From an uncultured Gammaproteobacteria bacterium (lineage in GTDB: Bacteria; Patescibacteriota; Microgenomatia; UBA8517; JACQJR01): a stretch of 33,177 nt of DNA. Positions 1 through 33,177 of this stretch are shown one piece after another. Location of the stretch: assembly GCA_964363945.1 (NCBI GenBank), contig CAYIKF010000003.1, positions 5,693 through 38,869 of the forward strand. Reading direction: 5' to 3'. Positions within the stretch are counted from its first letter, which is position 1, and each line of letters starts with the position of its first letter. Under the pieces are notes generated by a model. That model ran no database searches. It saw only the letters and a list, made by a program, of their open reading frames with translations, and was not told the origin of the DNA. The translations under genes and the position numbers were made by a program.

Positions 1-65
1 ACGAAACAACAAGGAGTCCCCCAACCAATAAAAAAATGGGCAGATATGACTTCATAAAAAAATGA

Positions 66-121
66 CCAAATTCCAAATCTCAAATCCCAGACAAATTCAA
101 AATTATAAATTCCAAATTCAA
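66..121. repeat. degenerate tandem heptamer array (CCAAATT/CCAAATC/TCAAATC ... AATTCAA/AATTATA/AATTCCA/AATTCAA), intergenic
   Basis: Read directly. Seven of the eight consecutive 7-nt windows, in one phase, are variants of the same unit. The array lies downstream of the glyQS stop. Confidence 0.6.
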
Positions 122-168
122 AAGTTTTGAGAATTCGAATTTAGAACATTTGATTAGGTTAATTCTCA

Positions 169-1578
169 CTAATAACCAAGCCTCTTGTCAATAACTGATT
201 TTAAATTGCTAATTTCAACTCTCTCCTGTTTCATTGTGTCCCTGTCGCGCACCGTTACGGTATCATCTTCCAGAGTTTGATAATCAATTGTTACACACCA
301 CGGTGTTCCAATCTCGTCTTGGGCATAGTAGCGTTTGCCGATATTGCCGCGGTCATCCCATGCCGTAGGCAGTTTAAGTCTAAGTACGAGATATATTTCT
401 TTTGCTTTTTTCACTAATTCCTCTTTATTTGCAACAAGAGGAAATACTGCAACTTTATACGGAGCAATATGTGGATTTAATTTTAACACCACTCGATCAT
501 CCTCTTCCTCGTAAGCGCTTAAAAGAATTGCTAAAAACGTTCTGTTAACTCCAAAGGTAGGTTCTACAACATGAGGGAAAAATTCTTCACCCGTATTTGG
601 ATCTTTATATTTTAGGTTTTGACCACTAAGCTTTTGGGTATTATTTAAATAATTCTCATGATTATGAAGATCATAATCTCCCCTATAAGCTAACCCATAC
701 AATTCTCCCCATCCGAAAGGAAAGTTGAATTCTACGTCTTCAGTCCTTTTTGAGTAATGAGATAATTCTTTTTGTTCATGTGGGCGCCATTTTAAATGAT
801 TATCATCTGTTTTTACACCTATATCCACTAACCACTTCCACATTTCTTTTTTCCACTCCTCAAACACTCTTTCCCAATCCCCTTGCCGGACAAAATACTC
901 AATTTCCATTTGTTCAAATTCCAAAGTCCTAAAAATAAAATTCCCCGGAGTTATTTCATTACGAAAAGCTTTACCTATTTGAGCAATACCGAATGGCAAC
1001 TCCGGCCTTTCTGTATTCAAAATATTCTTAAAATTCACGAACATACCTTGAGCAGTCTCTGGCCTAAGGTATGTCACGCTCGCTTTCTCCTCAGTGGGAC
1101 CAATAAAGGTTTTAAACATGAGATTAAACAATTTGCGTTCCGTCCATTTATGTTTACCGTCGGAAGATTTTTTACACACCTGTGATTCAATTAACGCTAT
1201 CTTTTGATCTTTATCTAAAGAAACTGTTGTAGTTAAGAAAGGTACAGTTTTAGATCTTACAGTGTTGATTGCCTGCAAATGATCTTCTCTAAACCTTAGG
1301 TGGCAATTTTTGCACTCAACAAGAGGATCGGTAAACGAAGCAACATGGCCTGAAGCTTCCCAAACTTTAGGATTCATTATTATTCCGGTGTCCACCGGAA
1401 AAATATTGTCTCTTTTTTCAACAAATCTCTCCCACCAAAGTTTTTTAATGTTTGACAGAACCAATGCGCCTAGAGGACCGTAATCCCATGTATTTGCCAA
1501 GCCTCCATAAATTTCACTCCCCGGATATACAAATCCACGCCTCTTACACAAGCTTACTATTTTCTCCATCGTGACCAT
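169..1578 (-). CDS. glyQS: glycine--tRNA ligase, single-chain class II (GlyQS type)
   Basis: 469-aa ORF. N-terminus KRRGFVYPGSEIYGGLANTWDYGPLG. Class II core blocks FNLMFKTFIGP, YLRPETAQG and GIAQIGKAFRNEITP. C-terminal anticodon-binding block IGKRYYAQDEIGTPWCVTID. Met4 (1569) is an alternative start. Confidence 0.93.
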   Translation of the reverse strand: MVTMEKIVSLCKRRGFVYPGSEIYGGLANTWDYGPLGALVLSNIKKLWWERFVEKRDNIFPVDTGIIMNPKVWEASGHVASFTDPLVECKNCHLRFREDHLQAINTVRSKTVPFLTTTVSLDKDQKIALIESQVCKKSSDGKHKWTERKLFNLMFKTFIGPTEEKASVTYLRPETAQGMFVNFKNILNTERPELPFGIAQIGKAFRNEITPGNFIFRTLEFEQMEIEYFVRQGDWERVFEEWKKEMWKWLVDIGVKTDDNHLKWRPHEQKELSHYSKRTEDVEFNFPFGWGELYGLAYRGDYDLHNHENYLNNTQKLSGQNLKYKDPNTGEEFFPHVVEPTFGVNRTFLAILLSAYEEEDDRVVLKLNPHIAPYKVAVFPLVANKEELVKKAKEIYLVLRLKLPTAWDDRGNIGKRYYAQDEIGTPWCVTIDYQTLEDDTVTVRDRDTMKQERVEISNLKSVIDKRLGY

Positions 1579-1645
1579 AGCTTAATGCTATCAAATAGAG
1601 GTGGATTATTCCAGAGGAAGTAAAATATGTAGAAGTTAGACAAAC

Positions 1646-2206
1646 TTAGGAAAGGGAGTGTAAAAATCTCTTTGTTTTTAATTTGCTCTGGGAAAGCTCT
1701 TCAATATAGTCATCAAGCTCTTTTTCCTCCTTACTTCTCCCTAAAAATCCAAGCTCGATCAAAACCTGGCGCTTAAATTCGGAAATAAAATTATGCAATT
1801 GCCAATAATTTATTCTGTGCAAGCGGAATAGTGCATCCTGAAGGAGCATATACACTCTTCTGTGCTCTTGGTTTTCTCGGGTCAATTTGCTGACAACCTC
1901 CGCAAAATGATAGGCAATACCAACTCGCAATAAGTTCCCTCTCCATGAATTAAAATTCTCTTTTATTTCTGTTTCTGTCACAATATCAAACGTTTTTCCT
2001 TTTACCAAAAAGAGTCGCACGCAGGCAAAAAGCTCTAAACTGCCTCGTTTTCTACTCGTTGGCCGCCGTACTCCTTTTGCGATCACTCGTAACTTTCCGT
2101 AATGCTTGGAGAAAACCGTAAGAAGCCTGTCCGCCTCCCCGATATTACGACGTGCCAAGATAATCGTCTCAGTCTTGTATGTTTTCTCTCTCATTGTTAT
2201 GGCCAA
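1646..2206 (-). CDS. recO: DNA repair protein RecO (short form)
   Basis: 186-aa ORF with a RecO-type N-terminal OB-fold region (TETIILARRNIGEADRLLTVFSKHYGKLRVIAKGVRRPTSRKRGSLELF). It is shorter than typical RecO. recO next to the glycyl-tRNA synthetase gene is a common bacterial synteny. Confidence 0.75.
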   Translation of the reverse strand: MAITMREKTYKTETIILARRNIGEADRLLTVFSKHYGKLRVIAKGVRRPTSRKRGSLELFACVRLFLVKGKTFDIVTETEIKENFNSWRGNLLRVGIAYHFAEVVSKLTRENQEHRRVYMLLQDALFRLHRINYWQLHNFISEFKRQVLIELGFLGRSKEEKELDDYIEELSQSKLKTKRFLHSLS

Positions 2207-2257
2207 TTTTTGGCGCGTTGCTAGCGGGCAGAAAAGGAGAAAAAAATATCCGTCTTA

Positions 2258-4276
2258 CTAATGAAAACGAAGTTGCCGGTCATTCTTCAGTTCAAACTCC
2301 TCACTGTCCTTTCCGACGGTAATGGTATAGCGTGATAGAGGTTTACCCGGTTGTTGTTGAATAAGGTATGTATAAGGATCCCCTCCCTTGGGCACTTCGT
2401 ACTCAAGCATCACTTTTACTACTCCTTCGGGTCGAAGTTCAAAGAATCCATTAAATACGGTTTTGCCGAGCTCTTCTGAAGTCTCCATATCTCCAGCACC
2501 AGAGGAGGAAATAAGTTTTGTTCCTTTTGGAACATACACACGTATAGAGTTAGGAAGCACCGAATTTAGCCATCCGTCATGTTTTTGTGGATTTTTATAG
2601 GTAATTTCAAGCTCATGTACGACTTTATCACCCTTCTTCACAACTTTGTCTACCACCTCTTGCTGAACATACAAATTGGCTTTGCGACCACCGATATTTG
2701 CATCAACAATTTGAAGATAATCTCCCTCCGTATCTTTCACTCTCCCTCCCACGTTAAATGTCTCTATTGCTTTCTGCGTATCCTCATCAAACATATAGAG
2801 CAGTACGTGTTTGTCCATTAAATTCGAAAGAACTACTTGGGCAAGGACAGGAACTTTTTCTTTTGGTTGCGCGAGGGAATTGGCAATAACGGAATTAACC
2901 AGTGGTCCAAGTATCGCTTTTCTATTATCAACAATTTCTCCATAAACAATTTTACCGGTGTTTGGATCCCACACAATCGGTTTCTCAACATCAGCATATG
3001 ACTCAAGCTCATAAATCACCAGAGGACAATCACAGCGAGGATCTTTTTCCGCTGAGAAATTCCCTTGTTCTGGCACGCCAATTCGGCCCGTCACCTCAAG
3101 GAGTGACACGAGTATATTAGTATCAACCGCAATGACTCCATCTACTTCCTTGAGCCCAGCTGTTTTTGCTTCCTCAAGAAATGAGCTTATTGCCATCTTA
3201 AAATCAGGCGACCAGTTCATATCCCGCAGCCGCCAATTAGGATTGGCACCGTAGGGCTGTTTAATATGTTCAAGGAAGGGTTTGGGTGCGGTGATATGGG
3301 CACGGTATCGCTTGTCAAGGTTGTAAATATCATCCGAGGTTACCGGCTGAATTTTGCCGCTTTTAACTTTCATTAAGGAATATCCAGTCATAAAACCGCC
3401 TGTCGGACGCAACTCTTTGTCATTTTGGAATATCACTAAGTAGGTGCGCTCCGCATCCATGCCGAGAAGGTAAGGAAGACGTTCCAAGAGTGGCTTACCA
3501 TCCACCAAAAGCGTCGCGCTATCCGCAATAAACGTTTGTAATGTGAGTACTGTTGAGCGTATTTGTTTCCCGCGAAATGTAGTGGGGTAGCGGGAAGCAT
3601 CAATAGTAGTAATGGCATCTCTAGCCGTAATAAGTTTTCCTTTTACCTCGTCAATTTTTGGCAAAACTGAGGGTAAAGAAGCAATAATAAAGTCAATGCG
3701 CTCCTCCGCTGTTTTTGCACCGTCCGCTTCACCAGCTGGCGGAGCAGCTCCTCCAAATCCTAGAATATCAGCGTATGGCTCAACTGCGGGAATAAGAATC
3801 TGTGCCGCCTCAATTCCCTCTCGTGCTGCGACAGTCGCTGCCTTGCTATCCGACCAATAGAAACCAACCCAGGGGAGAACTCTCACCCATACCAGCGGCG
3901 TCAAACTTCTCTCAAACCCAGTAAGATCACCGTCAAGCTGTGTTAAACCCTGCTTTATTAATCCTAAATCCTGTGCACGAAAACCATCCTGAACTTGTTT
4001 GACTGTTGATGAGAGTTTGCCCACCGCGCGTACCACACCAAACAGCGGGAGTATAACAAACAATATCAGGATGAGAACTATTGCACCTGAAGCGACCCAT
4101 ACTTTTTTGTTTTTACCAATGCCTAAAGTTCTGGCAAGAGCGCTGGTGGGCAGTTTCTTTCCAAGGGTTAGTTGGCGCAAAACAGGTTTGGGATTTTCTC
4201 CCGTAGAATTCTGTGTCTGGCTGACTTCTTCCTTTGCTAACAAATTTTCACCGATTATTTCTTCTTGTTTTTTCAT
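2258..4276 (-). CDS. DUF4012 domain membrane-anchored protein (envelope polysaccharide-associated, function unknown)
   Basis: 672-aa ORF with one N-terminal TM segment (VWVASGAIVLILILFVILPLFGV) and the characteristic DUF4012 block RTYLVIFQNDKELRPTGGFMTGYSL. It lies directly upstream of the priming sugar transferase. Confidence 0.8.
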   Translation of the reverse strand: MKKQEEIIGENLLAKEEVSQTQNSTGENPKPVLRQLTLGKKLPTSALARTLGIGKNKKVWVASGAIVLILILFVILPLFGVVRAVGKLSSTVKQVQDGFRAQDLGLIKQGLTQLDGDLTGFERSLTPLVWVRVLPWVGFYWSDSKAATVAAREGIEAAQILIPAVEPYADILGFGGAAPPAGEADGAKTAEERIDFIIASLPSVLPKIDEVKGKLITARDAITTIDASRYPTTFRGKQIRSTVLTLQTFIADSATLLVDGKPLLERLPYLLGMDAERTYLVIFQNDKELRPTGGFMTGYSLMKVKSGKIQPVTSDDIYNLDKRYRAHITAPKPFLEHIKQPYGANPNWRLRDMNWSPDFKMAISSFLEEAKTAGLKEVDGVIAVDTNILVSLLEVTGRIGVPEQGNFSAEKDPRCDCPLVIYELESYADVEKPIVWDPNTGKIVYGEIVDNRKAILGPLVNSVIANSLAQPKEKVPVLAQVVLSNLMDKHVLLYMFDEDTQKAIETFNVGGRVKDTEGDYLQIVDANIGGRKANLYVQQEVVDKVVKKGDKVVHELEITYKNPQKHDGWLNSVLPNSIRVYVPKGTKLISSSGAGDMETSEELGKTVFNGFFELRPEGVVKVMLEYEVPKGGDPYTYLIQQQPGKPLSRYTITVGKDSEEFELKNDRQLRFH

Positions 4277-4282
4277 ACTTTA

Positions 4283-4927
4283 TTACACTGCTCCTTTTCC
4301 GGTTATCATCACCCACGGGCTTTTAAATAAGATACTCAAGTCAAGTAATAGTGATTTGCGGCGAGCGTACTCCGCATCCAGCACAATCCGTTTCTCAAAA
4401 TTAATCTCTGAACGACCAGACACTTGCCAGAGCCCCGTGGCACCGGGCCGAACAGACAGTACCTCGCGAACTAACTCGTGCGTTCCTGAATAGCGCTTTT
4501 GTTGTTCTTTCAGCTCATCAGGGTAGTAAGGTCTCGGACCCACAATACTCATCTCACCCCGCAATACATTAAAAAGTTGCGGCAGCTCATCAAGAGAATG
4601 CCGACGGATAATTCGACCAACCGATGTAACTCTCGGATCTTCCCTCAATTTATACCCCGACTTTTTATACTCTTCATACAGTTTCCTAAATTTTGGGTCA
4701 TTCGTCAACAACTCATGCGCATTCGCAACCATTGAGCGAAACTTATACAAACGAAAAAGTTTTCCATTTTTACCCACCCTCATTGGTGTTTGAGCTAAAA
4801 TTGGACCAGGGGATGTAAGTTTTATTACAACGGCTACCACAGCCATAACCGGCAAAAAGATAATCCCTAAAGAAATAGCAAAAAAAATATCCATCGCTCG
4901 TTTAATGGTATCGTAATCAACTTTCAT
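4283..4927 (-). CDS. small polyprenyl-phosphate phosphoglycosyl transferase (bacterial sugar transferase family, PglC/WecP-like initiating enzyme)
   Basis: 214-aa ORF with an N-terminal re-entrant hydrophobic helix (DIFFAISLGIIFLPVMAVVAVVI). Conserved blocks are GKNGKLFRLYKFRSM, DELPQLFNVLRGEMSIVGPRP and RPGATGLWQVSGRS. Confidence 0.9.
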   Translation of the reverse strand: MKVDYDTIKRAMDIFFAISLGIIFLPVMAVVAVVIKLTSPGPILAQTPMRVGKNGKLFRLYKFRSMVANAHELLTNDPKFRKLYEEYKKSGYKLREDPRVTSVGRIIRRHSLDELPQLFNVLRGEMSIVGPRPYYPDELKEQQKRYSGTHELVREVLSVRPGATGLWQVSGRSEINFEKRIVLDAEYARRKSLLLDLSILFKSPWVMITGKGAV

Positions 4928-4953
4928 AATACTAACCTTTCACTATTTTTAAG

Positions 4954-4970
4954 TCCTCCGAGTCGGAGGA
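4954..4970. repeat. 17-nt perfect palindrome TCCTCCG-AGT-CGGAGGA flanked by TAAG direct repeats, intercistronic
   Basis: Read directly. A 7-bp GC-rich stem and 3-nt loop sit between the manC stop (4975) and the sugar transferase start (4927). TAAG occurs at 4950-4953 and 4971-4974. No U-tract follows on the coding strand. Confidence 0.85.
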
Positions 4971-4974
4971 TAAG

Positions 4975-6081
4975 TTACAGAAATTTATCTTTTTTTTCTT
5001 CCTTTAAGGTATTCACTAATTCTTTCACTAATTGTGCTTTGTTTTTATCGGCTACTAAAAGTGCATCGTGTGTTTCAATGATTATCAAATCCTTAACACC
5101 AATTGTTGCAATAAGAAGCTTTTCTGTTTGCACGAGCGTCTCGCTCGTCTCAATGCCAATCCAGTCGCCTTTTCTATTTAAGTGGATTATGGCATTACCA
5201 GTATTATCTTTGTGAGTTAATTGCCATACCACATCCCAGTCACCGACATCCACCCACTGAAAATCAGCTTTAATCGCCAAGAAATTTTTCTCCCGCTCAG
5301 AAACTGCGTAATCAATTGAGATATTGGGTGTATTTCGATACGCCTCCTCCATGACTTGATTACTCACTTTTCCACCCAAGAGTGCATCCTGAATTTTCTT
5401 AAGACCATGACCAATTTTAGGTGCATGGATATTTATCGACTTTAAAATACTATCCGCCCGCCATACATAAAGATTGCCGTTCCAGTAGTAATCACCCGAG
5501 TTTGTAAACCTACGAGCCAAACCAAGCGGAGGCTTTTCAATAAACTTTTCAACCTGAAAAACTACCCTATCATTTACCCTATGAACAATTTGCCCGACCT
5601 TTATATGACCCATCCCCGTATGGGGATATTCTGGTTTTATCCCAATAGCAACTAGAGAACGAGTTTGGAAAGCAGCCTCTGCTGCAACAAGAAAAGTATT
5701 AAGATATTTAGTGATTGGACGTATGACGTGGTCGGCAGATTCATTAAGAATTACTGCATCGGGATCTAGATTGTGAATATAAACGCTAGCCAAGCCATGG
5801 GCAATAGCGGTACCCCGCTTGGTTGGTTCAACTAAAATATTCTTACTCGGTAAATGACGTAATTCTTTTTCAATTTCATGAGCATAAAGGGGACTCGTTG
5901 TAACAACAAATATCCTCTCCCAGGGAACGATGCGGGAGAGACGTTCTGCGGTTACTTGAAGAAGGGTTTTTCTTCCAAAGAGCTTTAAAAATTGCTTTGG
6001 ATTTTTTTCGCGGGACAGTGGCCAAAGACGAGTCCCACCTCCTCCTGCTAAAATAGCTACCCATAAGTGGTCTTTATACAT
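4975..6081 (-). CDS. manC: mannose-1-phosphate guanylyltransferase (no C-terminal isomerase/cupin domain evident)
   Basis: 368-aa ORF. N-terminal nucleotidyltransferase signature AILAGGGGTRLWPLSREKNPKQFLKLFG and overall ManC/CpsB-like layout. Confidence 0.8.
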   Translation of the reverse strand: MYKDHLWVAILAGGGGTRLWPLSREKNPKQFLKLFGRKTLLQVTAERLSRIVPWERIFVVTTSPLYAHEIEKELRHLPSKNILVEPTKRGTAIAHGLASVYIHNLDPDAVILNESADHVIRPITKYLNTFLVAAEAAFQTRSLVAIGIKPEYPHTGMGHIKVGQIVHRVNDRVVFQVEKFIEKPPLGLARRFTNSGDYYWNGNLYVWRADSILKSINIHAPKIGHGLKKIQDALLGGKVSNQVMEEAYRNTPNISIDYAVSEREKNFLAIKADFQWVDVGDWDVVWQLTHKDNTGNAIIHLNRKGDWIGIETSETLVQTEKLLIATIGVKDLIIIETHDALLVADKNKAQLVKELVNTLKEEKKDKFL

Positions 6082-6083
6082 AT

Positions 6084-6111
6084 ACGATTTATGATTTACG
6101 ATTTAAGATTT
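6084..6111. repeat. tandem heptamer array A[C/T/A]GATTT x4 spanning a stop codon and an intercistronic junction
   Basis: ACGATTT ATGATTT ACGATTT AAGATTT. It encodes the last 7 codons (KILNRKS) plus the stop of the GT4 gene and runs into the 7-nt spacer before the manC start. Confidence 0.8.
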
Positions 6112-7198
6112 TTAGAAATTCCTTTTTGAACCTCTCTCTTGAGAATTTTTGTGCGTGTTTTTTTAAAATTTCAGGCTTGTACTTCGCTTTATTAAAGCTT
6201 TGTATCACCCGAGCCAACGCATCAGCATTTTGCTCCTCAAAAAACTCACCGGTTTCGCCCTCTATAACAGTTTCTGTTGCTCCGCCACTTTTATATGCAA
6301 TAACCGGTGTTCCCATTCTCTGTGCTTCAACTGTCACAATACCAAAATCTTCCTCTTGCGGGAAGATAAGGGCTGTTGCCTTTTCATAGTAGCGTGCGAG
6401 CTCCTCATCTGTCAAATGGCCAACAAAGGTAATAGTTGGCCCTGCCATACTTTTCAGTTTTCCTTCCTCTCTTCCAGTTCCAATGATAATAAGTGGAAGT
6501 TTTAATTGATTAAACGCCTCAATTGCCAAGTCAACTCGTTTGTAAGGTACTAGACGAGAAACAATGAGAAAATAGTTATTAGACTTTAGATTTTGGAGTT
6601 TAGTATTTAAATTTTTATCTCTAACATCTAAGGTCTTACGTCTAAAATCTAAACCAACTGGTGGATATATAACCTCTACCTCTCTCCCATAATATCTTTT
6701 TATCCTCTCCTTCACCGTCTCCGAAATTGCCACCATTACATCCGGTCGATGCGCCGCAATCTTATCCCATTTTCTTAAATAGGAAACTATAGGTTTTGTG
6801 AAAAACTTTGTTATGGGTTCTTTAAAGTATGCACCGTACCCACTCCACAAATACCGAGTCGGCGTTAAACAATAGCACAGGTGGAACGTTCCTGGTTTTG
6901 TAATTATCCCTTTTGCCGCCTCGCTCGTCACCGAAATCACCACATCATAGTTGTCAAAGTTTAAACTTTCAAATGCAAGAGGCATGAGAAGGGCATATAG
7001 TTCGTGAGTGGATGGTGCGTAAGGAAAATTTTGGAGGAATGAAGTTCTCACATCAAATACACGAGCCCATGGAGCAGTTCCAGGATTATAGACTGAGGTA
7101 TAAAGCGGAGCATTAGGAAACAACTCATGAAGTGCCAGTAGCACCCTCTCTGCCCCACCCCATTTATTCACTCTGTCATAAACTAGCGCTACACGCAT
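6089..7198 (-). CDS. GT4-family (GT-B fold) glycosyltransferase
   Basis: 369-aa ORF. C-terminal Rossmann domain with YFLIVSRLVPYKR ... IIGTGRE ... FPQEEDFGIVTVEAQRMGTPVIAYKSGGATETV (E-x7-E region). The stop abuts the start of manC. Confidence 0.85.
   Translation of the reverse strand: MRVALVYDRVNKWGGAERVLLALHELFPNAPLYTSVYNPGTAPWARVFDVRTSFLQNFPYAPSTHELYALLMPLAFESLNFDNYDVVISVTSEAAKGIITKPGTFHLCYCLTPTRYLWSGYGAYFKEPITKFFTKPIVSYLRKWDKIAAHRPDVMVAISETVKERIKRYYGREVEVIYPPVGLDFRRKTLDVRDKNLNTKLQNLKSNNYFLIVSRLVPYKRVDLAIEAFNQLKLPLIIIGTGREEGKLKSMAGPTITFVGHLTDEELARYYEKATALIFPQEEDFGIVTVEAQRMGTPVIAYKSGGATETVIEGETGEFFEEQNADALARVIQSFNKAKYKPEILKKHAQKFSRERFKKEFLKILNRKS
6574..6650. repeat. degenerate 7-nt periodic tract (six NNNNTTT-type units then five NNNNTCT units) with a 10-bp inverted repeat
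   Basis: AGTTATT AGACTTT AGATTTT GGAGTTT AGTATTT AAATTTT | TATCTCT AACATCT AAGGTCT TACGTCT AAAATCT. TTTAGATTTT (6585-6594) is the reverse complement of AAAATCTAAA (6644-6653). The tract encodes the linker LDVRDKNLNTKLQNLKSNN of the GT4. Confidence 0.6.
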
Positions 7199-8365
7199 TT
7201 ACACTGAATTATATACACGAAGTGTTTCTTTCGCCATATTTTGCCATGAGAATTGTTGGGCTCTTTTCTCGCCCTTTTCCACCATTCTTCGATGTTTCGA
7301 GTCATCAAGGCGCAATACTTCACCTATTTTTTGAGCAATATCACCAACATTGTAAGGATTAAAGTATGTTGCGGCATCACCGTAAATTTCATGGAAGACC
7401 GGAATATCAGAACATACCACGGGGCACCCTGCTGCCATTGCTTCAAGGCCAGGCAAACCGAATCCTTCAGATAAAGATGGAAAAACAAATGCTTTCGCGT
7501 TTTTATAAAGCAGTGCTAACTCATCATCAGGAACGAATCCTAAAAAGTTCACAAAAGAATCAGCTTTGATTTTGTTAACATATTGTATTAATCGGGCAGT
7601 GAAAACATTCCGTGCACTCACGATAACTAAATTGATATGCAATTGTTTTACTGCACTAATAAGTCTTTCTAAATTTTTATGCGGATACGCACTTCCTGTA
7701 TAGATAACGTAAAGTTTATTTATTAATGAATATTTATTAAGGATTTTCTGTGATTGGTGATTGCCGCCCTTGGCGAGCCTCGCCTTCGGCGGGGTGATTG
7801 GTGATTTGAAAGAATCGTCGATTCCTTCATAAATAACCGTCACCCTCTCTTCATCTAATCCATACTCTTTCAGCAACTCCTCCTTCACTGCTTGACTTGG
7901 AACAATGATCTTTCTAGCCTTGTGTACTGCATTGCTAAATACCATCTTATATCCTGTATACTTTAGCCAATAAAGAAACGGCGCACGTGTTGTGGTTGCG
8001 GATCCCCGGGAAGTATGTTTTATTAAATCATGAATTGTGACAACAAATGGGCGCTTAAAAAAAAATGGTACATTAAAGTGAGGGAAATGGGCCAAGTCGA
8101 AATCTAAATTATTCAAAATCTGAGGAAGTCTAATTTGTTCTTGAAAACTGTAATGAGGACAATCTGGTTTGATAATTTCCATTTTCCATTTTCCATTTTC
8201 CATTGATTTTCCAATTTCTAATTTTTCAATTTGTGAATTATTAACCAAAACCACATGCTCATTCGCTGTATCTACAAGTTTCAGTTGACCAACCAAGTTC
8301 ATCACGTATCTGCCAATACCTGCATGTTCTAGTCCATACATTCGTGCATCAATAAGTATCTTCAT
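7199..8365 (-). CDS. GT4-family glycosyltransferase (start moved to Met25 of the track ORF)
   Basis: Canonical GT4 N-terminus MKILIDARMYGLEHAGIGRY begins at 8365, which avoids overlap with the upstream gene ending at 8380. C-terminal block FPSLSEGFGLPGLEAMAAGCPVVCSD ... FSWQNMAKETLRVY. Confidence 0.85.
   Translation of the reverse strand: MKILIDARMYGLEHAGIGRYVMNLVGQLKLVDTANEHVVLVNNSQIEKLEIGKSMENGKWKMEIIKPDCPHYSFQEQIRLPQILNNLDFDLAHFPHFNVPFFFKRPFVVTIHDLIKHTSRGSATTTRAPFLYWLKYTGYKMVFSNAVHKARKIIVPSQAVKEELLKEYGLDEERVTVIYEGIDDSFKSPITPPKARLAKGGNHQSQKILNKYSLINKLYVIYTGSAYPHKNLERLISAVKQLHINLVIVSARNVFTARLIQYVNKIKADSFVNFLGFVPDDELALLYKNAKAFVFPSLSEGFGLPGLEAMAAGCPVVCSDIPVFHEIYGDAATYFNPYNVGDIAQKIGEVLRLDDSKHRRMVEKGEKRAQQFSWQNMAKETLRVYNSV
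7750..7807. repeat. copy 1 of a dispersed GC-rich hairpin element nested between GTGATTG heptamers (putative miniature mobile element), inside a GT4 ORF
   Basis: 7757..7806 is 48/50 identical to 17702..17751. The core 7764..7792 is CCGCC-CTT-GGCGAG-C-CTCGCC-TTC-GGCGG, a two-stem hairpin. Flanking GTGATTG GTGATTG lies at 7750-7763 and GTGATTG GTGATTT at 7794-7807. Confidence 0.9.
8176..8204. repeat. perfect tandem heptamer array TTTCCAT x4 inside a GT4 ORF
   Basis: Read directly. CC dinucleotides recur at 8179, 8186, 8193 and 8200. Degenerate CCAATTT / CTAATTT units follow. The array encodes MENGKWKME. Confidence 0.92.
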
Positions 8366-8379
8366 AATATCGCCTGTGT

Positions 8380-9291
8380 TTACCAAAAAAACTGTCTGTA
8401 CTTCTCTAAAACCCAAATTCCCATCCCCACTAGCCATAGGATTGGTGTTGGATAACGTCCCACATAATGTTTCTTATAAAAAATCCTCATTGCTTCAATA
8501 GACGCGCGTGTTGCCATCTTTCGTATCTCTTTTGTCGCCACAGATACTTCCTTTGTATGTTTTTTAATTCCTGAGGATACTCCTCTATAGTGCAAAATAG
8601 ATACAGTTGGAACATACATTATTTTCCAACCCGCTTTTTTTAACCTGAAACAGAAGTCAATATCTTCCCCATACCAAAAATAATCTTCATCCCACCAACC
8701 TACCTTTTCTCCGGCTTCACGACGAACTATCATAAATGCTCCGCTAAGTGCGTCTATTTCGTGGGTTGTGATTCTTGGAAGATAACCCATTGTGTATCCA
8801 GAGAATAAACGTAATTTTGGGAACAGTCGCTCAAGCCCAAAGAAGTGGCAAAAAGCATTCCAGGGAGTGGGGAAACCGCGATGTGCCGCTTCATCCAGTC
8901 CACCATCGGGGGATTTTAATTTACAAGTTGCAGCCCCAACCTGTGGATGTTTATCCATAAAGCGAGTCATAAAACTGAGGGTATTTGGATTTACAATTGT
9001 ATCCGGGTTCAAAAAAAGAATATACCGACCTTTTACATAAGGCACTGCAACATTATTTCCCTTGGAAAATCCAAAATTTTCTTTGTTTTCAATAACTTGA
9101 TACTTGATACTTGACACATGATACTTCTGAAGTGCTTCCACGCTTCCATCGGACGAGGCATTATCAACTACAAATATATCCCATATATATCCATTTTTCT
9201 TTGAATTTTCGATTGATTGAATACACTGAGTAACAAAATTTTTTGCGTTATAATTGAGAATCACAATTGAAAGATCTGGATGTGTTTTCAT
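8380..9291 (-). CDS. GT2-family (GT-A fold) glycosyltransferase
   Basis: 303-aa ORF. LSIVILNYNAKNF ... VVDNASSDGSVEAL ... NFGFSKGNN ... LFLNPDT (DxD-type) ... GAFMIVRRE ... FWYGEDIDFCFRLKKAGWKI. ATGA overlap with the upstream GT4 at 9288-9291. Confidence 0.88.
   Translation of the reverse strand: MKTHPDLSIVILNYNAKNFVTQCIQSIENSKKNGYIWDIFVVDNASSDGSVEALQKYHVSSIKYQVIENKENFGFSKGNNVAVPYVKGRYILFLNPDTIVNPNTLSFMTRFMDKHPQVGAATCKLKSPDGGLDEAAHRGFPTPWNAFCHFFGLERLFPKLRLFSGYTMGYLPRITTHEIDALSGAFMIVRREAGEKVGWWDEDYFWYGEDIDFCFRLKKAGWKIMYVPTVSILHYRGVSSGIKKHTKEVSVATKEIRKMATRASIEAMRIFYKKHYVGRYPTPILWLVGMGIWVLEKYRQFFW
9095..9129. repeat. tandem heptamer array ACTTGAT ACTTGAT ACTTGAC ACATGAT ACTTCTG inside a GT2 ORF
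   Basis: Read directly. It encodes KYHVSSIKYQV in the loop between the DGS..EAL helix and the VIEN strand. Confidence 0.85.
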
Positions 9292-10478
9292 TGCGGATTT
9301 GCTAATTGGCGATAAATCTTATCGAGTGCGTTTGCTGAAGCTTCCCAATTATACTTCTCTCTCACTAATTTTCTTGCATTGGTAGCAATTTTTTCTGACA
9401 ATTTTTTATCGGTGAGTACACGCACTGTTGCCTCAGTCAAATCTTGCTCGGTGTTGCGAATAAGTGCATGTATTCCATCCCTTACATCCAGTCCCTCAAT
9501 ACCAATCTTTGTAGTTACTACGGGAACGCCTGATGCCATTGCTTCAAGAATTTTAAGTCGTGTCCCCCCCGGACCTTCAATCGGCGCAACTAATACATCT
9601 GCCCTCTCATATGCCTCACGAATATCGGGCATACCTTCGACAACTTCAATATCTTTACTTTGTAACTCTTTAACCTTTCGTGTTAAGCTCATACCTACAA
9701 TCAAAAGCTTTGCATTTGGAATCCTCTTTTTAATTCGTGGCCATATGCGTGTTGCAAGCACATCTACTGCCTCTCTATTTTGTAGCCATTTGAAATTACC
9801 CACATAAAGAATTCTTTGGAGACCGACGTTTCGTTTGTTTTTTATTGAAAAGTAATCAGTATCTATACCGTTAGGCACGATATCGACTGCCAATCCAGGA
9901 ACAAGCTTTTGCATTGAGTGCCTATCCGCCTCGGACATTGCAACAACTCTGTTCGCCCGTTGCCAAAAGTACGTCTCCCAAAACTTTATTTTTGCAATAT
10001 CAATCCACAAGAGTGGGCGTAAAAAAAACGGCGCTTGCTCTTCGACATAATGTTTATAAACAAGATATTCTACCGTTTGCTCAACAAGTAAAATAGGAAT
10101 GGATGTTTTGGGAATATGCGGCATAACATAGAATGTCTCCGCATGAATTAAATCATACGATACTTCCCGCAAATGTGCTCTCACTGCCTCTCGCTCTTGT
10201 GGAGACAAATTTCTCATCACTAAAAAAGGATAGAGAGAGAAACCTGTGAGTAAAATGTTACGCAGTGTCCAAGGATTATTAGAACGGGGAAATATCACCA
10301 CATTTTTGCAAAACTTCTTAAGTTCCCCAATGTAACGCTGCTCTCTTTCATCTTTTACCAAAGAAAAAAGGGTAATTTCATGCGTAAGCGATAAATTTTT
10401 GAGCAAGTTATACGAGCGGGTTTGCCCTCCGGATAAAAGCGGATAAGGAAGGTAGGGAGTAAGCATTAAAATTTTCAT
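9288..10478 (-). CDS. GT4-family glycosyltransferase
   Basis: 396-aa ORF. MKILMLTPYLPYPLLSGGQTRSYNL N-terminus and C-terminal block APIEGPGGTRLKILEAMASGVPVVTTKIGIEG. ATGA overlap at 10475-10478. Confidence 0.85.
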   Translation of the reverse strand: MKILMLTPYLPYPLLSGGQTRSYNLLKNLSLTHEITLFSLVKDEREQRYIGELKKFCKNVVIFPRSNNPWTLRNILLTGFSLYPFLVMRNLSPQEREAVRAHLREVSYDLIHAETFYVMPHIPKTSIPILLVEQTVEYLVYKHYVEEQAPFFLRPLLWIDIAKIKFWETYFWQRANRVVAMSEADRHSMQKLVPGLAVDIVPNGIDTDYFSIKNKRNVGLQRILYVGNFKWLQNREAVDVLATRIWPRIKKRIPNAKLLIVGMSLTRKVKELQSKDIEVVEGMPDIREAYERADVLVAPIEGPGGTRLKILEAMASGVPVVTTKIGIEGLDVRDGIHALIRNTEQDLTEATVRVLTDKKLSEKIATNARKLVREKYNWEASANALDKIYRQLANPQ

Positions 10479-11953
10479 TGTAGTTTAACCACCACATACT
10501 GATCTGTTTTCTCAACCACTTGGTACTTTTCCATAATTTCTTCTGTTTGCTTATCAAATTTAGTTGGATTTTGCTGAGCCGGTATAGCTACATAATACTG
10601 TGCACCAAGCCGACTAATCATTTGGTCCATTGGGAGCGTCACAAAGGGCCACCCTTGACGTTTCGTTTGATATAAGAATGCAGTATCGCCATTGTAGGGA
10701 GCGATGATTTTTGCGTCTTTTGGTATTAATCGGTCAGCTGCAGCGCCGGCAATAATAATTTCAGGATGATTTACTTTATAAAATTCTTTAATTTGATAAA
10801 AAGAAAATGCCAATCCTGCTGCGAGAACCCCCAGCACTGCCACGCGGGTAAGTAATTGGTTGAACGCGCGCAGCCGCCATAGCAAATACGTTCCGTTCGC
10901 GAGAGGAAAGACAATCGCTGGAATAAGTAGTGTTTGGTAGTAATCGTGCCGCACATTTGCGGTTGCCACTACCGCTATGTACAACAACTGTCCCGCAAGC
11001 ATTGAGTGTACAAACCAGGGGAACTTCCCACGGGAAGGAGAAAGAAGCCCAATGACAAATGGAACAAGCGCCCATCCTCCTAAAATGAGCTGACCGAGAC
11101 GCTGTCCAAATATCCACCACCAAAACGAGGGTTTAAATCTAATTTCATCTCCATTAAATGCCCATTCCCAAAAAGGAATACCCACAAAGTAATAATCGTA
11201 CCCCATCCATGCGCGCCAGAAGAAAACCGGGATAAGCGAGAGACAAAAAAACATCCATAGTTTTGCCTCTTTTACCGCCCCCCAAACACCATATTTCGTC
11301 ACCACGAGATAAAGCATCGGTATGCCATAAAAAACAATGTAAGGTTTAAGCAGTAGTGCTGTCGCAAAAAAGAATGCCGAGGTAAACAACTTCCATGACC
11401 GTTCGGTATCAATCCACCAGATAAAAAACCATACGCTTGCGAGTGCAACAGTAACGGTCAAAGGATCGGGAAGTATGACGCGCGAAAAATAGATATTGAA
11501 GGGAAGAACGGCAAAAAATAGTGCAGCAAGTAAAGCTACCGGAGTCCCCAAAAATCGTTTACCGATTAAATAGATAAAGAACAGTGATATAAGAGAGGTA
11601 GCAGCAGTGATGAGTCGACCCCACCGCTCAAGTGACCAGGAAGGAAATGCCTGATAAAGGAGTGCATGCACAGCGTTGAAAACGGGAAATTCAACAAATC
11701 GGTAACCCTTAGGATTCTCATATCCTGTAGCACTGCTTGAGATATTAAGATAGCGAGGACGAAGGAGATCAATCCCGTTCTGTACGTAAAACCGAGTGAC
11801 TGAGGCAGTATCTGCCTGTCGCCAAGAATGCCAGTCAGCAATAGGATTATCTATTTTGTAAAGACGAGCCCATAGTGCAATAAAAAGAATGAGTATCAAT
11901 AAAAGATACTCTGGTTTTGATAACCTTTTTATTATTCTAATAATTTTCTTCAC
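10475..11953 (-). CDS. polytopic GT-C membrane glycosyltransferase (ArnT / PMT / GT39-like)
   Basis: 492-aa, multi-TM ORF. The N-terminal region LILFIALWARLYKIDNPIADWHSWRQADTASVTRFY is typical of ArnT/PMT_2-type polyprenyl-phosphate-sugar-dependent transferases. Confidence 0.78.
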   Translation of the reverse strand: MKKIIRIIKRLSKPEYLLLILILFIALWARLYKIDNPIADWHSWRQADTASVTRFYVQNGIDLLRPRYLNISSSATGYENPKGYRFVEFPVFNAVHALLYQAFPSWSLERWGRLITAATSLISLFFIYLIGKRFLGTPVALLAALFFAVLPFNIYFSRVILPDPLTVTVALASVWFFIWWIDTERSWKLFTSAFFFATALLLKPYIVFYGIPMLYLVVTKYGVWGAVKEAKLWMFFCLSLIPVFFWRAWMGYDYYFVGIPFWEWAFNGDEIRFKPSFWWWIFGQRLGQLILGGWALVPFVIGLLSPSRGKFPWFVHSMLAGQLLYIAVVATANVRHDYYQTLLIPAIVFPLANGTYLLWRLRAFNQLLTRVAVLGVLAAGLAFSFYQIKEFYKVNHPEIIIAGAAADRLIPKDAKIIAPYNGDTAFLYQTKRQGWPFVTLPMDQMISRLGAQYYVAIPAQQNPTKFDKQTEEIMEKYQVVEKTDQYVVVKLQ

Positions 11954-13295
11954 GGCTTTCCCTCTTCATACGTGTATTAATAATTCCTACAGATATTCCC
12001 AGAAGTGTCCAAAATATAAGTGCCACCTTTGAGGCCTCAAATACATCAATAAATGCTGCATTCGCAAGCAATCCCACTGCTGCCCCTACTGTTCCCACAA
12101 CCAACACATCAGAGGAGGCAAGAGTGCCCCCGTTTGGCCGAAACTCCTGTAGGAATCCCCACATTTTCTGTCCAATCCTCATCAATACAAGAAAAAACGC
12201 CAGTGTACCCACCACTCCCACTTCCCCTAACATGCGAAGGTAATCATTATCTGTTGCAAGGGTGATAGAGGAAAATCCGGTCCCCAGCAGAGGATTCTTA
12301 GAGAACGCGCGCAGCGCCCTCGGCCATTCAACATTCAGACGAATTGCAGTTGAGCGGTCTTCGAAAGCTGGTGGTCGAGGAGCGGGAGGAGGAGACAAAC
12401 CTTCTTCTTGTGCCCAAGCAATTTTTGTTACCTCAACTCTCCCAAATAGCTGCTGTAGGGTAAATTTATACTTACCAGCCAAATCCGAACTAATTACAAA
12501 CGCGATACTTATTGCCATCATAAACACCAAAAAGGCTCGTTTCTTAAGGAACCAAAGCGTTACCACGAGTCCTACAAAGTACGCTGCGACGGAAATCCGA
12601 GAGGCAGCAGTCACGAGCAGCCACAAAAGACAGAGAGTAACGCCAAAGATAAGCGCTCTCCCTACAATATTCCTCAACGCAAAAAGATAGGCTATCCCTA
12701 TCGGAAGGGCAAGCACCAAAAATGCTGCCAAATCATAGTGACCCCCGAACGTCGAATGAAGCCGCGCTCCCGGCAACCATCGCAGTGCCAATCCTTTCGA
12801 AAATTCCGCATTTTGGGTTGAAATTACCGGAAAGCCAAAATGGATTTGTCCCAAGCCATACAAAAACACAAGAAACGCGGCGACCAGAAGCACCTCAATA
12901 AAGAAATATGCATGCTTTTCACTTCGCGCGAAGCTGTATGCAAGAAAGAAAGGAACAACGTATTCAATCCTTCTTACCCAATGAAGTAATCCTATATGCG
13001 GTACAACAGTGTGGGTTAAAAGGATACCGGAGGCAATTGACACCAACCCTGCTGCAAGGAACAGTAAGAATGCGCGGGTAATGCTGCTTTGAAAAAAAGG
13101 GCGATGATTTTGTACTAATTTTAACAAAAGAAATATCCCCAGAGCCGCGAGTAGAATATCTTCCATTCTCACTGCAACATACGTTCCCGGTATATTAAAA
13201 AGAGGAAACTTAGGATATAAAGGTATAGCAAGTAAAATTACCGCCAGACCCCATTTAAAAATAAAATTCTCAAATTCTACCAAGCGCGTGAACAT
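11937..13295 (-). CDS. O-antigen ligase / Wzy-type polymerase family membrane protein
   Basis: Polytopic ORF with a large Pro-rich extracytoplasmic loop (EEGLSPPPAPRPPAFEDRS) and a Wzy_C-like core (HSTFGGHYDLAAFLVLALP ... TAASRISVAAYFVG). The track ORF extends to 13346. Met18 (13295) is preferred because it shortens the overlap with the upstream gene. The exact start is uncertain. Confidence 0.68.
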   Translation of the reverse strand: MFTRLVEFENFIFKWGLAVILLAIPLYPKFPLFNIPGTYVAVRMEDILLAALGIFLLLKLVQNHRPFFQSSITRAFLLFLAAGLVSIASGILLTHTVVPHIGLLHWVRRIEYVVPFFLAYSFARSEKHAYFFIEVLLVAAFLVFLYGLGQIHFGFPVISTQNAEFSKGLALRWLPGARLHSTFGGHYDLAAFLVLALPIGIAYLFALRNIVGRALIFGVTLCLLWLLVTAASRISVAAYFVGLVVTLWFLKKRAFLVFMMAISIAFVISSDLAGKYKFTLQQLFGRVEVTKIAWAQEEGLSPPPAPRPPAFEDRSTAIRLNVEWPRALRAFSKNPLLGTGFSSITLATDNDYLRMLGEVGVVGTLAFFLVLMRIGQKMWGFLQEFRPNGGTLASSDVLVVGTVGAAVGLLANAAFIDVFEASKVALIFWTLLGISVGIINTRMKRESREENY

Positions 13296-14187
13296 AAATC
13301 CTACTCCTTGGTGTAATGATACCAAAAATAAACATGCGAAGGACACTTCCTATAAAAAGTAAAAGGCGCAAAAACGCAAAGGCCATTTTTGAATAATGTT
13401 TTTTGTAAAGAAGTTTGAGGCCCTCGAATTCACGAAGAACCGTTCCCTCTCTTGTTCCACTTGCTCCCCCGAAGTGGATTATTTTCGTTTTTGGAACATA
13501 CCACACCTCCCACCCCTTGGCTTTAGTCCGCATACAATATTCAACCTCCTCTACATAGAGAAAGAAGCTCTCATCAAACAAACCAATCTCGCGAACTACC
13601 TCTCGCCGAATTAAAAAAAATGCTCCTGTTACCCAATCAAGCGGCCGTTCTTTTGAATAAGCAGAGCTTGACTTCGTATAAAAAGACCTATGGGGATGGT
13701 ACGAGCCAAAAAAATCGCCTACAAATGGTACGTCATCAATGAGTGTTGCCCACAAGAACACTCGCGGTAAGGTCGGGGAAAATCCGCCTGTTGGTTGGAG
13801 CGTGCCATCGGCATTTACTAATTTACAACTGGCAATGCCAACCTTTGGATGCTCATCCATCCACATCACCATACTAAGTAAAGAATTCTCAATTAATTTT
13901 GTATCCGAATTAAGAAGTAGAATATAACGTCCCTTTGCCTTCTTCATCCCCTGATTATTCGCCGCCCCAAATCCCTTGTTATCTTTATTTGTTATAACCT
14001 GTAACCTGTAACCTGTAACTTTCAATTTGCGTAATGCTTCAACTGTTCCATCTGTTGAATTATTATCAATCACAATAATTTCATAGGTTATGTCCTTCGT
14101 ATACTTCTTCACTGACTCTATACACTTCAAAAGAAGTTCTTTTGTGTTATACGACACTATAATTATCGAAAGATCAACTATTTCCAT
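13270..14187 (-). CDS. GT2-family glycosyltransferase (paralog of 8380..9291)
   Basis: LSIIIVSYNTKELL ... VIDNNSTDGTVEAL ... NKGFGAANN ... LLLNSDT ... GAFFLIRREV ... FLYVEEVEYCMRTKAKGWEV. It is collinear with 8380..9291. The track start 14217 is possible, and Met11 (14187) gives a smaller overlap. Confidence 0.85.
   Translation of the reverse strand: MEIVDLSIIIVSYNTKELLLKCIESVKKYTKDITYEIIVIDNNSTDGTVEALRKLKVTGYRLQVITNKDNKGFGAANNQGMKKAKGRYILLLNSDTKLIENSLLSMVMWMDEHPKVGIASCKLVNADGTLQPTGGFSPTLPRVFLWATLIDDVPFVGDFFGSYHPHRSFYTKSSSAYSKERPLDWVTGAFFLIRREVVREIGLFDESFFLYVEEVEYCMRTKAKGWEVWYVPKTKIIHFGGASGTREGTVLREFEGLKLLYKKHYSKMAFAFLRLLLFIGSVLRMFIFGIITPRSRIYVHALGRI
13995..14019. repeat. perfect tandem heptamer array AACCTGT x3.6 inside the paralogous GT2 ORF
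   Basis: Read directly. It encodes KVTGYRLQV at codons collinear with the array at 9095..9129. Confidence 0.92.
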
Positions 14188-14746
14188 TTGTTCTAAAAAT
14201 AGTTTTGTACCATTCACGTATCACGAGAAGTAACAAACCAAGGGACAAAATTGCAAGTGAAACCCTTACATACGAATTGCTTCTGTAATACCGAACGGTA
14301 ATCTTTTGTTGAAATTCTCGCCCTTCGATTATGATTTCATCTTTTGGCTCTTTCGCAACAAAACCGTTGACAAAAAACGACTCCCTAAAGGGGTGAACGA
14401 TTTCCTCCAGAAAAACACTTCGGGTCAATTCTTTAATAAATATGGCTGCATCTTCTGGGGGATAATTAAGCCTGTAAGTTGGGATAGTAATGTTAAAACC
14501 TCTCCAACTTATAGTGCTCAACTCCTCCTCATGATATGCAAGAACTTCCTCACGCGATAAATCAGTAAAATAAGCTCGTCGGTTTTTATAATCCTCGGTA
14601 TCTCCCCGCTCGGTAGACTCCAAAGAGTCGGGCGGATTGCTCGGGAAAGGAGGCGTAGGAAGTATAAGATAAAAAAGAAAAATTCCTGAAAAAAAAGTAT
14701 AAGCGATAACAAATAAGGTCAAAAGTAAAAATTTGATAACTTTCAT
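14174..14746 (-). CDS. hypothetical bitopic membrane protein (N- and C-terminal TM segments, extracytoplasmic middle)
   Basis: The ORF was trimmed to Met38 (MKVIKFLLLTLFVIAYTFF) because the upstream acetyltransferase gene ends at 14751. I recognise no family. Confidence 0.5.
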   Translation of the reverse strand: MKVIKFLLLTLFVIAYTFFSGIFLFYLILPTPPFPSNPPDSLESTERGDTEDYKNRRAYFTDLSREEVLAYHEEELSTISWRGFNITIPTYRLNYPPEDAAIFIKELTRSVFLEEIVHPFRESFFVNGFVAKEPKDEIIIEGREFQQKITVRYYRSNSYVRVSLAILSLGLLLLVIREWYKTIFRTNGNS

Positions 14747-14750
14747 ATTT

Positions 14751-15353
14751 CTACTGAAACAATCTTGCGCGACCAATCCGATAGTTTGGATTTTTGTTTT
14801 TTCTCTCACCAATAACCTTTGCCGGCACACCGCCAACAATTGCAAATTCAGGAACATCCTCTGTTACAACCGCTCCTGCAGCGACTACCGCACCTTTCTT
14901 TATTTTGACACCAGGAAGAATTATTGCTCGTGGCCCGATAAACACATAATCACCAATTTCAACTGGCCCCACGATGGGTCTAAAATCGTCTGAATACACA
15001 TCATGCTCTGAATTATAGATAAGCACCTGTGAAGCAATATCAACGTGGTTTCCAATCTTTAGAAGCGCTCGCCCATCAAGAAACACGTGGTCGCCAATTA
15101 TTGAATCTTGCCCAATCTTTAAATTTCTTAAAGAAAAAAATCGGCAACCCATATGAATGCTCGAACCCGCACCAATCCTTGCACCCCCAAGACGCATTAG
15201 AAAGCGACGGAAATGATGGGAGGGAAAATTGCAAAGTAAATGAAGCCAAAATAAGGCAAAATCAGCTAAATAATTGTATAAACGGTTTGCAATCTTGCCC
15301 TGAGCTTCACGCACGGTCAACTCCCTCCCCATCCTGTCACGAAAAACAGCCAT
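14751..15353 (-). CDS. hexapeptide-repeat (left-handed beta-helix) O-acetyltransferase, WcaF/WbbJ-like
   Basis: 200-aa ORF with repeated [LIV]G-x4 hexapeptides ([29 protein letters not shown] ... [51 protein letters not shown]). Confidence 0.85.
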
Positions 15354-15442
15354 AACAAGATTAATTATAATTGGTCGCTTGATAAGAAGGCAAATGATAT
15401 TCTCTCAGCCTTAAAAGCAGTGTTTAACCTCTAAGGGGTTCT

Positions 15443-16129
15443 TTATGCTCTTTTTTTCTTCCTCTCACTTACCACAATCCAGGTAACAATTATCACTACA
15501 AACAGCACAGTAAACACTGGACTCCCAATTACTCTAATAAATGGGAGTCCGAGACTGTATGCTAACACACCCCAAAATGTATCTCGTAAAAGTAATGTGG
15601 GAAGCAGGACTAAAAAGAATCTCCAAAATGGGTAATGCAATATTCCCGCTGCGGTTGAGGCGATGGCAGCCGTCGGCGGGAGAAGCAAACTTACCACTAA
15701 AAATTTATTTTTCCCTTTACTCAATCTTTTACTCACTTGCTCTAATGGTTCCTGGGAACCAAATTTAGCCAAAAGGGCGTAAAGTCCGAATTTTCCAAGT
15801 GCATAATCAATTAAGTTGCCCGCGCTAAATCCAATTGTTCCGAAAAGAATTACATTTGTAAGTTGGAATAAGTCTTCCGAAAAAATTGCCCCCAAAAGTG
15901 CAACCATCGAACCCGGAAAATATAAATTAAGAACAAAGAGTCCCTCAATAAATGAGCCAATAAGTACAGTAATTACTCCATATCTTTCATAAAATCCACG
16001 CAACATTACTATTAATTCAGACAAAGTTGGCCATTTAAGTAAAAACGCGCCAAGATTGAGAATAAAGAATACGAGAATAAGAATGGTTGTGGGATGTCTA
16101 ATTATTCTTCGAATCATGAGGAATGACAT
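15443..16129 (-). CDS. DedA / VTT-domain family membrane protein
   Basis: 228-aa polytopic ORF with a DedA-like block YGVITVLIGSFIEGLFVLNLYFPGSMVALLGAIF. Confidence 0.7.
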   Translation of the reverse strand: MSFLMIRRIIRHPTTILILVFFILNLGAFLLKWPTLSELIVMLRGFYERYGVITVLIGSFIEGLFVLNLYFPGSMVALLGAIFSEDLFQLTNVILFGTIGFSAGNLIDYALGKFGLYALLAKFGSQEPLEQVSKRLSKGKNKFLVVSLLLPPTAAIASTAAGILHYPFWRFFLVLLPTLLLRDTFWGVLAYSLGLPFIRVIGSPVFTVLFVVIIVTWIVVSERKKKRA

Positions 16130-16137
16130 TCTACCCG

Positions 16138-16518
16138 TTATCTACGTTTAAGAAGTTTATAGGCTCCAAATGCTGTTGTTATTGCGGAAGCAATAGACAA
16201 AAGTCTGCCTCCTATGATATGGAATTTATAAGGATCTATCTCTTCTTCTATTTGCCTTTCTAATTTATATTTATCGTCAATTTTATATGACCATTTAAGA
16301 TAATTTAAAGAACTAGTGAGTCTATTTGCATTTAATGAGGCAAGTCCTCTTTCCAACTCTCTTAATCGTGGGCCAGAGGGATGGTCATCTATGGCTCTAT
16401 TCCATAGCTGATTAACTTCCCTACTTGCCCATAAACCCGTAATTCCAGAACCAACCATAAGTAAGCCTGGAACTCTGCTTTTTGTTGCACCCAAATGTTT
16501 TTCTCCTTCTCTAAGCAT
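16138..16518 (-). CDS. hypothetical small protein with C-terminal TM anchor
   Basis: 126-aa ORF. It has a hydrophobic stretch near the N-terminus and the C-terminal segment IIGGRLLSIASAITTAFGAYKLL. I recognise no family. Confidence 0.45.
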   Translation of the reverse strand: MLREGEKHLGATKSRVPGLLMVGSGITGLWASREVNQLWNRAIDDHPSGPRLRELERGLASLNANRLTSSLNYLKWSYKIDDKYKLERQIEEEIDPYKFHIIGGRLLSIASAITTAFGAYKLLKRR

Positions 16519-16532
16519 AACTTTATACAGTT

Positions 16533-16560
16533 AGTTTACTTAAATTTTTTATCCTGTCAA
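16533..16560 (-). promoter_or_regulatory. candidate sigma70-type promoter for the 16138..16518 gene
   Basis: The minus strand reads TTGACA (16560-16555), a 16-nt spacer, then TAAACT (16538-16533), about 15 nt upstream of the ATG at 16518. This is a motif match only. Confidence 0.3.
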
Positions 16561-16610
16561 GCTAATCTTTCTAAAACCCCAAGAGTTTGTTTTGCGGTTT
16601 TTAGCCAGAA
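16557..16610 (-). pseudogene. relic of a GT4 glycosyltransferase 3' end (last ~17 codons plus stop)
   Basis: Hand translation gives FWLKTAKQTLGVLERLA*. Compare the tails of the local GT4 genes: FDWQKAAQQTLEVLERILK* (17244 gene) and FSWEKAARETLEVY (18428 gene). Similarity does not continue upstream of the relic. Confidence 0.4.
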
Positions 16611-16612
16611 TT

Positions 16613-16900
16613 TTAAGCTAACTTTGCTCTGTGGGTAAGTATATTCGCCCAAGTAAGCATGTCTTCCGCCCAATATTCATCAATTTTTTTGCTTCTCTTC
16701 AAATCATTGAATTGTTCTATAAATGCATTATAGGTGGGTATAAAACGCTGACTTTTCGGTAAGTCTTCAAGCTGGCTCACAAAGTCTACTGTTTCATTTA
16801 AAAATTGTTTTATGCGATAGGGTTTTTCTTCAAATGCCCAGCGGGCAAGTCTACCAAGGTTAGCCGCAATATGGAGAATTAATTCCTGTTGTTTTGTCAT
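16613..16900 (-). CDS. hypothetical small helical protein
   Basis: 95-aa ORF with no TM segment and a predicted all-helical composition. I recognise no family. It is separated by 7 nt from the upstream small ORF. Confidence 0.5.
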   Translation of the reverse strand: MTKQQELILHIAANLGRLARWAFEEKPYRIKQFLNETVDFVSQLEDLPKSQRFIPTYNAFIEQFNDLKRSKKIDEYWAEDMLTWANILTHRAKLA

Positions 16901-16907
16901 TCAGATC

Positions 16908-17237
16908 TCATTTTAACAAAAATTTAACTATTTCTTCTGCTCGCTTTCTTATCTGGGGATTAATTATCTCTCGACTGGGATTATCCTCCCTTGGCCTCAA
17001 ATTGATTATTGAATCAAAGTCTATCTCTCTTGTTTCAAGATCAAGACCACCACCCCAGAGATTTTCCTGTTTACTTCCATTTTTTAAAAGCAATTCTTCT
17101 CCTTCAAAATGTCTTTTACCGCCCGCGGCCAAAATCTCTCGTTCCACGTCAACAACAAATTTGATATATCCTTCCAGATCCTCGGCAACCTTTTTAATGG
17201 TTTCCTCTGTCGCTTTTGAGGTTATAAGTAGAAGCAT
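16908..17237 (-). CDS. small conserved hypothetical protein (DUF5674-like, tentative)
   Basis: 109-aa ORF. The pattern FVVDVEREILAAGGKRHFEGEELLLKNGSKQENLWGGG resembles what I recall of the DUF5674 family. The assignment is from memory only. Confidence 0.45.
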   Translation of the reverse strand: MLLLITSKATEETIKKVAEDLEGYIKFVVDVEREILAAGGKRHFEGEELLLKNGSKQENLWGGGLDLETREIDFDSIINLRPREDNPSREIINPQIRKRAEEIVKFLLK

Positions 17238-17243
17238 GGTTAT

Positions 17244-18410
17244 TTATTTTAAAATCCTTTCTAACACCTCTAATGTTTGTTGGGCTGCTTTTTGCCAGTC
17301 GAAGAGTTTGGTGCGCTCTAAGCCTTTTTTGGATAATGCGTCATAATTTTTAAGAGCCTCTTTTATCCCACGAGCAATATCTCCTGGATCGTCGGGATTC
17401 ACTAAAATTCCTGCATCTCCCACAACTTCAGGCAAACTTCCGACAGTTGAGACGACAACCGGTGTTCCTACTGCCATTGCCTCAACTACTGGAATTCCAA
17501 ATCCTTCCCAAAAACTAGGCAAGACAAAAACTAGAGCTCCTGCCATGAGAAGCGGCACATCATCATCTGGTATAAAGTCAGTAAAAACCACTTTATCCCG
17601 AAGGGGCAAGCTCCGCTTATCTTCTAAATCTAATTCTTTTACTTTTTTGAAAATTGATTCATATAACCAACCCTTTTTACCGGCAATAACAAGAGTGATT
17701 AGTGATTGCCGCCCATGGCGAGCCTCGCCTTCGGCGGGGTGATTAGTGATTAGTGAGAAAGCAGTCAGCAAACCTTCAATGTTCTTACTTGGTTTTAGCG
17801 TACTCAGAAAAAGAATATAATCATCTTTAATGTTGTATTTTTTCTTTACTTCTCTAATTTTAATTTTTGATATTTGATTTTTAAATTTATTTTTATCGTA
17901 TCCCGGATACGTAACCGTTATTTTTGAACGTGGAATTTTGTAATACCTGATAATGTCTCTTTTTGTGCTTTCTGAAATAGCAATGACGTGGTCTGACTTT
18001 TTAATAGAGTGGGCTGTCCAAGAAGTTAATTGGTAAAGATCGCGGCGTGTAAATTGATCGGGGTATCGCAAATACCCAAGGTCCATTATTGAAACAACTG
18101 TCGGAATAGGTGACCAACGAGGACGATAATGCCCTGGGGTAAAAAATACTTCGGGTCTTGGCTCGGCAAAAAAAAGAGAAAGAGGAAGCGCAAATTGAGT
18201 CCATAAACGCTTAGGGCCGAAGACTTTATATTTCCACCATGAAATTTCTTTGGGCATGTCAGGAAGGGGAGTATCACGTAAATAAATCATCCACTCATGT
18301 TTTTTTGCCTCTGGCAAGTTATACAAAGCATGGAGAAGTTCAAACGCATATTGGTTTGATCCAACACGCCGTTCTACATTTGCTTCATTGCCATCAACGC
18401 CGATTATCAT
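17244..18410 (-). CDS. GT4-family glycosyltransferase
   Basis: 388-aa ORF. MIIGVDGNEANVERRVGSNQY N-terminus, C-terminal block LPSFWEGFGIPVVEAMAVGTPVVVSTVGSLPEV, and tail FDWQKAAQQTLEVLERILK. Confidence 0.85.
   Translation of the reverse strand: MIIGVDGNEANVERRVGSNQYAFELLHALYNLPEAKKHEWMIYLRDTPLPDMPKEISWWKYKVFGPKRLWTQFALPLSLFFAEPRPEVFFTPGHYRPRWSPIPTVVSIMDLGYLRYPDQFTRRDLYQLTSWTAHSIKKSDHVIAISESTKRDIIRYYKIPRSKITVTYPGYDKNKFKNQISKIKIREVKKKYNIKDDYILFLSTLKPSKNIEGLLTAFSLITNHPAEGEARHGRQSLITLVIAGKKGWLYESIFKKVKELDLEDKRSLPLRDKVVFTDFIPDDDVPLLMAGALVFVLPSFWEGFGIPVVEAMAVGTPVVVSTVGSLPEVVGDAGILVNPDDPGDIARGIKEALKNYDALSKKGLERTKLFDWQKAAQQTLEVLERILK
17695..17759. repeat. copy 2 of the dispersed GC-rich hairpin element nested between GTGATTA/GTGATTG heptamers, inside another GT4 ORF
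   Basis: GTGATTA GTGATTG + CCGCCCATGGCGAGCCTCGCCTTCGGCGG + G + GTGATTA GTGATTA GTGAGAA. It is on the same strand as copy 1 but is read in a different codon phase. Confidence 0.9.
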
Positions 18411-18427
18411 ATATTAATGCATGATAA

Positions 18428-19519
18428 TTACACTACACTCCGATATACTTCTAATGTTTCCCTTGCTGCTTTCTCCCATGAGAACTGTTTTACTCGAGCC
18501 AATCCTTTCTTAATGAATTCTCCCCTTTTGGAAAGCACGCGTTCAATCCCTCTTCTTATATCATCAACATCCTCCGGGTTTACCAAAACTGCCGCGTCCC
18601 CTGCTACCTCGGGCATACTTGAGATGTTAGACGTTACTACCGGACATCCGCACGCCATTGCTTCTAAAATTGGCAAACCAAACCCTTCGTATAGGGAAGC
18701 GTAAATAAGCGCTTGTGCACCACTATAAAGTGCGGAGAGTTCGCTTCTTGAAACATGACCAATCCACAAAATATTGTCCCGCGGAGCGGGATCCTGCTTC
18801 GCGGGATGCGACCACCTTTTTCCCACAACAACCAATGGCGGTGCATCGGGAATGAGTGTAAGTGCTTGAGCTACATTTAATAGATTTTTTCGCGGATCTG
18901 CTCCTACTGCAAGCAGGAAATGCCGTGGAAGACCAAATTTCTTTTTTACCTCCCCTACCCTCTTATCCCCTACTTTTCTATAAATTGCATCCGGCGCCTC
19001 ATACACTACTGAAATTTTTTCCGCCGGAATTCCCAAATAAGTTATGATGTCATTTTTGGTAGCTTCCGATACTGCTATCACCCGTTCACATTCTCTCTTT
19101 ACCCACTTAAGCTGTCTTTTGTGTACTGCAATAATCTTAGGATGTGAACTCTCTGGGTATAAAAGCGGCACTAAATCATGCACTGTAGTAACCAGTTTTG
19201 CTTTTCTTGATGGTGGTTGTGTCCAATTAGAAGAATGGAACACATCAACCGAACCCACAAAATTTTCAATTGGAAAGATGTGAAGCCGATTCCATAAAAG
19301 GTCAAGCATCATTGGAGATAAAGGATAAAACTTTTTTGTGAAATTACCTGAAAGGTCCTTGCTAAAATGATTTAAATCAGGCAAACGGCGCATGGCACCA
19401 CCGAAGAGGAAATACTCATCTTTTTTATCAAACGAGAGGAGTGCGTGTACCAAATTCCTTGTATACCACGAAACGCCAGTCTCATAAACTATTTGCGAAA
19501 TATCTATTCCAATCTTCAT
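18428..19519 (-). CDS. GT4-family glycosyltransferase
   Basis: 363-aa ORF. MKIGIDISQIVYETGVSWYTRNL N-terminus, block ASLYEGFGLPILEAMACGCPVVTSNISSMPEV, and tail FSWEKAARETLEVY. Confidence 0.85.
   Translation of the reverse strand: MKIGIDISQIVYETGVSWYTRNLVHALLSFDKKDEYFLFGGAMRRLPDLNHFSKDLSGNFTKKFYPLSPMMLDLLWNRLHIFPIENFVGSVDVFHSSNWTQPPSRKAKLVTTVHDLVPLLYPESSHPKIIAVHKRQLKWVKRECERVIAVSEATKNDIITYLGIPAEKISVVYEAPDAIYRKVGDKRVGEVKKKFGLPRHFLLAVGADPRKNLLNVAQALTLIPDAPPLVVVGKRWSHPAKQDPAPRDNILWIGHVSRSELSALYSGAQALIYASLYEGFGLPILEAMACGCPVVTSNISSMPEVAGDAAVLVNPEDVDDIRRGIERVLSKRGEFIKKGLARVKQFSWEKAARETLEVYRSVV
18777..18806. repeat. 30-nt GC-rich near-perfect palindrome embedded in-frame in a GT4 ORF
   Basis: TCCCGCGGAGCGGGATCCTGCTTCGCGGGA. 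The outer 7-bp stem is TCCCGCG/CGCGGGA. The inner arms pair with two G-U positions around a GATC loop. It encodes PAKQDPAPRD. Confidence 0.85.
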
Positions 19520-20972
19520 CTTGAGTTAATTGTACGCCTCGCTCGTATTCGAACACAAACCCCACTCCTCGGAAGTTATATGTTGCTACCTTAACAAAAC
19601 CCTTCTCGTCTAATGTCTTTTCAACTACCCCCTCAGGATCATTTATCTCGACCAAATATTGAAAAACAAAAATTTGCTCTCTCTCTTTTATAATTTGGTC
19701 AAGTCCAGGATTCAAACCCCCTACACCATCAACAATCCCTTTTGAATACCAAGAAAAACCAGGCATCACACTTTTGCTCTCAAAAAGAACAAGAACGCCA
19801 GGAGTTGCTTTTTGTTCAATAAAGGATACTGCCCCTCTCCAATCTTCTCTCTGAAAGCGTGAATTGAAAAGATAGATACCACTTGAAACTATATTAACCA
19901 AAAGTAACCCAACCACCATTATCAACCTCACTTTACTGTTTTTAAATGAAAGCGCGCCAAATGCCGCGAGTAAATAAAATGGGGGTAATAAGAAAATGAG
20001 CCGAAAATAGGAAAATACTGAAACTTTGAGTCCCACCAGAGCCACTGCGAGAATAGGTAATGTAAACCATACCCATAAAAAACTAGTCCGCTGCCACAGA
20101 GTAACACTTTTGAGGAAAACGCTCGCAAAAAGCACAGTTGGAATAACAAGCAACGCGGCATAAAGCACACTATTTTCTGCCGATATTCTCCCAATCATAA
20201 ATTTAATAGGTACTAAAGCAAGCTCTTTTACGTTCGTTCCGCCCAGCACATTCCACCATTGGGGGTTAGTCATTTGTACACCCAAGCCTGCCGCAAGTTG
20301 CCCAAATAATATCGGAACCCAAGGTAAAAAAAGGAAAAGAATGGCTATGGTAGCTAACAACCAGTTGGTAACACTCTTTTTAAGATGTTTTCTTTCGAAC
20401 ACGAGTAAATACAAAGCGAAAAATAGAAAAAGAAAAACGGGGAGATAATCGGTATAGAGAAGAAGTGTACTTACAATTACTAATCCCACCCAATCCGACG
20501 CTTGCTGTTTTTTCGCTTTGATAATTTTCAAGAAAAACAAAACTGAAAGGGTTGTAAAAAACACTGCCGGAACATACATTCGTGCTTCTTGAGAATAGTA
20601 AATGTGTAAACCTGAAGTTGCCAAAAAAAGAGCTGCAACTTCAGGAAATTTCCAATTTCCAATTTCCAATTTCCAATTAATTTGTTCAATTAAAATTTTC
20701 CCAATTAAGAAAACTACCCAAATTGTAGCAACACCAAACAAAACTGAAAGCATACGTATAGCGACCTCCGATGTACCAAAAACTTGTATAAAGAAGTGGA
20801 GTATCAAGTAGTAAAGTGGTGGGTGAAAGTCACCAGGAGAGAATTGTGCTAAAATTTCGGCAACAGAAAAGTCGCGTGCCACTAACGCGCTTGTCGCCTC
20901 ATCATGCCAAAAAGATTGGTTAAGGGAAATCAGTCTAAGTAAAAACCCAAGTATAAGAATTACGAAAATCAC
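19482..20972 (-). CDS. polytopic GT-C membrane glycosyltransferase (PMT_2 / ArnT-like)
   Basis: 496-aa multi-TM ORF. The N-terminus LLRLISLNQSFWHDEATSALVARDF ... FHPPLYYLILHFF is typical of the PMT_2/ArnT family. The GTG start forms a GTGA overlap with the upstream GT2 gene (20969-20972). Confidence 0.78.
   Translation of the reverse strand: MIFVILILGFLLRLISLNQSFWHDEATSALVARDFSVAEILAQFSPGDFHPPLYYLILHFFIQVFGTSEVAIRMLSVLFGVATIWVVFLIGKILIEQINWKLEIGNWKFPEVAALFLATSGLHIYYSQEARMYVPAVFFTTLSVLFFLKIIKAKKQQASDWVGLVIVSTLLLYTDYLPVFLFLFFALYLLVFERKHLKKSVTNWLLATIAILFLFLPWVPILFGQLAAGLGVQMTNPQWWNVLGGTNVKELALVPIKFMIGRISAENSVLYAALLVIPTVLFASVFLKSVTLWQRTSFLWVWFTLPILAVALVGLKVSVFSYFRLIFLLPPFYLLAAFGALSFKNSKVRLIMVVGLLLVNIVSSGIYLFNSRFQREDWRGAVSFIEQKATPGVLVLFESKSVMPGFSWYSKGIVDGVGGLNPGLDQIIKEREQIFVFQYLVEINDPEGVVEKTLDEKGFVKVATYNFRGVGFVFEYERGVQLTQDEDWNRYFANSL
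20647..20678. repeat. perfect tandem heptamer array AATTTCC x4.5 inside a GT-C ORF
   Basis: Read directly. CC recurs at 20652, 20659, 20666 and 20673. It encodes NWKLEIGNWKF in a loop between TM segments. Confidence 0.92.
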
Positions 20973-21811
20973 TTTGCTCCTCTACCTGTCATCCGATATT
21001 CTAAAATTCCTATAAAAATTCCAAAATCATAAACAATCTTAAAGATGAGAAAATGCGGCGTTTTATTAAGGATAGATTTTACCAGTCCTACTACTAGTGA
21101 TACCGGTAAAGACGCGCGAAATAGTGCAAAAGTTGCTCCGAGGATTCCCAATTTATACTCTCTTTTAGCAACCCAATGCGCGTGGTTAAAAACTTCAGAA
21201 AGATTACTGGGATTTGCATGATAAAACTTAGCATCAGGGGCAGCTACTGCTTCATATCCAAGTTTCTGACTTAAACTCCAATCATCCGTATAATACCCAC
21301 CAAGTTCAAATCCTCCTACCTTATCAAACTCACTTTTTAAAAGTGCTCTGAAAACCTTCTGTGTGGGTGGGTAGTTTTTAGGATGGCGCTTTCTCTCCTC
21401 CCAACCCTCATTTATATTCCAACACAGCGCCCACACATTTTCCCAGTTTGAGACATATTCCTCACGACTCCACGTGCCGCTTGCGTTCCCTCTTATTATT
21501 GGTGCAACCAACTTCTCTATAAAGTCCCTCTCAAACGTCATATCCGCATCAACAAAAACGAGTATTTCTCCTTTTGCATGGGTTGCTCCCAAATTCCTCG
21601 CCTCACCTGGTCCCTTATGTTTCTGTTCAAAAATTCTTAAATCGTACTTCTTAAATCTTAAATCTCCGACAATACTAAGGGTATTGTCGATCGAGCCATC
21701 ATCTACAACAATTACCTCTATTTTTTTGTAAGTTTGTTCGCACAAAGATTCCAAACACTTGTTAATTGTTTCCTCTTCGTTATAAGTAGGAATAATAACT
21801 GTGACTTTCAT
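20969..21811 (-). CDS. GT2-family glycosyltransferase with hydrophobic C-terminal segments (possible polyprenyl-phosphate sugar synthase, GtrB/CsbB/Ppm-like)
   Basis: 280-aa ORF. VTVIIPTYNEEETI ... VVDDGSIDNT ... VFVDADMTF, followed by C-terminal hydrophobic stretches (LGILGATFALFRASLPVSLVVGLV, FLIFKIVYDFGIFIGIL). It is translationally coupled to the downstream GT-C gene. The lipid-carrier role is inference. Confidence 0.8.
   Translation of the reverse strand: MKVTVIIPTYNEEETINKCLESLCEQTYKKIEVIVVDDGSIDNTLSIVGDLRFKKYDLRIFEQKHKGPGEARNLGATHAKGEILVFVDADMTFERDFIEKLVAPIIRGNASGTWSREEYVSNWENVWALCWNINEGWEERKRHPKNYPPTQKVFRALLKSEFDKVGGFELGGYYTDDWSLSQKLGYEAVAAPDAKFYHANPSNLSEVFNHAHWVAKREYKLGILGATFALFRASLPVSLVVGLVKSILNKTPHFLIFKIVYDFGIFIGILEYRMTGRGAK
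21636..21665. repeat. tandem heptamer array CTTAAAT CGTACTT CTTAAAT CTTAAAT inside a GT2 ORF
   Basis: Read directly. It encodes DLRFKKYDLRI, again in the loop following the DDGS.DNT motif. Confidence 0.8.
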
Positions 21812-21877
21812 TTTGAGCCTAAGTGAGAAACAAGCTCTGCTTATTTTGAACGTCAGTGAGAAACAAGCTCTGCTTAT
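21811..21877. repeat. 33-nt tandem duplication (30/33 identical, with a perfect 23-mer AGTGAGAAACAAGCTCTGCTTAT x2) filling the intercistronic spacer
   Basis: Units are 21811-21843 and 21844-21876. On the coding strand each unit starts with TAAGCAGAGCTTGTTTCTCACT. The first TAA (21876-21874) is the stop of the GT4 gene, and the array ends at the ATG of the GT2 gene (21811). Confidence 0.9.
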
Positions 21878-22884
21878 AATTTTTTAAATAATTCTTCATA
21901 CTGCTTTGCAATTTTGTCCCAAGAGAATTTTTCTGCTTGACGACGAGGTTTGTCTCCCTGTTTGGCATTCAGTGCCTTTTTCAGAGCGGCAGCATAAGCA
22001 TTTGTATCTGTTGGATTAACTAAAATCCCCGCATCACCTACTATTTCTTCCCTTATCAAGTCATTATTTGCAACCACGGGTAGGTTTGTCGCCATTGCCT
22101 CAACAAGAACAATTTCAAAAGAATGGTAGGATTCTGAAGGAATAGTAAATACATCCGCTACCCTATACGCAGTAGGCAACTCTTCATATGACATTTTAAT
22201 TAATTGAAACTGCTCGCCAAGAAGCTTCATCCCTAACTTGTGTATTTTTTCTCTTAGTGGACCATCCCCTACCACCAAAATACTCGCGTTCCCAAACGCA
22301 GCTGTCGCTTTAATTGCCAAGTCAACTCTTTTACCCACAGTTAATGCTGCAACGCAAAGCACAATTGGATGCTTTAATTGAGTAGAAAATTTTCGACCGC
22401 TGGGTGAGAACTTTTGTAAATCCACACCATTAGGGATATATTGAACTCTCACCAGCGGATTCGCTTTTTTAGCCCAATCTCCTGCAAAACTTGAAATAGC
22501 CACAAAAACATTTGGAAAACTCCATAAATTATGTCTGTCATCCCATCCCATCCCCGACTGTCCACTGATTATCACTTTCCCACCATATAACCATGTAACA
22601 ATACGAACAAACGTTGACTGCCATCCACCATTCAATGGAATAACAATATCAAATTTCTCCTTCCAAAGGAGAGGAAGGGTTTTGAGTGTAAACCACAATA
22701 TGTAGAGACCGTTAGGATCGACAAAAAAGTGCCAGACAAAAGGCCATCTCTTTGGTGGAATTTTATTTCCACTCATTACCACAATCTCATGGTTTCTTTT
22801 TAATCTTTCCGAGAGCTCCCGCACGAATGTCTCTGCACCCCTTTGCACCTGGCCTTGATAAATATTTAAAAATACCACTCTCAT
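21874..22884 (-). CDS. GT4-family glycosyltransferase (start at Met8 of the track ORF)
   Basis: MRVVFLNIYQGQVQRGAETFVREL N-terminus. The ATG at 22884 forms an ATGA overlap with the upstream stop. C-terminal block IPSESYHSFEIVLVEAMATNLPVVANN ... FSWDKIAKQY. Confidence 0.85.
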   Translation of the reverse strand: MRVVFLNIYQGQVQRGAETFVRELSERLKRNHEIVVMSGNKIPPKRWPFVWHFFVDPNGLYILWFTLKTLPLLWKEKFDIVIPLNGGWQSTFVRIVTWLYGGKVIISGQSGMGWDDRHNLWSFPNVFVAISSFAGDWAKKANPLVRVQYIPNGVDLQKFSPSGRKFSTQLKHPIVLCVAALTVGKRVDLAIKATAAFGNASILVVGDGPLREKIHKLGMKLLGEQFQLIKMSYEELPTAYRVADVFTIPSESYHSFEIVLVEAMATNLPVVANNDLIREEIVGDAGILVNPTDTNAYAAALKKALNAKQGDKPRRQAEKFSWDKIAKQYEELFKKL

Positions 22885-24272
22885 TTTGCGCGCTCCCATA
22901 GCCAAACTCCCGGCTTTACTTCTTCCTCTTTAGTATAGTGCTCCTCTATCCAGCGAACAATTTTTTGTGGTTGATAAGTCCCTAAGTCAAACCAGTTTCC
23001 CGGGGAAGGTGTACGCCAGAAAATAAAGTGTGGTGGCCCACCAGCTGACGAATTTTCCCAGCGGGCGATAATTTCCTCCTGAACGCCAGGAATTTCAAGA
23101 TACCATCCGAAATTGTCAGTCCAACGTTTTGGGGGAACTCTCCCTGCCATTACATAAAGTCCTGAGTGGAGACCCAATAGAAAAACTTTTTCGCTCTGCG
23201 GAACTTTACTTTGAATCGTTTGTGCTAATTCCAAATCCTCTTTTGCGTAAAACCGTGTTTCTCTTCCCCACTCGCTAGAAAGGAGCGGACGATGGATAGC
23301 AAAGAAGATAAGTAATAAGTAAGAAGTAATAAGTAATAACTTAAATCTTTTTATTTTCATTTGATTAAAAAGCAAACCATAAAGAATAACCAGAAAAACG
23401 AGAGCTGTTTGAAAGTGAAAAAAAGAAAAACGAGGATAGATTATGATAAGCGCAATTACTAGAAAGGGGAATAAAACTTGAAATACTGAATCTTTAAGAA
23501 TTTCCTTATTCTTAATGATGATAATTAAAAGTGGCACAAGTAAAAAAATACTTATAAATGCTTGCCCAGGAGATACCTCCATATGCACATATCCCGGAAA
23601 TTTACCAAACTGCGTAAGAGGATAAATAATTGTCCAGTTTAAAAAATCAACGAGCGCTCCCTCTTGTAAAAGCCTAATCAAAAGTGGAATCCCTAAAATC
23701 AAAGGACCATAAAATAAGTATTTCAATTGATTAAAACTTGTTTTCTTAATAAGAAGTAAATATAAAATAGTAAATAACAAATATAATCCTGCTGTTTGTT
23801 TGGTAAGAGCAGCCGCTGCAAAAAATAATCCTGCCAAGAATAAATTATGTCTTAACAAAAATAGTGTTCCCAAAAGGATTGGGAGAACAATTGCAATATC
23901 AAACCATAGCATGTTTCCTTCGAGAAAGGGCTGCAAAAAGATATACGCCGCAACGGCAAAAAACGCCGGTGCATCGCGGCGGGTTGTGGAGCGAGTAATA
24001 ATAAACACAAGAATATCACTTACAAGAATTACCGCCCATGCTACACTTTTGAGTACCCAAAGATGATAGCCAAAAAGCGTGTACGCCCACGAAAGTGCCA
24101 TGGTAAGAAGCGGAGGATACGGATGAATCATATCTTTATAGATGAGAAATCCGTGATTACGAAGATAAGAATACGAAAGCATCTCAGGCCAGGCAGTAAA
24201 TTGAAGATTGGCTAGGAAAAAAAAGTGAAGCCCCAGTAGTAAAACAATCAGAATGTATGTCCCATATCTCAT
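22881..24272 (-). CDS. polytopic membrane protein, putative GT-C-type glycosyltransferase
   Basis: The ORF was trimmed to Met51 (MRYGTYILIVLLLGLHFFF) because that ATG forms an ATGA overlap with the methyltransferase stop (24269-24272). It has about 12 hydrophobic segments followed by a soluble C-terminal domain. The architecture is ArnT/PMT-like. The family call is tentative. Confidence 0.55.
   Translation of the reverse strand: MRYGTYILIVLLLGLHFFFLANLQFTAWPEMLSYSYLRNHGFLIYKDMIHPYPPLLTMALSWAYTLFGYHLWVLKSVAWAVILVSDILVFIITRSTTRRDAPAFFAVAAYIFLQPFLEGNMLWFDIAIVLPILLGTLFLLRHNLFLAGLFFAAAALTKQTAGLYLLFTILYLLLIKKTSFNQLKYLFYGPLILGIPLLIRLLQEGALVDFLNWTIIYPLTQFGKFPGYVHMEVSPGQAFISIFLLVPLLIIIIKNKEILKDSVFQVLFPFLVIALIIIYPRFSFFHFQTALVFLVILYGLLFNQMKIKRFKLLLITSYLLLIFFAIHRPLLSSEWGRETRFYAKEDLELAQTIQSKVPQSEKVFLLGLHSGLYVMAGRVPPKRWTDNFGWYLEIPGVQEEIIARWENSSAGGPPHFIFWRTPSPGNWFDLGTYQPQKIVRWIEEHYTKEEEVKPGVWLWERAK
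23310..23339. repeat. tandem heptamer array AAGTAAT AAGTAAG AAGTAAT AAGTAAT inside a membrane-protein ORF
   Basis: Read directly. It encodes LLITSYLLLI, part of a TM segment. Confidence 0.85.
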
Positions 24273-25090
24273 ACTTTTTGTGCAATAACTGTTACTCCAC
24301 TCCCCATTCCCATCTTTATTAAAATAAAAGAAGGAAGGAAAGTTATAATATTCGTAAAAAATCGTTTTCTTAGTTTTACCAAACTCTGCCAGATTTCTTT
24401 CGCGGGATTTCCATAGTTCCATACTCCTGAATGTGTTTCACAATAAAGCATTTTAAATCCTACTTTTTCCAAAAGAAGTGAGAGCGCTTGAGGAGTAAAG
24501 TGCCAGCGATGCTCTTTTGGTAAAATATAAGCCCAATGAGCACCCCATATCCGTGCAGTTAGACTTGCAAAATTTGGAGCATCAATAAAAATAAGCCCGT
24601 CTTTTTTCAAAACAGCATTTGCCTTCTGTAAGACCTCTAGTGGATTTTCCATATGCTCAAGAACATGGTTAAAAATAATAAGATCAAAACTGTTGTGAGA
24701 GATGTCAGCATTTTCAAAGGTCGCAACTATTGTTGGAATTTTTCTCTTTTGTGCGGCAGAAGCGGCTGGTTTTGATGGTTCAATTCCTTGGACTTCCCAG
24801 TCTTGCTGCTTTAATAGGGATAAAAAAATTCCAGTGGATGAACCAATCTCAAGAACTTTGCCCTTCTTTTTGAACTTAGAAATTATCTTCACCCTTTTTT
24901 CAAAAATATTCCTAAACTGTTCTTTTTCTTTGATGTAAACCTGATCTCTGTGGTAAGCAGCATATTGTCGTTGCTTACCTCTTTGCTCTGTAGCGCCTAA
25001 GCCACAAGCTTTGCACTGCAAAATTTTAATTCCTTCATTTTCACCTAAAAGCTTAAATCTTTTCCCACAACTGATACACTTTCTATTCAT
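24269..25090 (-). CDS. class I SAM-dependent methyltransferase with N-terminal Cys4 zinc-ribbon
   Basis: 273-aa ORF. CISCGKRF...CKACG ribbon, motif I VLEIGSSTGIFLSLL, and FDLIIFNHVLEHMENP. Confidence 0.85.
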   Translation of the reverse strand: MNRKCISCGKRFKLLGENEGIKILQCKACGLGATEQRGKQRQYAAYHRDQVYIKEKEQFRNIFEKRVKIISKFKKKGKVLEIGSSTGIFLSLLKQQDWEVQGIEPSKPAASAAQKRKIPTIVATFENADISHNSFDLIIFNHVLEHMENPLEVLQKANAVLKKDGLIFIDAPNFASLTARIWGAHWAYILPKEHRWHFTPQALSLLLEKVGFKMLYCETHSGVWNYGNPAKEIWQSLVKLRKRFFTNIITFLPSFILIKMGMGSGVTVIAQKV

Positions 25091-25099
25091 ATATGGTTA

Positions 25100-25972
25100 T
25101 TAGTATCCTACTTTTGTGCCTTTAATTAATCGCCTTTTTAATTTTTTAAATGGCGTTTCTATGCTAGCACGAATTGTATAGCTAGTACTCCGCTTTATCC
25201 ATGGGAAAGGTACGATTCCTGGACGTGGTCTAAAAAATACTTCCGGATAATAAAAATCAGATGGAAATGGAATTCCTAGCTCGTATTTAAATTTGTGAAC
25301 TCTTTTGGGAACTAATAAGTCCTTTTCTCGCGAAACTGTTCTGGGGAGAAAGGTAGCATGAAGGTATGGTGCATCAACAAATAAAATCTTTTGAGCGCTC
25401 CTGTTTTGAATCATTCTGTTATCACCATCCACCCAGCCCCATTTCCCGTGTGGGCCAGCAGAATGCAGTCCCGGAATACTACGGTTTACCGCGCGCAAAT
25501 TGAAGTGTCCCCTCTTTCCTGCAAGATGATACTGACCCGCCGCTTCTTCCTGATAATGATATATATCACCAATCAAGTTAATTGTCGGCACCACTATTGA
25601 TTCTATTTCTTTTCCCTTATCACTTAATTCGAGCTTGCGAGAATCAAACTCGTTTATCACTTCTTTCACTTTCTGTATTGATTCTTCCCACCAAATTTCA
25701 TCTCCATCAACCATAATAAACCAGTCGGTGCTTGTGGAGTTTAACATCTCTTGGCGAACTTTAGTAAAACCTATGAGGTCTACTTCTCCAACTTCTCGCA
25801 AATCAATTTCTTTATTAGTTGATTTCTTTATTTCCTTTAAGATCTCCAGTGTTCCATCTGTACTTCCCGTATCCCAAAGAAGCACTTTATCTACATAATT
25901 AATAACAGACATTACCGCATACCACACAAACCTCGCTTCGTTTTTAACTAACGTATGAGCGGTTATAGTCAT
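25100..25972 (-). CDS. GT2-like glycosyltransferase (divergent)
   Basis: The ORF was trimmed to Met9 (MTITAHTLVKNEARF), whose ATG forms an ATGA overlap at 25969-25972. Blocks WDTGSTDGTLEIL and FIMVDGDEIWWEE (DxD-type). Confidence 0.62.
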   Translation of the reverse strand: MTITAHTLVKNEARFVWYAVMSVINYVDKVLLWDTGSTDGTLEILKEIKKSTNKEIDLREVGEVDLIGFTKVRQEMLNSTSTDWFIMVDGDEIWWEESIQKVKEVINEFDSRKLELSDKGKEIESIVVPTINLIGDIYHYQEEAAGQYHLAGKRGHFNLRAVNRSIPGLHSAGPHGKWGWVDGDNRMIQNRSAQKILFVDAPYLHATFLPRTVSREKDLLVPKRVHKFKYELGIPFPSDFYYPEVFFRPRPGIVPFPWIKRSTSYTIRASIETPFKKLKRRLIKGTKVGY

Positions 25973-27243
25973 TTTTGTGCGCGCAGTGCGTGCCATGCGG
26001 CTGTGAAACTCACTATCATTGTCAAAAGATTAACCATCCCTAATGCGAACACCGGCGCGAAAACACCAATTTTGGGAATGAGGTAAAAGTTGACAAGAAG
26101 CACAAGAGGAAGGGTAACAAGCGATGTTGCGGCAATAATATATGGTTTTTGGAACGCATAAATTAAAAGATTGACCGCGGGAGTAGCAAGGGCGAACGGA
26201 ATGTACACCGCAAGCAACGCTTGTAGTACCACACCTGAACTTGCGTATTGCGGCCCGAAAAGTGTAATGATAAAGGGAGCAATAAGGATACCAAGTATTA
26301 AACCTATGGAAATAATAACAGAAATTCCCATTGCCCGCTTAAAATAAGAGACGAGGGCTTTCTCTCCTAGAGACGCGTAACTTGGAGCCAAAACTGTTGC
26401 AAAGCTACCTATAATAAGTGGAACGCCCAAGGCAACACTGCTCGCGGCTGAGTAAATGCCAGCTTGATACGTACCCGCAAGCTGGAGAAGCAACAATACA
26501 TCCACCCTTGAATTAACTGAAGAAACAACCCTATTTACACTCATCCAAGAGGAGAACGCCGCAATCTCGCGTATCATCTTCTTCCACCCTGGAACAAAAC
26601 CAATTGATACCCGCTGCCAAAAGAGTGAAATAAACCACGAAAAGATTGGGGCTGCGGCGAACACAAAAAGCACGCTCATAATGTTTATAATTCCTGCCAA
26701 GAAAACCACCGCAAGAAACACCATACGTAGAATATTAGTAAGAGTTATAAAAAGAGCAGCTTGCCTCCAATTTTGTTTTACCTCGCTTGTTACCACTTGA
26801 AAATCCATAAGTAAAAACCCAAATAGGGAAAGGGCGGCAAAAATAATAAGAAACATCTCTTCTTGCTTAAAAATTAAAAGCGAGAGTGGGCGGGCAAAGA
26901 GCAAAAGCGCTAAAACTAAAAAGATGCCAATTACAACTCTTACAGTAAATAGTGCAGACAGAACTGTTCGAGCCTCTCCCAATTTCCCAGAACTCCACTT
27001 TGCGGAAACAAACCGAAAAAGTGCAGCCCCCAGTCCCAGCTCCCCTACAGCAAAAATAATGGTGGTAAAGCTGGCAACAGCTGCAACTATTCCCCAATTC
27101 TCTGGTCCAAGAAACCGTGCAGCCACAATTGTAAATACGATTGCCAAAGCAGAAGAAACAGCATTACCCACAAATACTATCGAGGCATCCTTTGTCACCC
27201 TTGAGAAAACAAGCTCTCGGACTTGTGTCAATAGTTCAAACAT
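25969..27243 (-). CDS. MOP-superfamily oligosaccharide flippase (Wzx-like)
   Basis: About 424-aa polytopic ORF from Met16 (MFELLTQVRELVFSRVTKDASIVFVGNAVSSALAIVFTIVAARFLGPENWG), a typical Wzx/polysaccharide-biosynthesis-protein N-terminus with about 12 TM segments. Confidence 0.78.
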   Translation of the reverse strand: MFELLTQVRELVFSRVTKDASIVFVGNAVSSALAIVFTIVAARFLGPENWGIVAAVASFTTIIFAVGELGLGAALFRFVSAKWSSGKLGEARTVLSALFTVRVVIGIFLVLALLLFARPLSLLIFKQEEMFLIIFAALSLFGFLLMDFQVVTSEVKQNWRQAALFITLTNILRMVFLAVVFLAGIINIMSVLFVFAAAPIFSWFISLFWQRVSIGFVPGWKKMIREIAAFSSWMSVNRVVSSVNSRVDVLLLLQLAGTYQAGIYSAASSVALGVPLIIGSFATVLAPSYASLGEKALVSYFKRAMGISVIISIGLILGILIAPFIITLFGPQYASSGVVLQALLAVYIPFALATPAVNLLIYAFQKPYIIAATSLVTLPLVLLVNFYLIPKIGVFAPVFALGMVNLLTMIVSFTAAWHALRAQK

Positions 27244-29941
27244 CTTTACCTCTATCTTTAGAGTAAAACCAAAGAAAAATAACTGCAAGCGAAAATATAG
27301 CAGCTAAACTTATATATCCTCCCCAAAGTACATGTTCCTGTCCCACAAAAGTAATCTCTATATCTTGCCAATTAGGCAAAACATAGAATCCATTTATCAT
27401 AGAGTAAAGTGGGTAAGAAGGCAGAAATTCCCTCCCCTTTTTCAACTTCCATTGTGAATGATAACTATCTGTAAAAATAATCCAATTATTCTGGGGCGGA
27501 TTAACTTTATATCGAACCGGGTTTATCATCTCGTAATCCACCTGTCTCCATTGACTAATGTTGGCTAATTGCTGCAATTCTTGCTCATCACCCTTCCCGT
27601 CAATCCTTACCACTGGAAAATCTCTCAGAAAATTTTGTGTTAATTTCTGCGCTTCCTCCCAATCCTTCTTTGGAACAAAAGCTACTGTATTAAGAGCATG
27701 AAATCCATTAATATTCTTAAACGCTACTCTTTTCTGACCCTTTTTTAGAGAAAATCCTTCTCTTATATACCATTCAAAATGGTATTTCGTATTGTAAGTA
27801 ATTGGGGACCCGTAAAATAAATCTACTCCCAACTGCTCATCCTTGTCCCTAGTTAACGTTCTTGCGGCAAAAACATATTCACCGTCAGATAAAACATCAA
27901 TATCGAAGTAAATCCACTCATCGGCAACAGAAGAAAATGCAATACCTTTACCATAATCAAATTCTTTTGTATCCACACCATTAATCAAAAACTCATATTT
28001 CCATTTCAAATAATCGTCAGCAGAACGCAGCGCCCATTGCGAAGGTCCTTTTACTCCCTTAGTTGCCTCTCTTGGAGAAACAAAATGCTTCTGTAAAAAA
28101 CTCATGGTTAAATCAATCTCGTCTTTTTCAGTGAAAACTAAAATCGCAGACTGCGAGGCAATCCTCTGCAAATTCCTTGGATCAAATTTTCCATCCTCAA
28201 GAAACACGAAAGCCTGGTTGCCTACGGAAAAATTTTTATCTTTTTCTTTGAGTTTTTGATAAATATCCTCACTTCCTATAACAGCAATTAATTTATCAAC
28301 CGAAAATATATGAGGCTTTGTATCAACAAGACTATAAACAGGGAAACTCACTCCCCAGTCTTCTTTTAACAAACCAGATGTAGAAGCTGTTAAAGTTAAA
28401 AGATTATTCCAGTCTTGTTGTTGCGTTTCATTTAGTTGAAATGTTCGTGGGTCTCCCGAAAAAACAAGATACTTAATTCCCAAAAGGTCAAACCATTCCA
28501 AAAAAGAAGAATCGTGCACAAAATTGAATGCGTCATACGTTCCCACATTGAGCGAGGCAAAAGGGCGCTCTTCCAATAATCTTTTCGCATCAAGTGCTTG
28601 TTTCCCCTCTGTATGAAACCCAAATGGATGGCGTTCTGGAAACCATGCTGTTCTAAAAAAACTTGAGTCCCCTCTTAACTTCTCGTATACAATCTCTAAG
28701 TCGTGAGGAAATTCCCTACCAGACAACACCCCGTGCAAACCGCCTAGGAGCGCAGGGTGTATTAGGAAAAGCAAATATGCATATACCGCGAAGGACGCCA
28801 GGAAATTTACACCCGCACTAAAGGGTGTAAAGAAACCTTTCAAAAGACCGCCAATACGCTCAACAGTTATACCAATTAACATTCCTCCAAAAAGAAGAAG
28901 TGGTGCAAAAAATTTAGTGGAGTCACGAAAAGCGACAGCAAAAGGGACATTTCTCACCACCCACTCGTACCATTCACCAAATGGTGCCGTCTCTCCCTTG
29001 ACTAAGAAAGTAAAAAGTAAAAAGTAAAAAGTAAAAAGTAAAATCTTTTTATTTGGCCTAAGAAGCAAATTAGCAAATATTAAAAGTGGAATACCTACAA
29101 AATAAAACGGGGGCGGAAAAACTCTTCCAAACTCATTCCCTGGCCAATGTGGCTGAAAGAGAAGAAGAGGATTGAGTAATGAAATAAGCTGAAGGCTTGA
29201 AACAGAGACGCTTAAATTCCCACCTATTAAACTTGGAATAATCCAATAAGAATTTGCGGCAATTGTTAAAAAAATAAGTGGAATTAGAAATTTAAGATTT
29301 TTAACAGTGTTTCCTTGGCGGCTCTCTATCCAGTCAATAAAAACCCAAACAACCAGAGCAAGAATACCAATAGCAGCAATGCGAGGATCAATAACTGATA
29401 GAACAATTAAGAAAAATAAAGAACAAAGAAAATTTTTAAAACGAGGGATATCAATTAACTTCCTAAGAAAGAGAAGAGTTAATGGGAAAAATCCATAAGC
29501 AAGTGCCACGCCGACTTGCCCACCATCAACAAGAAGCAAAAAATACGTATTAAGTGTATAAACAAGCGAGGCAAAAAATTGAACAACCCTTGAATACCCT
29601 AGGTATCGCGCAAAAAAGATAGGGGTACTCAGTGAAAGAAGAGTTGCCGGGAAATAGAAAAGTATCCTAATTATTAAATCGTTATCAAGACCGAAAAGCT
29701 TGTGCAGTATCCCGTATACAAACATTAAAGGAGAGAGCCAAAGAAGAGAATTTATCCCGCCAAAGTTATTTCCATTATCAGTCCAAAGATAGGGTTTTGC
29801 GACCAATTCTTTTAAACCTTCGGGGTAAAAATAAGGGGCATCTCCCCAGACGAGTGGTGATGGTGTAAAAAATGCCCTAAACGCTAAAAGAGTGGGAACG
29901 GCAAGTCCGAGAAAAACCAAAATGTTATACTTTTGTATCAT
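27236..29941 (-). CDS. large polytopic membrane protein, GT-C-like N-terminal half plus extracytoplasmic C-terminal half ending in a YfhO-like module and TM anchor
   Basis: About 900 aa from the ATG at 29941. The track start at 29962 is a GTG. It has many TM segments in the first ~420 aa. The C-terminal tail FTDSYHSQWKLKKG...EITFVGQEHVLWGGYISLAAIFSLAVIF parallels the tails of 30145..32124 and 32402..33177. Confidence 0.6.
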   Translation of the reverse strand: MIQKYNILVFLGLAVPTLLAFRAFFTPSPLVWGDAPYFYPEGLKELVAKPYLWTDNGNNFGGINSLLWLSPLMFVYGILHKLFGLDNDLIIRILFYFPATLLSLSTPIFFARYLGYSRVVQFFASLVYTLNTYFLLLVDGGQVGVALAYGFFPLTLLFLRKLIDIPRFKNFLCSLFFLIVLSVIDPRIAAIGILALVVWVFIDWIESRQGNTVKNLKFLIPLIFLTIAANSYWIIPSLIGGNLSVSVSSLQLISLLNPLLLFQPHWPGNEFGRVFPPPFYFVGIPLLIFANLLLRPNKKILLFTFYFLLFTFLVKGETAPFGEWYEWVVRNVPFAVAFRDSTKFFAPLLLFGGMLIGITVERIGGLLKGFFTPFSAGVNFLASFAVYAYLLFLIHPALLGGLHGVLSGREFPHDLEIVYEKLRGDSSFFRTAWFPERHPFGFHTEGKQALDAKRLLEERPFASLNVGTYDAFNFVHDSSFLEWFDLLGIKYLVFSGDPRTFQLNETQQQDWNNLLTLTASTSGLLKEDWGVSFPVYSLVDTKPHIFSVDKLIAVIGSEDIYQKLKEKDKNFSVGNQAFVFLEDGKFDPRNLQRIASQSAILVFTEKDEIDLTMSFLQKHFVSPREATKGVKGPSQWALRSADDYLKWKYEFLINGVDTKEFDYGKGIAFSSVADEWIYFDIDVLSDGEYVFAARTLTRDKDEQLGVDLFYGSPITYNTKYHFEWYIREGFSLKKGQKRVAFKNINGFHALNTVAFVPKKDWEEAQKLTQNFLRDFPVVRIDGKGDEQELQQLANISQWRQVDYEMINPVRYKVNPPQNNWIIFTDSYHSQWKLKKGREFLPSYPLYSMINGFYVLPNWQDIEITFVGQEHVLWGGYISLAAIFSLAVIFLWFYSKDRGKDV
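29007..29043. repeat. tandem heptamer array GTAAAAA x5.3 inside the large membrane-protein ORF
   Basis: Read directly. G recurs at 29010, 29017, 29024, 29031 and 29038. It encodes ILLFTFYFLLFTFL, a TM-like segment. Confidence 0.92.
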
Positions 29942-30089
29942 ACAAAACCTGCCATAAGACACTCACAAGAAGCAAAACATAAAGATAGTTTGTTATTTTG
30001 ATGGCGAATCCTGGATGATTGGTTGCTAAAAGAAAACCAACAACTAAAAATCCAGCTAGAGAGAAAAGAAGTAGCAAATTTCTTAGCAT
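29925..30089 (-). CDS. candidate 54-aa two-TM small membrane protein (below the ORF-track cutoff)
   Basis: Hand translation of the minus strand from the ATG at 30089 gives MLRNLLLLFSLAGFLVVGFLLATNHPGFAIKITNYLYVLLLVSVLWQVLYDTKV, with TAA at 29927-29925. It overlaps the ATG of the large membrane protein gene by 17 nt. There is no homology evidence. Confidence 0.3.
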   Translation of the reverse strand: MLRNLLLLFSLAGFLVVGFLLATNHPGFAIKITNYLYVLLLVSVLWQVLYDTKV

Positions 30090-30144
30090 AGTTGTCTTCA
30101 AATTATACTAGAAACAACCGCCTCTTCATAGTACACTGCTCTTA

Positions 30145-32124
30145 ATGAAGCGCGTGTTTTATATATTTCTCCCACTTGTTTTGATGACTTTTCTTGTGTA
30201 TCTGCCAGCGCTTCTTAATCCGGGAATACTGCTTGCGCGGGGTAATGACTTGCAAGAACAATTCTGGCCAGTTTTTTATTTCATAAGAGAGAAATTCTTA
30301 GAAACACATACCCTCCCTTTCTGGAATAACCTTTTTCTTTCAGGCACTCCTCTTCTGCCGGATCCCCAATTTTCCCTTTTCTATCCTCCAAATTGGCTCT
30401 TTATCCTATTGCCAACAGATTTAGCGTTTATTATTTGGTTAATTCTTCATACTTTTCTTGGAGGAATATTTTTCTTCCTTTTGGCAAGATCTGTCTTCCG
30501 TTTATCATTGTCAACGAGCTTAGTTGTTGCCGTCTTATATATAACGACACCAAAACTAGGCGGTTATCTTGAAGCGGGTCATTATGGCCTTGTCGGAACA
30601 CTGACGTGGCTGCCTTTGGTGATTTTGAGCTGTTTTAAGCTTACCCTATCCAAGAAAATTAAATGGGCGCTTTTTTTAGGAATAAGTTTCGCAGCACTCT
30701 TTTTTCTTCATACAGTAACCTTAACTTTAACTGCGGCATCCTCATTTCTCCTTGTTTTAACAATATCAATACTAAAAAAGTCTAATCTCTTAAAAGATTT
30801 ACTTATGTTTTTATTGGGCGTTATTACCTCTATAGGATTAACTGCCATCGCTTTGTTCCCCCAGATTGAGTGGCTACCACAAACTACAAGATTTTTACTT
30901 CTTCAAGATAGAGATGTATATCCAAAGTGGTCGTCAGCAGTGGAATTTATCACTTCTTCTATTTCTCCTTTACTCTCTAAAAATCCCCACTATTTAGACA
31001 CTGAAAAATGGCTATTCTTAGGAATCGTGCCGATTATTCTCGCCTTTATAGGCTTTGTTAAACTTAAAACACCATACAAAATTCTAGTTGCAATTTCTCT
31101 TTTTGCAGTTGTTCTAATTGCATCAAACAATGTTTCGCCTCTTTCTAATCTGCTGCTTTCTCAGGATTGGTTTGTGCTGCAAAGAGTTGCAACGCGCATT
31201 TGGTTTGTACCTTTAATTTTAACACTAACCCTCGCTGGTTTTGCATTAGAGAAGATCAGAAAAAATAAACTCTTATTTGCGCTAGCTGCAACTTTAGCAT
31301 TGTTGGAAAGCACTTATATATTCTGGCTTGCAATAAACAAACCTATCCAAAAAGAGGCCGATCGCTTCGTAACAAAAGAAGTTTATGAATTTTTAAAAAA
31401 AGACAAAGAGCGCTTTCGTGTATTCTGTACGAATAGATGTTTGTCGCAAAAAGATTCAGCAATACATAACTTGGAACTAGTAGAAGGATACAATACTTTG
31501 CAGCAAACAAATTATTACAAACAAGCCTGGCAATTAACCGGCGCTTACTGGAATTACTATACGCTTTCTATCCCGCCCATTGGAACTTATGCATTCGAAA
31601 AACCCCAACCAGATGCAGTTTCTCTGGGAGAATTTAACACTAAATATGTTATTTCACCTTACGAACTAACTGATAAAAACCTCGTGCTGAAAAATAAGTT
31701 TGGCGACTATTTAGTTTACAAAAACAGTGCTGTTTTACCGCGGGCGTATTTCCTAAAAGATAATCAAAAACCGGGAAACGAGGCGCCAATTAAAAAATAT
31801 TCCCCGAACCACATACAAGTCGATACATCAAAGCATGAGACGCAGCGTTTAGTGCTAGCCGAAGTTTGGAGCCCGGGCTGGAATGCATATCTTAACGGGC
31901 AAACGAAAGTCAGAGTACAAGAAAAACCAGACACTCTACGCCTTGTTGATATTAAACCAGACACTATTTTTGTAGAGTTTAAATACGAGCCTAGAAGTTT
32001 CCTTATTGGCAAATCTATAACAATAGCAACATTACTGTTTTTACTTATCTATTTTGTGCGTTTACTTGATATAGCTTCTATTATTAAGAGAAAAACCCCT
32101 ATAACTAAAGCCTCAAACGCATAA
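30145..32124 (+). CDS. YfhO-family polytopic membrane glycosyltransferase (GT-C)
   Basis: 659-aa ORF and the only plus-strand gene. The N-terminus LARGNDLQEQFWPVFYFIREKFLETHTLPFWNNLFLSGTPLLPDPQFSLFYPPNWLF and the C-terminus AEVWSPGWNAYLNGQ...VEFKYEPRSFLIGKSITIATLLFLLIYF match the YfhO family layout as I recall it. Confidence 0.72.
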   Translation: MKRVFYIFLPLVLMTFLVYLPALLNPGILLARGNDLQEQFWPVFYFIREKFLETHTLPFWNNLFLSGTPLLPDPQFSLFYPPNWLFILLPTDLAFIIWLILHTFLGGIFFFLLARSVFRLSLSTSLVVAVLYITTPKLGGYLEAGHYGLVGTLTWLPLVILSCFKLTLSKKIKWALFLGISFAALFFLHTVTLTLTAASSFLLVLTISILKKSNLLKDLLMFLLGVITSIGLTAIALFPQIEWLPQTTRFLLLQDRDVYPKWSSAVEFITSSISPLLSKNPHYLDTEKWLFLGIVPIILAFIGFVKLKTPYKILVAISLFAVVLIASNNVSPLSNLLLSQDWFVLQRVATRIWFVPLILTLTLAGFALEKIRKNKLLFALAATLALLESTYIFWLAINKPIQKEADRFVTKEVYEFLKKDKERFRVFCTNRCLSQKDSAIHNLELVEGYNTLQQTNYYKQAWQLTGAYWNYYTLSIPPIGTYAFEKPQPDAVSLGEFNTKYVISPYELTDKNLVLKNKFGDYLVYKNSAVLPRAYFLKDNQKPGNEAPIKKYSPNHIQVDTSKHETQRLVLAEVWSPGWNAYLNGQTKVRVQEKPDTLRLVDIKPDTIFVEFKYEPRSFLIGKSITIATLLFLLIYFVRLLDIASIIKRKTPITKASNA

Positions 32125-32405
32125 AGAGCAGTCCTTTCGGCCCAAACATCTATTTTTAAAAATACTCTAAAAAAACCAGCAAGCATCCAAAAAATCAAAG
32201 CAATAGCGGCAGCGCCTTTACTATTTGTCCCAAGTAGGAAAATTGATAGTACTAATGCAGAAATAAATATCAAATTAATAGTAATTGGAATGAACGGTTC
32301 AAAATAACCAGCAGAGCGTAGAAGAATCAAAAGCATCAAAAAACCATTAAATAAAGCAATTTGTAATTGGTGTGCAACAAGCCACTCGCGAACTCTTTTT
32401 TTCAT
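32049..32405 (-). CDS. hypothetical small polytopic membrane protein
   Basis: 118-aa ORF with about four hydrophobic segments. Its ATG forms an ATGA overlap with the upstream stop (32402-32405). Its 3' end overlaps the 3' end of the convergent yfhO-like gene by 76 nt. Confidence 0.45.
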   Translation of the reverse strand: MKKRVREWLVAHQLQIALFNGFLMLLILLRSAGYFEPFIPITINLIFISALVLSIFLLGTNSKGAAAIALIFWMLAGFFRVFLKIDVWAERTALYAFEALVIGVFLLIIEAISSKRTK

Positions 32406-33177
32406 TGAGTCCTCCGTTTAAAAATATAGCGAGAAAAGAAACTTGATTTATTAAAACATACAAAAAGAACAATACTTATGGTTACTATAGATACTGCAAG
32501 TCCCAACCAGAAAAATCTCTGGGGTCTATAATAAATATCAAATTCGTAGCTATTTGGTACATCCTTTACATACCAAGCATTTGCATAAGTGTTAGCAGAA
32601 AAGTGTAAAAGACTAATAGGTATTCTCCTACCATCTTTATCAAAAATAGACAATTGCCATTGGGGTGAATAATTTTCTGAGAAAACTATAACATGTGGAC
32701 CAACTGAGTCTTCTACAACTCCCTTGTATTGCGAGGGTGAAATCTTCTCGAAATTTATTTTTGGTTGGGACAATACATCTTCTTGGCTCCTTTGTACAAA
32801 AAGCAGCTTATTTGTAAAAACTTTATATACTTCTAAATCATCAAAAAGAACTTTTGTGCCTAAAGGATCTCCAATATGGGGCGCTATTAATTCTATTTTC
32901 ATCTCAGATTCTGTCTTTACTGGGGAATAAAATAAGCTGAAAGTGTTCCACTCAGGATAGTTAGGCAATCTTTCAACTTGTAACCTAACCAAAACATCAC
33001 CTTTGTCTTGCCCTACTATAATCATTCCATTCTCGCCGTAAATCTGCTTGTACTTAAACTGTACCAAGTAATCAGAAATTGCCGAAAAACCGGGTATTGT
33101 AAACCGCGCCCCGATATCTTGTTCGAGGCGAGTCGCCAGTTCTTCATTATTTAATATGCTAAGATATTTCTCCTCCT
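32402..33177 (-). CDS. partial CDS (5' end outside the window): C-terminal part of a YfhO-like / GT-C membrane protein
   Basis: The track start at 33067 is a TTG codon. By hand translation the frame stays open to the window edge (..EEKYLSILNNEELATRLEQDIGARFTIPGFSAISDYLVQFKY..). The C-terminal module FSENYSPQWQLSIF...FDIYYRPQRFFWLGLAVSIVTISIVLFVCF resembles the YfhO tail. Confidence 0.6.
   Translation of the reverse strand, partial: EEKYLSILNNEELATRLEQDIGARFTIPGFSAISDYLVQFKYKQIYGENGMIIVGQDKGDVLVRLQVERLPNYPEWNTFSLFYSPVKTESEMKIELIAPHIGDPLGTKVLFDDLEVYKVFTNKLLFVQRSQEDVLSQPKINFEKISPSQYKGVVEDSVGPHVIVFSENYSPQWQLSIFDKDGRRIPISLLHFSANTYANAWYVKDVPNSYEFDIYYRPQRFFWLGLAVSIVTISIVLFVCFNKSSFFSRYIFKRRTQ

Follow-up and report, generated by a model that had tools for sequence, protein, structure and literature searches.

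The feature described here is very probably one copy of a non-autonomous insertion element that acts at the DNA level. Members of its family occur in many uncultivated bacterial lineages, and the element would be translated as a near-neutral insert in its host genes. The window (the whole stretch of 33,177 nucleotides that was analyzed) contains two copies, each inside a glycosyltransferase gene and each nested in heptamer repeats. The core is a 29-nt GC-rich palindrome which, together with one G, adds 30 nt. The layout of the element is G-CCGCC-NNN-GGCGAGCCTCGCC-NNN-GGCGG-G. The features are as follows.

7199..8437 (likely start 8365), minus strand: host gene 1, a GT4 glycosyltransferase (PF13439 and PF00534); array and core encode SPITPPKARLAKGGNHQSQ in the inter-domain linker.
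7750..7762, plus strand: left heptamer half of site 1, GTGATTG GTGATT; the gene-strand unit is AATCACC, and the array-only allele L126 shows the same four units but lacks the core.
7763..7793, plus strand: element copy 1, G + core CCGCC-CTT-GGCGAGCCTCGCC-TTC-GGCGG (7764-7792) + G; 30 nt longer than the array-only allele.
7794..7806, plus strand: right heptamer half of site 1, (G)GTGATT GGTGATT.
17244..18410, minus strand: host gene 2, a GT4 glycosyltransferase (PF13439 and PF00534); array and core encode SLITNHPAEGEARHGRQSLIT inside the C-terminal domain.
17695..17707, plus strand: left heptamer half of site 2, GTGATTA GTGATT.
17708..17738, plus strand: element copy 2, G + core CCGCC-CAT-GGCGAGCCTCGCC-TTC-GGCGG (17709-17737) + G; 30 nt longer than the array-only allele L127.
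17739..17756, plus strand: right heptamer half of site 2, GTGATTA GTGATTA GTGA.

The two cores, 7764-7792 and 17709-17737 on the plus strand, were the sole matches to the pattern CCGCCCWTGGCGAGCCTCGCCTTCGGCGG in the window, and 100 shuffles of the window gave an expectation of 0 matches by chance. Copy 1 is flanked by GTGATTG twice on the left and GGTGATT twice on the right, and copy 2 by the GTGATT[A/G] equivalents. A preliminary description had reported 48/50 identity between the two regions, with heptamers on both sides; the same identity was recomputed for 7757-7806 against 17702-17751, and heptamers bracket both copies. The hairpin proposed there was kept in part. The predicted fold of the core has the outer stem CCGCC/GGCGG of 5 bp and the 3x3 internal loop as described, whereas the inner stem, GGCGA/TCGCC, has 5 bp rather than 6 and closes a 3-nt loop. 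The predicted folding energy of the element is -10.6 kcal/mol as DNA (z ∼ -2.8) and -17.7 kcal/mol as RNA (z ∼ -2.4). Both elements are the sole GC-rich islands of the window nested inside heptamers. In an ungapped comparison, likeness was confined to 7750-7806 against 17695-17751, ended at the heptamers and was random beyond. A conversion tract between the two GT4 genes longer than the element was therefore rejected.

The two host genes use the same DNA differently. SPITPPKARLAKGGNHQSQ corresponds to residues 211-229 of gene 1 and lies between the two Pfam domains, just before the C-terminal domain as had been supposed. In an AlphaFold model, residues 215-225 of this protein have pLDDT below 50 and no secondary structure, and the model shows the array of gene 1 in a glycosyltransferase linker predicted to be disordered. 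The core is read as PPKARLAKGG in copy 1 and as PAEGEARHGR in copy 2, so that both the frame and the place in the GT4 fold differ. The Hainich groundwater sample from which the window comes also yielded a third copy (L125), which lies in a gene for a UvrD/PcrA helicase, has AGTGATT heptamers like those of the window and shares no more than 62 nt with it. Relative to PcrA it is a surface-loop insertion, at a loop that is 14 residues shorter in the solved PcrA structure. One population thus has three copies in ∼47 kb, and all three show a symmetric layout of 2+2 heptamer units with the same heptamer on both sides.

Orthologous GT4 genes of relatives provided empty and differently filled sites. 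At site 1, L126 has (AATCACC)x3.9 alone, with 108 nt between anchors compared to 138 nt in the window, a difference of +30. At site 2, L127 has the array alone, with 87 nt compared to 117 nt, again +30. L122 has neither array nor core at site 1. In the close relative L121 the same junction of site 1 holds a 39-nt hairpin of unrelated sequence, with 39 nt upstream and 59 nt downstream that are identical to the window. Comparison of the orthologues at the protein level agrees: the element is absent, the heptamers stand alone, or a different core is present. Filled and array-only alleles are exactly 30 nt apart, and any target duplication is no more than one G. At site 2 the array base adjoining the core is altered from AATCACT to AATCACC, which matches the site-1 version. 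These alleles show that the element came to lie, by entry or by copying, between units 2 and 3 of an array of four heptamers, which thereby grew by exactly 30 nt. Heptamer number is the same in the window and in the near-identical contig L001, and array lengths vary between species, all in-frame. In contingency loci, phase variation works by repeat-number changes between strains, which switch the reading frame on or off.

Because the frames and the positions in the GT4 fold differ, the third copy lies in UvrD/PcrA, some relatives have only the array and L121 has another hairpin, the feature is, judged by its sequence, a DNA-level insertion and not a protein motif. The preliminary description had drawn the same distinction, and it is borne out by two genes that read the same DNA in different frames and by the orthologues, across which the peptide is not conserved. 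Both outcomes named there as refuting, a conserved peptide and a lone pair explained by a local conversion tract, are excluded by these orthologues and by the further copies, in the same sample and in the listed stretches elsewhere.

The pattern is carried by more than 119 stretches of genome_contigs among the matches listed, in MAGs labelled as many phyla; since the census used the exact pattern, decayed copies are under-sampled in it. About 3 diverged copies occur in 930 kb. Among the matches listed, 25/31 positions do not vary between MAGs of several phyla, and all copies (125/125) have G on both flanks, always with a central C, so that the strand asymmetry is fixed. Hosts include Patescibacteria-type, Omnitrophota, FCB-group and other MAGs, and the GC content of the host loci ranges from 31 to 63% (among the matches listed). 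T9SS sorting domains in L015 and L020 identify real FCB-group hosts (Bacteroidota/Ignavibacteriota and relatives) and rule out that all hosts are mislabelled Patescibacteria. The label “Gammaproteobacteria” is doubtful for at least one of the host MAGs. An assembly artefact was also rejected, as the same sequence occurs in independent assemblies with intact ORFs.

No transposase or other enzyme linked to the element was found within ∼4 kb when the 1,506 ORFs of the 119 loci among the matches listed were clustered all-against-all. The commonest protein family near the copies occurred at 8/119 loci at most among the matches listed, and all such families were housekeeping genes. The copies themselves are scattered through unrelated housekeeping genes such as PriA, UvrD, GT4 and GH3. 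Scanning viral_contigs with the pattern gave 0 matches. BLAST of the core against 72,556 plasmids, including N. punctiforme pNPUN01, gave chance hits only, in high-GC replicons. No Rfam family reached its gathering score over the whole window, and matches around the element were at chance level. No paper was found in the literature on either the core sequence or the six peptides it encodes, and nothing relevant came from searches on heptamer or palindromic repeats in Patescibacteria/CPR.

Period 7 is specific to the context of the element. Among the matches listed, period-7 flanks were found at 23-26/125 copies (∼20%) compared to 0-2 for periods 6 and 8-11, and no period except 7 showed direct repeats across the core. 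The arrays in the window numbered 5 of period 7 and 0 of any other period; at the other loci there were 56 of period 7 and at most 4 of any other. The remaining ∼80% of the copies outside the window (among the matches listed) have no heptamer flanks. Since heptamers flank only this fifth of the listed copies, they are a preferred context and not a part of the element. From one genome to another the core is found in different heptamers, for example in GAGTTTT in L029, which is from the same MAG as L122 and a relative of the window's organism. It also occurs within a sister element and in unrelated palindromes, where it occupies the loop. Heptamers also enclose other hairpin cores and a sister family of 30 nt.

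The element is compatible with coding in every frame. Its length is a multiple of three, nearly all observed copies among the matches listed are stop-free in all six frames, and six different peptides result, depending on the frame and strand in which it is read. Among the matches listed, 92/128 copies fall within stretches of 600 nt or more that lack a stop codon, with all six frames represented, and 50-72% lie inside long open frames. By the same listed matches, 64/129 copies are deep inside ORFs with the frame intact, and there is 1 split-frame candidate; the suggestion that the element tolerates translation agrees with these sequence counts. Orientation relative to genes is antisense for 55 copies and sense for 31 (among the matches listed).

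The two 3-nt positions of the internal loop show a strong compositional pattern. Of the 258 loops among the matches listed, 252 are stop-free in six frames and 232 are all-pyrimidine or all-purine. Pyrimidine loops lie antisense rather than sense to genes by 36:3 and purine loops sense rather than antisense by 20:0 among the matches listed (Fisher p = 6e-13), where counts and p-values are approximate as some copies are kin and not all are phylogenetically independent. Avoidance of stop codons does not account for the loop composition, since 54/64 triplets are already stop-free and yet 90% of the loops among the matches listed are all-purine or all-pyrimidine. Separate inversion of each small loop was also rejected. 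The purine form of the left CTT loop is GAA and not AAG, and therefore the loop types are whole-element reverse complements, centre and flanks excepted. In nearly every case the loops are purine on the mRNA strand, which suggests that the element is translated and that selection filters its copies.

Three other explanations were considered. The core might have no mobility of its own and be the passenger of array-to-array gene conversion, by short-homology recombination or by replication template switching over 14 nt of heptamers per side. The same heptamer on both sides, the symmetric 2+2 units of all three copies in the population, the exact 30-nt difference from array-only alleles with at most one duplicated G, and the site-2 base that matches site 1 all speak for it. 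Copying between arrays explains the shared heptamer and the site-2 base change as well as insertion does. As a full account it is unlikely, given that so many listed copies elsewhere have no heptamer flanks, and that the core recurs in other heptamers such as that of L029, in unrelated palindrome loops and inside the sister element. From these varied contexts it follows that array homology fails to explain entry into new contexts or genomes. Within one genome, array copying may be the main route.

Selection for a cis-acting function, for example as an mRNA structure or as a site recognised by a conserved protein that binds DNA or RNA, would fit the identity of 25/31 positions across several phyla, the strand asymmetry fixed in 125/125 copies (both among the matches listed) and the very small number of decayed copies. 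That 25 positions stay almost unchanged from phylum to phylum is odd for selfish repeats and could reflect a function. We nevertheless regard this explanation as very unlikely: presence varies at the same site among close relatives, one of which (L121) has the unrelated 39-nt hairpin instead; the copies take either orientation to genes and all frames (among the matches listed); they are scattered through unrelated housekeeping genes and nested in other repeats; and no Rfam family matched. It is extremely improbable that the insert escapes translation, either because the ribosome hops the hairpin between matching heptamer codons, in the style of “byp” or T4 gene 60, or because the RNA is processed. 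The setting would suit such a bypass, since the hairpin is GC-rich, lies in AT-rich coding DNA and has direct repeats on both sides that offer identical take-off and landing codons. Under it the frame need not be kept, yet the length is always 30 nt, 64/65 of the ORF-deep or ORF-splitting copies among the matches listed keep frame, and nearly all copies among those matches are stop-free. The purine loop bias on the mRNA strand, which leads to hydrophilic residues, is expected only under translation.

We therefore return to a mobile, translated DNA-level element, whose mobility we infer from the patterns of presence and absence in related sequences. Insertion would occur next to a G in DNA able to loop out, such as heptamer arrays and the loops of other palindromes, and would be carried out by a trans-acting enzyme encoded elsewhere. 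Within one genome, spread between arrays of the same heptamer may also go by short-homology copying. The strand bias suggests that selection would keep only copies with both 3-nt loops purine-rich on the mRNA strand. Such copies would encode short hydrophilic decapeptides rich in Gly/Pro/Ala/Arg, translated as linker insertions that would be neutral or nearly so and of no benefit to the enzyme. A wider proposal, to which we give somewhat less than even weight, is that these elements form an undescribed class of mobile hairpins which, at ∼30 nt, would be among the smallest mobile DNAs known. Their sequence would be held constant across phyla by dependence on a conserved trans-acting enzyme acting on single-stranded looped-out DNA, with heptamer arrays and other palindromes as landing pads. 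The family, the 30-nt GGATCC-centred sister and other cores of 3n length would be shaped for six-frame translation to colonise gene-dense genomes, e.g. those of Patescibacteria.

The closest known system is found in cyanobacteria. Elhai et al. (2008) reportedly described small dispersed repeats, SDR1-8, in Nostoc punctiforme and Nostocaceae, which are said to be tens of nt long, non-coding and dispersed, some of them hairpin-forming. They are also reported to be nested in heptameric tandem repeats and short palindromes, with mobility inferred from presence/absence. We know of no enzyme for SDRs. The present element is likewise very small, hairpin-forming, dispersed, nested in heptamers and palindromes, and judged mobile from presence/absence. 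A likeness to Nostoc repeats had been pointed out at the outset and holds by description of the SDRs, with heptamer nesting in both window copies and in L125; across the family, nesting exceeds chance (23-26/125 copies compared to 0-2 for other periods, among the matches listed). In both cases the host genomes are rich in period-7 arrays: in 200 kb of N. punctiforme pNPUN01 we counted 10 period-7 arrays compared to 0-1 for other periods, and a scan of the same 200 kb for cores nested in heptamers found none. In the passages cited, SDR5 is located inside HIP1 (PMC4390886), and SDRs are given as 21-27 nt and as reported only in Nostocaceae (PMC5861425). Our core, with 29 nt (30-31 with the flanking G), lies slightly above that range, and none of the 119 records among the matches listed has a Nostocaceae label, the labels being Patescibacteria, Omnitrophota, FCB-group and other MAGs. 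Unlike SDRs, the element is near-invariant across phyla, is often inside ORFs and has a frame-neutral length. Set beside SDR1-8 by description, the near letter-for-letter conservation across phyla is new for so small a repeat.

Rickettsia palindromic elements (RPEs) are selfish palindromic DNA found in-frame in protein-coding genes (PMC10969869). The element resembles them in being palindromic and in-frame in unrelated, often essential genes, where the protein fold tolerates it, and it too seems to be translated. RPEs differ in size (∼100-150 bp), in their restriction to the genus Rickettsia and in having one conserved peptide, whereas the element has 30 nt and occurs in several phyla and in all six frames. 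MITEs have terminal inverted repeats and a target-site duplication, are IS-derived and usually exceed 50 bp. In contrast, the whole element is one 29-nt palindrome, and the only flanking base that never varies is the one G on either side. As a rule, REPs and MITEs are confined to one species or genus. REP/REPIN sequences are short palindromes mobilised by RAYT (Y1 HUH) transposases (PMC3116915). Like them, the element is a short GC-rich, non-autonomous palindrome in many copies, and a single-strand hairpin is its likely substrate. REPs are extragenic, species-specific and arranged around the RAYT gene; the element, among the matches listed, is 50-72% in ORFs and cross-phylum, with no recurrent gene within ∼4 kb; a RAYT gene may lie elsewhere in the genomes. 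The “byp” elements of yeast mitochondria (Magnusiomyces; Lang et al. 2014) are said to be skipped by the ribosome, so that frame need not hold. These and GC clusters share with the element the invasion of AT-rich coding sequence by a short GC-rich hairpin. Unlike byps or T4 gene 60, its length is always 30 nt, stop codons are absent from 252/258 loops and the sense strand has a purine bias (among the matches listed), which points to translation.

The 25 positions that are identical in several phyla would mean either frequent transfer between very different bacteria or the need for a widely conserved enzyme. In either case there would be a new way to study how uncultivated lineages exchange and repair DNA. 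The element accounts for odd decapeptides rich in Gly/Pro/Ala/Arg and for 7-residue repeats in proteins predicted from metagenomes. Such peptides can be mistaken for real sequence variation and can distort alignments, domain models and phylogenies. The wealth of 7-nt tandem arrays in Nostoc, hitherto unexplained, is tied to the same phenomenon in Patescibacteria, and the origin of such arrays becomes testable by comparative genomics.

The core pattern matched the window at two positions only, where none is expected by chance. Both matches fall in GT4 glycosyltransferase genes, as the preliminary description had stated:

7199-8437, minus strand: GT4 gene 1, holding copy 1 of the 29-nt core (7764-7792).
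17244-18410, minus strand: GT4 gene 2, holding copy 2 (17709-17737).

The likeness between the copies is limited to 7750-7806 versus 17695-17751; outside, it is random. The identity of 48/50 claimed for two 50-nt stretches was borne out, and GTGATT[G/A] heptamers do flank both copies. The predicted fold has a 5-bp outer stem (CCGCC/GGCGG), a 3x3 internal loop and a 5-bp inner stem (GGCGA/TCGCC) closing a 3-nt loop. The two-stem hairpin described earlier therefore holds in its outer stem and internal loop but not in its 6-bp inner stem, whose sixth pair, which would close a loop of just 1 nt, is absent from the prediction. The fold energy is -10.6 kcal/mol as DNA (z ~ -2.8) and -17.7 kcal/mol as RNA (z ~ -2.4).

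The core of gene 1 encodes PPKARLAKGG, in the linker joining the two Rossmann-like domains, and that of gene 2 as PAEGEARHGR, in another frame and within the C-terminal domain. The same DNA in different frames and at different positions of the fold upholds the earlier view of a DNA-level repeat rather than a protein motif. In the AlphaFold model of the gene 1 product (mean pLDDT 81), residues 215-225 fall in a loop between the domains that lacks structure and scores a pLDDT under 50. When metagenome contigs were searched with a heptamer-plus-core pattern, one further contig, L125, was found in the same Hainich groundwater sample (L and P numbers denote contig stretches and homologous proteins compared). 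It shares 62 nt with the window and no more. Its element lies within a UvrD/PcrA helicase gene, among the same AGTGATT heptamers, at a loop where solved PcrA is shorter by 14 residues.

Orthologues of gene 1, from records named Microgenomates or Patescibacteria, were compared at the linker. P0003/L122 has neither array nor core. P0004/L126 and P0012 have the array only, encoding SPITNHQSQ and SSIINHQSS, and P0002/L121, P0009, P0011 and P0014 have an array with a different core. In L126 the site is (AATCACC)x3.9, with conserved anchors 108 nt apart. In the window the four units are the same, and units 2 and 3 are separated by an insert of exactly 30 nt, so that the anchors lie 138 nt apart. L121 carries an unrelated GC-rich hairpin (1312-1348, 37-39 nt, CGCCCGCATCGCCTAAGCTCAGCTTTGGCGGGCGTGG) at the exact core junction of the window gene; with this 39-nt insert its anchors are 147 nt apart, and it matches the window exactly for 39 nt on the upstream side and 59 nt on the downstream side. 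At site 2, the array-only relative L127 measures 87 nt and the window 117 nt. Among 40 orthologues the site takes several forms: some have a minimal loop, some the heptamer-coded SLITNYYSLIT, and others heptamers that enclose different cores. Three relatives carry three different heptamer arrays in the variable N-terminal loop of gene 1. The varied loop states indicate that heptamer arrays are hypervariable insertions in permissive loops. Hairpin cores are gained and lost inside these arrays, with precise gain or loss of 30 nt at array junctions and core turnover at one junction among close relatives.

The site-2 orthologue in L122 (about 1229-2389) has, at the loop that holds heptamers and core in the window, a perfect 13-bp inverted repeat (CTGGGATACTGGG ... 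CCCAGTATCCCAG) and then CCCAGCAA repeats. The insert encodes GHWDTGSNKPSIPATQQPSD, and a related one is common to P0123 and P0133. Elsewhere in the window, a 33-nt tandem repeat (21810-21877, 2.1 copies) lies at a gene boundary. L001, a near-identical contig from the same sample, apparently has about one unit fewer, as BLAST segments that abut in the window overlap by 35 nt in L001. The two contigs are otherwise 99.97% identical, and 21 of their 27 single-base differences fall within 1.6 kb (24318-25964), a clustering that points to variation between strains, or to recombination, in this section of the glycosylation locus.

One genome per species was scanned with the exact pattern CCGCC-NNN-GGCGAGCCTCGCC-NNN-GGCGG, and at least 119 stretches matched. 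All matches listed are MAGs, mostly labelled as Patescibacteria lineages. Six independent MAGs are labelled Omnitrophota; other labels listed are Ignavibacteriota/Melioribacter, Bacteroidetes/Saprospiraceae, Elusimicrobia, Planctomycetota/Brocadiia, Melainabacteria, Deltaproteobacteria/Thermodesulfobacteriota, WOR-3 and Actinobacteria. GC of the host loci listed ranges from 31 to 63%. The labels are the depositors' own, with an independent check at two loci. L122 (GCA_964442455.1, CAYTZB010000001.1) and L029 belong to one MAG, CAYTZB01, labelled 'uncultured Gammaproteobacteria'. This MAG is syntenic with the window, and the proteins of the two are 70-79% identical across the glycosylation locus; other homologues of window genes, by contrast, carry the names Microgenomates or Patescibacteria. 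Taxon labels in this TPA MAG batch look unreliable. However, sorting domains of type-IX secretion are encoded in L015 and L020. These domains occur only in the FCB group (Bacteroidota/Ignavibacteriota and relatives), so the cross-phylum distribution is real despite doubtful labels. The core was absent from 2.9 million viral contigs by pattern scan and from 72,556 plasmids by BLAST, and no recurrent protein family was found near element copies.

A G precedes and follows the core in all 125 oriented copies listed. The conserved unit is thus G-CCGCC-NNN-GGCGAG-C-CTCGCC-NNN-GGCGG-G, a perfect palindrome about the central C. Within this skeleton, symmetry is broken only at the centre and at the two flanks, and these positions are coupled. 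Tandem copies have a period of 30: in L095 (3953-4042), three head-to-tail copies inside an ORF encode PPGASLAKGG x3. The one clearly decayed copy that came to light (L073, 6005-6035) has T at the centre and one stem mismatch, with the G flanks kept.

Period-7 tandem flanks, usually about two units per side, surround 23-26 of 125 copies listed; periods 6 and 8-11 account for 0-2. The window has five long short-period arrays of period 7 and none of the other periods from 4 to 12, and the other loci listed have 56 period-7 arrays versus at most 4 of any other period. Perfect or near-perfect arrays of seven different heptamers in the window (8176-8204, 9095-9114, 13995-14019, 20647-20678, 21649-21665, 23308-23339 and 29007-29043; TTTCCAT, ACTTGAT, TAACCTG, AATTTCC, TCTTAAA, ATAAGTA and AAAGTAA) all lie within long minus-strand ORFs, mostly glycosylation genes, and encode 7-residue peptide repeats such as NGKWKME. 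The heptamer varies by genome while the core is constant: GATTTTT, GAACGCT, GGAAATT, GACTTTT and others occur, and GAGTTTT surrounds the core in L029, from a relative of the window's organism.

Heptamer arrays also hold other cores, namely the 39-nt hairpin of L121, TCCCGCACATAAGTTATGTGCGGGA in L118 and TCCATTCGACAAGCTCAG in L064. L064 (1609-1626) has a short GC-rich core with TTCGACAAGCTCAG in heptamers, giving 'FDKL..G'-type peptides, also seen in P0009 (TFDKLSTG), P0011 and P0014. Peptides of this type turn up repeatedly among hypothetical proteins from many environmental bacteria, so the TTCGACAAGCTCAG core is a candidate for a second mini-element shared across phyla. A 30-nt sister family, T-CCGCC-NNN-GGCGGATCCGCC-NNN-GGCGG-A, is likewise nested in heptamers:

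L113, 7842-7871: sister element.
L076, 3443-3472: sister element.
L078, about 2400-2455: sister element and studied core.

In L078, the studied core and the sister element occupy neighbouring junctions of one GAATTTT array. L002, L067 and L093 have the studied core within the loop of another palindrome, and L053, L099 and L110 have it beside a G in the sister element's first loop. L026 and L040 also have it inside that first loop.

Stop-free stretches of at least 600 nt surround 92 of 128 copies listed, with all six frames represented. By a stricter test, 64 of 129 copies listed lie deep within ORFs with the frame intact; one is a frame-split candidate. Host genes include PriA (two copies, different frames), UvrD, a GH3 enzyme and O-antigen-ligase-like proteins. 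The six encoded peptides, PP[KE]ARLA[KR]GG, RQ[RG]RGSPxAA, PA[EK]GEARQ[GR]RQ, PPxASLAKGG, RQRRASPEAG and AAEGEPRQ[GR]RE, are all hydrophilic, with a high content of Gly, Pro, Ala and Arg. Among copies listed, 252 of 258 loop triplets are stop-free in six frames; stop avoidance was rejected as the reason for loop composition because 54 of 64 triplets are already stop-free. Loops are all-pyrimidine or all-purine in 232 of 258. Pyrimidine-loop copies lie antisense to the gene by 36:3 and purine-loop copies sense by 20:0 (Fisher p = 6e-13; copies not all independent), so the mRNA strand nearly always carries purine loops. The element is thus frame-neutral with a strand-dependent loop bias. This bias is the expected outcome of selection on a presumably translated insert and argues against ribosomal bypass.

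The closest description is that of the small dispersed repeats of Nostocaceae, reportedly very small, nested and inferred to be mobile (Elhai et al. 2008); the likeness is one of description. The element colonises genes in frame like Rickettsia palindromic elements (PMC10969869), which are about five times longer and confined to one genus. It is a hairpin like REP/REPIN, but these lie outside genes and are associated with RAYT genes (PMC3116915). The Nostocaceae repeats measure 21-27 nt and were reported in Nostocaceae only (PMC5861425); they nest in heptamers or in HIP1, itself a palindrome, and their mobility is likewise inferred (PMC4390886, PMC5861425). Features by which MITEs and bypass elements are defined are missing from the element. 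By analogy, it would be a kind of very small, nested, putatively mobile repeat outside every named family.

Strong conservation could also mark a functional binding site. This is less likely, since presence varies between relatives, an unrelated hairpin takes the core's place, both orientations occur and the element is nested in other repeats. Copying of the core between arrays of the same heptamer may produce extra copies within one genome, and would account for the shared heptamer and the altered array base at site 2. It fails, however, for the 80% of copies without heptamers and for entry into new genomes. We favour a selfish, non-autonomous DNA element that would be mobilised in trans. Its preferred targets would be sites next to a G in DNA able to extrude single strands (slipped arrays or hairpin loops, for example), and its persistence in genes would be limited to places that tolerate a short hydrophilic loop.

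Follow-up and report, generated by a model that had tools for sequence, protein, structure and literature searches.

Short tandem repeats within a reading frame can be read in several ways, and a heptanucleotide tract in a glycosyltransferase gene raises the question of whether it switches the gene off and on, has grown in place by slippage, is kept for a role of its own, or has reached the gene as a copy of something found elsewhere. Such a tract is located in the window, by which we mean the whole stretch of 33,177 nucleotides that has been analyzed here (C3:5693-38869 of a 0.65-Mb, 66-contig genome). Its homologs assign the genome to the Microgenomates (CPR) of Hainich groundwater. Its host gene, P0001, is part of a surface-glycan gene cluster with GT4, GT2, PMT_2, Wzy_C and NTP_transferase genes as neighbours, and the synteny of this cluster is kept in the ortholog L083. 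The gene and the tract are given by the following features:

8380..9291, minus strand: GT2-family glycosyltransferase gene P0001, 303 aa (Pfam PF00535, E 5e-25).
9095..9126, minus strand: 32-nt heptamer block, coding strand AAGTATC ATGTGTC AAGTATC AAGTATC AAGT (from TRF, translation and family membership).
9113..9119, minus strand: variant unit ATGTGTC (plus strand GACACAT), present in block copies of other genomes.

On the plus strand, positions 9095-9129 read ACTTGAT ACTTGAT ACTTGAC ACATGAT ACTTCTG, which an earlier note had described as an array of five units, two of them perfect and three decayed. TRF on the window has returned a period of 7 for 9095-9126, with 4.6 copies, 84% matches and a score of 50. 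The array as such is thus upheld, but the supposed fifth unit, ACTTCTG, agrees with the repeat unit at 4/7 bases only and is better read as flank, so that two perfect and two imperfect units are counted. A formal tandem-repeat score against a composition-matched null had been set beforehand as the refuting test. With five Markov-1 (dinucleotide-frequency-preserving) shuffles of the whole 646-kb genome as the null, TRF has found 52 period-7 arrays with a score of at least 50 in the genome and 0 in the shuffles, and the array in the GT2 gene is accordingly real. The excess persists at scores of at least 30 (177 period-7 rows versus 12.6 in the shuffles) and for perfect period-7 runs of at least three units (24 observed, 0 expected), and among periods 4 to 15 none other than 7 is enriched. 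Merging of the TRF rows has given 124 period-7 arrays in the genome, which are not predominantly intergenic, as 95 of them are found inside ORFs of at least 60 aa, in both orientations. The perfect runs show a mode at 29-37 nt, with the longest not exceeding 37 nt. Among the first 20 array-bearing genes 11 are glycan-related, and the others include trmD, rpsB, topA, dprA, a PBP2 transpeptidase gene, def, fmt and femAB. The array class sits in essential single-copy genes, and its tracts are not confined to dispensable surface genes.

Within P0001, the array corresponds to codons 56-66 of 303 and is read in frame in the ORF 8380-9291 as KYHVSSIKYQV, the peptide that had been predicted for it. 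It is situated in the 5' fifth of the gene and its unit is not divisible by 3, two properties that would suit a contingency locus, in which a slipped-strand change by +/-1 unit turns the surface-glycan GT2 gene off or on. The location within a surface-glycan cluster and the occurrence of such tracts in several GT paralogs point in the same direction, and a precedent for a coding heptanucleotide switch is available in neuO, the phase-variable capsule O-acetyltransferase of E. coli K1, which contains 3-53 units of a coding AAGACTC repeat; 65.6% of genomes carry it in the OFF state, and subpopulations with +/-1 unit can be measured (PMC13001214). The resemblance to neuO concerns the heptanucleotide tandem repeat, placed in the 5' part of the coding sequence for a surface-glycan-modifying enzyme, and further the translation of the array in all three frames in turn, by which the frame holds only for certain unit numbers. 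Unlike neuO, whose unit number varies between and within strains, the present array has 4.6 units and does not vary among three assemblies obtained from replicate samples of a single well, the two others being the ENA contigs L081 and L082 with 100% and 99.96% identity. Neither a unit-number polymorphism nor a frameshifted allele, for both of which a check had been suggested, has been detected among these three assemblies. Moreover, while about two thirds of neuO genomes are OFF, no OFF allele and no frameshift across the site has been seen in any of 161 orthologs, and none of the 124 arrays of the genome lies at a split gene, i.e., where two long ORF halves meet in different frames. The dependence of the reading frame on the unit number is therefore correct as arithmetic, but has no counterpart in an allele of the orthologs, assemblies or genomic arrays compared. 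A switch is also disfavoured by the small number of units (two perfect and two imperfect), by the presence of the same array class in single-copy essential genes, and by a block size that is fixed across copies. At the assembly level there is no sign of phase variation at the array, and we regard a contingency locus as distinctly improbable.

The sequence of the array is not private to this gene. A search of 401 Microgenomates genomes for the 21-nt core AAGTATYATGTRTCAAGTATY has retrieved 16 places in 15 genomes, while the reversed-pattern control has retrieved 0. These places share the imperfect block pattern AAGTATY-ATGTRTC-AAGTATY and are distributed over RecX (between HTH2 and HTH3), MurD, a methyltransferase, a GT4, a Wzy_C protein, other GT2 genes, an unnamed membrane protein and non-coding DNA, the coding copies being translated in three reading frames (KYHVSSIK, LSIMYQVL and SIMCQVS). 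When the copies are stacked on the core, conservation extends over ~32 nt (GTATT AAGTATY ATGTATC AAGTATT AAGTAT) and then gives way to unrelated flanks, and this discrete block size is kept by 19 family copies. The sub-form of the window with ATGTGTC (AAGTATC-ATGTGTC-AAGTATY) is also present in L192, L195 and L201, and the form with ATGTATC at 12 more places. A common, identical block of ~32 nt (AAGTATT AAGTATT ATGTATC AAGTATT AAG), almost identical to that of the window, is carried by the GT2 genes L016, L174 and L053, which are only 55-85% identical in DNA elsewhere and are not each other's nearest relatives. Perfect AAGTATY arrays of three units have been found in 19 of 151 genomes. In three loci (L187, L197 and L199) the AAGTATY block is followed 10-40 nt downstream by a reverse-complement array (AATACTT...), and such inverted pairs could form long hairpins.

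This distribution bears directly on the imperfect units, which had been interpreted as an array decaying at one end by point substitutions. That interpretation does not hold, since the ATGTGTC unit occurs in the block at unrelated loci of other genomes as well; a variant unit common to such copies has been inherited with the block and not acquired locally. ATGTRTC is thus a hallmark of the family instead of a product of local decay. Avoidance of stop codons in AAGTATT arrays could account for part of the enrichment of the ATGT variant. In nine of the 16 variant copies, however, the preceding unit is AAGTATC, so that no stop codon is lost by the A-to-T change, and several copies are non-coding; stop avoidance therefore cannot explain the shared variant.

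The same observations weigh against a local origin, according to which a native heptamer has been duplicated in place by strand slippage and is now point-mutating, and any likeness elsewhere is convergence. Several features speak for it: at its 3' end the array runs into native codons (KYQV, compared with KFQL or KFKI in relatives), common units are similar to the native codons 'EFP' and 'IEN', compared with the orthologs the block is length-neutral, and two relatives that are 79% identical, L174 and L156, differ by exactly 21 nt (three units), which is a slippage-type change. Convergence would nevertheless have to produce a variant unit with the same two substitutions in 15 genomes, at loci that are unrelated, in other frames and in non-coding DNA, and to make a 32-nt block identical in three GT2 lineages with flanks of 55-85% identity; in addition, slippage is expected to yield geometric lengths, whereas the blocks are of discrete size, with no array above 37 nt. 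A local origin is therefore judged unlikely. We consider it rather probable, with some reserve, that the array is a tolerated in-frame passenger, namely one copy of a dispersed family of ~32-nt (4.6-unit) heptamer blocks of the AAGTATY type with ATGTRTC.

The position that the block occupies in the protein is compatible with such tolerance. In an AlphaFold2 model of P0001 (pLDDT 91.7), helix alpha2 comprises residues 50-56, a loop residues 57-63 and strand beta3 residues 64-68, and the array is accordingly predicted to encode the helix end, the loop and the first part of the strand, at the alpha2-beta3 loop of the GT-A fold. From general GT-A topology this loop should face away from the catalytic side. 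Almost every internal indel of the orthologous family falls within the alpha2-beta3 region, and the loop is the principal indel-tolerant site of the GT2 family. Arrays recur at this site in paralogs, two of which are encoded in the window:

13995..14019, minus strand: array GTTACAG x3.6 (= AACCTGT) in paralog P0002 (gene 13270-14217), encoding VTGYRLQVI (from TRF and alignment).
21635..21665, minus strand: array AGATTTA x4.4, encoding GDLRFKKYDLR in the same alpha2-beta3 columns; its gene (20969-21811) is a very distant GT2-like paralog.

P0001 and P0002 are 37% identical, and their arrays fall into the same alignment columns without a gap, which confirms the array at 13995-14019 as the positional counterpart that it had been taken for. 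Three further GT2-like paralogs of the genome, 18-30% identical, have an array in these columns too, and four different units are found at the loop of five GT2 paralogs (AAGTATC, GTTACAG, GATTTAA twice, and AATTTCC). The proposal that the arrays of P0001 and P0002 represent different turnover states has to be abandoned, because their units are unrelated and belong to different dispersed unit families, and the two arrays are consequently not two states of one ancestral array. Common descent of both arrays has been rejected on the same ground, together with the low identity of the two proteins and the occurrence of both units elsewhere; the GTTACAG unit of P0002, for instance, is present in another gene of the genome at C48:586-615.

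Orthologs have revealed the same preference. The 81 loci taken from GTDB species genomes contain 13 period-7 segments, every one of them 15-128 nt upstream of the conserved N.GF motif, and in 80 metagenome loci all 29 arrays likewise precede the motif, at distances of 14-136 nt. The remaining ~650 nt downstream of the motif are free of arrays in the 161 orthologs, whose 42 heptamer arrays are all placed at the alpha2-beta3 loop or the neighbouring loop. Orthologs lacking an array are the majority among the 80 metagenome loci. The array-free form, with 18 codons between the anchors (AEMVKKEFPxVKLIxNKK), represents the baseline of the wider family, and array-bearing forms mostly have 21 or 23 codons there. 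Tolerance, targeting or a combination of the two would account for this hot spot, and the data do not separate them, since the site is the only strongly indel-variable internal region of the family.

A second paralog-wide hot spot, similar to that of the GT2 genes, has been noticed in four GT-C (PMT_2-type) paralogs, in which GGAAATT or AATTGAA arrays occur at the same relative position (residues 99-124, or ~0.2 of the protein):

C1 6486-8159: GT-C paralog with array.
C1 8178-9881: GT-C paralog with array.
C1 13244-14944: GT-C paralog with array.
Window 19482-20972: GT-C paralog with array.

How the GT2 site changes with time has been followed on a tree of 164 family members, built after removal of the array site. 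Arrays are present in 35 sequences with about 23 different units, and their distribution on the tree demands at least 22 gains or losses, compared with 30-33 for shuffled labels. The nearest relatives of P0001 all differ at the site: L001 (81% identical) lacks an array, in L084 a GC-rich insert is nested in an AATTTTC array, L085 contains a GC-rich insert, and L002 has a weak AAAGTGC array. The syntenic L083 also has no array, and its DNA at the site is unrelated although it spans the same 21 codons. In length, the window exceeds L001 by 3 nt and differs from L083 by 0 nt. The anchors are separated by 20-21 codons in syntenic orthologs that lack the block, compared with 21 in P0001, and these lengths are not those expected from a simple 32-33 nt insertion. 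A descent of the array from the sequence of the ortholog P0012 has been rejected as well, the DNA at the site being equal in length but unrelated. Among the relatives compared, no fresh filled/empty pair differing by the block length has been found, and a metagenome scan for near-identical strains has given nothing above 59% identity.

Such turnover is difficult to combine with a functional motif, i.e., a block retained for a DNA, RNA or protein role such as a binding site, a landing pad for hairpins or a useful loop. Arguments in its favour are the perfect conservation of the block sequence across diverged GT2 genes, the recurrence of the position in five paralogs and the nesting of hairpin inserts in arrays. 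The last has been observed at the alpha2-beta3 site of the orthologs P0004, P0087 and L009, and in P0087 a perfect four-unit GCTCAAA array is restored when the 24-nt GC-rich insert is taken out. A shared role is contradicted by the complete difference of the units between relatives, by copies in any frame and either orientation, by the array-free majority of orthologs, and by the copy in the window itself, for which no hairpin structure is predicted (fold z-score of 0.25) and no inverted partner exists within +/-250 nt. We hold this explanation to be very improbable.

Under the passenger account that we prefer, the genomes of Microgenomates (CPR) would be populated by discrete heptanucleotide blocks representing selfish or mutational DNA, of which selection would leave those copies that have come to lie in harmless loops and stop-free frames. 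A block would arrive or be rewritten as a unit, either by copy-paste or by template-directed replacement of a pre-existing array that was about equally long, and would afterwards undergo only occasional slippage in frame-preserving steps of three units (21 nt). Small GC-rich hairpin inserts may in addition use such arrays as landing pads. From the length data together with the 21-nt difference between L174 and L156, we infer that an older array of similar length has been replaced and that three-unit slippage has followed; the same-length replacement is deduced in this way and not directly observed. The 32-nt block is not a multiple of three, and its true boundaries are uncertain. It is conceivable, if rather doubtful, that CPR heptamer arrays are in general ~32-nt cassettes that are written or exchanged at pre-existing array sites, by a length-neutral cassette replacement within genes. 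If so, few known mobile or templated DNA units would be as small, and the cassettes would constitute a continuous source of loop variation in glycosyltransferases and essential enzymes alike.

Two candidates for the enzyme have been examined. A reverse transcriptase as the writer is rejected, as the genome has no RVT_1. One Y1 HUH transposase-like gene is present (C11:18289 to the contig end), but no link of a Y1 transposase to the arrays has emerged, as none of 16 occurrences of the Y1-flanking hairpins of relatives, in 10 loci, is nested in a heptamer array. In the relatives, proteins of ~230 aa resembling Y1 transposases (HUH, IS200/RAYT-like) are encoded in 1-8 copies in 18 of 30 genomes of 0.6-1.1 Mb each. 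Seven of the eight copies examined (L216-L223) are flanked on both sides by a GC-rich hairpin of ~20 nt, which corresponds to a REP/RAYT-like arrangement, and the Y1 gene L219 is followed by long heptamer arrays. One of these hairpins, GACAAGGTCCGTCCTTGTC, recurs at 33 dispersed places in the relative G002 and at 17 in G085.

Heptanucleotide repeats of bacteria, among them the STRR of heterocystous cyanobacteria, have been known since about 1990. According to Mrazek (2007), as far as that work is related in PMC4679880 and PMC4692102, heptanucleotide long SSRs (LSSR) are the most over-represented class of prokaryotic SSRs, and polymerase slippage has been proposed for them. For TAACTGA repeats, sets of 2-6 copies have been described from Beggiatoaceae, cyanobacteria and Bacteroidetes (MacGregor 2015, PMC4679880); they are thought to have spread horizontally by an unknown mechanism, and a few copies in ORFs are read through as LSVISYQ (PMC4679880). 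The arrays described here agree with the TAACTGA, LSSR and STRR repeats in the 7-nt unit, in the 2-6 copies per set, in the enrichment of period 7 alone, and in the recurrence of the unit at many unrelated loci and in distant lineages with no known mechanism; as for TAACTGA, copies within ORFs are read through in the stop-free orientation. The TAACTGA unit itself is represented in the CPR genome analyzed here, where a perfect ATCAGTT array of 5.1 units at C19:4424-4459, outside the window, encodes NQLSVISYQLSVS within an ORF, again in the stop-free orientation. In contrast to these repeats, which are overwhelmingly intergenic, about three quarters of the present arrays are intragenic, essential genes included. 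They further differ by the discrete ~32-nt block with its conserved internal variant unit, and by their recurrence at one loop in paralogs and orthologs. A literature search has found no paper on such arrays in CPR bacteria.

Another relevant comparison is that with the palindromic elements of Rickettsia (RPE), in-frame selfish inserts that are palindromic or hairpin-forming. The small dispersed repeats (SDR) of Nostoc, which are associated with the work of Elhai et al. of 2008, are reportedly hairpins that nest in heptamer arrays. With both the present family shares near-identical short copies in unrelated conserved protein genes, where they supply extra surface residues in tolerant loops, and with SDR also the hairpins nested in heptamer arrays, as seen at the alpha2-beta3 site of orthologs. 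Unlike RPE and SDR, the block of the window is a tandem repeat that is neither palindromic nor predicted to form a hairpin, and no clean filled/empty pair has been seen, L174 and L156 differing by 21 nt and not by 32-33 nt. The array is a previously undescribed form of a known and still unexplained kind of heptanucleotide repeat.

The value of the locus lies in the internal marker unit, by which the block shows identity by descent across unrelated genes and genera, and in a GT2 family whose 161 sampled orthologs document repeated gain, loss and replacement at one loop; both make it a sharp handle on the origin and spread of heptanucleotide repeats. In practical terms, tracts in CPR glycosyltransferases should not be annotated as phase-variation switches, and a sizeable share of the loop-length variation in these tiny genomes stems from repeat DNA and not from selection at the protein level.

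A difference between assemblies of the sampled population has been noted outside the GT2 gene:

Window 7750-7807: GC-rich hairpin within a CAATCAC heptamer array.

The window has CCGCCGAAGGCGAGGCTCGCCAAGGGCGG at this point, and L082 (ERZ1292626), a second assembly of the same population with 99.96% identical flanks whose contig ends there, has CGCCCGCATCGCCTAAGCTCAGCTTTGGCGGGCGTGG. Either the hairpin has turned over within one population, or the discrepancy is an artefact of assembly where the contig ends. Together with a SNP at window position 8009, C in the coding strand of the window and T in L082, it is the only difference between the two over 4.5 kb.

Follow-up and report, generated by a model that had tools for sequence, protein, structure and literature searches.

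Tandem repeats of a 7-nt unit occupy the same aligned codons in two paralogous family-2 glycosyltransferase (GT2) genes of the window, the 33,177-nt stretch of DNA analysed here, and the question raised by this locus is whether such a coincidence reflects common descent, the tolerance of the encoded enzymes, or a function of the repeats themselves. A preliminary description had interpreted it as concerted evolution, in which a single array older than the paralog split was homogenised within each gene afterwards. The first of the two genes, GT2-A (13270..14187, minus strand), encodes 305 aa from an ATG at 14187. It matches Pfam PF00535 with 106.5 bits (cutoff 23.3), and the top Foldseek matches of its AlphaFold2 model (mean pLDDT 86.9) are the GT-A enzymes WrtF and GalNAc-T2; by the profile score above the cutoff and the modelled fold, the host gene is identified as a GT2 enzyme with a predicted GT-A fold. 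Array A comprises 5 units at 13994..14028 (minus strand, codons 54-65), and its exact part, GTTACAG x3.6 at 13995..14019, is TAACCTG x3.6 on the plus strand with no mismatch over 25 nt. On the coding (minus) strand this part reads GTT ACA GGT TAC AGG TTA CAG GTT A and specifies V57-V64 and the first base of I65. In the model, residues 48-53 form a helix, 54-60 a loop and 61-66 a strand, so that array A is predicted to encode the loop between alpha2 and beta3 together with the first residues of strand beta3.

The paralog GT2-B (8380..9291, minus strand; PF00535, 88.7 bits, cutoff 23.3) carries array B at 9092..9126 (minus strand, codons 56-67), which consists of AAGTATC x4.6 with 84% identity over 9095..9126 and an exact stretch of 20 nt at 9095..9114 (plus-strand unit ACTTGAT). 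The GT2-A and GT2-B proteins share 37% identity (BLASTP 6e-60), and their alignment has no gaps at the array site, where the two arrays fill the same 35 nt; the location of a GTTACAG array and an AAGTATC-type array at the same aligned codons was confirmed. In codon register, array A reads AAATTGA AAGTTAC AGGTTAC AGGTTAC AGGTTAT (35 nt), and the same 35 aligned nucleotides of array B read AAGTATC ATGTGTC AAGTATC AAGTATC AAGTTAT. The nucleotide identity is 21/35 in the array and 38/60 and 32/60 in the flanks, so the arrays are no more alike than their surroundings. Descent from one array would be favoured by the finding that the codon-aligned register is the best of seven rotations for the match between units, but this match of 4/7 equals the background identity of the two paralogs, and the bases CA.GT common to both units are the homologous Gln-Val codons that open strand beta3. 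The units do match in the same register as had been claimed; their constant difference at the same 3 of 7 positions, which had been put forward as well, is uninformative because any two period-7 arrays aligned without gaps differ in this way. As a general caution, common ancestry of two repeats should not be deduced from the fact that they agree in position and register.

A third, more distant GT2 paralog, GT2-C (20969..21811, minus strand; PF00535, 128.5 bits), shares 28% amino acid identity with GT2-A in the three-way alignment. It contains a degenerate array C at 21630..21664 (minus strand, codons 50-61), in the alignment columns of arrays A and B, with the sequence GATTTAA GATTTAA GAAGTAC GATTTAA GAATTTT. 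Array C had been overlooked in the preliminary description, which named arrays A and B.

If one array had existed before the paralog split and persisted, homogenised by slippage or conversion, a site common to three GT2 subfamilies and a conserved length of the segment would be expected. Both were found, and the length is alike within each subfamily with or without an array. The GT2-A orthologue in the compared locus L001 also retains a degenerate array of the same length, with 15/21 period-7 matches. Array A therefore predates the split from L001. The two differ at 6 of about 25 positions, which would fit decay at roughly the background rate (as judged by eye) and does not resemble active homogenisation. 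Against a single ancestral array, orthologous arrays have unrelated units. The GT2-C array is built of GATTTAA in the window, ACTGTTC in L001 (x4.4 at the array C position, total length equal) and GAAATTC in L015, and the GT2-A array of GTTACAG in the window and AATTTAA in L007, the window and L087 being the only pair that shares a unit, and this at GT2-A. Even between strains that are 94-95% identical overall, the GT2-B unit is AAGTATC in the window and AATTTCC in L087, which speaks against the claim that one array has been homogenised since the split. A score of 14/21 or more at the site is reached by only about 12% of low-GC GT2 genes, the mean score there is near background, and the majority of A, B and C subfamily members carry non-repetitive, ordinary sequence of the same length, which argues against an array older than the A/B split. 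Remnants in most descendants, units that track the gene tree and higher similarity in the arrays than in the flanks would be signs of an ancestral array, and none of the three was found. The preliminary description had itself named non-repetitive DNA at this site in both paralog lineages of related genomes as the observation that would count against it: the L001 GT2-B orthologue is only weakly periodic (12/23), which speaks against the claim for array B, while L001 GT2-A keeps its 15/21. By that standard the ancestral array is already largely refuted, and we regard it as very improbable.

The co-location nevertheless exceeds chance, as had been supposed: heptamer arrays recur at this hot spot in three or more GT2 subfamilies and in at least 10 genomes or contigs. 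A scan of 268 GT2 genes yielded 17 period-7 windows with 17/21 matches or more, of which 12 lie in the alpha2-beta3 segment, at GT2-A residues 54-61. The same genes hold 1-3 windows for each of the periods 6, 8 and 9 and no window of period 5, 10 or 11. Equally variable GT2 regions (residues 25-32, 153-184 and 241-256) hold 0-2 arrays. In low-GC GT2 genes, the mean maximum period-7 score is 9.0 at the site and 7.5-8.9 in other blocks, a difference so small that no widespread signal of ghost periodicity is present there. All 12 hot-spot arrays in the surveyed loci are in frame, and a tblastn search of all compared loci for adjacent matches in different frames detected no frameshifted GT2 at the site and one unrelated case only, in a GC-rich genome. 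On the reading that we favour, this alpha2-beta3 surface segment, which is encoded about 20% of the way into the gene, tolerates an arbitrary peptide of fixed length (7-12 residues). Arrays of the three paralogs and of their orthologues would be independent and relatively young, and were apparently seeded from local codons, e.g., Leu-Gln-Val and Lys-Tyr-Gln at the start of strand beta3. The result shows that a single structural position of an enzyme fold can serve more than once, in different paralogs, as a socket for repeat tracts.

The GT2 genes are not the only hosts. Seven exact period-7 runs of at least 17 nt occur in the window (mean 0.06, maximum 1 in composition-preserving shuffles), with no exact runs of periods 6 and 8-12, and the period-7 pattern is also present in loci of candidate-phyla-radiation (CPR) bacteria and absent from Paenibacillus and Chloroflexi loci. 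This glycan-synthesis locus contains at least nine heptamer tracts, and at least six genes beyond GT2-A, GT2-B and GT2-C have in-frame heptamer arrays. On the minus strand, GGAAATT x4.6 at 20647..20678 (codons 99-109) in the PMT_2 gene 19482..20972 is polymorphic in copy number, and the GT4 gene 7199..8437 contains ATGGAAA x4.1 at 8176..8204, with a degenerate extension at 8174..8224 and degenerate ACTGACT-type heptamers at the same site of its L001 orthologue. Also on the minus strand are TTACTTA x4.6 at 23308..23339 in the membrane-protein gene 22881..24422, whose L001 orthologue has TATTGCC x3 at the corresponding place, and TTTTACT x5.3 at 29007..29043 in the gene 27236..29962 for a 908-aa membrane protein. 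A TAAATCN array (coding strand) at 6086..6111, minus strand, spans the final codons of the GT4 gene 6089..7198 together with its stop codon and adjoins the start of the following gene; AATTTCT x2.6 is found at the same gene end in L001. An assembly artefact is unlikely, as identical arrays occur in four to five independent assemblies, and k-mer collapse should not have altered the lengths, since by our own reasoning arrays of 32 nt are shorter than k+7 at k = 31. A constraint at the protein level was rejected as the cause of period 7: a 7-nt unit yields no short amino acid period, and the encoded peptides are unrelated.

The distribution of the arrays among genes bears on whether they have any function. 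In 1.25 Mb of low-GC loci, of which glycan-type genes cover 36%, such genes contain 36 of the 42 exact arrays or have them no more than 60 nt away (binomial p = 4e-11), and two of the six others are in proteins named by NCBI as O-antigen ligase family. The tracts are thus concentrated in genes for surface structures, as contingency loci are. The arrays have 3.6-5.7 units, and the units are diverse, with no one favoured unit and no mainly intergenic location such as mark lineage-specific repeats. Intact long ORFs contain 39 of 52 arrays, and the other 13 are mostly at gene 3' ends or intergenic. The relative position of arrays within ORFs has its mode at 0.19-0.25 (13/34) and a second mode in mid-gene at 0.46-0.68. 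In contingency loci, the tract is expected towards the N-terminus, where a frameshift results in a null product (PMC3315296).

These data can also be read without any switching role. Replication slippage in these genomes might simply be biased to 7-nt units, and the arrays would survive where any peptide is tolerated, i.e., in surface loops, gene ends and spacers, so that the co-location in paralogs would reflect shared structural tolerance only. The arrays are short and nearly all in frame, they also occur at 3' ends and between genes, and the copy number of array A is static in the window and L087 while the array is degenerate in L001. The modelled alpha2-beta3 loop precedes strand beta3 at its N-terminal end, probably away from the edge of the sheet at which Rossmann-like folds bind their ligands. 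An excess of heptamers is moreover reported for many bacteria and ascribed to the polymerase footprint (PMC4692102, PMC4679880), and no function would be required because this general bacterial excess is already attributed to polymerase slippage. Against this reading stand the association of 36 of 42 arrays with glycan-type genes and the presence of 12 arrays at the site against 0-2 in equally variable GT2 regions. In-frame arrays of a non-triplet unit can grow by three-unit jumps or through frameshifted intermediates only, from which it follows that precisely these genes tolerate OFF states, and an OFF allele one unit shorter exists in nature, as far as assemblies tell. A neutral by-product is for us an unlikely explanation, though one to be taken seriously.

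Variation in unit number was observed in two forms, a loss of one unit that shifts the frame at the Woesebacteria GT2 site and a three-unit difference that keeps it in the PMT_2 gene of the window. The former was found in Woesebacteria L170/L172, which have one GAAATTC unit fewer than L015 (x3.6 vs x4.6), and this allele splits the GT2 gene into ORFs of 87 and 196 aa. Nine Woesebacteria haplotypes of this single population, with identities of 98-99.4%, were assembled; L170/L172 represent one of them, and theirs is the one OFF allele among the nine, as given by the assembly consensus. Over 11.8 kb, the 7-nt deletion is the only indel between L172 and L173 besides a compensated 1-nt shift that is also present in other haplotypes. 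The PMT_2 array has 4.6 units in the window and 1.6 in the 97% identical allele P0127 (L087), a difference of exactly 21 nt, and the more distant L001 orthologue is without an array, which together point to a recent expansion in the lineage of the window; such a difference between close alleles weighs against long persistence from an ancestral array as well. The copy number of array A is constant in the near-identical L005, L006, L088 and L089 and in L087, and that of array B is unchanged in L005, the sole near-identical contig that covers it. Of the turnover proposed in the preliminary description, then, variation of copy number in nature was borne out, but array A does not have the look of active homogenisation. 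Three other candidates for OFF or length variants were set aside: the L161 GT4 cluster differs at the C-terminus and has a split allele, but not at the array, the variation in the L145 cluster is a 10-aa insert that is not part of the array, and P0180 comes from L171, an assembly with several fragmented genes, and is probably a sequencing error.

Some similarities between arrays of different genes could be read as copying. Ectopic conversion or some unknown mobile mechanism might have carried array segments, with or without a GC-rich palindrome, from gene to gene and placed them in frame in permissive loops. Two GT4 genes share a 65-nt module at positions that are not homologous (7750..7814 and 17695..17759; the copies are 91% identical), which consists of two heptamers, a GC-rich palindrome of about 30 nt and two more heptamers; it is missing from the L001 and L087 orthologues. 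No homology was detected between the genes 22881..24422 and 27236..29962, whose arrays agree at 87% identity over 47 nt, of which 14 nt are flank. Array C is 82% complementary over 38 nt to the array that ends the GT4 gene 6089..7198, and AATTTCC/GGAAATT arrays recur across genes and genomes. Elsewhere, however, arrays in one locus mostly have unrelated units (L145, L013, L067), and chance similarity is inflated because the sequences are AT-rich and of low complexity. The palindrome core is confined to this organism's own contigs among the 89 loci compared, no associated enzyme was identified, and the PMT_2 polymorphism is a clean three-unit change in place. Such movement of segments is accordingly highly doubtful. 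The bolder idea that the arrays are portable frameshift-switch cassettes, copied between unrelated genes and re-arming the glycan genes of CPR bacteria, fits the 65-nt module, the 47-nt and 38-nt similarities and the wholesale replacement of arrays at 94-95% identity, but we give it little credence. A target-site duplication, in which the heptamers would be footprints of the palindrome, was rejected as a general cause: the palindrome occurs only twice in the window and, among the 89 loci, only in the organism's own contigs, and the flanking heptamers belong to the repeated 65-nt module. Rickettsia palindromic elements, which Ogata et al. are said to have described in 2000 as in-frame selfish inserts in protein-coding genes, are relevant to this module only. 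The module resembles them in being palindromic, hairpin-forming and in frame in enzyme genes, with near-identical copies at unrelated positions. It differs from them in that two copies were seen, the core of about 30 nt is much shorter, heptamer direct repeats flank it and its mobility is putative.

The explanation that we favour, and hold to be probable, is that the heptanucleotide tracts are prone to slippage and serve as contingency (phase-variation) loci for surface glycans in CPR bacteria. Heptanucleotide simple-sequence repeats would arise and change by replication slippage. A gain or loss of one or two units shifts the frame, because 7 is not a multiple of 3, and truncates the enzyme, whereas a change of three units (21 nt) keeps the frame. 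The tracts would then most likely vary the cell-surface glycan stochastically, a role suggested by the presence of at least nine of them in one glycan locus and by their concentration in glycan genes across related genomes of the Microgenomates group of CPR. In this locus, GT2-A, GT2-B and six or more further ORFs contain exact arrays of this non-triplet (7-nt) unit, as is characteristic of contingency loci. We infer both slippage as the mechanism and frequent, reversible, adaptive switching as its outcome. Against this explanation weigh the shortness of the tracts, the in-frame state of all 12 hot-spot arrays, the single OFF allele, the constant copy numbers of arrays A and B, the 13 of 52 arrays outside long intact ORFs and the second, mid-gene mode of position.

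Comparable systems are known in pathogens. The phase variation of the Neisseria glycosyltransferase pglE is controlled by a heptanucleotide repeat (PMC7157529), heptanucleotide repeats within ORFs were proposed as mediators of phase variation in Haemophilus influenzae (PMC2651432), and phase-variable simple-sequence repeats are found in surface-modification genes of Campylobacter jejuni (PMC8437040, PMC6321876). The tracts described here resemble the pglE and Campylobacter contingency loci in that a non-triplet repeat lies inside the ORF of a surface-glycan enzyme, many tracts are present per glycan locus and concentrated in surface-structure genes, and a one-unit change gives a frameshifted allele. 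Unlike those of animal pathogens, they belong to free-living or episymbiotic CPR bacteria of groundwater, their units are of 7 nt only, the tracts are short, with 3.6-5.7 units, and occupy an internal structural loop rather than the extreme N-terminus, and paralogs share the position but not the unit sequence. Contingency loci switch reversibly at high frequency, whereas the present tracts are known from consensus assemblies. CPR bacteria (Patescibacteria) are very small, have for the most part not been cultivated and often live attached to other cells, and their surface variation is little understood; in a literature search, no paper was found that links them with phase variation or simple-sequence repeats. 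If the tracts switch, a 25-kb glycan locus with at least nine independent heptanucleotide switches would provide a stochastic surface repertoire like that of Campylobacter, and phage or host cells would be the likely selective pressures.

Heptamers of other kinds offer a second comparison. Prokaryotes in general show an excess of heptanucleotide repeats, as attributed to Mrazek (2007) in later papers (PMC4692102, PMC4679880), and lineage-specific heptamers include GGGAATC in Xanthomonas, GGGGA(C/T)T and three Calothrix tandem heptanucleotides in cyanobacteria, and TAACTGA in Beggiatoaceae. Like the arrays reported here, these prefer a 7-nt unit, usually in 2-6 copies, vary in length and sequence among close relatives, and have been attributed to polymerase slippage. 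They are, however, mostly intergenic with one favoured unit per lineage, whereas 39 of the 52 arrays in this study are in intact ORFs, their units are diverse and they are concentrated in glycan genes. Among repeats that do lie within genes, those of Borg ORFs reportedly have units in multiples of 3 and build disordered regions. The present arrays differ from them in the 7-nt unit, of which a single-unit change shifts the frame, and in replacing a structured segment of fixed length. They share with Borg ORF tandem repeats (PMC9879509) a fast evolution, a recent and independent origin within genes and a location in permissive protein regions.

The 33,177-nt window (39.7% G+C) is occupied nearly entirely by a one-strand glycan-synthesis locus, which is bordered by the genes for a prolyl-tRNA-synthetase-like enzyme and RecO. 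It encodes six GT4 and four GT2 glycosyltransferases, two PMT_2 membrane transferases, a Wzy_C protein, a flippase, several membrane proteins, a sugar-phosphate transferase, a nucleotidyl transferase and a methyltransferase. Among named relatives, Candidatus Microgenomates and Woesebacteria, both of the candidate phyla radiation (CPR), are closest, and contigs identical to the window originate from Hainich groundwater metagenomes. Array A (GTTACAG x3.6, 13995..14019, minus strand), exact across 25 nt, codes V57-V64 of GT2-A (13270..14187), and array B (AAGTATC x4.6, 9095..9126, minus strand; 84% identity, 20 nt exact) lies in GT2-B (8380..9291). The preliminary description had missed array C, a degenerate GATTTAA tract of GT2-C (20969..21811) in the same alignment columns, as well as all other array-bearing genes: in-frame heptamer arrays are also present in two GT4 genes, one PMT_2 gene and two membrane-protein genes, and another GT4 gene has one at its stop codon. 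Seven exact period-7 runs of at least 17 nt were counted in the window, against a mean of 0.06 in composition-preserving shuffles, and no exact runs of this length had period 6 or 8-12. A degenerate CCAAATT-like tract (66-123; 8.7 copies, 68% identity) lies in the spacer 3' of the prolyl-tRNA-synthetase-like gene, so period-7 repeats are not limited to coding sequence. The spacer that separates the GT4 gene 21874..22905, at its end, from the GT2-C start codon is filled by a 33-nt unit, ATTTTGAACCTAAGTGAGAAACAAGCTCTGCTT (21810-21877; x2.1, 91% identity).

The array site is a genuine hot spot. A scan of 268 GT2 genes, taken from the window and from 169 retrieved loci, gave 17 scan windows at the cut-off of at least 17/21 period-7 matches, and GT2-A residues 54-61 held 12 of them, representing at least 10 genomes or contigs and all three GT2 subfamilies. 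In the same genes, control periods of 6, 8 and 9 gave 1-3 windows in total and periods of 5, 10 and 11 gave none, and regions equally variable in sequence and length (residues 25-32, 153-184 and 241-256) held only 0-2 arrays. Scores of at least 14/21 were found in 12% of low-GC GT2 genes at the site, at most 2% in blocks away from it, and 1% of high-GC genes at the site. An AlphaFold2 model of GT2-A (GT-A fold, mean pLDDT 86.9) places array A in the loop between alpha2 and beta3 (residues 54-60) and at the start of strand beta3 (61-66). As for exact arrays of at least 18 nt in general, 39 of 52 are within long intact ORFs and the others mostly at gene 3' ends or intergenic; relative positions within ORFs are bimodal, with modes at 0.19-0.25 and 0.46-0.68. 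Low-GC loci totalling 1.25 Mb contain 42 arrays, of which 36 fall inside glycan-type genes or no more than 60 nt away from one; such genes make up 36% of that sequence (p = 4e-11), and two of the remaining six are in proteins named O-antigen ligase family by NCBI.

Across orthologs, the position of the array is conserved and its sequence is not. The comparison included a syntenic locus, L001 (GCA_964442455.1; 70-96% protein identity), a closer strain, L087 (94-95% DNA identity), and a Microgenomates genome, L007, whose GT2-A homolog is 63% identical. At the GT2-A site, L087 keeps the array with one synonymous change, L001 has an equally long but degenerate GTAGCAG GTAAAAA GTTACAA (15/21 period-7 matches), and L007 has another unit, AATTTAA. 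At the GT2-B site, periodicity is weak in L001 (12/23), and L087 has AATTTCC in place of AAGTATC, with raised divergence just upstream, as would be expected for allele replacement. At the GT2-C site, the GATTTAA-type tract of the window, a perfect ACTGTTC x4.4 in L001 and GAAATTC x4.6 in Woesebacteria L015 have equal total length. The L087 Logan contig terminates within the AATTTCC array (11328-11355) and therefore does not fix copy number there; an array too long for k = 31 assembly would fit. L087 also has TCAGGTA x3.4 (3769-3792), nearly the GT2-B unit of the window, in its ortholog of the GT4 gene 17244..18410, where the window has no array. A 21-nt insertion (13661-13681; YTKSSSA, 7 aa), flanked by TTAT direct repeats and without heptamer periodicity, distinguishes GT2-A from L087 and L001; of the in-ORF indels that separate the window from L087, the largest two each measure exactly 21 nt. 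Two L001 GT4 orthologs (5981-7144 and 18561-19715) have GC-rich in-frame interdomain-linker inserts of ~22 and ~40 codons; at those sites the sequence of the window is AT-rich or made of degenerate heptamers.

It was proposed in the preliminary description that a single array predated the GT2-A/GT2-B split and was homogenised within each gene. The positional part of this proposal holds: the proteins (37% identity) align without gaps through the site, and in codon register the two arrays occupy one common stretch of 35 nt, with units matching at 4/7 positions. The recurrence of the same mismatches in every unit is uninformative, since any gap-free alignment of two period-7 sequences forces one mismatch pattern. 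Nucleotide identity inside the arrays (21/35) is not above that of the flanking codons (38/60 upstream, 32/60 downstream). Low-GC GT2 genes show hardly any rise in mean maximum score at the site, which speaks against widespread remnants of an ancient array. Persistence of one array in both paralogs is considered very unlikely. The bases common to both units (CA.GT) are the Gln-Val codons opening strand beta3; the A unit TTACAGG matches Leu-Gln-(Val) codons, retained as TTA CAA GTT in L001, and the B unit AAGTATC matches Lys-Tyr-(Gln) codons. Based on these matches, both arrays look as if they had grown upstream out of homologous local codons.

Replication slippage at heptanucleotide repeats is the best-supported mechanism. 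In a Woesebacteria population of nine assemblies (98-99.4% mutual identity), precisely one GAAATTC unit is missing from haplotype L170/L172 at the homologous GT2 site, and the gene is split into ORFs of 87 and 196 aa; over 11.8 kb between L172 and L173, this deletion is the sole indel besides a compensated 1-nt shift also present in other haplotypes. The PMT_2 array of the window has 4.6 units versus 1.6 in a 97% identical allele, a difference of exactly 21 nt, in frame. No copy-number change was seen for array A across five related contigs (L005, L006, L088, L089 and L087), or for array B in L005, the only contig covering it. A heptanucleotide-repeat excess, tied to the polymerase footprint, is described for many bacteria (Mrazek 2007, via PMC4692102 and PMC4679880). 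That the arrays are a neutral by-product of slippage is a less likely reading. Unlike that general excess, the present arrays are inside enzymes, reuse one structural position across paralogs and are concentrated in glycan genes. With a 7-nt unit, in-frame growth can proceed only via three-unit jumps or frameshifted intermediates, which, together with the abundance in glycan genes, implies that OFF (frameshifted) states are tolerated or used. Such tolerance and the natural -1-unit allele are in keeping with contingency loci, among them pglE of Neisseria, in which a heptanucleotide repeat acts as the switch (PMC7157529), and Campylobacter surface-modification genes that undergo phase variation (PMC8437040). 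The heptamer tracts thus probably act as contingency loci for glycan genes; their slippage-prone nature and the hot spot are well supported, whereas adaptive, reversible switching is inferred. Repeat-driven frameshift switching of glycosyltransferases is already known, 7-nt units included; new are the lineage, the reliance on 7-nt units alone, a conserved GT-A-fold "socket" common to paralogs and orthologs while units turn over, and the fact that the segment is replaced without a change in length. No paper on phase variation or simple-sequence repeats in CPR bacteria came up in the literature searches.

Similar segments were also detected in different genes. The arrays of two membrane-protein genes (23310-23356 and 29008-29054) are 87% identical across 47 nt, including a common 14-nt flank (AAATCTTTTTATTT, plus strand), and no homology between these genes was detected (BLASTP E ~1). 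This similarity hints that array-bearing segments are copied from gene to gene; copied cassettes as the explanation of the arrays are regarded as highly improbable. The 3'-end array of the GT4 gene 6089..7198 (6080-6117) and the GT2-C array (21626-21663) show 82% complementarity across 38 nt; the same GATTTAA-type segment is thus present in both orientations. A 65-nt module occurs twice (7750-7814 and 17695-17759; 91% identical), in frame, at non-homologous positions of two different GT4 genes. It consists of two heptamers (AATCACC or AATCACT), a GC-rich palindrome of ~30 nt (CCGCCGAAGGCGAGGCTCGCCAWGGGCGG; hairpin -10.7 to -11.4 kcal/mol, z ~ -3) and two more heptamers, and is missing from the L001 and L087 orthologs, which have other hairpin or 8-mer inserts at those positions.

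Follow-up and report, generated by a model that had tools for sequence, protein, structure and literature searches.

A 30-nt GC-rich hairpin as a candidate mobile DNA element read in frame within genes of uncultured groundwater bacteria

Rickettsia palindromic elements (RPEs) are described as palindromic selfish DNA that lies in frame in unrelated housekeeping genes and is translated at positions compatible with the protein fold (Ogata et al. 2000, 2002, as presented in PMC10969869). They are approximately 150 bp long, fall into about ten families and, according to the account given in PMC10969869, are confined to Rickettsia. Functionally, RPEs are the closest known system to the element reported here, a 30-nt hairpin which is likewise palindromic, resides in frame in unrelated housekeeping genes at fold-compatible sites and is presumably translated. 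What separates it from RPEs is its length of only 30 nt, its occurrence in uncultured groundwater and sediment bacteria (MAG labels Patescibacteria, Melainabacteria and others) and its defined register in heptamer arrays. In size and nesting, the closest known system is that of the small dispersed repeats (SDRs) of Nostoc. SDR4-6 of Nostoc punctiforme, reportedly described by Elhai and co-workers in 2008, are said to be near-identical dispersed repeats of 21-27 nt which are thought to be mobile and which show filled/empty polymorphism between relatives. SDR5 reportedly inserts between nucleotides 3 and 4 of HIP1 and, as far as that description goes, SDRs are said to occur in Nostocaceae only. 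The element has in common with them the very small size (about 20-30 nt), near-identical dispersed copies, the lack of an internal transposase and a precise insertion inside other short repeats. The filled and empty sites of the element would agree with the behaviour described for SDRs, but its length is 30 nt. Unlike Nostoc SDRs, which were compared by description, most of its copies lie in ORFs and in frame. No Cyanophyceae-labelled genome was among the 29 matches of an exact 30-mer scan of species-representative genomes, and in the first 50 kb of the N. punctiforme plasmid pNPUN01, CA-starting heptamer arrays are present, none of them interrupted by a hairpin.

REP sequences and REPINs are non-autonomous imperfect palindromes of 20-40 nt, which are mobilised by RAYT (HUH Y1) proteins and thought to move as single-stranded hairpins without target duplication (PMC3116915, PMC3733652). 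REP families are largely species-specific, some of them occurring in several species (PMC3733652). REPs are extragenic, carry a GTAG or CGTC tag and usually form inverted doublets; a cognate RAYT gene resides in the same genome, between copies of the repeat. The element resembles them in being a short, imperfect palindrome present in many copies (84 distinct sites), non-autonomous and without target duplication. However, it is untagged, with ends CCCG... and ...GCGG and flanks that are variable except for a 3′ C, it is mostly intragenic (approximately 60 of the 84 sites in long ORFs), and it is common to distant lineages. Its copies occur singly; the only doublet (L064) is in direct orientation. 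MITEs are 70-300 bp long and possess terminal inverted repeats of 15-30 bp and a target-site duplication (PMC3733652, PMC10969869), whereas the element totals 30 nt and its filled and empty sites differ by exactly this length, without duplication. The element does not show the features by which tagged REPs, MITEs and RPEs are defined.

The window, i.e. the whole stretch of 33,177 nucleotides that was analysed, contains a 65-nt direct repeat in two copies (7750-7814 and 17695-17759) which are 91% identical. Both copies are centred on a 30-nt GC-rich core, which on the minus strand reads CCCGCCGAAGGCGAGGCTCGCCA[A/T]GGGCGG; a 22-nt stretch of it is identical between the copies (chance expectation 0.00). 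Each core is bordered by two heptamers per side (Table 1). The preliminary description had placed both copies on the coding (minus) strand and one codon phase apart. Both statements hold, as each copy lies inside a long minus-strand ORF, and counting from the two start codons puts the first C of CCCGCC at codon position 1 in copy 2 ((18410-17738) mod 3 = 0) and at position 3 in copy 1 ((8437-7793) mod 3 = 2). In the proteins, the inserts appear as ...SLITNH-PAEGEARHGR-QSLITLVIAG (copy 2) and ...FKSPIT-PPKARLAKGG-NHQSQKIL (copy 1). The window sequence including both elements was found unchanged in two independent Hainich groundwater assemblies (well H43, 0.1 µm fraction) and, thus, the copies are not an artefact.

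Table 1. Positions of the two cores, their heptamer flanks and the host genes in the window
Feature	Coordinates	Strand	Remarks
Host gene 1, intact GT4 glycosyltransferase	7199..8437	(-)	412-aa ORF; homologues start at ~M24 (position 8368), corresponding to a 389-aa form
Heptamers 3′ of copy 1	7750..7763	(-)	CAATCAC CAATCAC
Copy 1 core	7764..7793	(-)	CCCGCCGAAGGCGAGGCTCGCCAAGGGCGG; encodes PPKARLAKGG
Heptamers 5′ of copy 1	7794..7807	(-)	AAATCAC CAATCAC
Host gene 2, intact GT4 glycosyltransferase	17244..18410	(-)	388 aa
Heptamer tract 3′ of copy 2	17695..17708	(-)	CAATCAC TAATCAC; excision of exactly 30 nt restores the heptamer register
Copy 2 core	17709..17738	(-)	CCCGCCGAAGGCGAGGCTCGCCATGGGCGG; encodes PAEGEARHGR, residues 225-234
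Heptamer tract 5′ of copy 2	17739..17759	(-)	ttctcac TAATCAC TAATCAC (coding strand)

Both host ORFs are full-length GT4 genes with a conserved catalytic EGFG...E motif and a homologue coverage of 99-100%. The proteins have homologues by the thousand, the named ones being annotated as Patescibacteria or Microgenomates, and judging from the sequence neither gene resembles a pseudogene. AlphaFold models of the two hosts (mean pLDDT 93.0 and 90.6) confirmed the earlier claim that the sites are structurally different, one being a linker and the other a helix-strand loop of the C-terminal domain. The copy 2 insert was modelled as a loop (residues 224-238) between a helix (211-223) and a strand (239-243) of the C-terminal Rossmann domain, with pLDDT values below 50 at residues 231-234. 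The copy 1 insert lies in the inter-domain linker, and the pLDDT stays below 50 across it (residues 192-200, counted in the 389-aa form). Both inserts are thus predicted to reside in surface loops of low confidence.

Whether single-stranded RNA or DNA, the core adopts a hairpin in which a symmetric 3x3 internal loop separates a 5-bp outer stem from a 5-bp inner stem, the latter being closed by a triloop. The folding energies range from -17.7 to -18.9 kcal/mol as RNA and are about -11 as DNA (copy 2: -18.9 and -11.4, respectively), with z about -2 to -3. Six-frame translation of the 30-nt core was free of stop codons throughout. It had been supposed that the element or its flanking heptamers are stop-free in several frames; this is true for the core but not for the heptamers, which do contain stops, and across the whole 65-nt unit of copy 2 only the used frame is open. 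The absence of stops in the core results from its GC-rich composition. As a sign of selection or design it was rejected, because 74.5% of composition-matched shuffles are equally stop-free, compared to 1.9% of 30-mers at 40% GC, the GC content of the window.

To assess the sites of the window copies in relatives, 120 homologues per gene were aligned, in which both insert positions proved to be highly length-variable. The empty site of copy 1 was found in an orthologue with 63% identity (L130), whose sequence ttc AAATCAC CAATCAC CAATCAC CAATCAC aaaaaatcc equals that of the window minus exactly the 30-nt core. In another orthologue (L131, 76% identical), exactly this junction is occupied by a different hairpin, 39 nt in length. 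For copy 2, an empty form exists in L030, where the TCACTAA tract is uninterrupted and without a core. The orthologue P0095 in L032 harbors the core at the same loop in antisense orientation, between AGTTACG heptamers and read as RRPWRASPLAG, and the closest relative (L033, 79% identity) possesses a hairpin of inverted heptamers instead of the core. The heptamers appear to be a pre-existing tract of the host gene and not a part of the inserted unit. The preliminary description had regarded the repeat as a nucleotide-level element, a view that is strongly supported by the empty sites, the dispersal over about 84 unrelated sites in all three sense frames and in antisense frames, the antisense copy in L032 and the loop models. 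With a probability of roughly 0.85, we are dealing with a non-autonomous mobile DNA hairpin of only 30 nt, which makes no target-site duplication and is read through in frame as a loop.

A clean indel was detected in SSB, which is also among the host genes of the element. Between L043 and L135, the SSB genes agree at 431 of 447 nt (96.4% DNA identity) and differ in length by a sole indel of 30 nt, exactly the core, at the junction gtg gtt ^ cct gc(c/a) gaa; heptamers are entirely missing at this site. Thus, the element is precisely gained or lost between near-identical genomes, the direction of the indel not being polarised. A set of 120 SSB orthologues collected by protein similarity, i.e. 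without pattern ascertainment, comprised sequences with the intact ten residues, sequences with mutated ones (PAEGEARQER, PTEGETRQGQS, PAEGEARPSGR) and close relatives without the insert. A decayed version that is still in frame is cccAccgaaggcgagActcgccaagggcAg. In the SSB copy of L136, three of the 30 positions have changed from G to A, two of these being stem positions, and the frame is kept here as well. Old copies thus decay, and the invariance of the core suggested by the pattern scans was rejected as an ascertainment effect, since these scans demanded exact stems.

These data bear on the possibility that the hairpin is functional at the RNA or DNA level, e.g. as a protein binding site or as a translational pause between domains, and is kept by selection, mobility being only its means of spread. 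Three SSB lineages retain a perfect core although their flanks are only 57-76% identical, the hairpin is stable (about -18 kcal/mol) and there is a strong bias towards the sense strand (approximately 53 to 7 among ORF-internal copies), all of which would fit such a function. However, the perfect cores stem from exact-match scans, so that their conservation is partly ascertainment, while the unbiased SSB set includes empty sites and decayed copies with stem-breaking substitutions. Moreover, the host genes and the positions therein are unrelated, and a scan of the region did not match the hairpin to any Rfam family. A function of this kind is, therefore, improbable.

Beyond the window, an exact-pattern scan identified the core in 29 stretches of species-representative genomes and in 96 further metagenome stretches, mostly from groundwater and sediment. 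After deduplication, 108 unique copies at approximately 84 distinct sites remained. The MAGs concerned are labelled Saccharibacteria, Parcubacteria, Uhrbacteria, Moranbacteria, other Patescibacteria, Melainabacteria/Caenarcaniphilales, Planctomycetales and Actinobacteria, one of these labels probably being wrong, and the GC content of the contigs varies from 31% to 68%. Intact host genes identified by Pfam encode MutS, GatA, TrmD, UvrD, GluRS, MetRS, ArgRS (twice), GAPDH, RuvC, Tgt, methionine aminopeptidase, MurG, RecG, QueG and others. Incidental copies in 887 kb of fetched DNA include a 36-nt form (L016) and other variants. An exact scan of IMG/VR gave 0 matches to the core in viral contigs, and a BLAST comparison of the 65-nt unit with 72,556 plasmids and 50,697 phages yielded only chance partial GC-rich matches. 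A full-text literature search for the DNA, RNA or peptide strings of the element returned no published match.

The ORF-internal copies are distributed unevenly over the reading frames. Approximately 41 of the 53 or so sense copies are read as PAEGEARQGR (frame S0), eight as PPKARLAKGG (S1) and four as RRRRGSPRA (S2), and at most seven are antisense. In these figures the SSB cluster is assigned to S0, the antisense ORF predicted there being spurious. The predominance of one peptide is what would be expected if the insert were a module selected at the protein level. This explanation, as well as an assembly or sequencing artefact, is effectively refuted: ORFs run through this DNA in three sense frames and also in antisense ones, 24 of the 84 sites lie outside long ORFs, and the DNA identity goes far beyond the need of a ten-residue peptide. 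The element is present in many independent projects and in replicate assemblies, and the precise register rule in the heptamer arrays (see below) speaks against both possibilities. A target preference was rejected as the cause of the frame bias. The preference Y^C[A/C] predicts only about 40% S0, compared to about 77% observed, so that selection acting on the encoded peptide best accounts for the S0 excess. The S0 peptide is hydrophilic and net-neutral, whereas the peptides of the other frames are strongly basic or hydrophobic. When orientation was tested against the replication strand by GC skew, 51 of 77 loci were positive, and the antisense cases tracked the gene strand. The sense bias thus appears to go with the direction of the gene and not with GC skew.

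In principle, the insert could remain untranslated, either by being spliced from the mRNA or by being bypassed by the ribosome, the flanking direct repeats serving as take-off and landing sites. In programmed bypassing, known from T4 gene 60 and the byp elements of Magnusiomyces mitochondria, the insert breaks the frame or carries stops and is skipped between matching take-off and landing codons. A GC-rich hairpin within an AT-rich gene and between identical heptamers may, by analogy, resemble such bypass signals. Unlike these, every ORF-internal copy seen preserves the frame and is stop-free, so that nothing needs skipping. The length variants of 36 nt (L016) and 39 nt (L131) are multiples of three, decayed copies remain in frame, and the flanking direct repeat is missing at more than half of the sites. 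Removal of the insert at the RNA level or during translation is, hence, highly improbable, and we infer that the inserts are probably translated.

The rule of insertion emerges from the flanks of the copies. The base 3′ of the core is a C in 106 of 107 copies, the base 5′ of it usually a T or C. In the 40 heptamer-flanked copies, the unit consensus is C-A-(A)-n-n-n-(T/C), and deletion of exactly 30 nt restored the array register in 37 of them (p about 3e-28). Even in arrays whose other units begin with T, the unit following the core begins with C. At 47 of 83 scored sites (84 after deduplication), heptamers are absent. For these sites a model with a 7-bp target duplication was rejected, as the flanks do not match; in most listed non-heptamer copies, the 7-nt flanks agree at 0-4 of the seven positions. 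In 9 of the 47 non-heptamer sites, six or more of the first nine core bases recur at the corresponding positions of the right flank, versus 2.6% in controls (p about 3e-6), examples being the sites in SSB, GAPDH and MutS. This likeness may be a trace of target recognition, or it may make an exact loss through slippage more likely.

It may be asked whether the bare core is the inserting unit at all, as the mobile unit might comprise the hairpin together with the heptamers on both sides of it, or the hairpin might spread by recombination or gene conversion between dispersed arrays. Different core-bearing loci of one MAG or sample do share a unit type, frequently down to unit variants and often in a 2+2 layout. 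This applies to the window pair, L114 and L028 (all (C/T)AATCAC, two units per side), to L021/L025 (CAAATGT CAAAGGT | CAAATGT CAAAAG) and to L072/L078. In addition, orthologous loops of close relatives bear arrays of different unit sequence. By contrast, (C/T)AATCAC arrays in the lineage of the window exist both with and without the core, and core-free arrays of the same unit are found in L130, L030, L131 (at 890) and L114 (at 2684). Furthermore, heptamers are lacking in the filled/empty pair of SSB and, as stated above, at 47 of the 83 scored sites. A composite or recombining unit is, on this evidence, unlikely, if not as remote as a function of the hairpin itself. The heptamers could be a lineage-specific target, or they could move together with the core; the machinery of the hairpin might also be what writes the arrays.

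Taking the core itself as the mobile unit, we conclude that the 30-nt GC-rich hairpin is very probably inserted as DNA directly 5′ of a C (roughly Y^C[A/C]) without target-site duplication. Its preferred landing site is the junction at which one unit of a tandem CA(A)nnnn heptamer tract meets the next. With a length of 30 nt and no stop in any frame, it never breaks the ORF into which it inserts. The ten extra codons are probably translated, and copies would persist where the host protein tolerates an additional loop, as in surface loops, linkers or disordered tails. Each of the two window copies probably inserted independently, into (C/T)AATCAC tracts already present in two paralogous GT4 genes, which would account for their being read in different phases. 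The lack of a duplication, the hairpin body and the short fixed flank suggest by analogy that a structure-specific HUH/Y1-type enzyme (IS200/IS605 or RAYT-like) might act in trans and move the element in single-stranded form, but this is a doubtful guess. Enzymes of this type likewise place hairpin-ended DNA beside a short specific target, strand-specifically and with no duplication. Single-strand transposition of the IS200/IS605 type may be comparable in the absence of a duplication and in the fixed flanking base; the orientation bias of the element appears to follow the gene strand. Clustering of 1,965 neighbouring ORFs, taken from stretches of 1-14 kb around the copies, did not reveal a recurrent transposase but recovered only orthologous neighbourhoods and aminoacyl-tRNA synthetases; neither a TnpA nor a RAYT-like gene was seen next to any copy.

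Genomes of the candidate phyla radiation are small and gene-dense and leave selfish DNA little space between the genes. An element of 30 nt that is tolerated inside essential genes would show how mobile DNA can persist in such genomes, and it would be a concrete source of lineage-specific loop insertions in the proteins of these bacteria. In alignments, phylogenies and structure predictions of these organisms, its inserts mimic protein-level indels. Literature searches did not reveal a description of such elements in bacteria of the candidate phyla radiation. To our knowledge, the enzyme behind very small repeats is a question left since the work on Nostoc SDRs and REPs; the clean 30-nt filled/empty pairs together with the strict array register provide a defined substrate and target to search for it. 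A wider proposition, to which we would give somewhat less than an even chance, is that the element and its 36-nt and 39-nt relatives represent a new class of ultra-small, frame-neutral hairpins. They would be active, move horizontally among groundwater lineages (Patescibacteria, Melainabacteria) and be inserted by a trans-acting enzyme at CA(A)nnnn landing pads. With the intragenic arrays they would form one two-tier system related to the STRR and SDR repeats of Nostoc and would be a general source of loop insertions in proteins of streamlined genomes.

The arrays themselves resemble a separate class of dispersed repeats with fast turnover, and the hairpin is nested in them. Dispersed heptamer repeats are known as cyanobacterial STRR and as the TAACTGA repeats of Beggiatoaceae, Cyanobacteria and Bacteroidetes, which show a patchy spread across phyla and are mostly intergenic (PMC4679880). 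Like these, the landing pads described here are tandem heptamers, one unit recurring at several loci of a genome. In contrast to them, the arrays are intragenic, encode loops and host a nested hairpin. In the window, there are about a dozen period-7 tandem tracts, nearly all of which are located within ORFs.

At both sites occupied by the 30-nt core in the window, hairpins of a different kind were found in related loci. An orthologue of GT4-1, the host gene of copy 1, from Logan SRR22388223 (L131, 1311-1349) contains a distinct 39-nt hairpin, CCGCCCGCATCGCCTAAGCTCAGCTTTGGCGGGCGTGGC, which is read as RPHRLSSALAGVA and sits at the very heptamer junction where the window has the core. In the closest relative MAG (locus L033, about 10670-10740), the site of copy 2 holds a hairpin composed of inverted CCCAGTA-like heptamers.

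Cores may also occur in pairs or within other repeats. In the RecG locus of a Melainabacteria MAG (L016, 1440-1550), a canonical core is followed by two heptamers and then by a 36-nt relative, CCCGCCCAACAGGGCGAGGCTCGCTCTACAGAGCGG, while a single heptamer lies between two canonical cores in another locus (L064, 2556-2621). At five loci (L001, L017, L056, L091 and L113), the core sits within a longer inverted repeat, gtcattcccgcc...gcaggcgggaatcc, an arrangement suggesting that the core inserted into a repeat of a different palindromic family. Those of the five that derive from MAGs carry the label Saccharibacteria.

The GT4 gene hosting copy 2 contains a second in-frame insert (table), which is bordered by a GATAA direct repeat and translated as KRSLPLRD. 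These residues are missing in all 29 closest homologues among the matches listed and fall within a low-confidence block of the protein model (residues 261-270, mean pLDDT 66). Further copies of the insert were not present in the fetched loci, except in the window's own assembly. The third GT4 gene harbors a GC-rich hairpin read as PAKQDPAPR, the surrounding protein segment varies in length, and the two orthologues compared (L033 and L030) have different sequences at this position. The L033 orthologue (8819-9982) possesses a 22-residue GC-rich insert in its linker, GRRPGEASRRVGDSPESETGSE.

L033 and L028 belong to one MAG (GCA_964442455.1, contigs CAYTZB01) entitled 'uncultured Gammaproteobacteria'. 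This label is probably wrong: the MAG contains the syntenic glycosylation cluster and encodes GT4 proteins that share 70-79% identity with the window's own, and among the homologues of the latter the named ones are Patescibacteria.

Period-7 tandem tracts of three to eight units are common in the window, the majority of them within ORFs (table). In GT4-1, four ATGGAAA units on the coding strand (8174-8205) encode MENGKWKME, which falls within a low-pLDDT block of the model; at the orthologous position, L131 has an AATCAC-type array instead. On plasmid pNPUN01 of Nostoc punctiforme (L134), inverted pairs of CAGGAGT-type heptamer arrays (964-1082 and 1559-1991) border small genes, one of which is annotated as encoding a four-helix-bundle protein. 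Within the 50 kb of pNPUN01 examined, several perfect heptamer arrays can also be written with a CA start, as in the arrays that host the hairpin core.

Inserts, hairpins and period-7 tandem tracts in the window
Feature	Position	Strand	Location
24-nt in-frame insert, gcggagcttgccccttcgggataa	17593-17616	-	GT4 gene hosting copy 2
GC-rich hairpin, CCCGCGAAGCAGGATCCCGCTCCGCGGG	18778-18805	-	third GT4 gene, 18428-19519
Period-7 tract	66-123		
Period-7 tract	6086-6111		
Period-7 tract	8174-8224		
Period-7 tract	9095-9126		
Period-7 tract	13995-14019		
Period-7 tract	16058-16084		
Period-7 tract	20647-20678		
Period-7 tract	21635-21665		
Period-7 tract	23308-23339		
Period-7 tract	23755-23776		
Period-7 tract	29007-29043		

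A longer tandem repeat, 2.1 repeats of the 33-nt unit ATTTTGAACCTAAGTGAGAAACAAGCTCTGCTT with 91% identity (21810-21877), occupies the gap between the ORFs 20969-21811 and 21874-22905.

Follow-up and report, generated by a model that had tools for sequence, protein, structure and literature searches.

The stretch of DNA analysed here (the window, 33,177 nucleotides) carries a minus-strand gene for a GT4-family glycosyltransferase of 363 amino acids (18428..19519; Pfam Glycos_transf_1 and Glyco_transf_4). Embedded in this gene is a 30-bp palindrome at 18777..18806, TCCCGCGGAGCGGGATCCTGCTTCGCGGGA on the plus strand, whose exact sequence occurs only once within the window. From its sequence, fold, family membership and covariation it is assigned to a family, here called family D, that consists of two adjacent 15-nt mini-hairpin units. 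On the plus strand, unit 1 (18777..18791) reads TCCCGC-GGA-GCGGGA, a 6-bp stem whose GGA loop belongs to the d(GCGNAGC) mini-hairpin type, and unit 2 (18792..18806) reads TCCTGC-TTC-GCGGGA. TTG, the preferred left flank of the family, lies directly 5' of the element at 18774..18776 (plus strand). The element falls within a 66-nt patch (18777..18842) that distinguishes the window from the allele of a strain ~97% identical to it along most of the gene, where 69 other letters, including a mini-element of another family (family E), take the place of the patch.

The first-pass annotation of this DNA described a GC-rich palindrome able to form a hairpin of about 13 bp with two G-U pairs and a GATC loop. 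Folding of the plus strand agrees with that description, giving 13 contiguous pairs around a GATC loop, with G-U (G-T in DNA) pairs at 8-23 and 12-19. The predicted energy of -24.4 kcal/mol compares with a mean of -11.1 for 200 shuffles (z -5.5), none of which is as stable. On the minus strand, which corresponds to the mRNA, both wobbles become A.C mismatches and the fold amounts to -17.5 kcal/mol (z -2.9), or to a z of -1.3 when 10-nt flanks are included. The GC-richness was also correctly recognized: G+C accounts for 22/30 positions (73%) of the 30-mer, against 44.5% in the surrounding 1 kb and 42.9% genome-wide. Hairpins with at least 10 Watson-Crick pairs, at least 8 of them G-C, are found at only four places in the 646-kb genome.

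The element adds exactly 30 nt and leaves the host ORF intact. It was annotated as ten in-frame codons for PAKQDPAPRD, which is right in length and in the peptide encoded, but the insert is not codon-aligned: it runs from the third base of a His codon to the second base of the final Asp codon (CA[T CCC GCG AAG CAG GAT CCC GCT CCG CGG GA]C, read as (H)PAKQDPAPR(D)). Ortholog alignment and AlphaFold2 assign it to residues 239-248, in a loop between the strands at 229-233 and 250-254, in keeping with the loop-before-strand position first proposed. The AlphaFold2 model has a mean pLDDT of 91.9, with residues 239-246 as the only segment below 50, and places the peptide in what is predicted to be the sole disordered loop of the enzyme. 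This loop is hypervariable, ranging from 0 to 14 residues among orthologs, and removing the element in silico gives ...SHNILW, the state of orthologs P0004 and P0012.

The palindrome had been suggested to represent a second family of miniature inserted palindromes, a proposal upheld by further copies within this genome, among its relatives and at many other loci, and by empty sites for two other host genes. A scan of the collection, with one genome per species, returned at least 118 loci with the 30-bp consensus TCCCGC-RRA-GCGGGA followed by TCCCGC-YYY-GCGGGA, against a chance expectation of ~0.3 by our own estimate; the search pattern left out positions 1-4, and copies often come from related genomes, such that the counts are not independent. 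The genome search for the palindrome that the annotation had recommended yields three family copies in this genome (G000), and other hosts carry the family at 1-7 places each. A pattern search across 139 genomes of the order detected the family in G000 (two copies), in the CysRS gene of G001, and in G002 and G061; the control gave 0 hits. Among the matches listed, most copies belong to candidate-phyla-radiation (CPR) bacteria, and single copies are present in Ignavibacteria, Bacteroidetes and Acidobacteriota; every host is a metagenome-assembled genome. Three ORFs at the Ignavibacteria locus returned no Pfam match.

The window sequence agrees at 29/30 positions with copies that distant organisms carry in unrelated genes, and is one transition (C19T) away from copies in other lineages, for instance L033, L046 and L088. 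Position 19 is C in 115/118 family copies (among the matches listed); the T found here produces the T.G wobble of the plus strand, the A.C mismatch of the mRNA strand and an R-to-Q change in the peptide, which otherwise follows the recurring PAKRDPAPRD frame of the family. No GT4 ortholog conserves the decapeptide, and the palindrome recurs elsewhere, the reverse of the single occurrence with a shared decapeptide that the annotation had named as fatal to its proposal. Over 18773-18814 the word depth increases 7- to 80-fold in 3/4 groundwater metagenomes (X6 having no flanking baseline) because many other contigs carry the element. A scan of 2.9 million viral contigs with the family pattern returned 0 copies, so no vector is evident, and with just three copies this genome gives no sign of current activity.

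Variation among the copies points to a structure other than the 13-bp hairpin initially described. Pair 3-13 is C-G in 58, T-A in 41 and A-T in 7 of 118 copies among the matches listed, and positions 1-4 complement positions 12-15 even though they lie outside the search pattern. In the register of the long hairpin, 49 copies have A.C at pair 13-18, and the loop pair 8-23 shows no correlation; this 13-bp register is broken in most family members (again among the matches listed). The covariation thus indicates that the conserved structure is a pair of adjacent 6-bp mini-hairpins with 3-nt loops, not a single 13-bp hairpin. The RRA loops are of the d(GCGNAGC) type on one strand, with the complement loops on the other. 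This mini-hairpin is a described DNA motif (PMC13037366), recognizable here as GCGGAGC in unit 1 (plus strand), GCGAAGC on the mRNA strand and GCGTAGC in the sibling copy at C1:29959. It is, however, a structural motif and not a genetic element, and about a quarter of the family D copies among the matches listed have A instead of G as the first loop base.

The genomic contexts of the family are equally diverse. Among the matches listed, 61/120 copies reside inside ORFs of 150 aa or longer, where each of the three frames and both orientations are represented, and others occupy intergenic DNA and pseudo-tRNA fragments. Since copies are read in three frames and both orientations, half of them inside ORFs, family D appears to be conserved at the DNA level and not at the protein level. 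The unit has no stop codon in any frame, and the peptides it encodes, such as SREAGSRSAG, PRSGIPLRG and PAKRDPAPRD, are small polar or Pro/Gly/Arg-rich. TTG stands directly 5' of 35/118 copies (30%), compared with a background of 3.4%; per-position counts in this left flank are T 64, T 79 and G 62 of 118, and 44/117 flanks give a heptamer-repeat signal versus 3.4 in shuffles (all among the matches listed). Elsewhere 7-bp tandem repeats often enclose the family, as they do the element at 7750/17695 of the window, but the copy at 18777-18806 is without them, as was seen from the outset. The usual 3' flank is A-rich (NAA), not T-rich, and a terminator role as a property of the family was rejected for this reason. 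An association with tRNA-Ser comes from copies inside or beside truncated tRNA-Ser fragments; descent from the variable arm or T-arm of tRNA-Ser was considered and discarded because the loop sizes do not fit. Rfam 15 gave no match up to E = 1 on 18650-18950, and only tRNAs on 16 family loci.

Filled and empty sites can be compared for two siblings of the palindrome. In a GT2 gene of this genome (G000:C1:40672-41439), a 30-nt element encoding SREAGPRSAW is missing in 9/9 orthologs, including one of the same genus at 88% identity. Another GT2 gene, C1:29369-30325, contains a clean 33-nt insertion between 22 upstream and 8 downstream identical bases. It is missing in seven orthologs and is accompanied by no target duplication, a result that comes from this one fully clean filled/empty comparison. 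Judged by these alignments, both siblings in this genome were cleanly inserted, one as 30 nt and the other as 33 nt. For the CysRS copy, comparison of G001 with G000 revealed no clean gap, G000 having a different stretch of similar length.

A simple gap in orthologs, the check proposed with the first description, was found at the two sibling sites (30 and 33 nt) but not in GT4, where the closest alleles contain another element. P0121/L154, whose nucleotide identity is ~97% along most of the gene, shares with G001 a 39-nt loop whose core, CCCTCCTCCGCTAAAGCTTCGGATGGGC, represents family E, itself dispersed (34/401 genomes of the class, 0 control hits). D and E both follow directly after ATATTG on the plus strand, at the same nucleotide position. 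As a sister species and a near-identical strain bear another mini-element at the same point, the GT4 loop is a recurrent landing pad. Across the patch joint (18776->18843), 66 letters are skipped and 69 lie between, and one edge of the patch matches the left end of the palindrome to the base.

For this last step it is a real possibility, if not quite a probability, that the GT4 copy was imported by homologous recombination as a ~66-nt patch from a diverged allele already containing D. Identity between the window and the X5 strain is 97-100% along most of the gene but drops to 44/60 and 40/60 in the two 60-column alignment blocks holding the patch, and the differences reach 33-36 nt past the element, into the PPLVVVGKRW codons. 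Against import, no donor allele was found, and the one boundary that equals the element end to the base fits an event at the element and a crossover equally. With no clean empty site and a divergent patch extending 36 nt beyond D, in-situ insertion and patch import are not separable. Patch import concerns the last step only and is compatible with the palindrome being a family copy.

With family membership, double-hairpin covariation, two sibling filled/empty sites, alternative occupancy and loop location established, the palindrome is very probably a copy of a selfish, dispersed family of DNA-level mini-insertions, family D, and has no function specific to the GT4 gene. Copies would arise at unrelated sites, with a preference for the position just 3' of TTG and often within 7-bp tandem repeats, and would persist within genes as harmless surface-loop peptides. 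Their persistence can be attributed to the 10-codon length, the lack of a stop codon in any frame and the harmless, small polar or Pro/Gly/Arg-rich peptides; in GT4, the element would be tolerated because it is 30 nt long, stop-free and located in a loop. Spread may proceed via a hairpin in single-stranded DNA that is recognised by a trans-acting enzyme.

By comparison, a functional RNA or DNA signal for GT4, whether as a translational pause between domains, as an intragenic attenuator or as a site for an RNase or a protein, is very unlikely. The fold is strong on the antisense strand, and a loose terminator pattern, of which the region has 3 sites versus 1.1 expected, fits the second mini-hairpin of the mRNA strand together with the CAAUAUUUUG that follows it. 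Yet folding of the mRNA strand is weak (two A.C mismatches; z -1.3 when flanks are included) and there is no Rfam match, the closest strains manage without D at the GT4 site, and family copies occur in both orientations, all frames, intergenic DNA and pseudo-tRNA fragments. The mRNA-pausing role entertained in the first-pass annotation is not supported either, the hairpin being the weaker on the mRNA strand. That the palindrome arose by chance, or as a protein motif under selection in the GT4 loop, deserves hardly any credence: a hypervariable loop of 0-14 residues could hold almost any sequence, but 0/200 shuffles fold as well, the peptide is conserved in no ortholog and 29/30 positions match distant copies in unrelated genes. 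An assembly or library artefact common to metagenome assemblies is just as implausible. All hosts are metagenome-assembled genomes and the element is short and palindromic; nevertheless, the window allele is reproduced by independent Logan contigs of other runs (X3 record 8 equals 18684-18841 with 0 differences), family copies are also present in long-read contigs of 257 kb and 1.26 Mb, and compensatory variation, in-frame behaviour and host-specific contexts recur across many laboratories and assemblers.

Mobilisation of family D in trans by the genome's HUH Y1 (IS200/RAYT-like) transposase, which would recognise single-stranded hairpins as in REP/RAYT or IS608, is unlikely. G000 encodes a Y1_Tnp protein at C11:18289-18981 (Pfam 40.5 bits versus a cut-off of 23) whose best NCBIfam match is REP-associated tyrosine transposase, although this match scores 37 bits against a cut-off of 80. 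Y1_Tnp is present in 16/21 relatives, with 1-8 copies each, and the two hairpins, the conserved 5' flank and the lack of target duplication at one clean comparison resemble an IS200/IS605-like logic. However, 20/20 Y1 genes in four D-rich genomes have no D within ~1.5 kb, and Y1_Tnp is absent from 2/6 D-bearing genomes, including a complete 0.63-Mb chromosome. Y1 genes are instead flanked by their own longer hairpin repeats, e.g. TAGCCTCAAGGCC... and AGCTTCGCAAGGC..., and the flanks of 10 Y1 genes in relatives likewise contain such repeats of their own and no D; the G000 Y1 gene is at a contig end, where its own flanks are incompletely seen. On this evidence resident Y1/RAYT-like transposases are not supported as movers of D. 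Template switching mediated by microhomology or heptamers, or gene conversion, is a rather doubtful route of spread, and an agent outside both Y1/RAYT-like transposases and template switching or gene conversion seems reasonably probable as its driver. Instead of mobility, a function, through constraint by a conserved partner that binds the element, could also account for the near-identity of copies across phyla.

It may be, and is put forward here tentatively, that D, E and the element at 7750/17695 form an undescribed class of mobile hairpin elements of ~30 bp. Such elements would insert beside TTG or in heptamer tracts without target duplication, displace each other at shared landing pads, enter housekeeping genes in frame and circulate almost unchanged among CPR classes, occasionally reaching Ignavibacteria, Bacteroidetes and Acidobacteriota. 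Different elements at one site in near-identical strains, together with the common TTG/heptamer context, make these elements a compact system in which hairpin-directed insertion can be studied. If this class exists, a conserved insertion machinery or a transfer route such as natural competence would be implied. Copies this short and this similar in different phyla pose the question of their transfer or constraint.

If really moving, 30-bp units would be among the smallest mobile DNAs known and would generally supply the most streamlined bacterial genomes with in-frame loop insertions. The proteins of CPR bacteria are known for unexplained small inserts. D-like elements also create spurious "shared motifs" between unrelated proteins and break DNA alignments at precise points, which can mislead annotation and strain comparison.

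Several known systems resemble family D in part. MITEs have IS-derived terminal inverted repeats and a target-site duplication and usually measure 50-500 bp, whereas D is entirely palindrome and its 33-nt insertion in C1:29369-30325 is without duplication; to our knowledge, D has no parent IS. The ends of IS200/IS605 elements (IS608, ISDra2) each form a hairpin, and these elements insert beside a short conserved sequence with no target duplication. Family D shares the two hairpins, a 5' flank (TTG), the absence of target duplication (at the one clean comparison) and, presumably, action on single-stranded DNA, but its hairpins abut within a total of 30 bp, TTG is preferred only statistically (30%), and a cognate transposase was not found.

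REP/REPIN sequences are G+C-rich imperfect palindromes of 20-40 bp associated with RAYT transposases (PMC3116915, PMC3733652). They are extragenic, number tens to hundreds of copies, flank their own RAYT gene (PMC3116915, PMC3733652) and bear a GTAG or CGTC tag at one end (PMC3733652). As a 30-bp imperfect palindrome of 73% GC in a genome with a RAYT-like Y1 gene, D is similar; it differs in having half of its copies in ORFs, only 1-7 places per genome and no copy beside the 20 Y1 genes of four D-rich genomes. No GTAG or CGTC tag was found in 118 D copies (among the matches listed), the ends being TCCCGC and GCGGGA. The mitochondrial DNA of fungi and sponges contains repetitive hairpin-forming elements, among them double-hairpin elements and G+C clusters, that occur also in protein-coding and rRNA genes and are regarded as mobile without a known adaptive function (PMC2800124, PMC4478555). 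Like D, they are hairpins of high G+C content, single or double, that lie dispersed in a compact, A+T-rich genome; they are organellar and unrelated to D in sequence and loop type, and the resemblance is one of analogy only.

The Rickettsia palindromic elements (RPE; Ogata et al., 2000) are listed in Table 1 of PMC3184786 and reviewed in PMC10969869; they are selfish DNA of ~105-146 bp (PMC3184786), confined to Rickettsia. Like them, D is palindromic, lies in frame within intact ORFs, is translated as an extra surface segment and inhabits a small genome. Length and hosts set the two apart, D being 30 bp, found about half the time outside ORFs, and distributed over CPR and other phyla. A further counterpart is the set of small dispersed repeats SDR1-8 of Nostoc punctiforme and its relatives, reportedly described by Elhai et al. 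(2008, Genome Res 18:1484; cited in PMC3116915). These repeats are reportedly 21-27 nt long, associated with tandem heptamers and present also in genes, some of them hairpin-forming, with mobility inferred from filled and empty sites. D differs in its 30-bp length, its double mini-hairpin, its CPR hosts with near-identical copies in several phyla and its low copy number per genome. The two have other features in common: D too is tens of nucleotides long and hairpin-forming, is recognizable by filled and empty sites, is associated with heptamer tandem repeats (although not in the window copy) and resides inside genes.

The 30-mer at 18777-18806 (TCCCGCGGAGCGGGATCCTGCTTCGCGGGA) is a copy of a dispersed element, family D, and lies in a minus-strand GT4 glycosyltransferase gene (18428..19519) of a groundwater CPR bacterium of Microgenomates type (G000; 646 kb, 66 contigs). 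Its G+C content is 73%, against 43% for the genome. The plus strand folds into 13 pairs, two of them G-U, around a GATC loop (-24.4 kcal/mol, z -5.5; 0/200 shuffles fold equally well), which bears out the hairpin of about 13 bp described in the first-pass annotation. On the mRNA (minus) strand A.C mismatches replace both wobbles and folding is weaker (-17.5 kcal/mol), with a z of -1.3 when 10-nt flanks are included. On that same strand, the second mini-hairpin (18777-18791) followed by CAAUAUUUUG (18767-18776) fits a loose intrinsic-terminator pattern, which has three matches in the region against 1.1 expected. Exactly 30 nt are added to the GT4 gene, as first described, but one base off the codon boundaries rather than as ten whole codons, reading (H)PAKQDPAPR(D). 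The left flank is ATATTG, and this copy indeed has no flanking heptamers.

The 30-mer is composed of two 15-nt units, TCCCGC-GGA-GCGGGA and TCCTGC-TTC-GCGGGA, and differs from a Saccharibacteria copy (L033), for example, by a single transition (C19T). Two relatives occur inside GT2 genes of G000: CCACGC-GGA-GCGTGG|TCCCGC-TTC-GCGGGA at C1:41215-41247, where the unit 1 changes are compensatory, and TCCCGC-GTA-GCGGGA followed by a second, different hairpin at C1:29957-29992. A pattern search of 139 genomes of the order found copies in the sister species G001 (within the CysRS gene), G002, and G061, with no control matches. Scanning one genome per species with the pattern RCRRAGCGNGNTCCYGCTYYGCGGGA recovered at least 118 loci, against about 0.3 chance matches by our own estimate (pattern ~42 bits, 1.2e12 positions); two matches, a Streptomyces and L113, lack the unit 1 stem and look like chance. 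The initial idea of a second family of miniature inserted palindromes is upheld by these relatives.

Covariation among its copies shows that what family D conserves is a pair of adjacent 6-bp hairpins, each with a 3-nt loop. Positions 1-4 and 13 were unconstrained in the search pattern, and among the copies listed from the at least 118 loci, pair 3-13 is C-G in 58/118, T-A in 41/118, and A-T in 7/118, while pair 1-15 is T-A in 89/118 and C-G in 13/118. In the long-hairpin register, pair 13-18 is A.C in 49/118 listed copies, and variation in one loop does not track that in the other (8-23); it is therefore the mini-hairpins that are kept. The 13-bp hairpin, first taken as the structure itself, arises secondarily from the head-to-tail arrangement of two near-identical units. 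One strand has RRA loops and the opposite strand YYT loops, and GAA, GGA, and GTA closed by GC/GC correspond to the d(GCGNAGC) mini-hairpin motif (PMC13037366).

Among listed copies, 61/120 lie inside open frames of at least 150 aa and the remainder are intergenic. The element is found in both orientations, and all three of its reading frames are used (SREAGSRSAG in 35, PRSGIPLRG in 17, PAKRDPAPRD in 9), the third yielding the window peptide PAKQDPAPRD, in which C19T accounts for the R to Q change. Conservation of family D is at the DNA rather than the protein level. TTG directly precedes 35/118 listed copies (3.4% background), CAA directly follows 12/118 (1.9% background), and 7-bp tandem repeats flank 44/117 (3.4 in shuffles), though p-values for these flanks are overstated because the copies are not all independent.

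By record title, the CPR hosts among the listed matches include Gottesman-, Levy-, Collier-, Roizman-, Doudna-, Magasanik-, and Komeilibacteria, Saccharibacteria, and Parcubacteria; other listed titles are Ignavibacteria/Melioribacter, Bacteroidetes, Acidobacteriota, and many 'uncultured Gammaproteobacteria'. Element-bearing records with the latter title or 'Pseudomonadales' (TPA assemblies; L071, L034, L036, L052, L082) come from genomes of 0.8-1.2 Mb, and L071 represents the locus of G061 (G061:C1:34654), assigned by genome taxonomy to the same CPR order as the window. These titles are probably wrong. The Ignavibacteria, Bacteroidetes, and Acidobacteriota hosts have genomes of 3-5 Mb with one or two copies. 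At the two Ignavibacteria/Bacteroidetes loci that were read completely, L039 (7475-7560) and L101 (2700-2910), family D sits inside truncated 5' tRNA-Ser duplicates, following GGTTG of the D-loop, and a small GIY-YIG-like ORF adjoins. In several CPR genomes (L023:1448-1538, L051, L058, L121) it lies 11-20 nt upstream of a tRNA-Ser gene, the L121 copy within a duplicate of the first 14 nt (5' end) of that tRNA-Ser. The association with tRNA-Ser is far above chance frequency. Summed contig depth over 18773-18814 is raised 7- to 80-fold over the flanks in three of four groundwater metagenomes (X6 had no flanking baseline), because many other contigs carry the element. A search of 2.9 million viral contigs returned no copies.

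Comparison with orthologs points to insertion. None of the nine orthologs of the GT2 gene G000:C1:40672-41439, that of G001 at 88% identity included, has the 30 nt (SREAGPRSAW). The 33-nt variant in the GT2 gene C1:29369-30325 is missing from 7/7 orthologs and lies between 22 upstream and 8 downstream bases identical to G001, relative to which no target duplication surrounds it. The same gene carries heptamer-coded repeats (NFQFPISNFQF); its G001 ortholog (L195, L196) has an extra insert, TRAAGIAFGDARQ, and the stop-to-stop open frame upstream of that ortholog's start contains the tandem repeat ISGACFFAGLK three times. For the CysRS copy of G001 the comparison is less clear-cut, since the corresponding place in G000 is taken by another segment of comparable length. 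Relative to G000:C2:4424-5845, the G001 CysRS (G001:C2; L022/L138) also has two more in-frame inserts, GTSAMSSVPN and EDGTFRGERSRTI.

The GT4 loop between LVVVG(K/R)xW and NILWxGHV ranges from 0 to 14 residues among 28 orthologs. Removing the 30 nt yields ...RWSH|NILW, and SHNILW is the state of orthologs P0004 and P0012. The simple 30-nt gap anticipated in orthologs is not what they show: the nearest alleles are filled by another mini-element, family E. These alleles, from the sister species G001 and from a Logan contig of a different aquifer study (L154, with protein P0121; 97-100% identical in nucleotides across most of the gene), both hold AACGCA-CCCTCCTCCGCTAAAGCTTCGGATGGGC-AAGGC at this point, with 39 nt identical between them while the rest of the gene differs by ~15%. 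The family E core (CCCTCCTCCGCTAAAGCTTCGGATGGGC) is itself dispersed; it occurs in 34/401 genomes of the class, reaching 7 copies in G206, and had no control matches. Its consensus is CCCTCCTNCGCTAAAGCTNCGGAAGGGC-AAG (L154:2123-3220; L011, G001:C1:72048-72075; window equivalent 18777-18842), usually read PSSAKASEGQG; AAG usually follows the core, which on the other strand places CTT before it. On the plus strand, AAAATATTG immediately precedes both D and E. The window has a 66-nt patch (18777-18842) against 69 nt in the strain of metagenome run X5, and one patch boundary coincides exactly with the element end; the window allele therefore arose either by an in-place swap or as a patch imported from a D-bearing allele. 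Under swap and import alike, the GT4 loop has repeatedly received mini-elements. An AlphaFold2 model built on the ortholog alignment (mean pLDDT 91.9) has its sole segment below 50 at residues 239-246, between strands 229-233 and 250-254, and predicts a disordered surface loop for the element peptide. At a different site, codons ~191-212, the G001 GT4 ortholog (L011, G001:C1) contains a 66-nt G+C-rich in-frame insert, GRRPGEASRRVGDSPESETGSE, with the internal direct repeat AGTCGGAGACT, which is missing from the window gene.

A role for the hairpin in the mRNA, as a pausing signal (the earlier option), RNase site, or attenuator, is unlikely: the sense-strand fold is weak and has no Rfam match, a near-identical strain lacks the element, family D occurs in every orientation and context, and its 3' flank is A-rich. 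A chance palindrome and protein-level selection of the peptide are both excluded by the shuffles, the lack of conservation of the peptide in any ortholog, and near-identical copies elsewhere, such as that of L033. An assembly artefact is also unlikely, as the window allele is reproduced in independent runs and compensatory variation extends across assemblies of many origins.

As for how family D moves, its anatomy is that of a strongly structure-constrained unit; together with the lack of target duplication at the one clean filled/empty comparison and the TTG/heptamer context, this favours insertion or copying that acts in trans and depends on the hairpin, or alternatively template switching between TTG-ending heptamer tracts. 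A protein resembling Y1 HUH transposases is encoded at G000:C11:18289-18981 (Pfam Y1_Tnp, 40.5 bits); its best NCBIfam match, REP-associated tyrosine transposase, scores 37 bits, under the cut-off of 80; 16/21 relatives have 1-8 Y1_Tnp genes. Such a transposase is not supported as the mobiliser, because Y1 genes are surrounded by their own longer hairpin repeats (e.g. TAGCCTCAAGGCC..., AGCTTCGCAAGGC..., TGACAGGG...), family D is near none of 20 Y1 loci in four D-rich genomes, and the domain is missing from 2/6 D-bearing genomes, including a complete 0.63-Mb Saccharibacteria chromosome. The CPR Y1/RAYT-like genes of ~230 aa (L204, L211, L212, L217, L220, L222, L192) have 3-5 hairpin repeats of 21-33 nt around them (e.g. 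TAGCCTCAAGGCCNGGCCTTGAGGCTA, AGCTTCGCAAGGCNNNGCCTTGCGAAGCT), a REP-RAYT-like arrangement, and are apparently interrupted by these repeats.

Other elements share these settings. Both window copies of the sibling hairpin element (7750-7807 and 17695-17759) have ATTG directly before the core within GTGATT(A/G)-type heptamer repeats; they come after GTGATTG, and the TTG context is shared with family D. A third full copy is at G000:C4:4890-4949. Outside the window, G000 holds two further perfect G+C-rich palindrome families, mostly inside ORFs and with some copies flanked by GTGATT-type heptamers. Family A (TCCGCCAGCTGGCGGA; ~13 copies, e.g. C1:10037, C1:19262, C2:23706, C9:2511) reads PPAGG or SASWR, and family B (CCTGCCTGCGCAGGCAGG; 11 copies plus 4 of a 36-nt version, e.g. 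C1:17125, C4:6680, C9:2201, C2:33072) is nearly always read as LPAQAG.

No account of such elements in CPR bacteria came up in literature searches. In size and heptamer association, family D matches what is reported for the small dispersed repeats of Nostoc. Those repeats (Elhai et al. 2008) are cited in PMC3116915. REP sequences are distinguished by a GTAG/CGTC tag, extragenic location, high copy number, and RAYT adjacency, features that family D does not share (PMC3733652). Mitochondrial hairpin and double-hairpin elements and G+C clusters resemble it by analogy (PMC2800124, PMC4478555). In behaviour, family D matches Rickettsia palindromic elements, which are in-frame selfish palindromes, although it is a quarter of their size (PMC3184786, PMC10969869).

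Follow-up and report, generated by a model that had tools for sequence, protein, structure and literature searches.

What process placed a perfect heptanucleotide array inside the coding region of a gene for a membrane glycosyltransferase in an uncultured Microgenomates bacterium from groundwater, and could the array act as a switch of that gene? The window, by which we mean the whole stretch of 33,177 nt analyzed here, carries on its plus strand at 20647..20678 four AATTTCC units followed by AATT, a perfect tract of 32 nt, (AATTTCC)x4.57. Tandem Repeats Finder (TRF) reported a period of 7, 4.6 copies, 100% matches and a score of 64, and a separate scan of our own agreed; the tract is thus a simple sequence repeat (SSR), a short unit repeated head to tail well above chance. 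The initial annotation had described a perfect heptamer array within a GT-C gene that encodes NWKLEIGNWKF in frame in a short loop behind an early transmembrane (TM) segment, and both the repeat and, by translation and in the structural model, its placement in the TM3-TM4 loop were borne out. It had also pointed to a recurrence downstream, and AATTTTCCCAATT is indeed present at 20694..20706; read on the coding strand, it specifies the conserved L-I-G-K motif with which TM3 ends and therefore lies outside the array. The kinship that it had seen between this unit and those at 8176..8204 and 66..121 was correct as well, with arrays of (GGAAAAT)x4.1 and CAAATTC/CCAAATT found there. The features of the window are collected in Table 1.

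Table 1. Host gene and heptamer-type arrays of the window (positions are those of the window)
Feature	Position	Strand	Basis or remark
Host gene, 496 aa, GT-C glycosyltransferase (PMT_2, predicted ArnT-like fold)	19482..20972	-	Pfam, AlphaFold model
Array in host gene	20647..20678	-	Coding strand (GGAAATT)x4.57, encoding NWKLEIGNWKF, aa 99-109 (N99-WKLEIGNWK-F109)
Sister array (GGAAAAT)x4.1 at aa 78 of GT4 gene 7199..8437	8176..8204	-	TRF, scan
Array ATCAAGT, 2.9 perfect or 4.6 imperfect copies, GT2 gene 8380..9291	9095..9126	-	
Array (CAGGTTA)x3.6, GT2 gene 13270..14217	13995..14019	-	
Short array (TAATCAC)x2.6, GT4 gene 17244..18410	17739..17756	-	
Imperfect array ATTTAAG, ~4.4 copies, GT2 gene 20969..21811	21635..21665	-	
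Array TACTTAT, 4.6 copies, 92%, TM segment of 513-aa membrane protein gene 22881..24422	23308..23339	-	
Second array in 513-aa membrane protein gene 22881..24422	23755..23776		
Perfect array (TTACTTT)x5.3, TM segment LLFTFYFLLFTF of 908-aa membrane protein gene 27236..29962	29007..29043	-	
Degenerate non-coding array CCAAATT/CAAATTC, ~8.7 copies, 68%	66..123	no strand	TRF
14-nt (double-heptamer) repeat TACGATTTAAGATT x2.1 at stop codon of GT4 gene 6089..7198	6083..6111	no strand	

The host open reading frame matched the Pfam family PMT_2 (PF13231) with an E value of 3e-11 and 44.1 bits, against a curated cut-off of 26.1. An AlphaFold model of the protein (pLDDT 90, pTM 0.91) had its best structural match in ArnT (5EZM, TM 0.59), followed by ALG12, STT3/PglB and PMT, and the model is consistent with a GT-C fold that has a multi-TM core. 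The acidic motif of its first outer loop, D24-E25, was invariant across 73 sequences. The protein thus resembles the ArnT/PMT_2 (GT39/GT83-like) enzymes in its family match, in a predicted fold nearest to ArnT (5EZM/5F15), and in combining the invariant D-E pair with a C-terminal alpha/beta domain; however, it shares only 13-15% sequence identity with the solved structures. In the model, the array peptide forms the non-helical stretch that separates helices 69-98 and 109-118. This stretch is the TM3-TM4 loop, and the array makes it exceed that of most orthologs by 10 aa.

The closest relative, a Logan contig (L001), is ~92% identical at the nucleotide level over the aligned stretches, and its protein shares 97% of amino acids with the host protein. 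At the array site, the relative has AATTGGAAATT only, whereas the window has AATTGGAAATT plus (GGAAATT)x3 between near-identical flanks, a surplus of exactly 3 units, i.e., 21 nt or 7 aa (WKLEIGN). Such a whole-unit length difference between conserved flanks is typical of SSRs. In 55 of the 82 orthologs the loop is 10 aa shorter, and the outgroup loci (L002/L007) likewise have a short loop and no repeat, while three distant orthologs (L071, L082 and L084) also have the +10-aa loop, with a similar xxxGxWxxxF pattern. The claim that the tract is a product of the DNA level and not a conserved peptide therefore held, given a 97%-identical ortholog exactly 3 units short and the prevalence of shorter loops. 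The cluster members of the closest homolog (n = 3) measured 496 aa, 489 aa and, in a contig-truncated protein with the identical array, 467 aa. A scan of JGI metagenome contigs for alleles (flank, N{10,40}, flank) returned 3 matches, all of them unrelated chance hits, and no further alleles; an all-versus-all comparison of the 82 loci for more close pairs yielded only six above 80% identity, and nothing usable among them after filtering for periodic context. Taken alone, the array at 20647 is nothing out of the ordinary, an in-frame microsatellite expansion by which one loop gained 7 residues.

The array is not alone, however, as the window contains 6 perfect and about 6 imperfect arrays within 28 kb. 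Using dinucleotide shuffles as the chance model and counting perfect period-7 runs of 11 or more self-matching positions, we observed 6 runs in the window against 0.02 expected, while all other periods together gave only 2 runs, one of them at period 14. The excess was strong and specific to this period also across 81 related Microgenomates loci (1.47 Mb), with 61 runs versus 1.8 expected for period 7, 20 versus 1.2 for period 14, and 6 runs at most for each other period. TRF counted 86 arrays of period 7 versus 9 of period 8, and a 50-kb rfb/wca control region of E. coli contained 0 period-7 runs.

The distribution of the arrays among genes was equally uneven. With classes assigned approximately (by jackhmmer seeded with window proteins, so that the GT-C class may contain other membrane proteins), 60 of the 61 in-gene arrays fell into GT2, GT4 or GT-C-class genes, i.e., genes linked to surface structures and glycans, with 1 in Wzy and 0 in Wzx; a Pfam check identified 48 of 59 array-bearing proteins as GT4, GT2 or PMT_2. 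Among 362 other genes (268 kb), we found no array. Sixty-two of 67 arrays lay in the phase of the longest open reading frame, and none of the 61 in-gene arrays was convincingly in an OFF state in the consensus assemblies; the five flagged cases lay at a contig end, at intergenic sites, at a gene start and, as a stop-containing unit, at a gene end, with no split gene. In-gene copy numbers ranged from 3.1 to 5.6 and clustered at 4-5, and the nine arrays outside called genes had 3.4-8.9 copies. When unit changes were simulated in the host gene, gain or loss of one or two units gave products of 105-152 aa and a change by three units gave 489 or 503 aa, so that the tract is predicted to sit where a unit change would switch expression. 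Selection clearly filters the outcome, since the in-gene arrays are all in frame and in glycosyltransferase-type genes only.

The units themselves were significantly more alike than random stop-free coding heptamers. Of the 67 arrays, 8 belonged to the AAATTGG class, for which a share of 0.5% would be expected; they came from 8 genomes and 3 gene families, in either orientation, and slippage alone does not account for this excess. In all, there were 12 recurring classes and about 30 singletons. TM-segment arrays have T-rich hydrophobic units and loop arrays AAATTxx-type units. A KFK-type peptide recurs among the GT4 arrays, and the GT2 arrays coincide with a conserved xNFxF motif; its codons are AT-rich (ATT TCC AAT TTC CAA TTT) and already constitute 2.6 heptamers. 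Orthologous slots carry differing perfect units at constant length: in a GT2 slot, window and outgroup (L007) share 9 of 30 bases between flanks of ~85% identity, and the slots at 13995 and 29007 have array-bearing and array-free orthologs of equal length, the outgroup having a non-repetitive segment in the former and a degenerate one in the latter. Perfect arrays occur at matching structural slots even in orthologs with 35-45% amino acid identity, which argues for continuing turnover and against decay.

Collectively, these data make it probable that the array is a coding heptanucleotide microsatellite driven by slippage, in which sequence already resident was amplified and the reading frame and loop tolerance then acted as filters. 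The resident unit, AATT followed by GGAAATT among the loop codons between TM3 and TM4, would have been amplified through out-of-register strand misalignment in a 7-nt register; with the frame preserved only by a net change of three units (21 nt, +7 aa), the surviving allele would have gained exactly that number. One process may act throughout the lineage, creating heptamer arrays and repeatedly re-homogenizing them by gain and loss of units, with templated correction between neighboring units as a second presumable route. Selection would retain only those arrays that leave the frame intact in a protein tolerating a 7-aa period, at sites such as surface loops, an inter-domain linker and TM segments of individually dispensable glycosyltransferases, and the in-gene copy number would then reflect one resident unit plus three. 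The initial annotation had proposed a common generating process of seeding plus slippage, with which the likeness of the units and the period-7 enrichment agree. Its suggestion of such a process in place of selection on the peptide stood for the DNA-level origin only, as selection does filter frame, gene class and motif overlap. One step is awkward: simple slippage that raised the copy number from 1.6 to 4.6 should have gone through frame-shifted intermediates, and none was observed. Furthermore, the identical array was present in four independent assemblies of Hainich groundwater, made from different wells and replicates, without length heterogeneity among the consensus sequences compared, and we therefore infer the activity of the arrays solely from differences between lineages.

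A preference of bacterial slippage for 7-nt units has long been noted and is unexplained. The arrays described here offer a clean natural example, in which one can see directly the frame filter (net 3-unit steps) and a concerted evolution that leaves length constant. Mrazek, Guo & Shah 2007 (summarised in PMC4692102) reported an over-representation of heptanucleotide SSRs in bacteria, and known examples include the cyanobacterial STRR heptamers, GGGAATC of Xanthomonas and GGGGA(T/C)T of Nostoc. These cases resemble ours in that period 7 stands out among long SSRs, that length and sequence vary at one locus between close relatives, and that polymerase slippage is proposed as the cause (PMC4692102). 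They are mainly intergenic, G-rich and often long, whereas the arrays in the present lineage are AT-rich and 90% intragenic; those within genes lie in frame, in about 4-5 copies, in glycosyltransferase-type genes of a CPR lineage.

A second explanation, rather unlikely in our judgment, is that the arrays are contingency loci, kept by second-order selection as reversible frameshift switches that would turn surface-glycan glycosyltransferases on and off in combination in bacteria of an episymbiotic type. There are precedents: phase variation of the PglE glycosyltransferase of Neisseria meningitidis is controlled by a heptanucleotide repeat (PMC7157529), and the hmw loci of Haemophilus influenzae carry heptanucleotide tracts of 13-38 units (PMC2651432). 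By analogy, the present arrays might work in the same manner, as they share with such SSR contingency loci a 7-nt unit in or beside a surface-structure gene, a predicted frameshift and truncated enzyme upon a one-unit change, and the presence of tracts in many glycosyltransferases of one cluster. A gain or loss of one or two units would cut the enzyme short, which makes each array in effect a mutational on/off hot spot, selected or not. The number of arrays in one cluster and the perfect arrays in corresponding slots of 35-45%-identical orthologs likewise favor switching. So does their confinement to glycosyltransferase-type genes of glycan clusters, with 0 in 362 neighbors and almost none in Wzx/Wzy, whose loss is usually harmful; this restriction is stricter than a tolerance filter obviously predicts and could instead reflect positive selection for mutability.

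At genuine contingency loci, some strains commonly carry OFF alleles. Here, by contrast, 0 of 61 in-gene arrays were OFF in the consensus assemblies, where two thirds would be expected by chance, no single-unit polymorphism was seen, and array lengths were equal across the four assemblies of one population. The sole polymorphism observed was an in-frame 3-unit step, which alters loop length. The tracts are also much shorter than those of hmw (4-5 versus 13-38 units; PMC2651432), and they show no bias toward the 5' end, the GT4 arrays lying at 45-60% of the gene. A protein search for OFF products with the N-terminal 108 aa returned a best match of 66% identity and no truncated near-identical product, a weak negative, as known full-length proteins were likewise not returned. 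Finally, pglE and hmw belong to host-adapted pathogens and the present arrays to an uncultured groundwater bacterium.

The heptamer repeats thus look like the outcome of a lineage-specific slippage process and are possibly gene on/off switches. Patescibacteria are mostly uncultured, many live attached to host cells, and surface glycans are likely central to attachment and to escape from phages; we know of no account of how these bacteria vary them, and our literature search returned no paper linking heptanucleotide or tandem repeats with CPR, Patescibacteria or Microgenomates. Microsatellites that are specific to glycosyltransferases across a clade provide a concrete hypothesis of local hypermutation or phase variation for CPR glycans. 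We consider rather unlikely the further proposal that lineage-wide tracts at fixed GT2, GT4 and GT-C slots form a combinatorial frameshift switchboard for surface-glycan variation in Microgenomates (CPR). If true, no contingency-locus system would have been described in Patescibacteria before it, and its tracts would be old enough to occur, still perfect and in the same loop, in 35-45%-identical orthologs.

It is very improbable that the heptamer is a tiny mobile or enzyme-installed unit, with AATTTCC-type heptamers or 21-nt blocks copied between loci as a transposase footprint, by a retroelement or by gene conversion. The AAATTGG excess across genomes, gene families and orientations would suit such copying, as would copy numbers quantised at about 1+3 units, unrelated units in one slot among closely related genomes, and recurrence within genomes (AATTTCC-type units at both contig ends of the closest relative; GATTTAA at 6086 and 21635 in the window). 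Nevertheless, the unit is already present in the relative without the expansion, where the site is thus not empty, and the insertion consists of three tandem copies only, with neither terminal repeats nor target duplication. Moreover, arrays are limited to orthologous slots instead of dispersed sites, their units are many and different, and no candidate enzyme was identified within the window. Likeness of units can also come from an AT-rich, stop-free constraint together with conserved seed motifs (xNFxF, KFK-type). The mobile unit offered as an alternative in the initial annotation thus found no support.

We give just as little credence to selection of the peptide repeat NWKLEIG NWKF itself, for example as a beta-hairpin in an outer loop, with the DNA period as a by-product of a recent 21-nt duplication. 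The model does suggest a short hairpin-like loop, the three distant orthologs share its length and approximate pattern, and in the GT2 family a 37-aa segment keeps its length with or without periodic DNA. However, a 21-nt duplication would produce period 21 and not a perfect period 7 over 32 nt, and a 7-nt period reads the unit in all three frames, which peptide-level selection would not yield; the perfect 7-nt register already largely refutes this explanation. Furthermore, one unit occurs in opposite orientations and encodes the unrelated peptides NWKLEIG and NFQFPIS, and most orthologs lack the extra residues. Finally, an assembly or sequencing artefact is practically negligible: although the contig of the closest relative ends within AATTTCC-type arrays on both sides, which indicates that such arrays disturb assemblers, a read is longer than the 32-nt array, which recurs in the four further independent assemblies, and the 496-aa frame is intact with it.

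Two other candidates were rejected, a programmed -1 frameshift site, as GGAAATT does not match X XXY YYZ, and phasing of DNA curvature, as period 7 differs from the helical phase. A target of a diversity-generating retroelement (DGR) was considered as well and has no place in our explanation, on the general ground that the architecture of such elements pairs a template repeat with a variable region. Several further arrays of the window have a distinctive context. The array at 8176..8204 is embedded in a degenerate heptamer stretch of ~50 nt (8174..8224) with GAAATTG-type units, including AGAAATTGGAAAAT, and that at 66..123 lies downstream of a class-II aminoacyl-tRNA synthetase gene. The array at 9095..9126 sits in the loop after DxSxDGS, and the corresponding slot of the closest relative holds at least four copies of AATTTCC. 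The slot at 21635..21665 (~30 nt) is occupied by (CTGTTCA)x4.4 in the outgroup and by (A/T)TTTCCA in the closest relative, and in the window the unit GATTTAA of the repeat at 6083..6111 occurs there in the opposite orientation.

The array lies in an ORF whose product matches Pfam PMT_2 (3e-11), and Tandem Repeats Finder (TRF) described it as a period-7 repeat of 4.6 copies with 100% matches, in agreement with a separate scan. An AlphaFold model of the product, computed with 73 homologs as input (pLDDT 90.2, pTM 0.91), returned ArnT (5EZM/5F15, TM 0.59), ALG12, STT3/PglB and PMTs as top PDB matches; given the PMT_2 match, the ArnT-like model and these structural matches, the label of GT-C membrane glycosyltransferase assigned in the initial annotation is correct. 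The array peptide is modelled as a short non-helical stretch of lower local confidence, leading from helix 69-98 to helix 109-118. Because the invariant D24-E25 pair lies in the first outer loop, GT-C topology would place the TM3-TM4 loop with the array on the same extracytoplasmic side. The recurrence of repeat-like sequence shortly downstream of the array was also confirmed, and this sequence codes for a conserved motif.

Coordinates of the repeats and their genes (window positions unless a locus is named)
Feature	Position	Repeat	Remark
GT-C host gene	19482..20972 (-)		496 aa
Array in host gene	20647..20678	AATTTCC x4, then AATT (+ strand)	encodes N99-WKLEIGNWK-F109
Downstream sequence	20694..20706	AATTTTCCCAATT	conserved L-I-G-K, end of TM3
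GT2 gene with ~30-nt slot	20969..21811	ATTTAAG-type
Second GT2 slot	9095	ATCAAGT units
Further slot	13995	perfect array
Arrays in large membrane protein	23308, 23755 (gene 22881..24422)	T-rich units	within predicted TM segments
Array in large membrane protein	29007 (gene 27236..29962)	T-rich units	within predicted TM segment
Short GT4 array	17739..17756	GTGATTA	encodes S-L-I-T-N-H
Tandem ~33-nt repeat	21810..21877	2.1 copies of ATTTTGAACCTAAGTGAGAAACAAGCTCTGCTT	immediately upstream of ATG of GT2 gene 20969..21811
Further ~33-nt element sites, window	13657..13677, 17607..17636
Further ~33-nt element sites, related loci	L007 3525..3595; L008 10811..10845
Arrays in Chisholmbacteria locus L071	5270..17502	five perfect arrays, 4.3-5.0 copies	four genes
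End arrays of Logan contig L001	1..33, 11328..11355	AATTTCC/ATTTTCC	two GT2 loops

The window constitutes a glycan-synthesis cluster of ~28 kb between a class-II aminoacyl-tRNA synthetase gene and recO, encoding a Bac_transf initiating sugar transferase, a nucleotidyl transferase, six GT4 and four GT2 proteins, two PMT_2 GT-C proteins, two large membrane proteins, Wzy, Wzx, a methyltransferase and an acyltransferase. Hainich groundwater metagenomes (contigs named Hain_H43 and Hain_H51) are the source of the host protein and its contigs, and the protein's homologs carry the annotation Microgenomates, Woesebacteria or Patescibacteria. Many MAGs with clear Microgenomates-type orthologs (L007, L008, L010, L013 and others; binchicken and SRP co-assemblies) bear the title 'uncultured Gammaproteobacteria bacterium' or 'Pseudomonadales', and one 'Clostridia'; the taxonomy given there looks erroneous or like a placeholder.

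Period-7 repeats were counted in the window and in 81 related loci that surround orthologs of the host gene (1.47 Mb), using one criterion for all periods (at least 11 self-matching positions) and dinucleotide shuffles for the expectation. The window contained six period-7 runs against 0.02 expected, plus one run each of periods 5 and 14, and the 81 loci contained 61 against 1.8 expected, alongside 20 period-14 runs (1.2 expected) and at most six of any other period. With mismatches allowed, TRF reported 86 period-7, 45 period-14 and nine period-8 arrays. A 50-kb E. coli O-antigen/colanic-acid region contained no period-7 runs. A passage of PMC4692102 describes an over-representation of heptameric SSRs across many bacteria and suggests a tie to how long a stretch of DNA the polymerase active site accommodates; our literature search found no published report of them for CPR bacteria.

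The arrays were confined almost entirely to one type of gene. Using rough gene calls classified by jackhmmer seeded with the window proteins, we found 60 perfect arrays in GT2, GT4 and GT-C-class genes (919 genes, 1.06 Mb), one in Wzy (69 genes, 97 kb), none in Wzx (57 genes, 70 kb), none in other genes (362 genes, 268 kb) and six outside called genes. All 77 in-gene period-7 arrays detected by TRF fell into the GT2, GT4 and GT-C classes, and TRF repeats of other periods were scattered over all gene classes. A Pfam scan of 59 array-bearing proteins yielded 19 GT4, 18 GT2, 11 PMT_2 and one Wzy, the others being mostly large membrane proteins with no family match and one with a weak PTPS_related match. 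The positions recur as well: aa ~51-74 in GT2 proteins, C-terminal of the DxGSxDxT motif; aa ~175-240 in GT4 proteins, between the two Rossmann domains; and aa ~101-107 in the host GT-C and its orthologs (the window, L044 with AAATTGG x3 and L071 with ATTTGGC x4.6). The three arrays in predicted TM segments, whose host proteins have no Pfam family or a weak PTPS_related match only, encode L/F/T/Y-rich peptides (LLFTFYFLLFTF), and the L007 segments are degenerate and of equal length. L071 (GC 0.48, 19.7 kb), with two of its five arrays in one GT-C gene, has the highest array density in the set despite its higher GC.

We consider it likely that these arrays are slippage-type heptanucleotide microsatellites that grew out of resident sequence, with reading frame and protein tolerance acting as filters; this is the best-supported account, and seeding plus slippage, one of two shared generating processes proposed at the outset, fits it. 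The main alternative, that the arrays are adaptive and selected as frameshift switches rather than merely tolerated, appears unlikely. It would fit their strict limitation to glycosyltransferase genes and their long-term persistence at fixed slots, and a passage of PMC7157529 offers a precedent in N. meningitidis, where pglE has a heptanucleotide repeat. However, the consensus sequences of 61 in-gene arrays included no convincing frame-shifted, truncating allele, four independent assemblies of the same population were identical at every array (their sole indel being one unit of an unrelated 33-nt repeat), the tracts are short and they show no 5' bias. Gain or loss of one unit never convincingly lengthened an ORF, and 62 of 67 arrays were in intact phase, the five flagged ones being contig ends, intergenic sites or gene ends. 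At 20647, shifts of -2, -1, +1 and +2 units predict products of 105, 145, 112 and 152 aa, and -3 and +3 units predict 489 and 503 aa. With three exceptions, in-gene copy numbers ranged from 3.1 to 5.6, matching a resident unit with three more added; outside called genes, nine arrays had 3.4-8.9 copies.

Local amplification can be followed at the array itself. The nearest relative, P0001 on L001 (protein 97% identical, DNA ~92% over aligned stretches), has 489 aa and lacks exactly WKLEIGN. Its DNA at the site reads ...CAAATT AATTGGAAATT TCCTGAAG..., and the window equals this sequence plus GGAAATTGGAAATTGGAAATT, with identical flanks. The next relative, L002 (84% aa identity), has no repeat at this site. 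Across 82 orthologs, the segment T83..A118 measures 26 aa in 55, 29 in L001 and 36 in the window, so that the loop normally lacks these residues; a check for orthologs that encode the same peptide in non-repetitive DNA did not refute the initial claim. Because the outgroup, L002/L007 on one contig, is free of the repeat, expansion in the window lineage would be the parsimonious direction, although a three-unit contraction in L001 may have occurred instead. A tiny mobile unit, also entertained in the initial annotation, is unsupported, as L001 already has the resident unit and the extra DNA is GGAAATTGGAAATTGGAAATT alone. Selection on the peptide cannot give the perfect 7-nt register, even though frame and protein tolerance do filter the arrays. 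Taken alone, the 20647 array amounts to an in-frame microsatellite expansion of an ordinary kind.

The units are more alike than chance allows. After same-unit, same-family, same-position duplicates were dropped, we counted 17 identical unit pairs and 131 pairs with at most one mismatch, compared with 3.0 ± 1.9 and 44 ± 11 for random stop-free heptamers from the coding strand of the same genes; neither value was reached in any of 300 null sets. The AAATTGG class (GGAAATT or AATTTCC) was the commonest, with 8 of 67 arrays against an expected share of 0.5%, spread over eight genomes, three gene families and both orientations. Since both the unit pairs and this share exceed the null, the proposed unit families are distinguishable from random AT-rich heptamers. 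The stop-free requirement, favouring a pattern of A-run, T-run and G/C spacer, contributes to this similarity, as do shared seeds; written in AT-rich codons, the I-S-N-F-Q-F motif conserved in GT2 reads ATTTCCAATTTCCAATTT, already 2.6 heptamers, and KFK-type peptides recur in GT4 arrays. Common descent of arrays at one slot plausibly adds to it. Context contributes too, units being T-rich in TM segments and AAATTxx in loops. The GTGATTA unit and its peptide recur at the same GT4 position in L014, and this short array may therefore be a conserved motif with built-in periodicity; PMC4692102, in a passage quoting van Belkum et al., mentions the same heptanucleotide in Helicobacter pylori.

Orthologous slots can carry different units at equal length. 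In the GT2 gene 20969..21811, L007 has a perfect (CTGTTCA)x4.4 and L001 has (A/T)TTTCCA units; the window and L007 are of equal length there and share 9/30 identities, compared with ~85% in the flanks. Among 56 orthologs of this GT2, the DDGS..ARN segment is most often 37 aa long, and its 7-periodicity covers the whole range from none to perfect. At 13995 and 29007, where the window arrays are perfect, L007 is degenerate or non-periodic at identical length, and at 9095 L001 has AATTTCC units. Different units in equal-length orthologous slots indicate that array homogenisation outpaces flank divergence, mostly without net length change, which could proceed by compensating loss and gain of units or by transient misalignment copying a neighbouring unit. 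As a pattern shared across a whole clade of CPR bacteria, heptamer arrays that are AT-rich, found only in glycosyltransferase-type genes, frame-quantised at ~1+3 units and subject to concerted evolution without change in length are apparently undescribed; classical contingency loci are different, and so are the G-rich intergenic heptamers known from cyanobacteria and Xanthomonas.

L001 stops at both ends in arrays, in loops where the window arrays have other units. Same-unit arrays with 31-mers in common would break k=31 assembly, and array-rich genomes may for this reason be prone to systematic fragmentation at glycosyltransferase genes. The ATTTTGAACCTAAGTGAGAAACAAGCTCTGCTT repeat has one unit fewer in L004, a Hainich assembly of the window's population. 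This ~33-nt element could be a regulatory motif or a miniature dispersed repeat. Its core, CAAGCTCTGCTTAT, occurs four times in the window against 0.25 expected, and two copies coincide with window insertions of 21 and 23 nt relative to L001/L007, in GT2 and GT4 genes.
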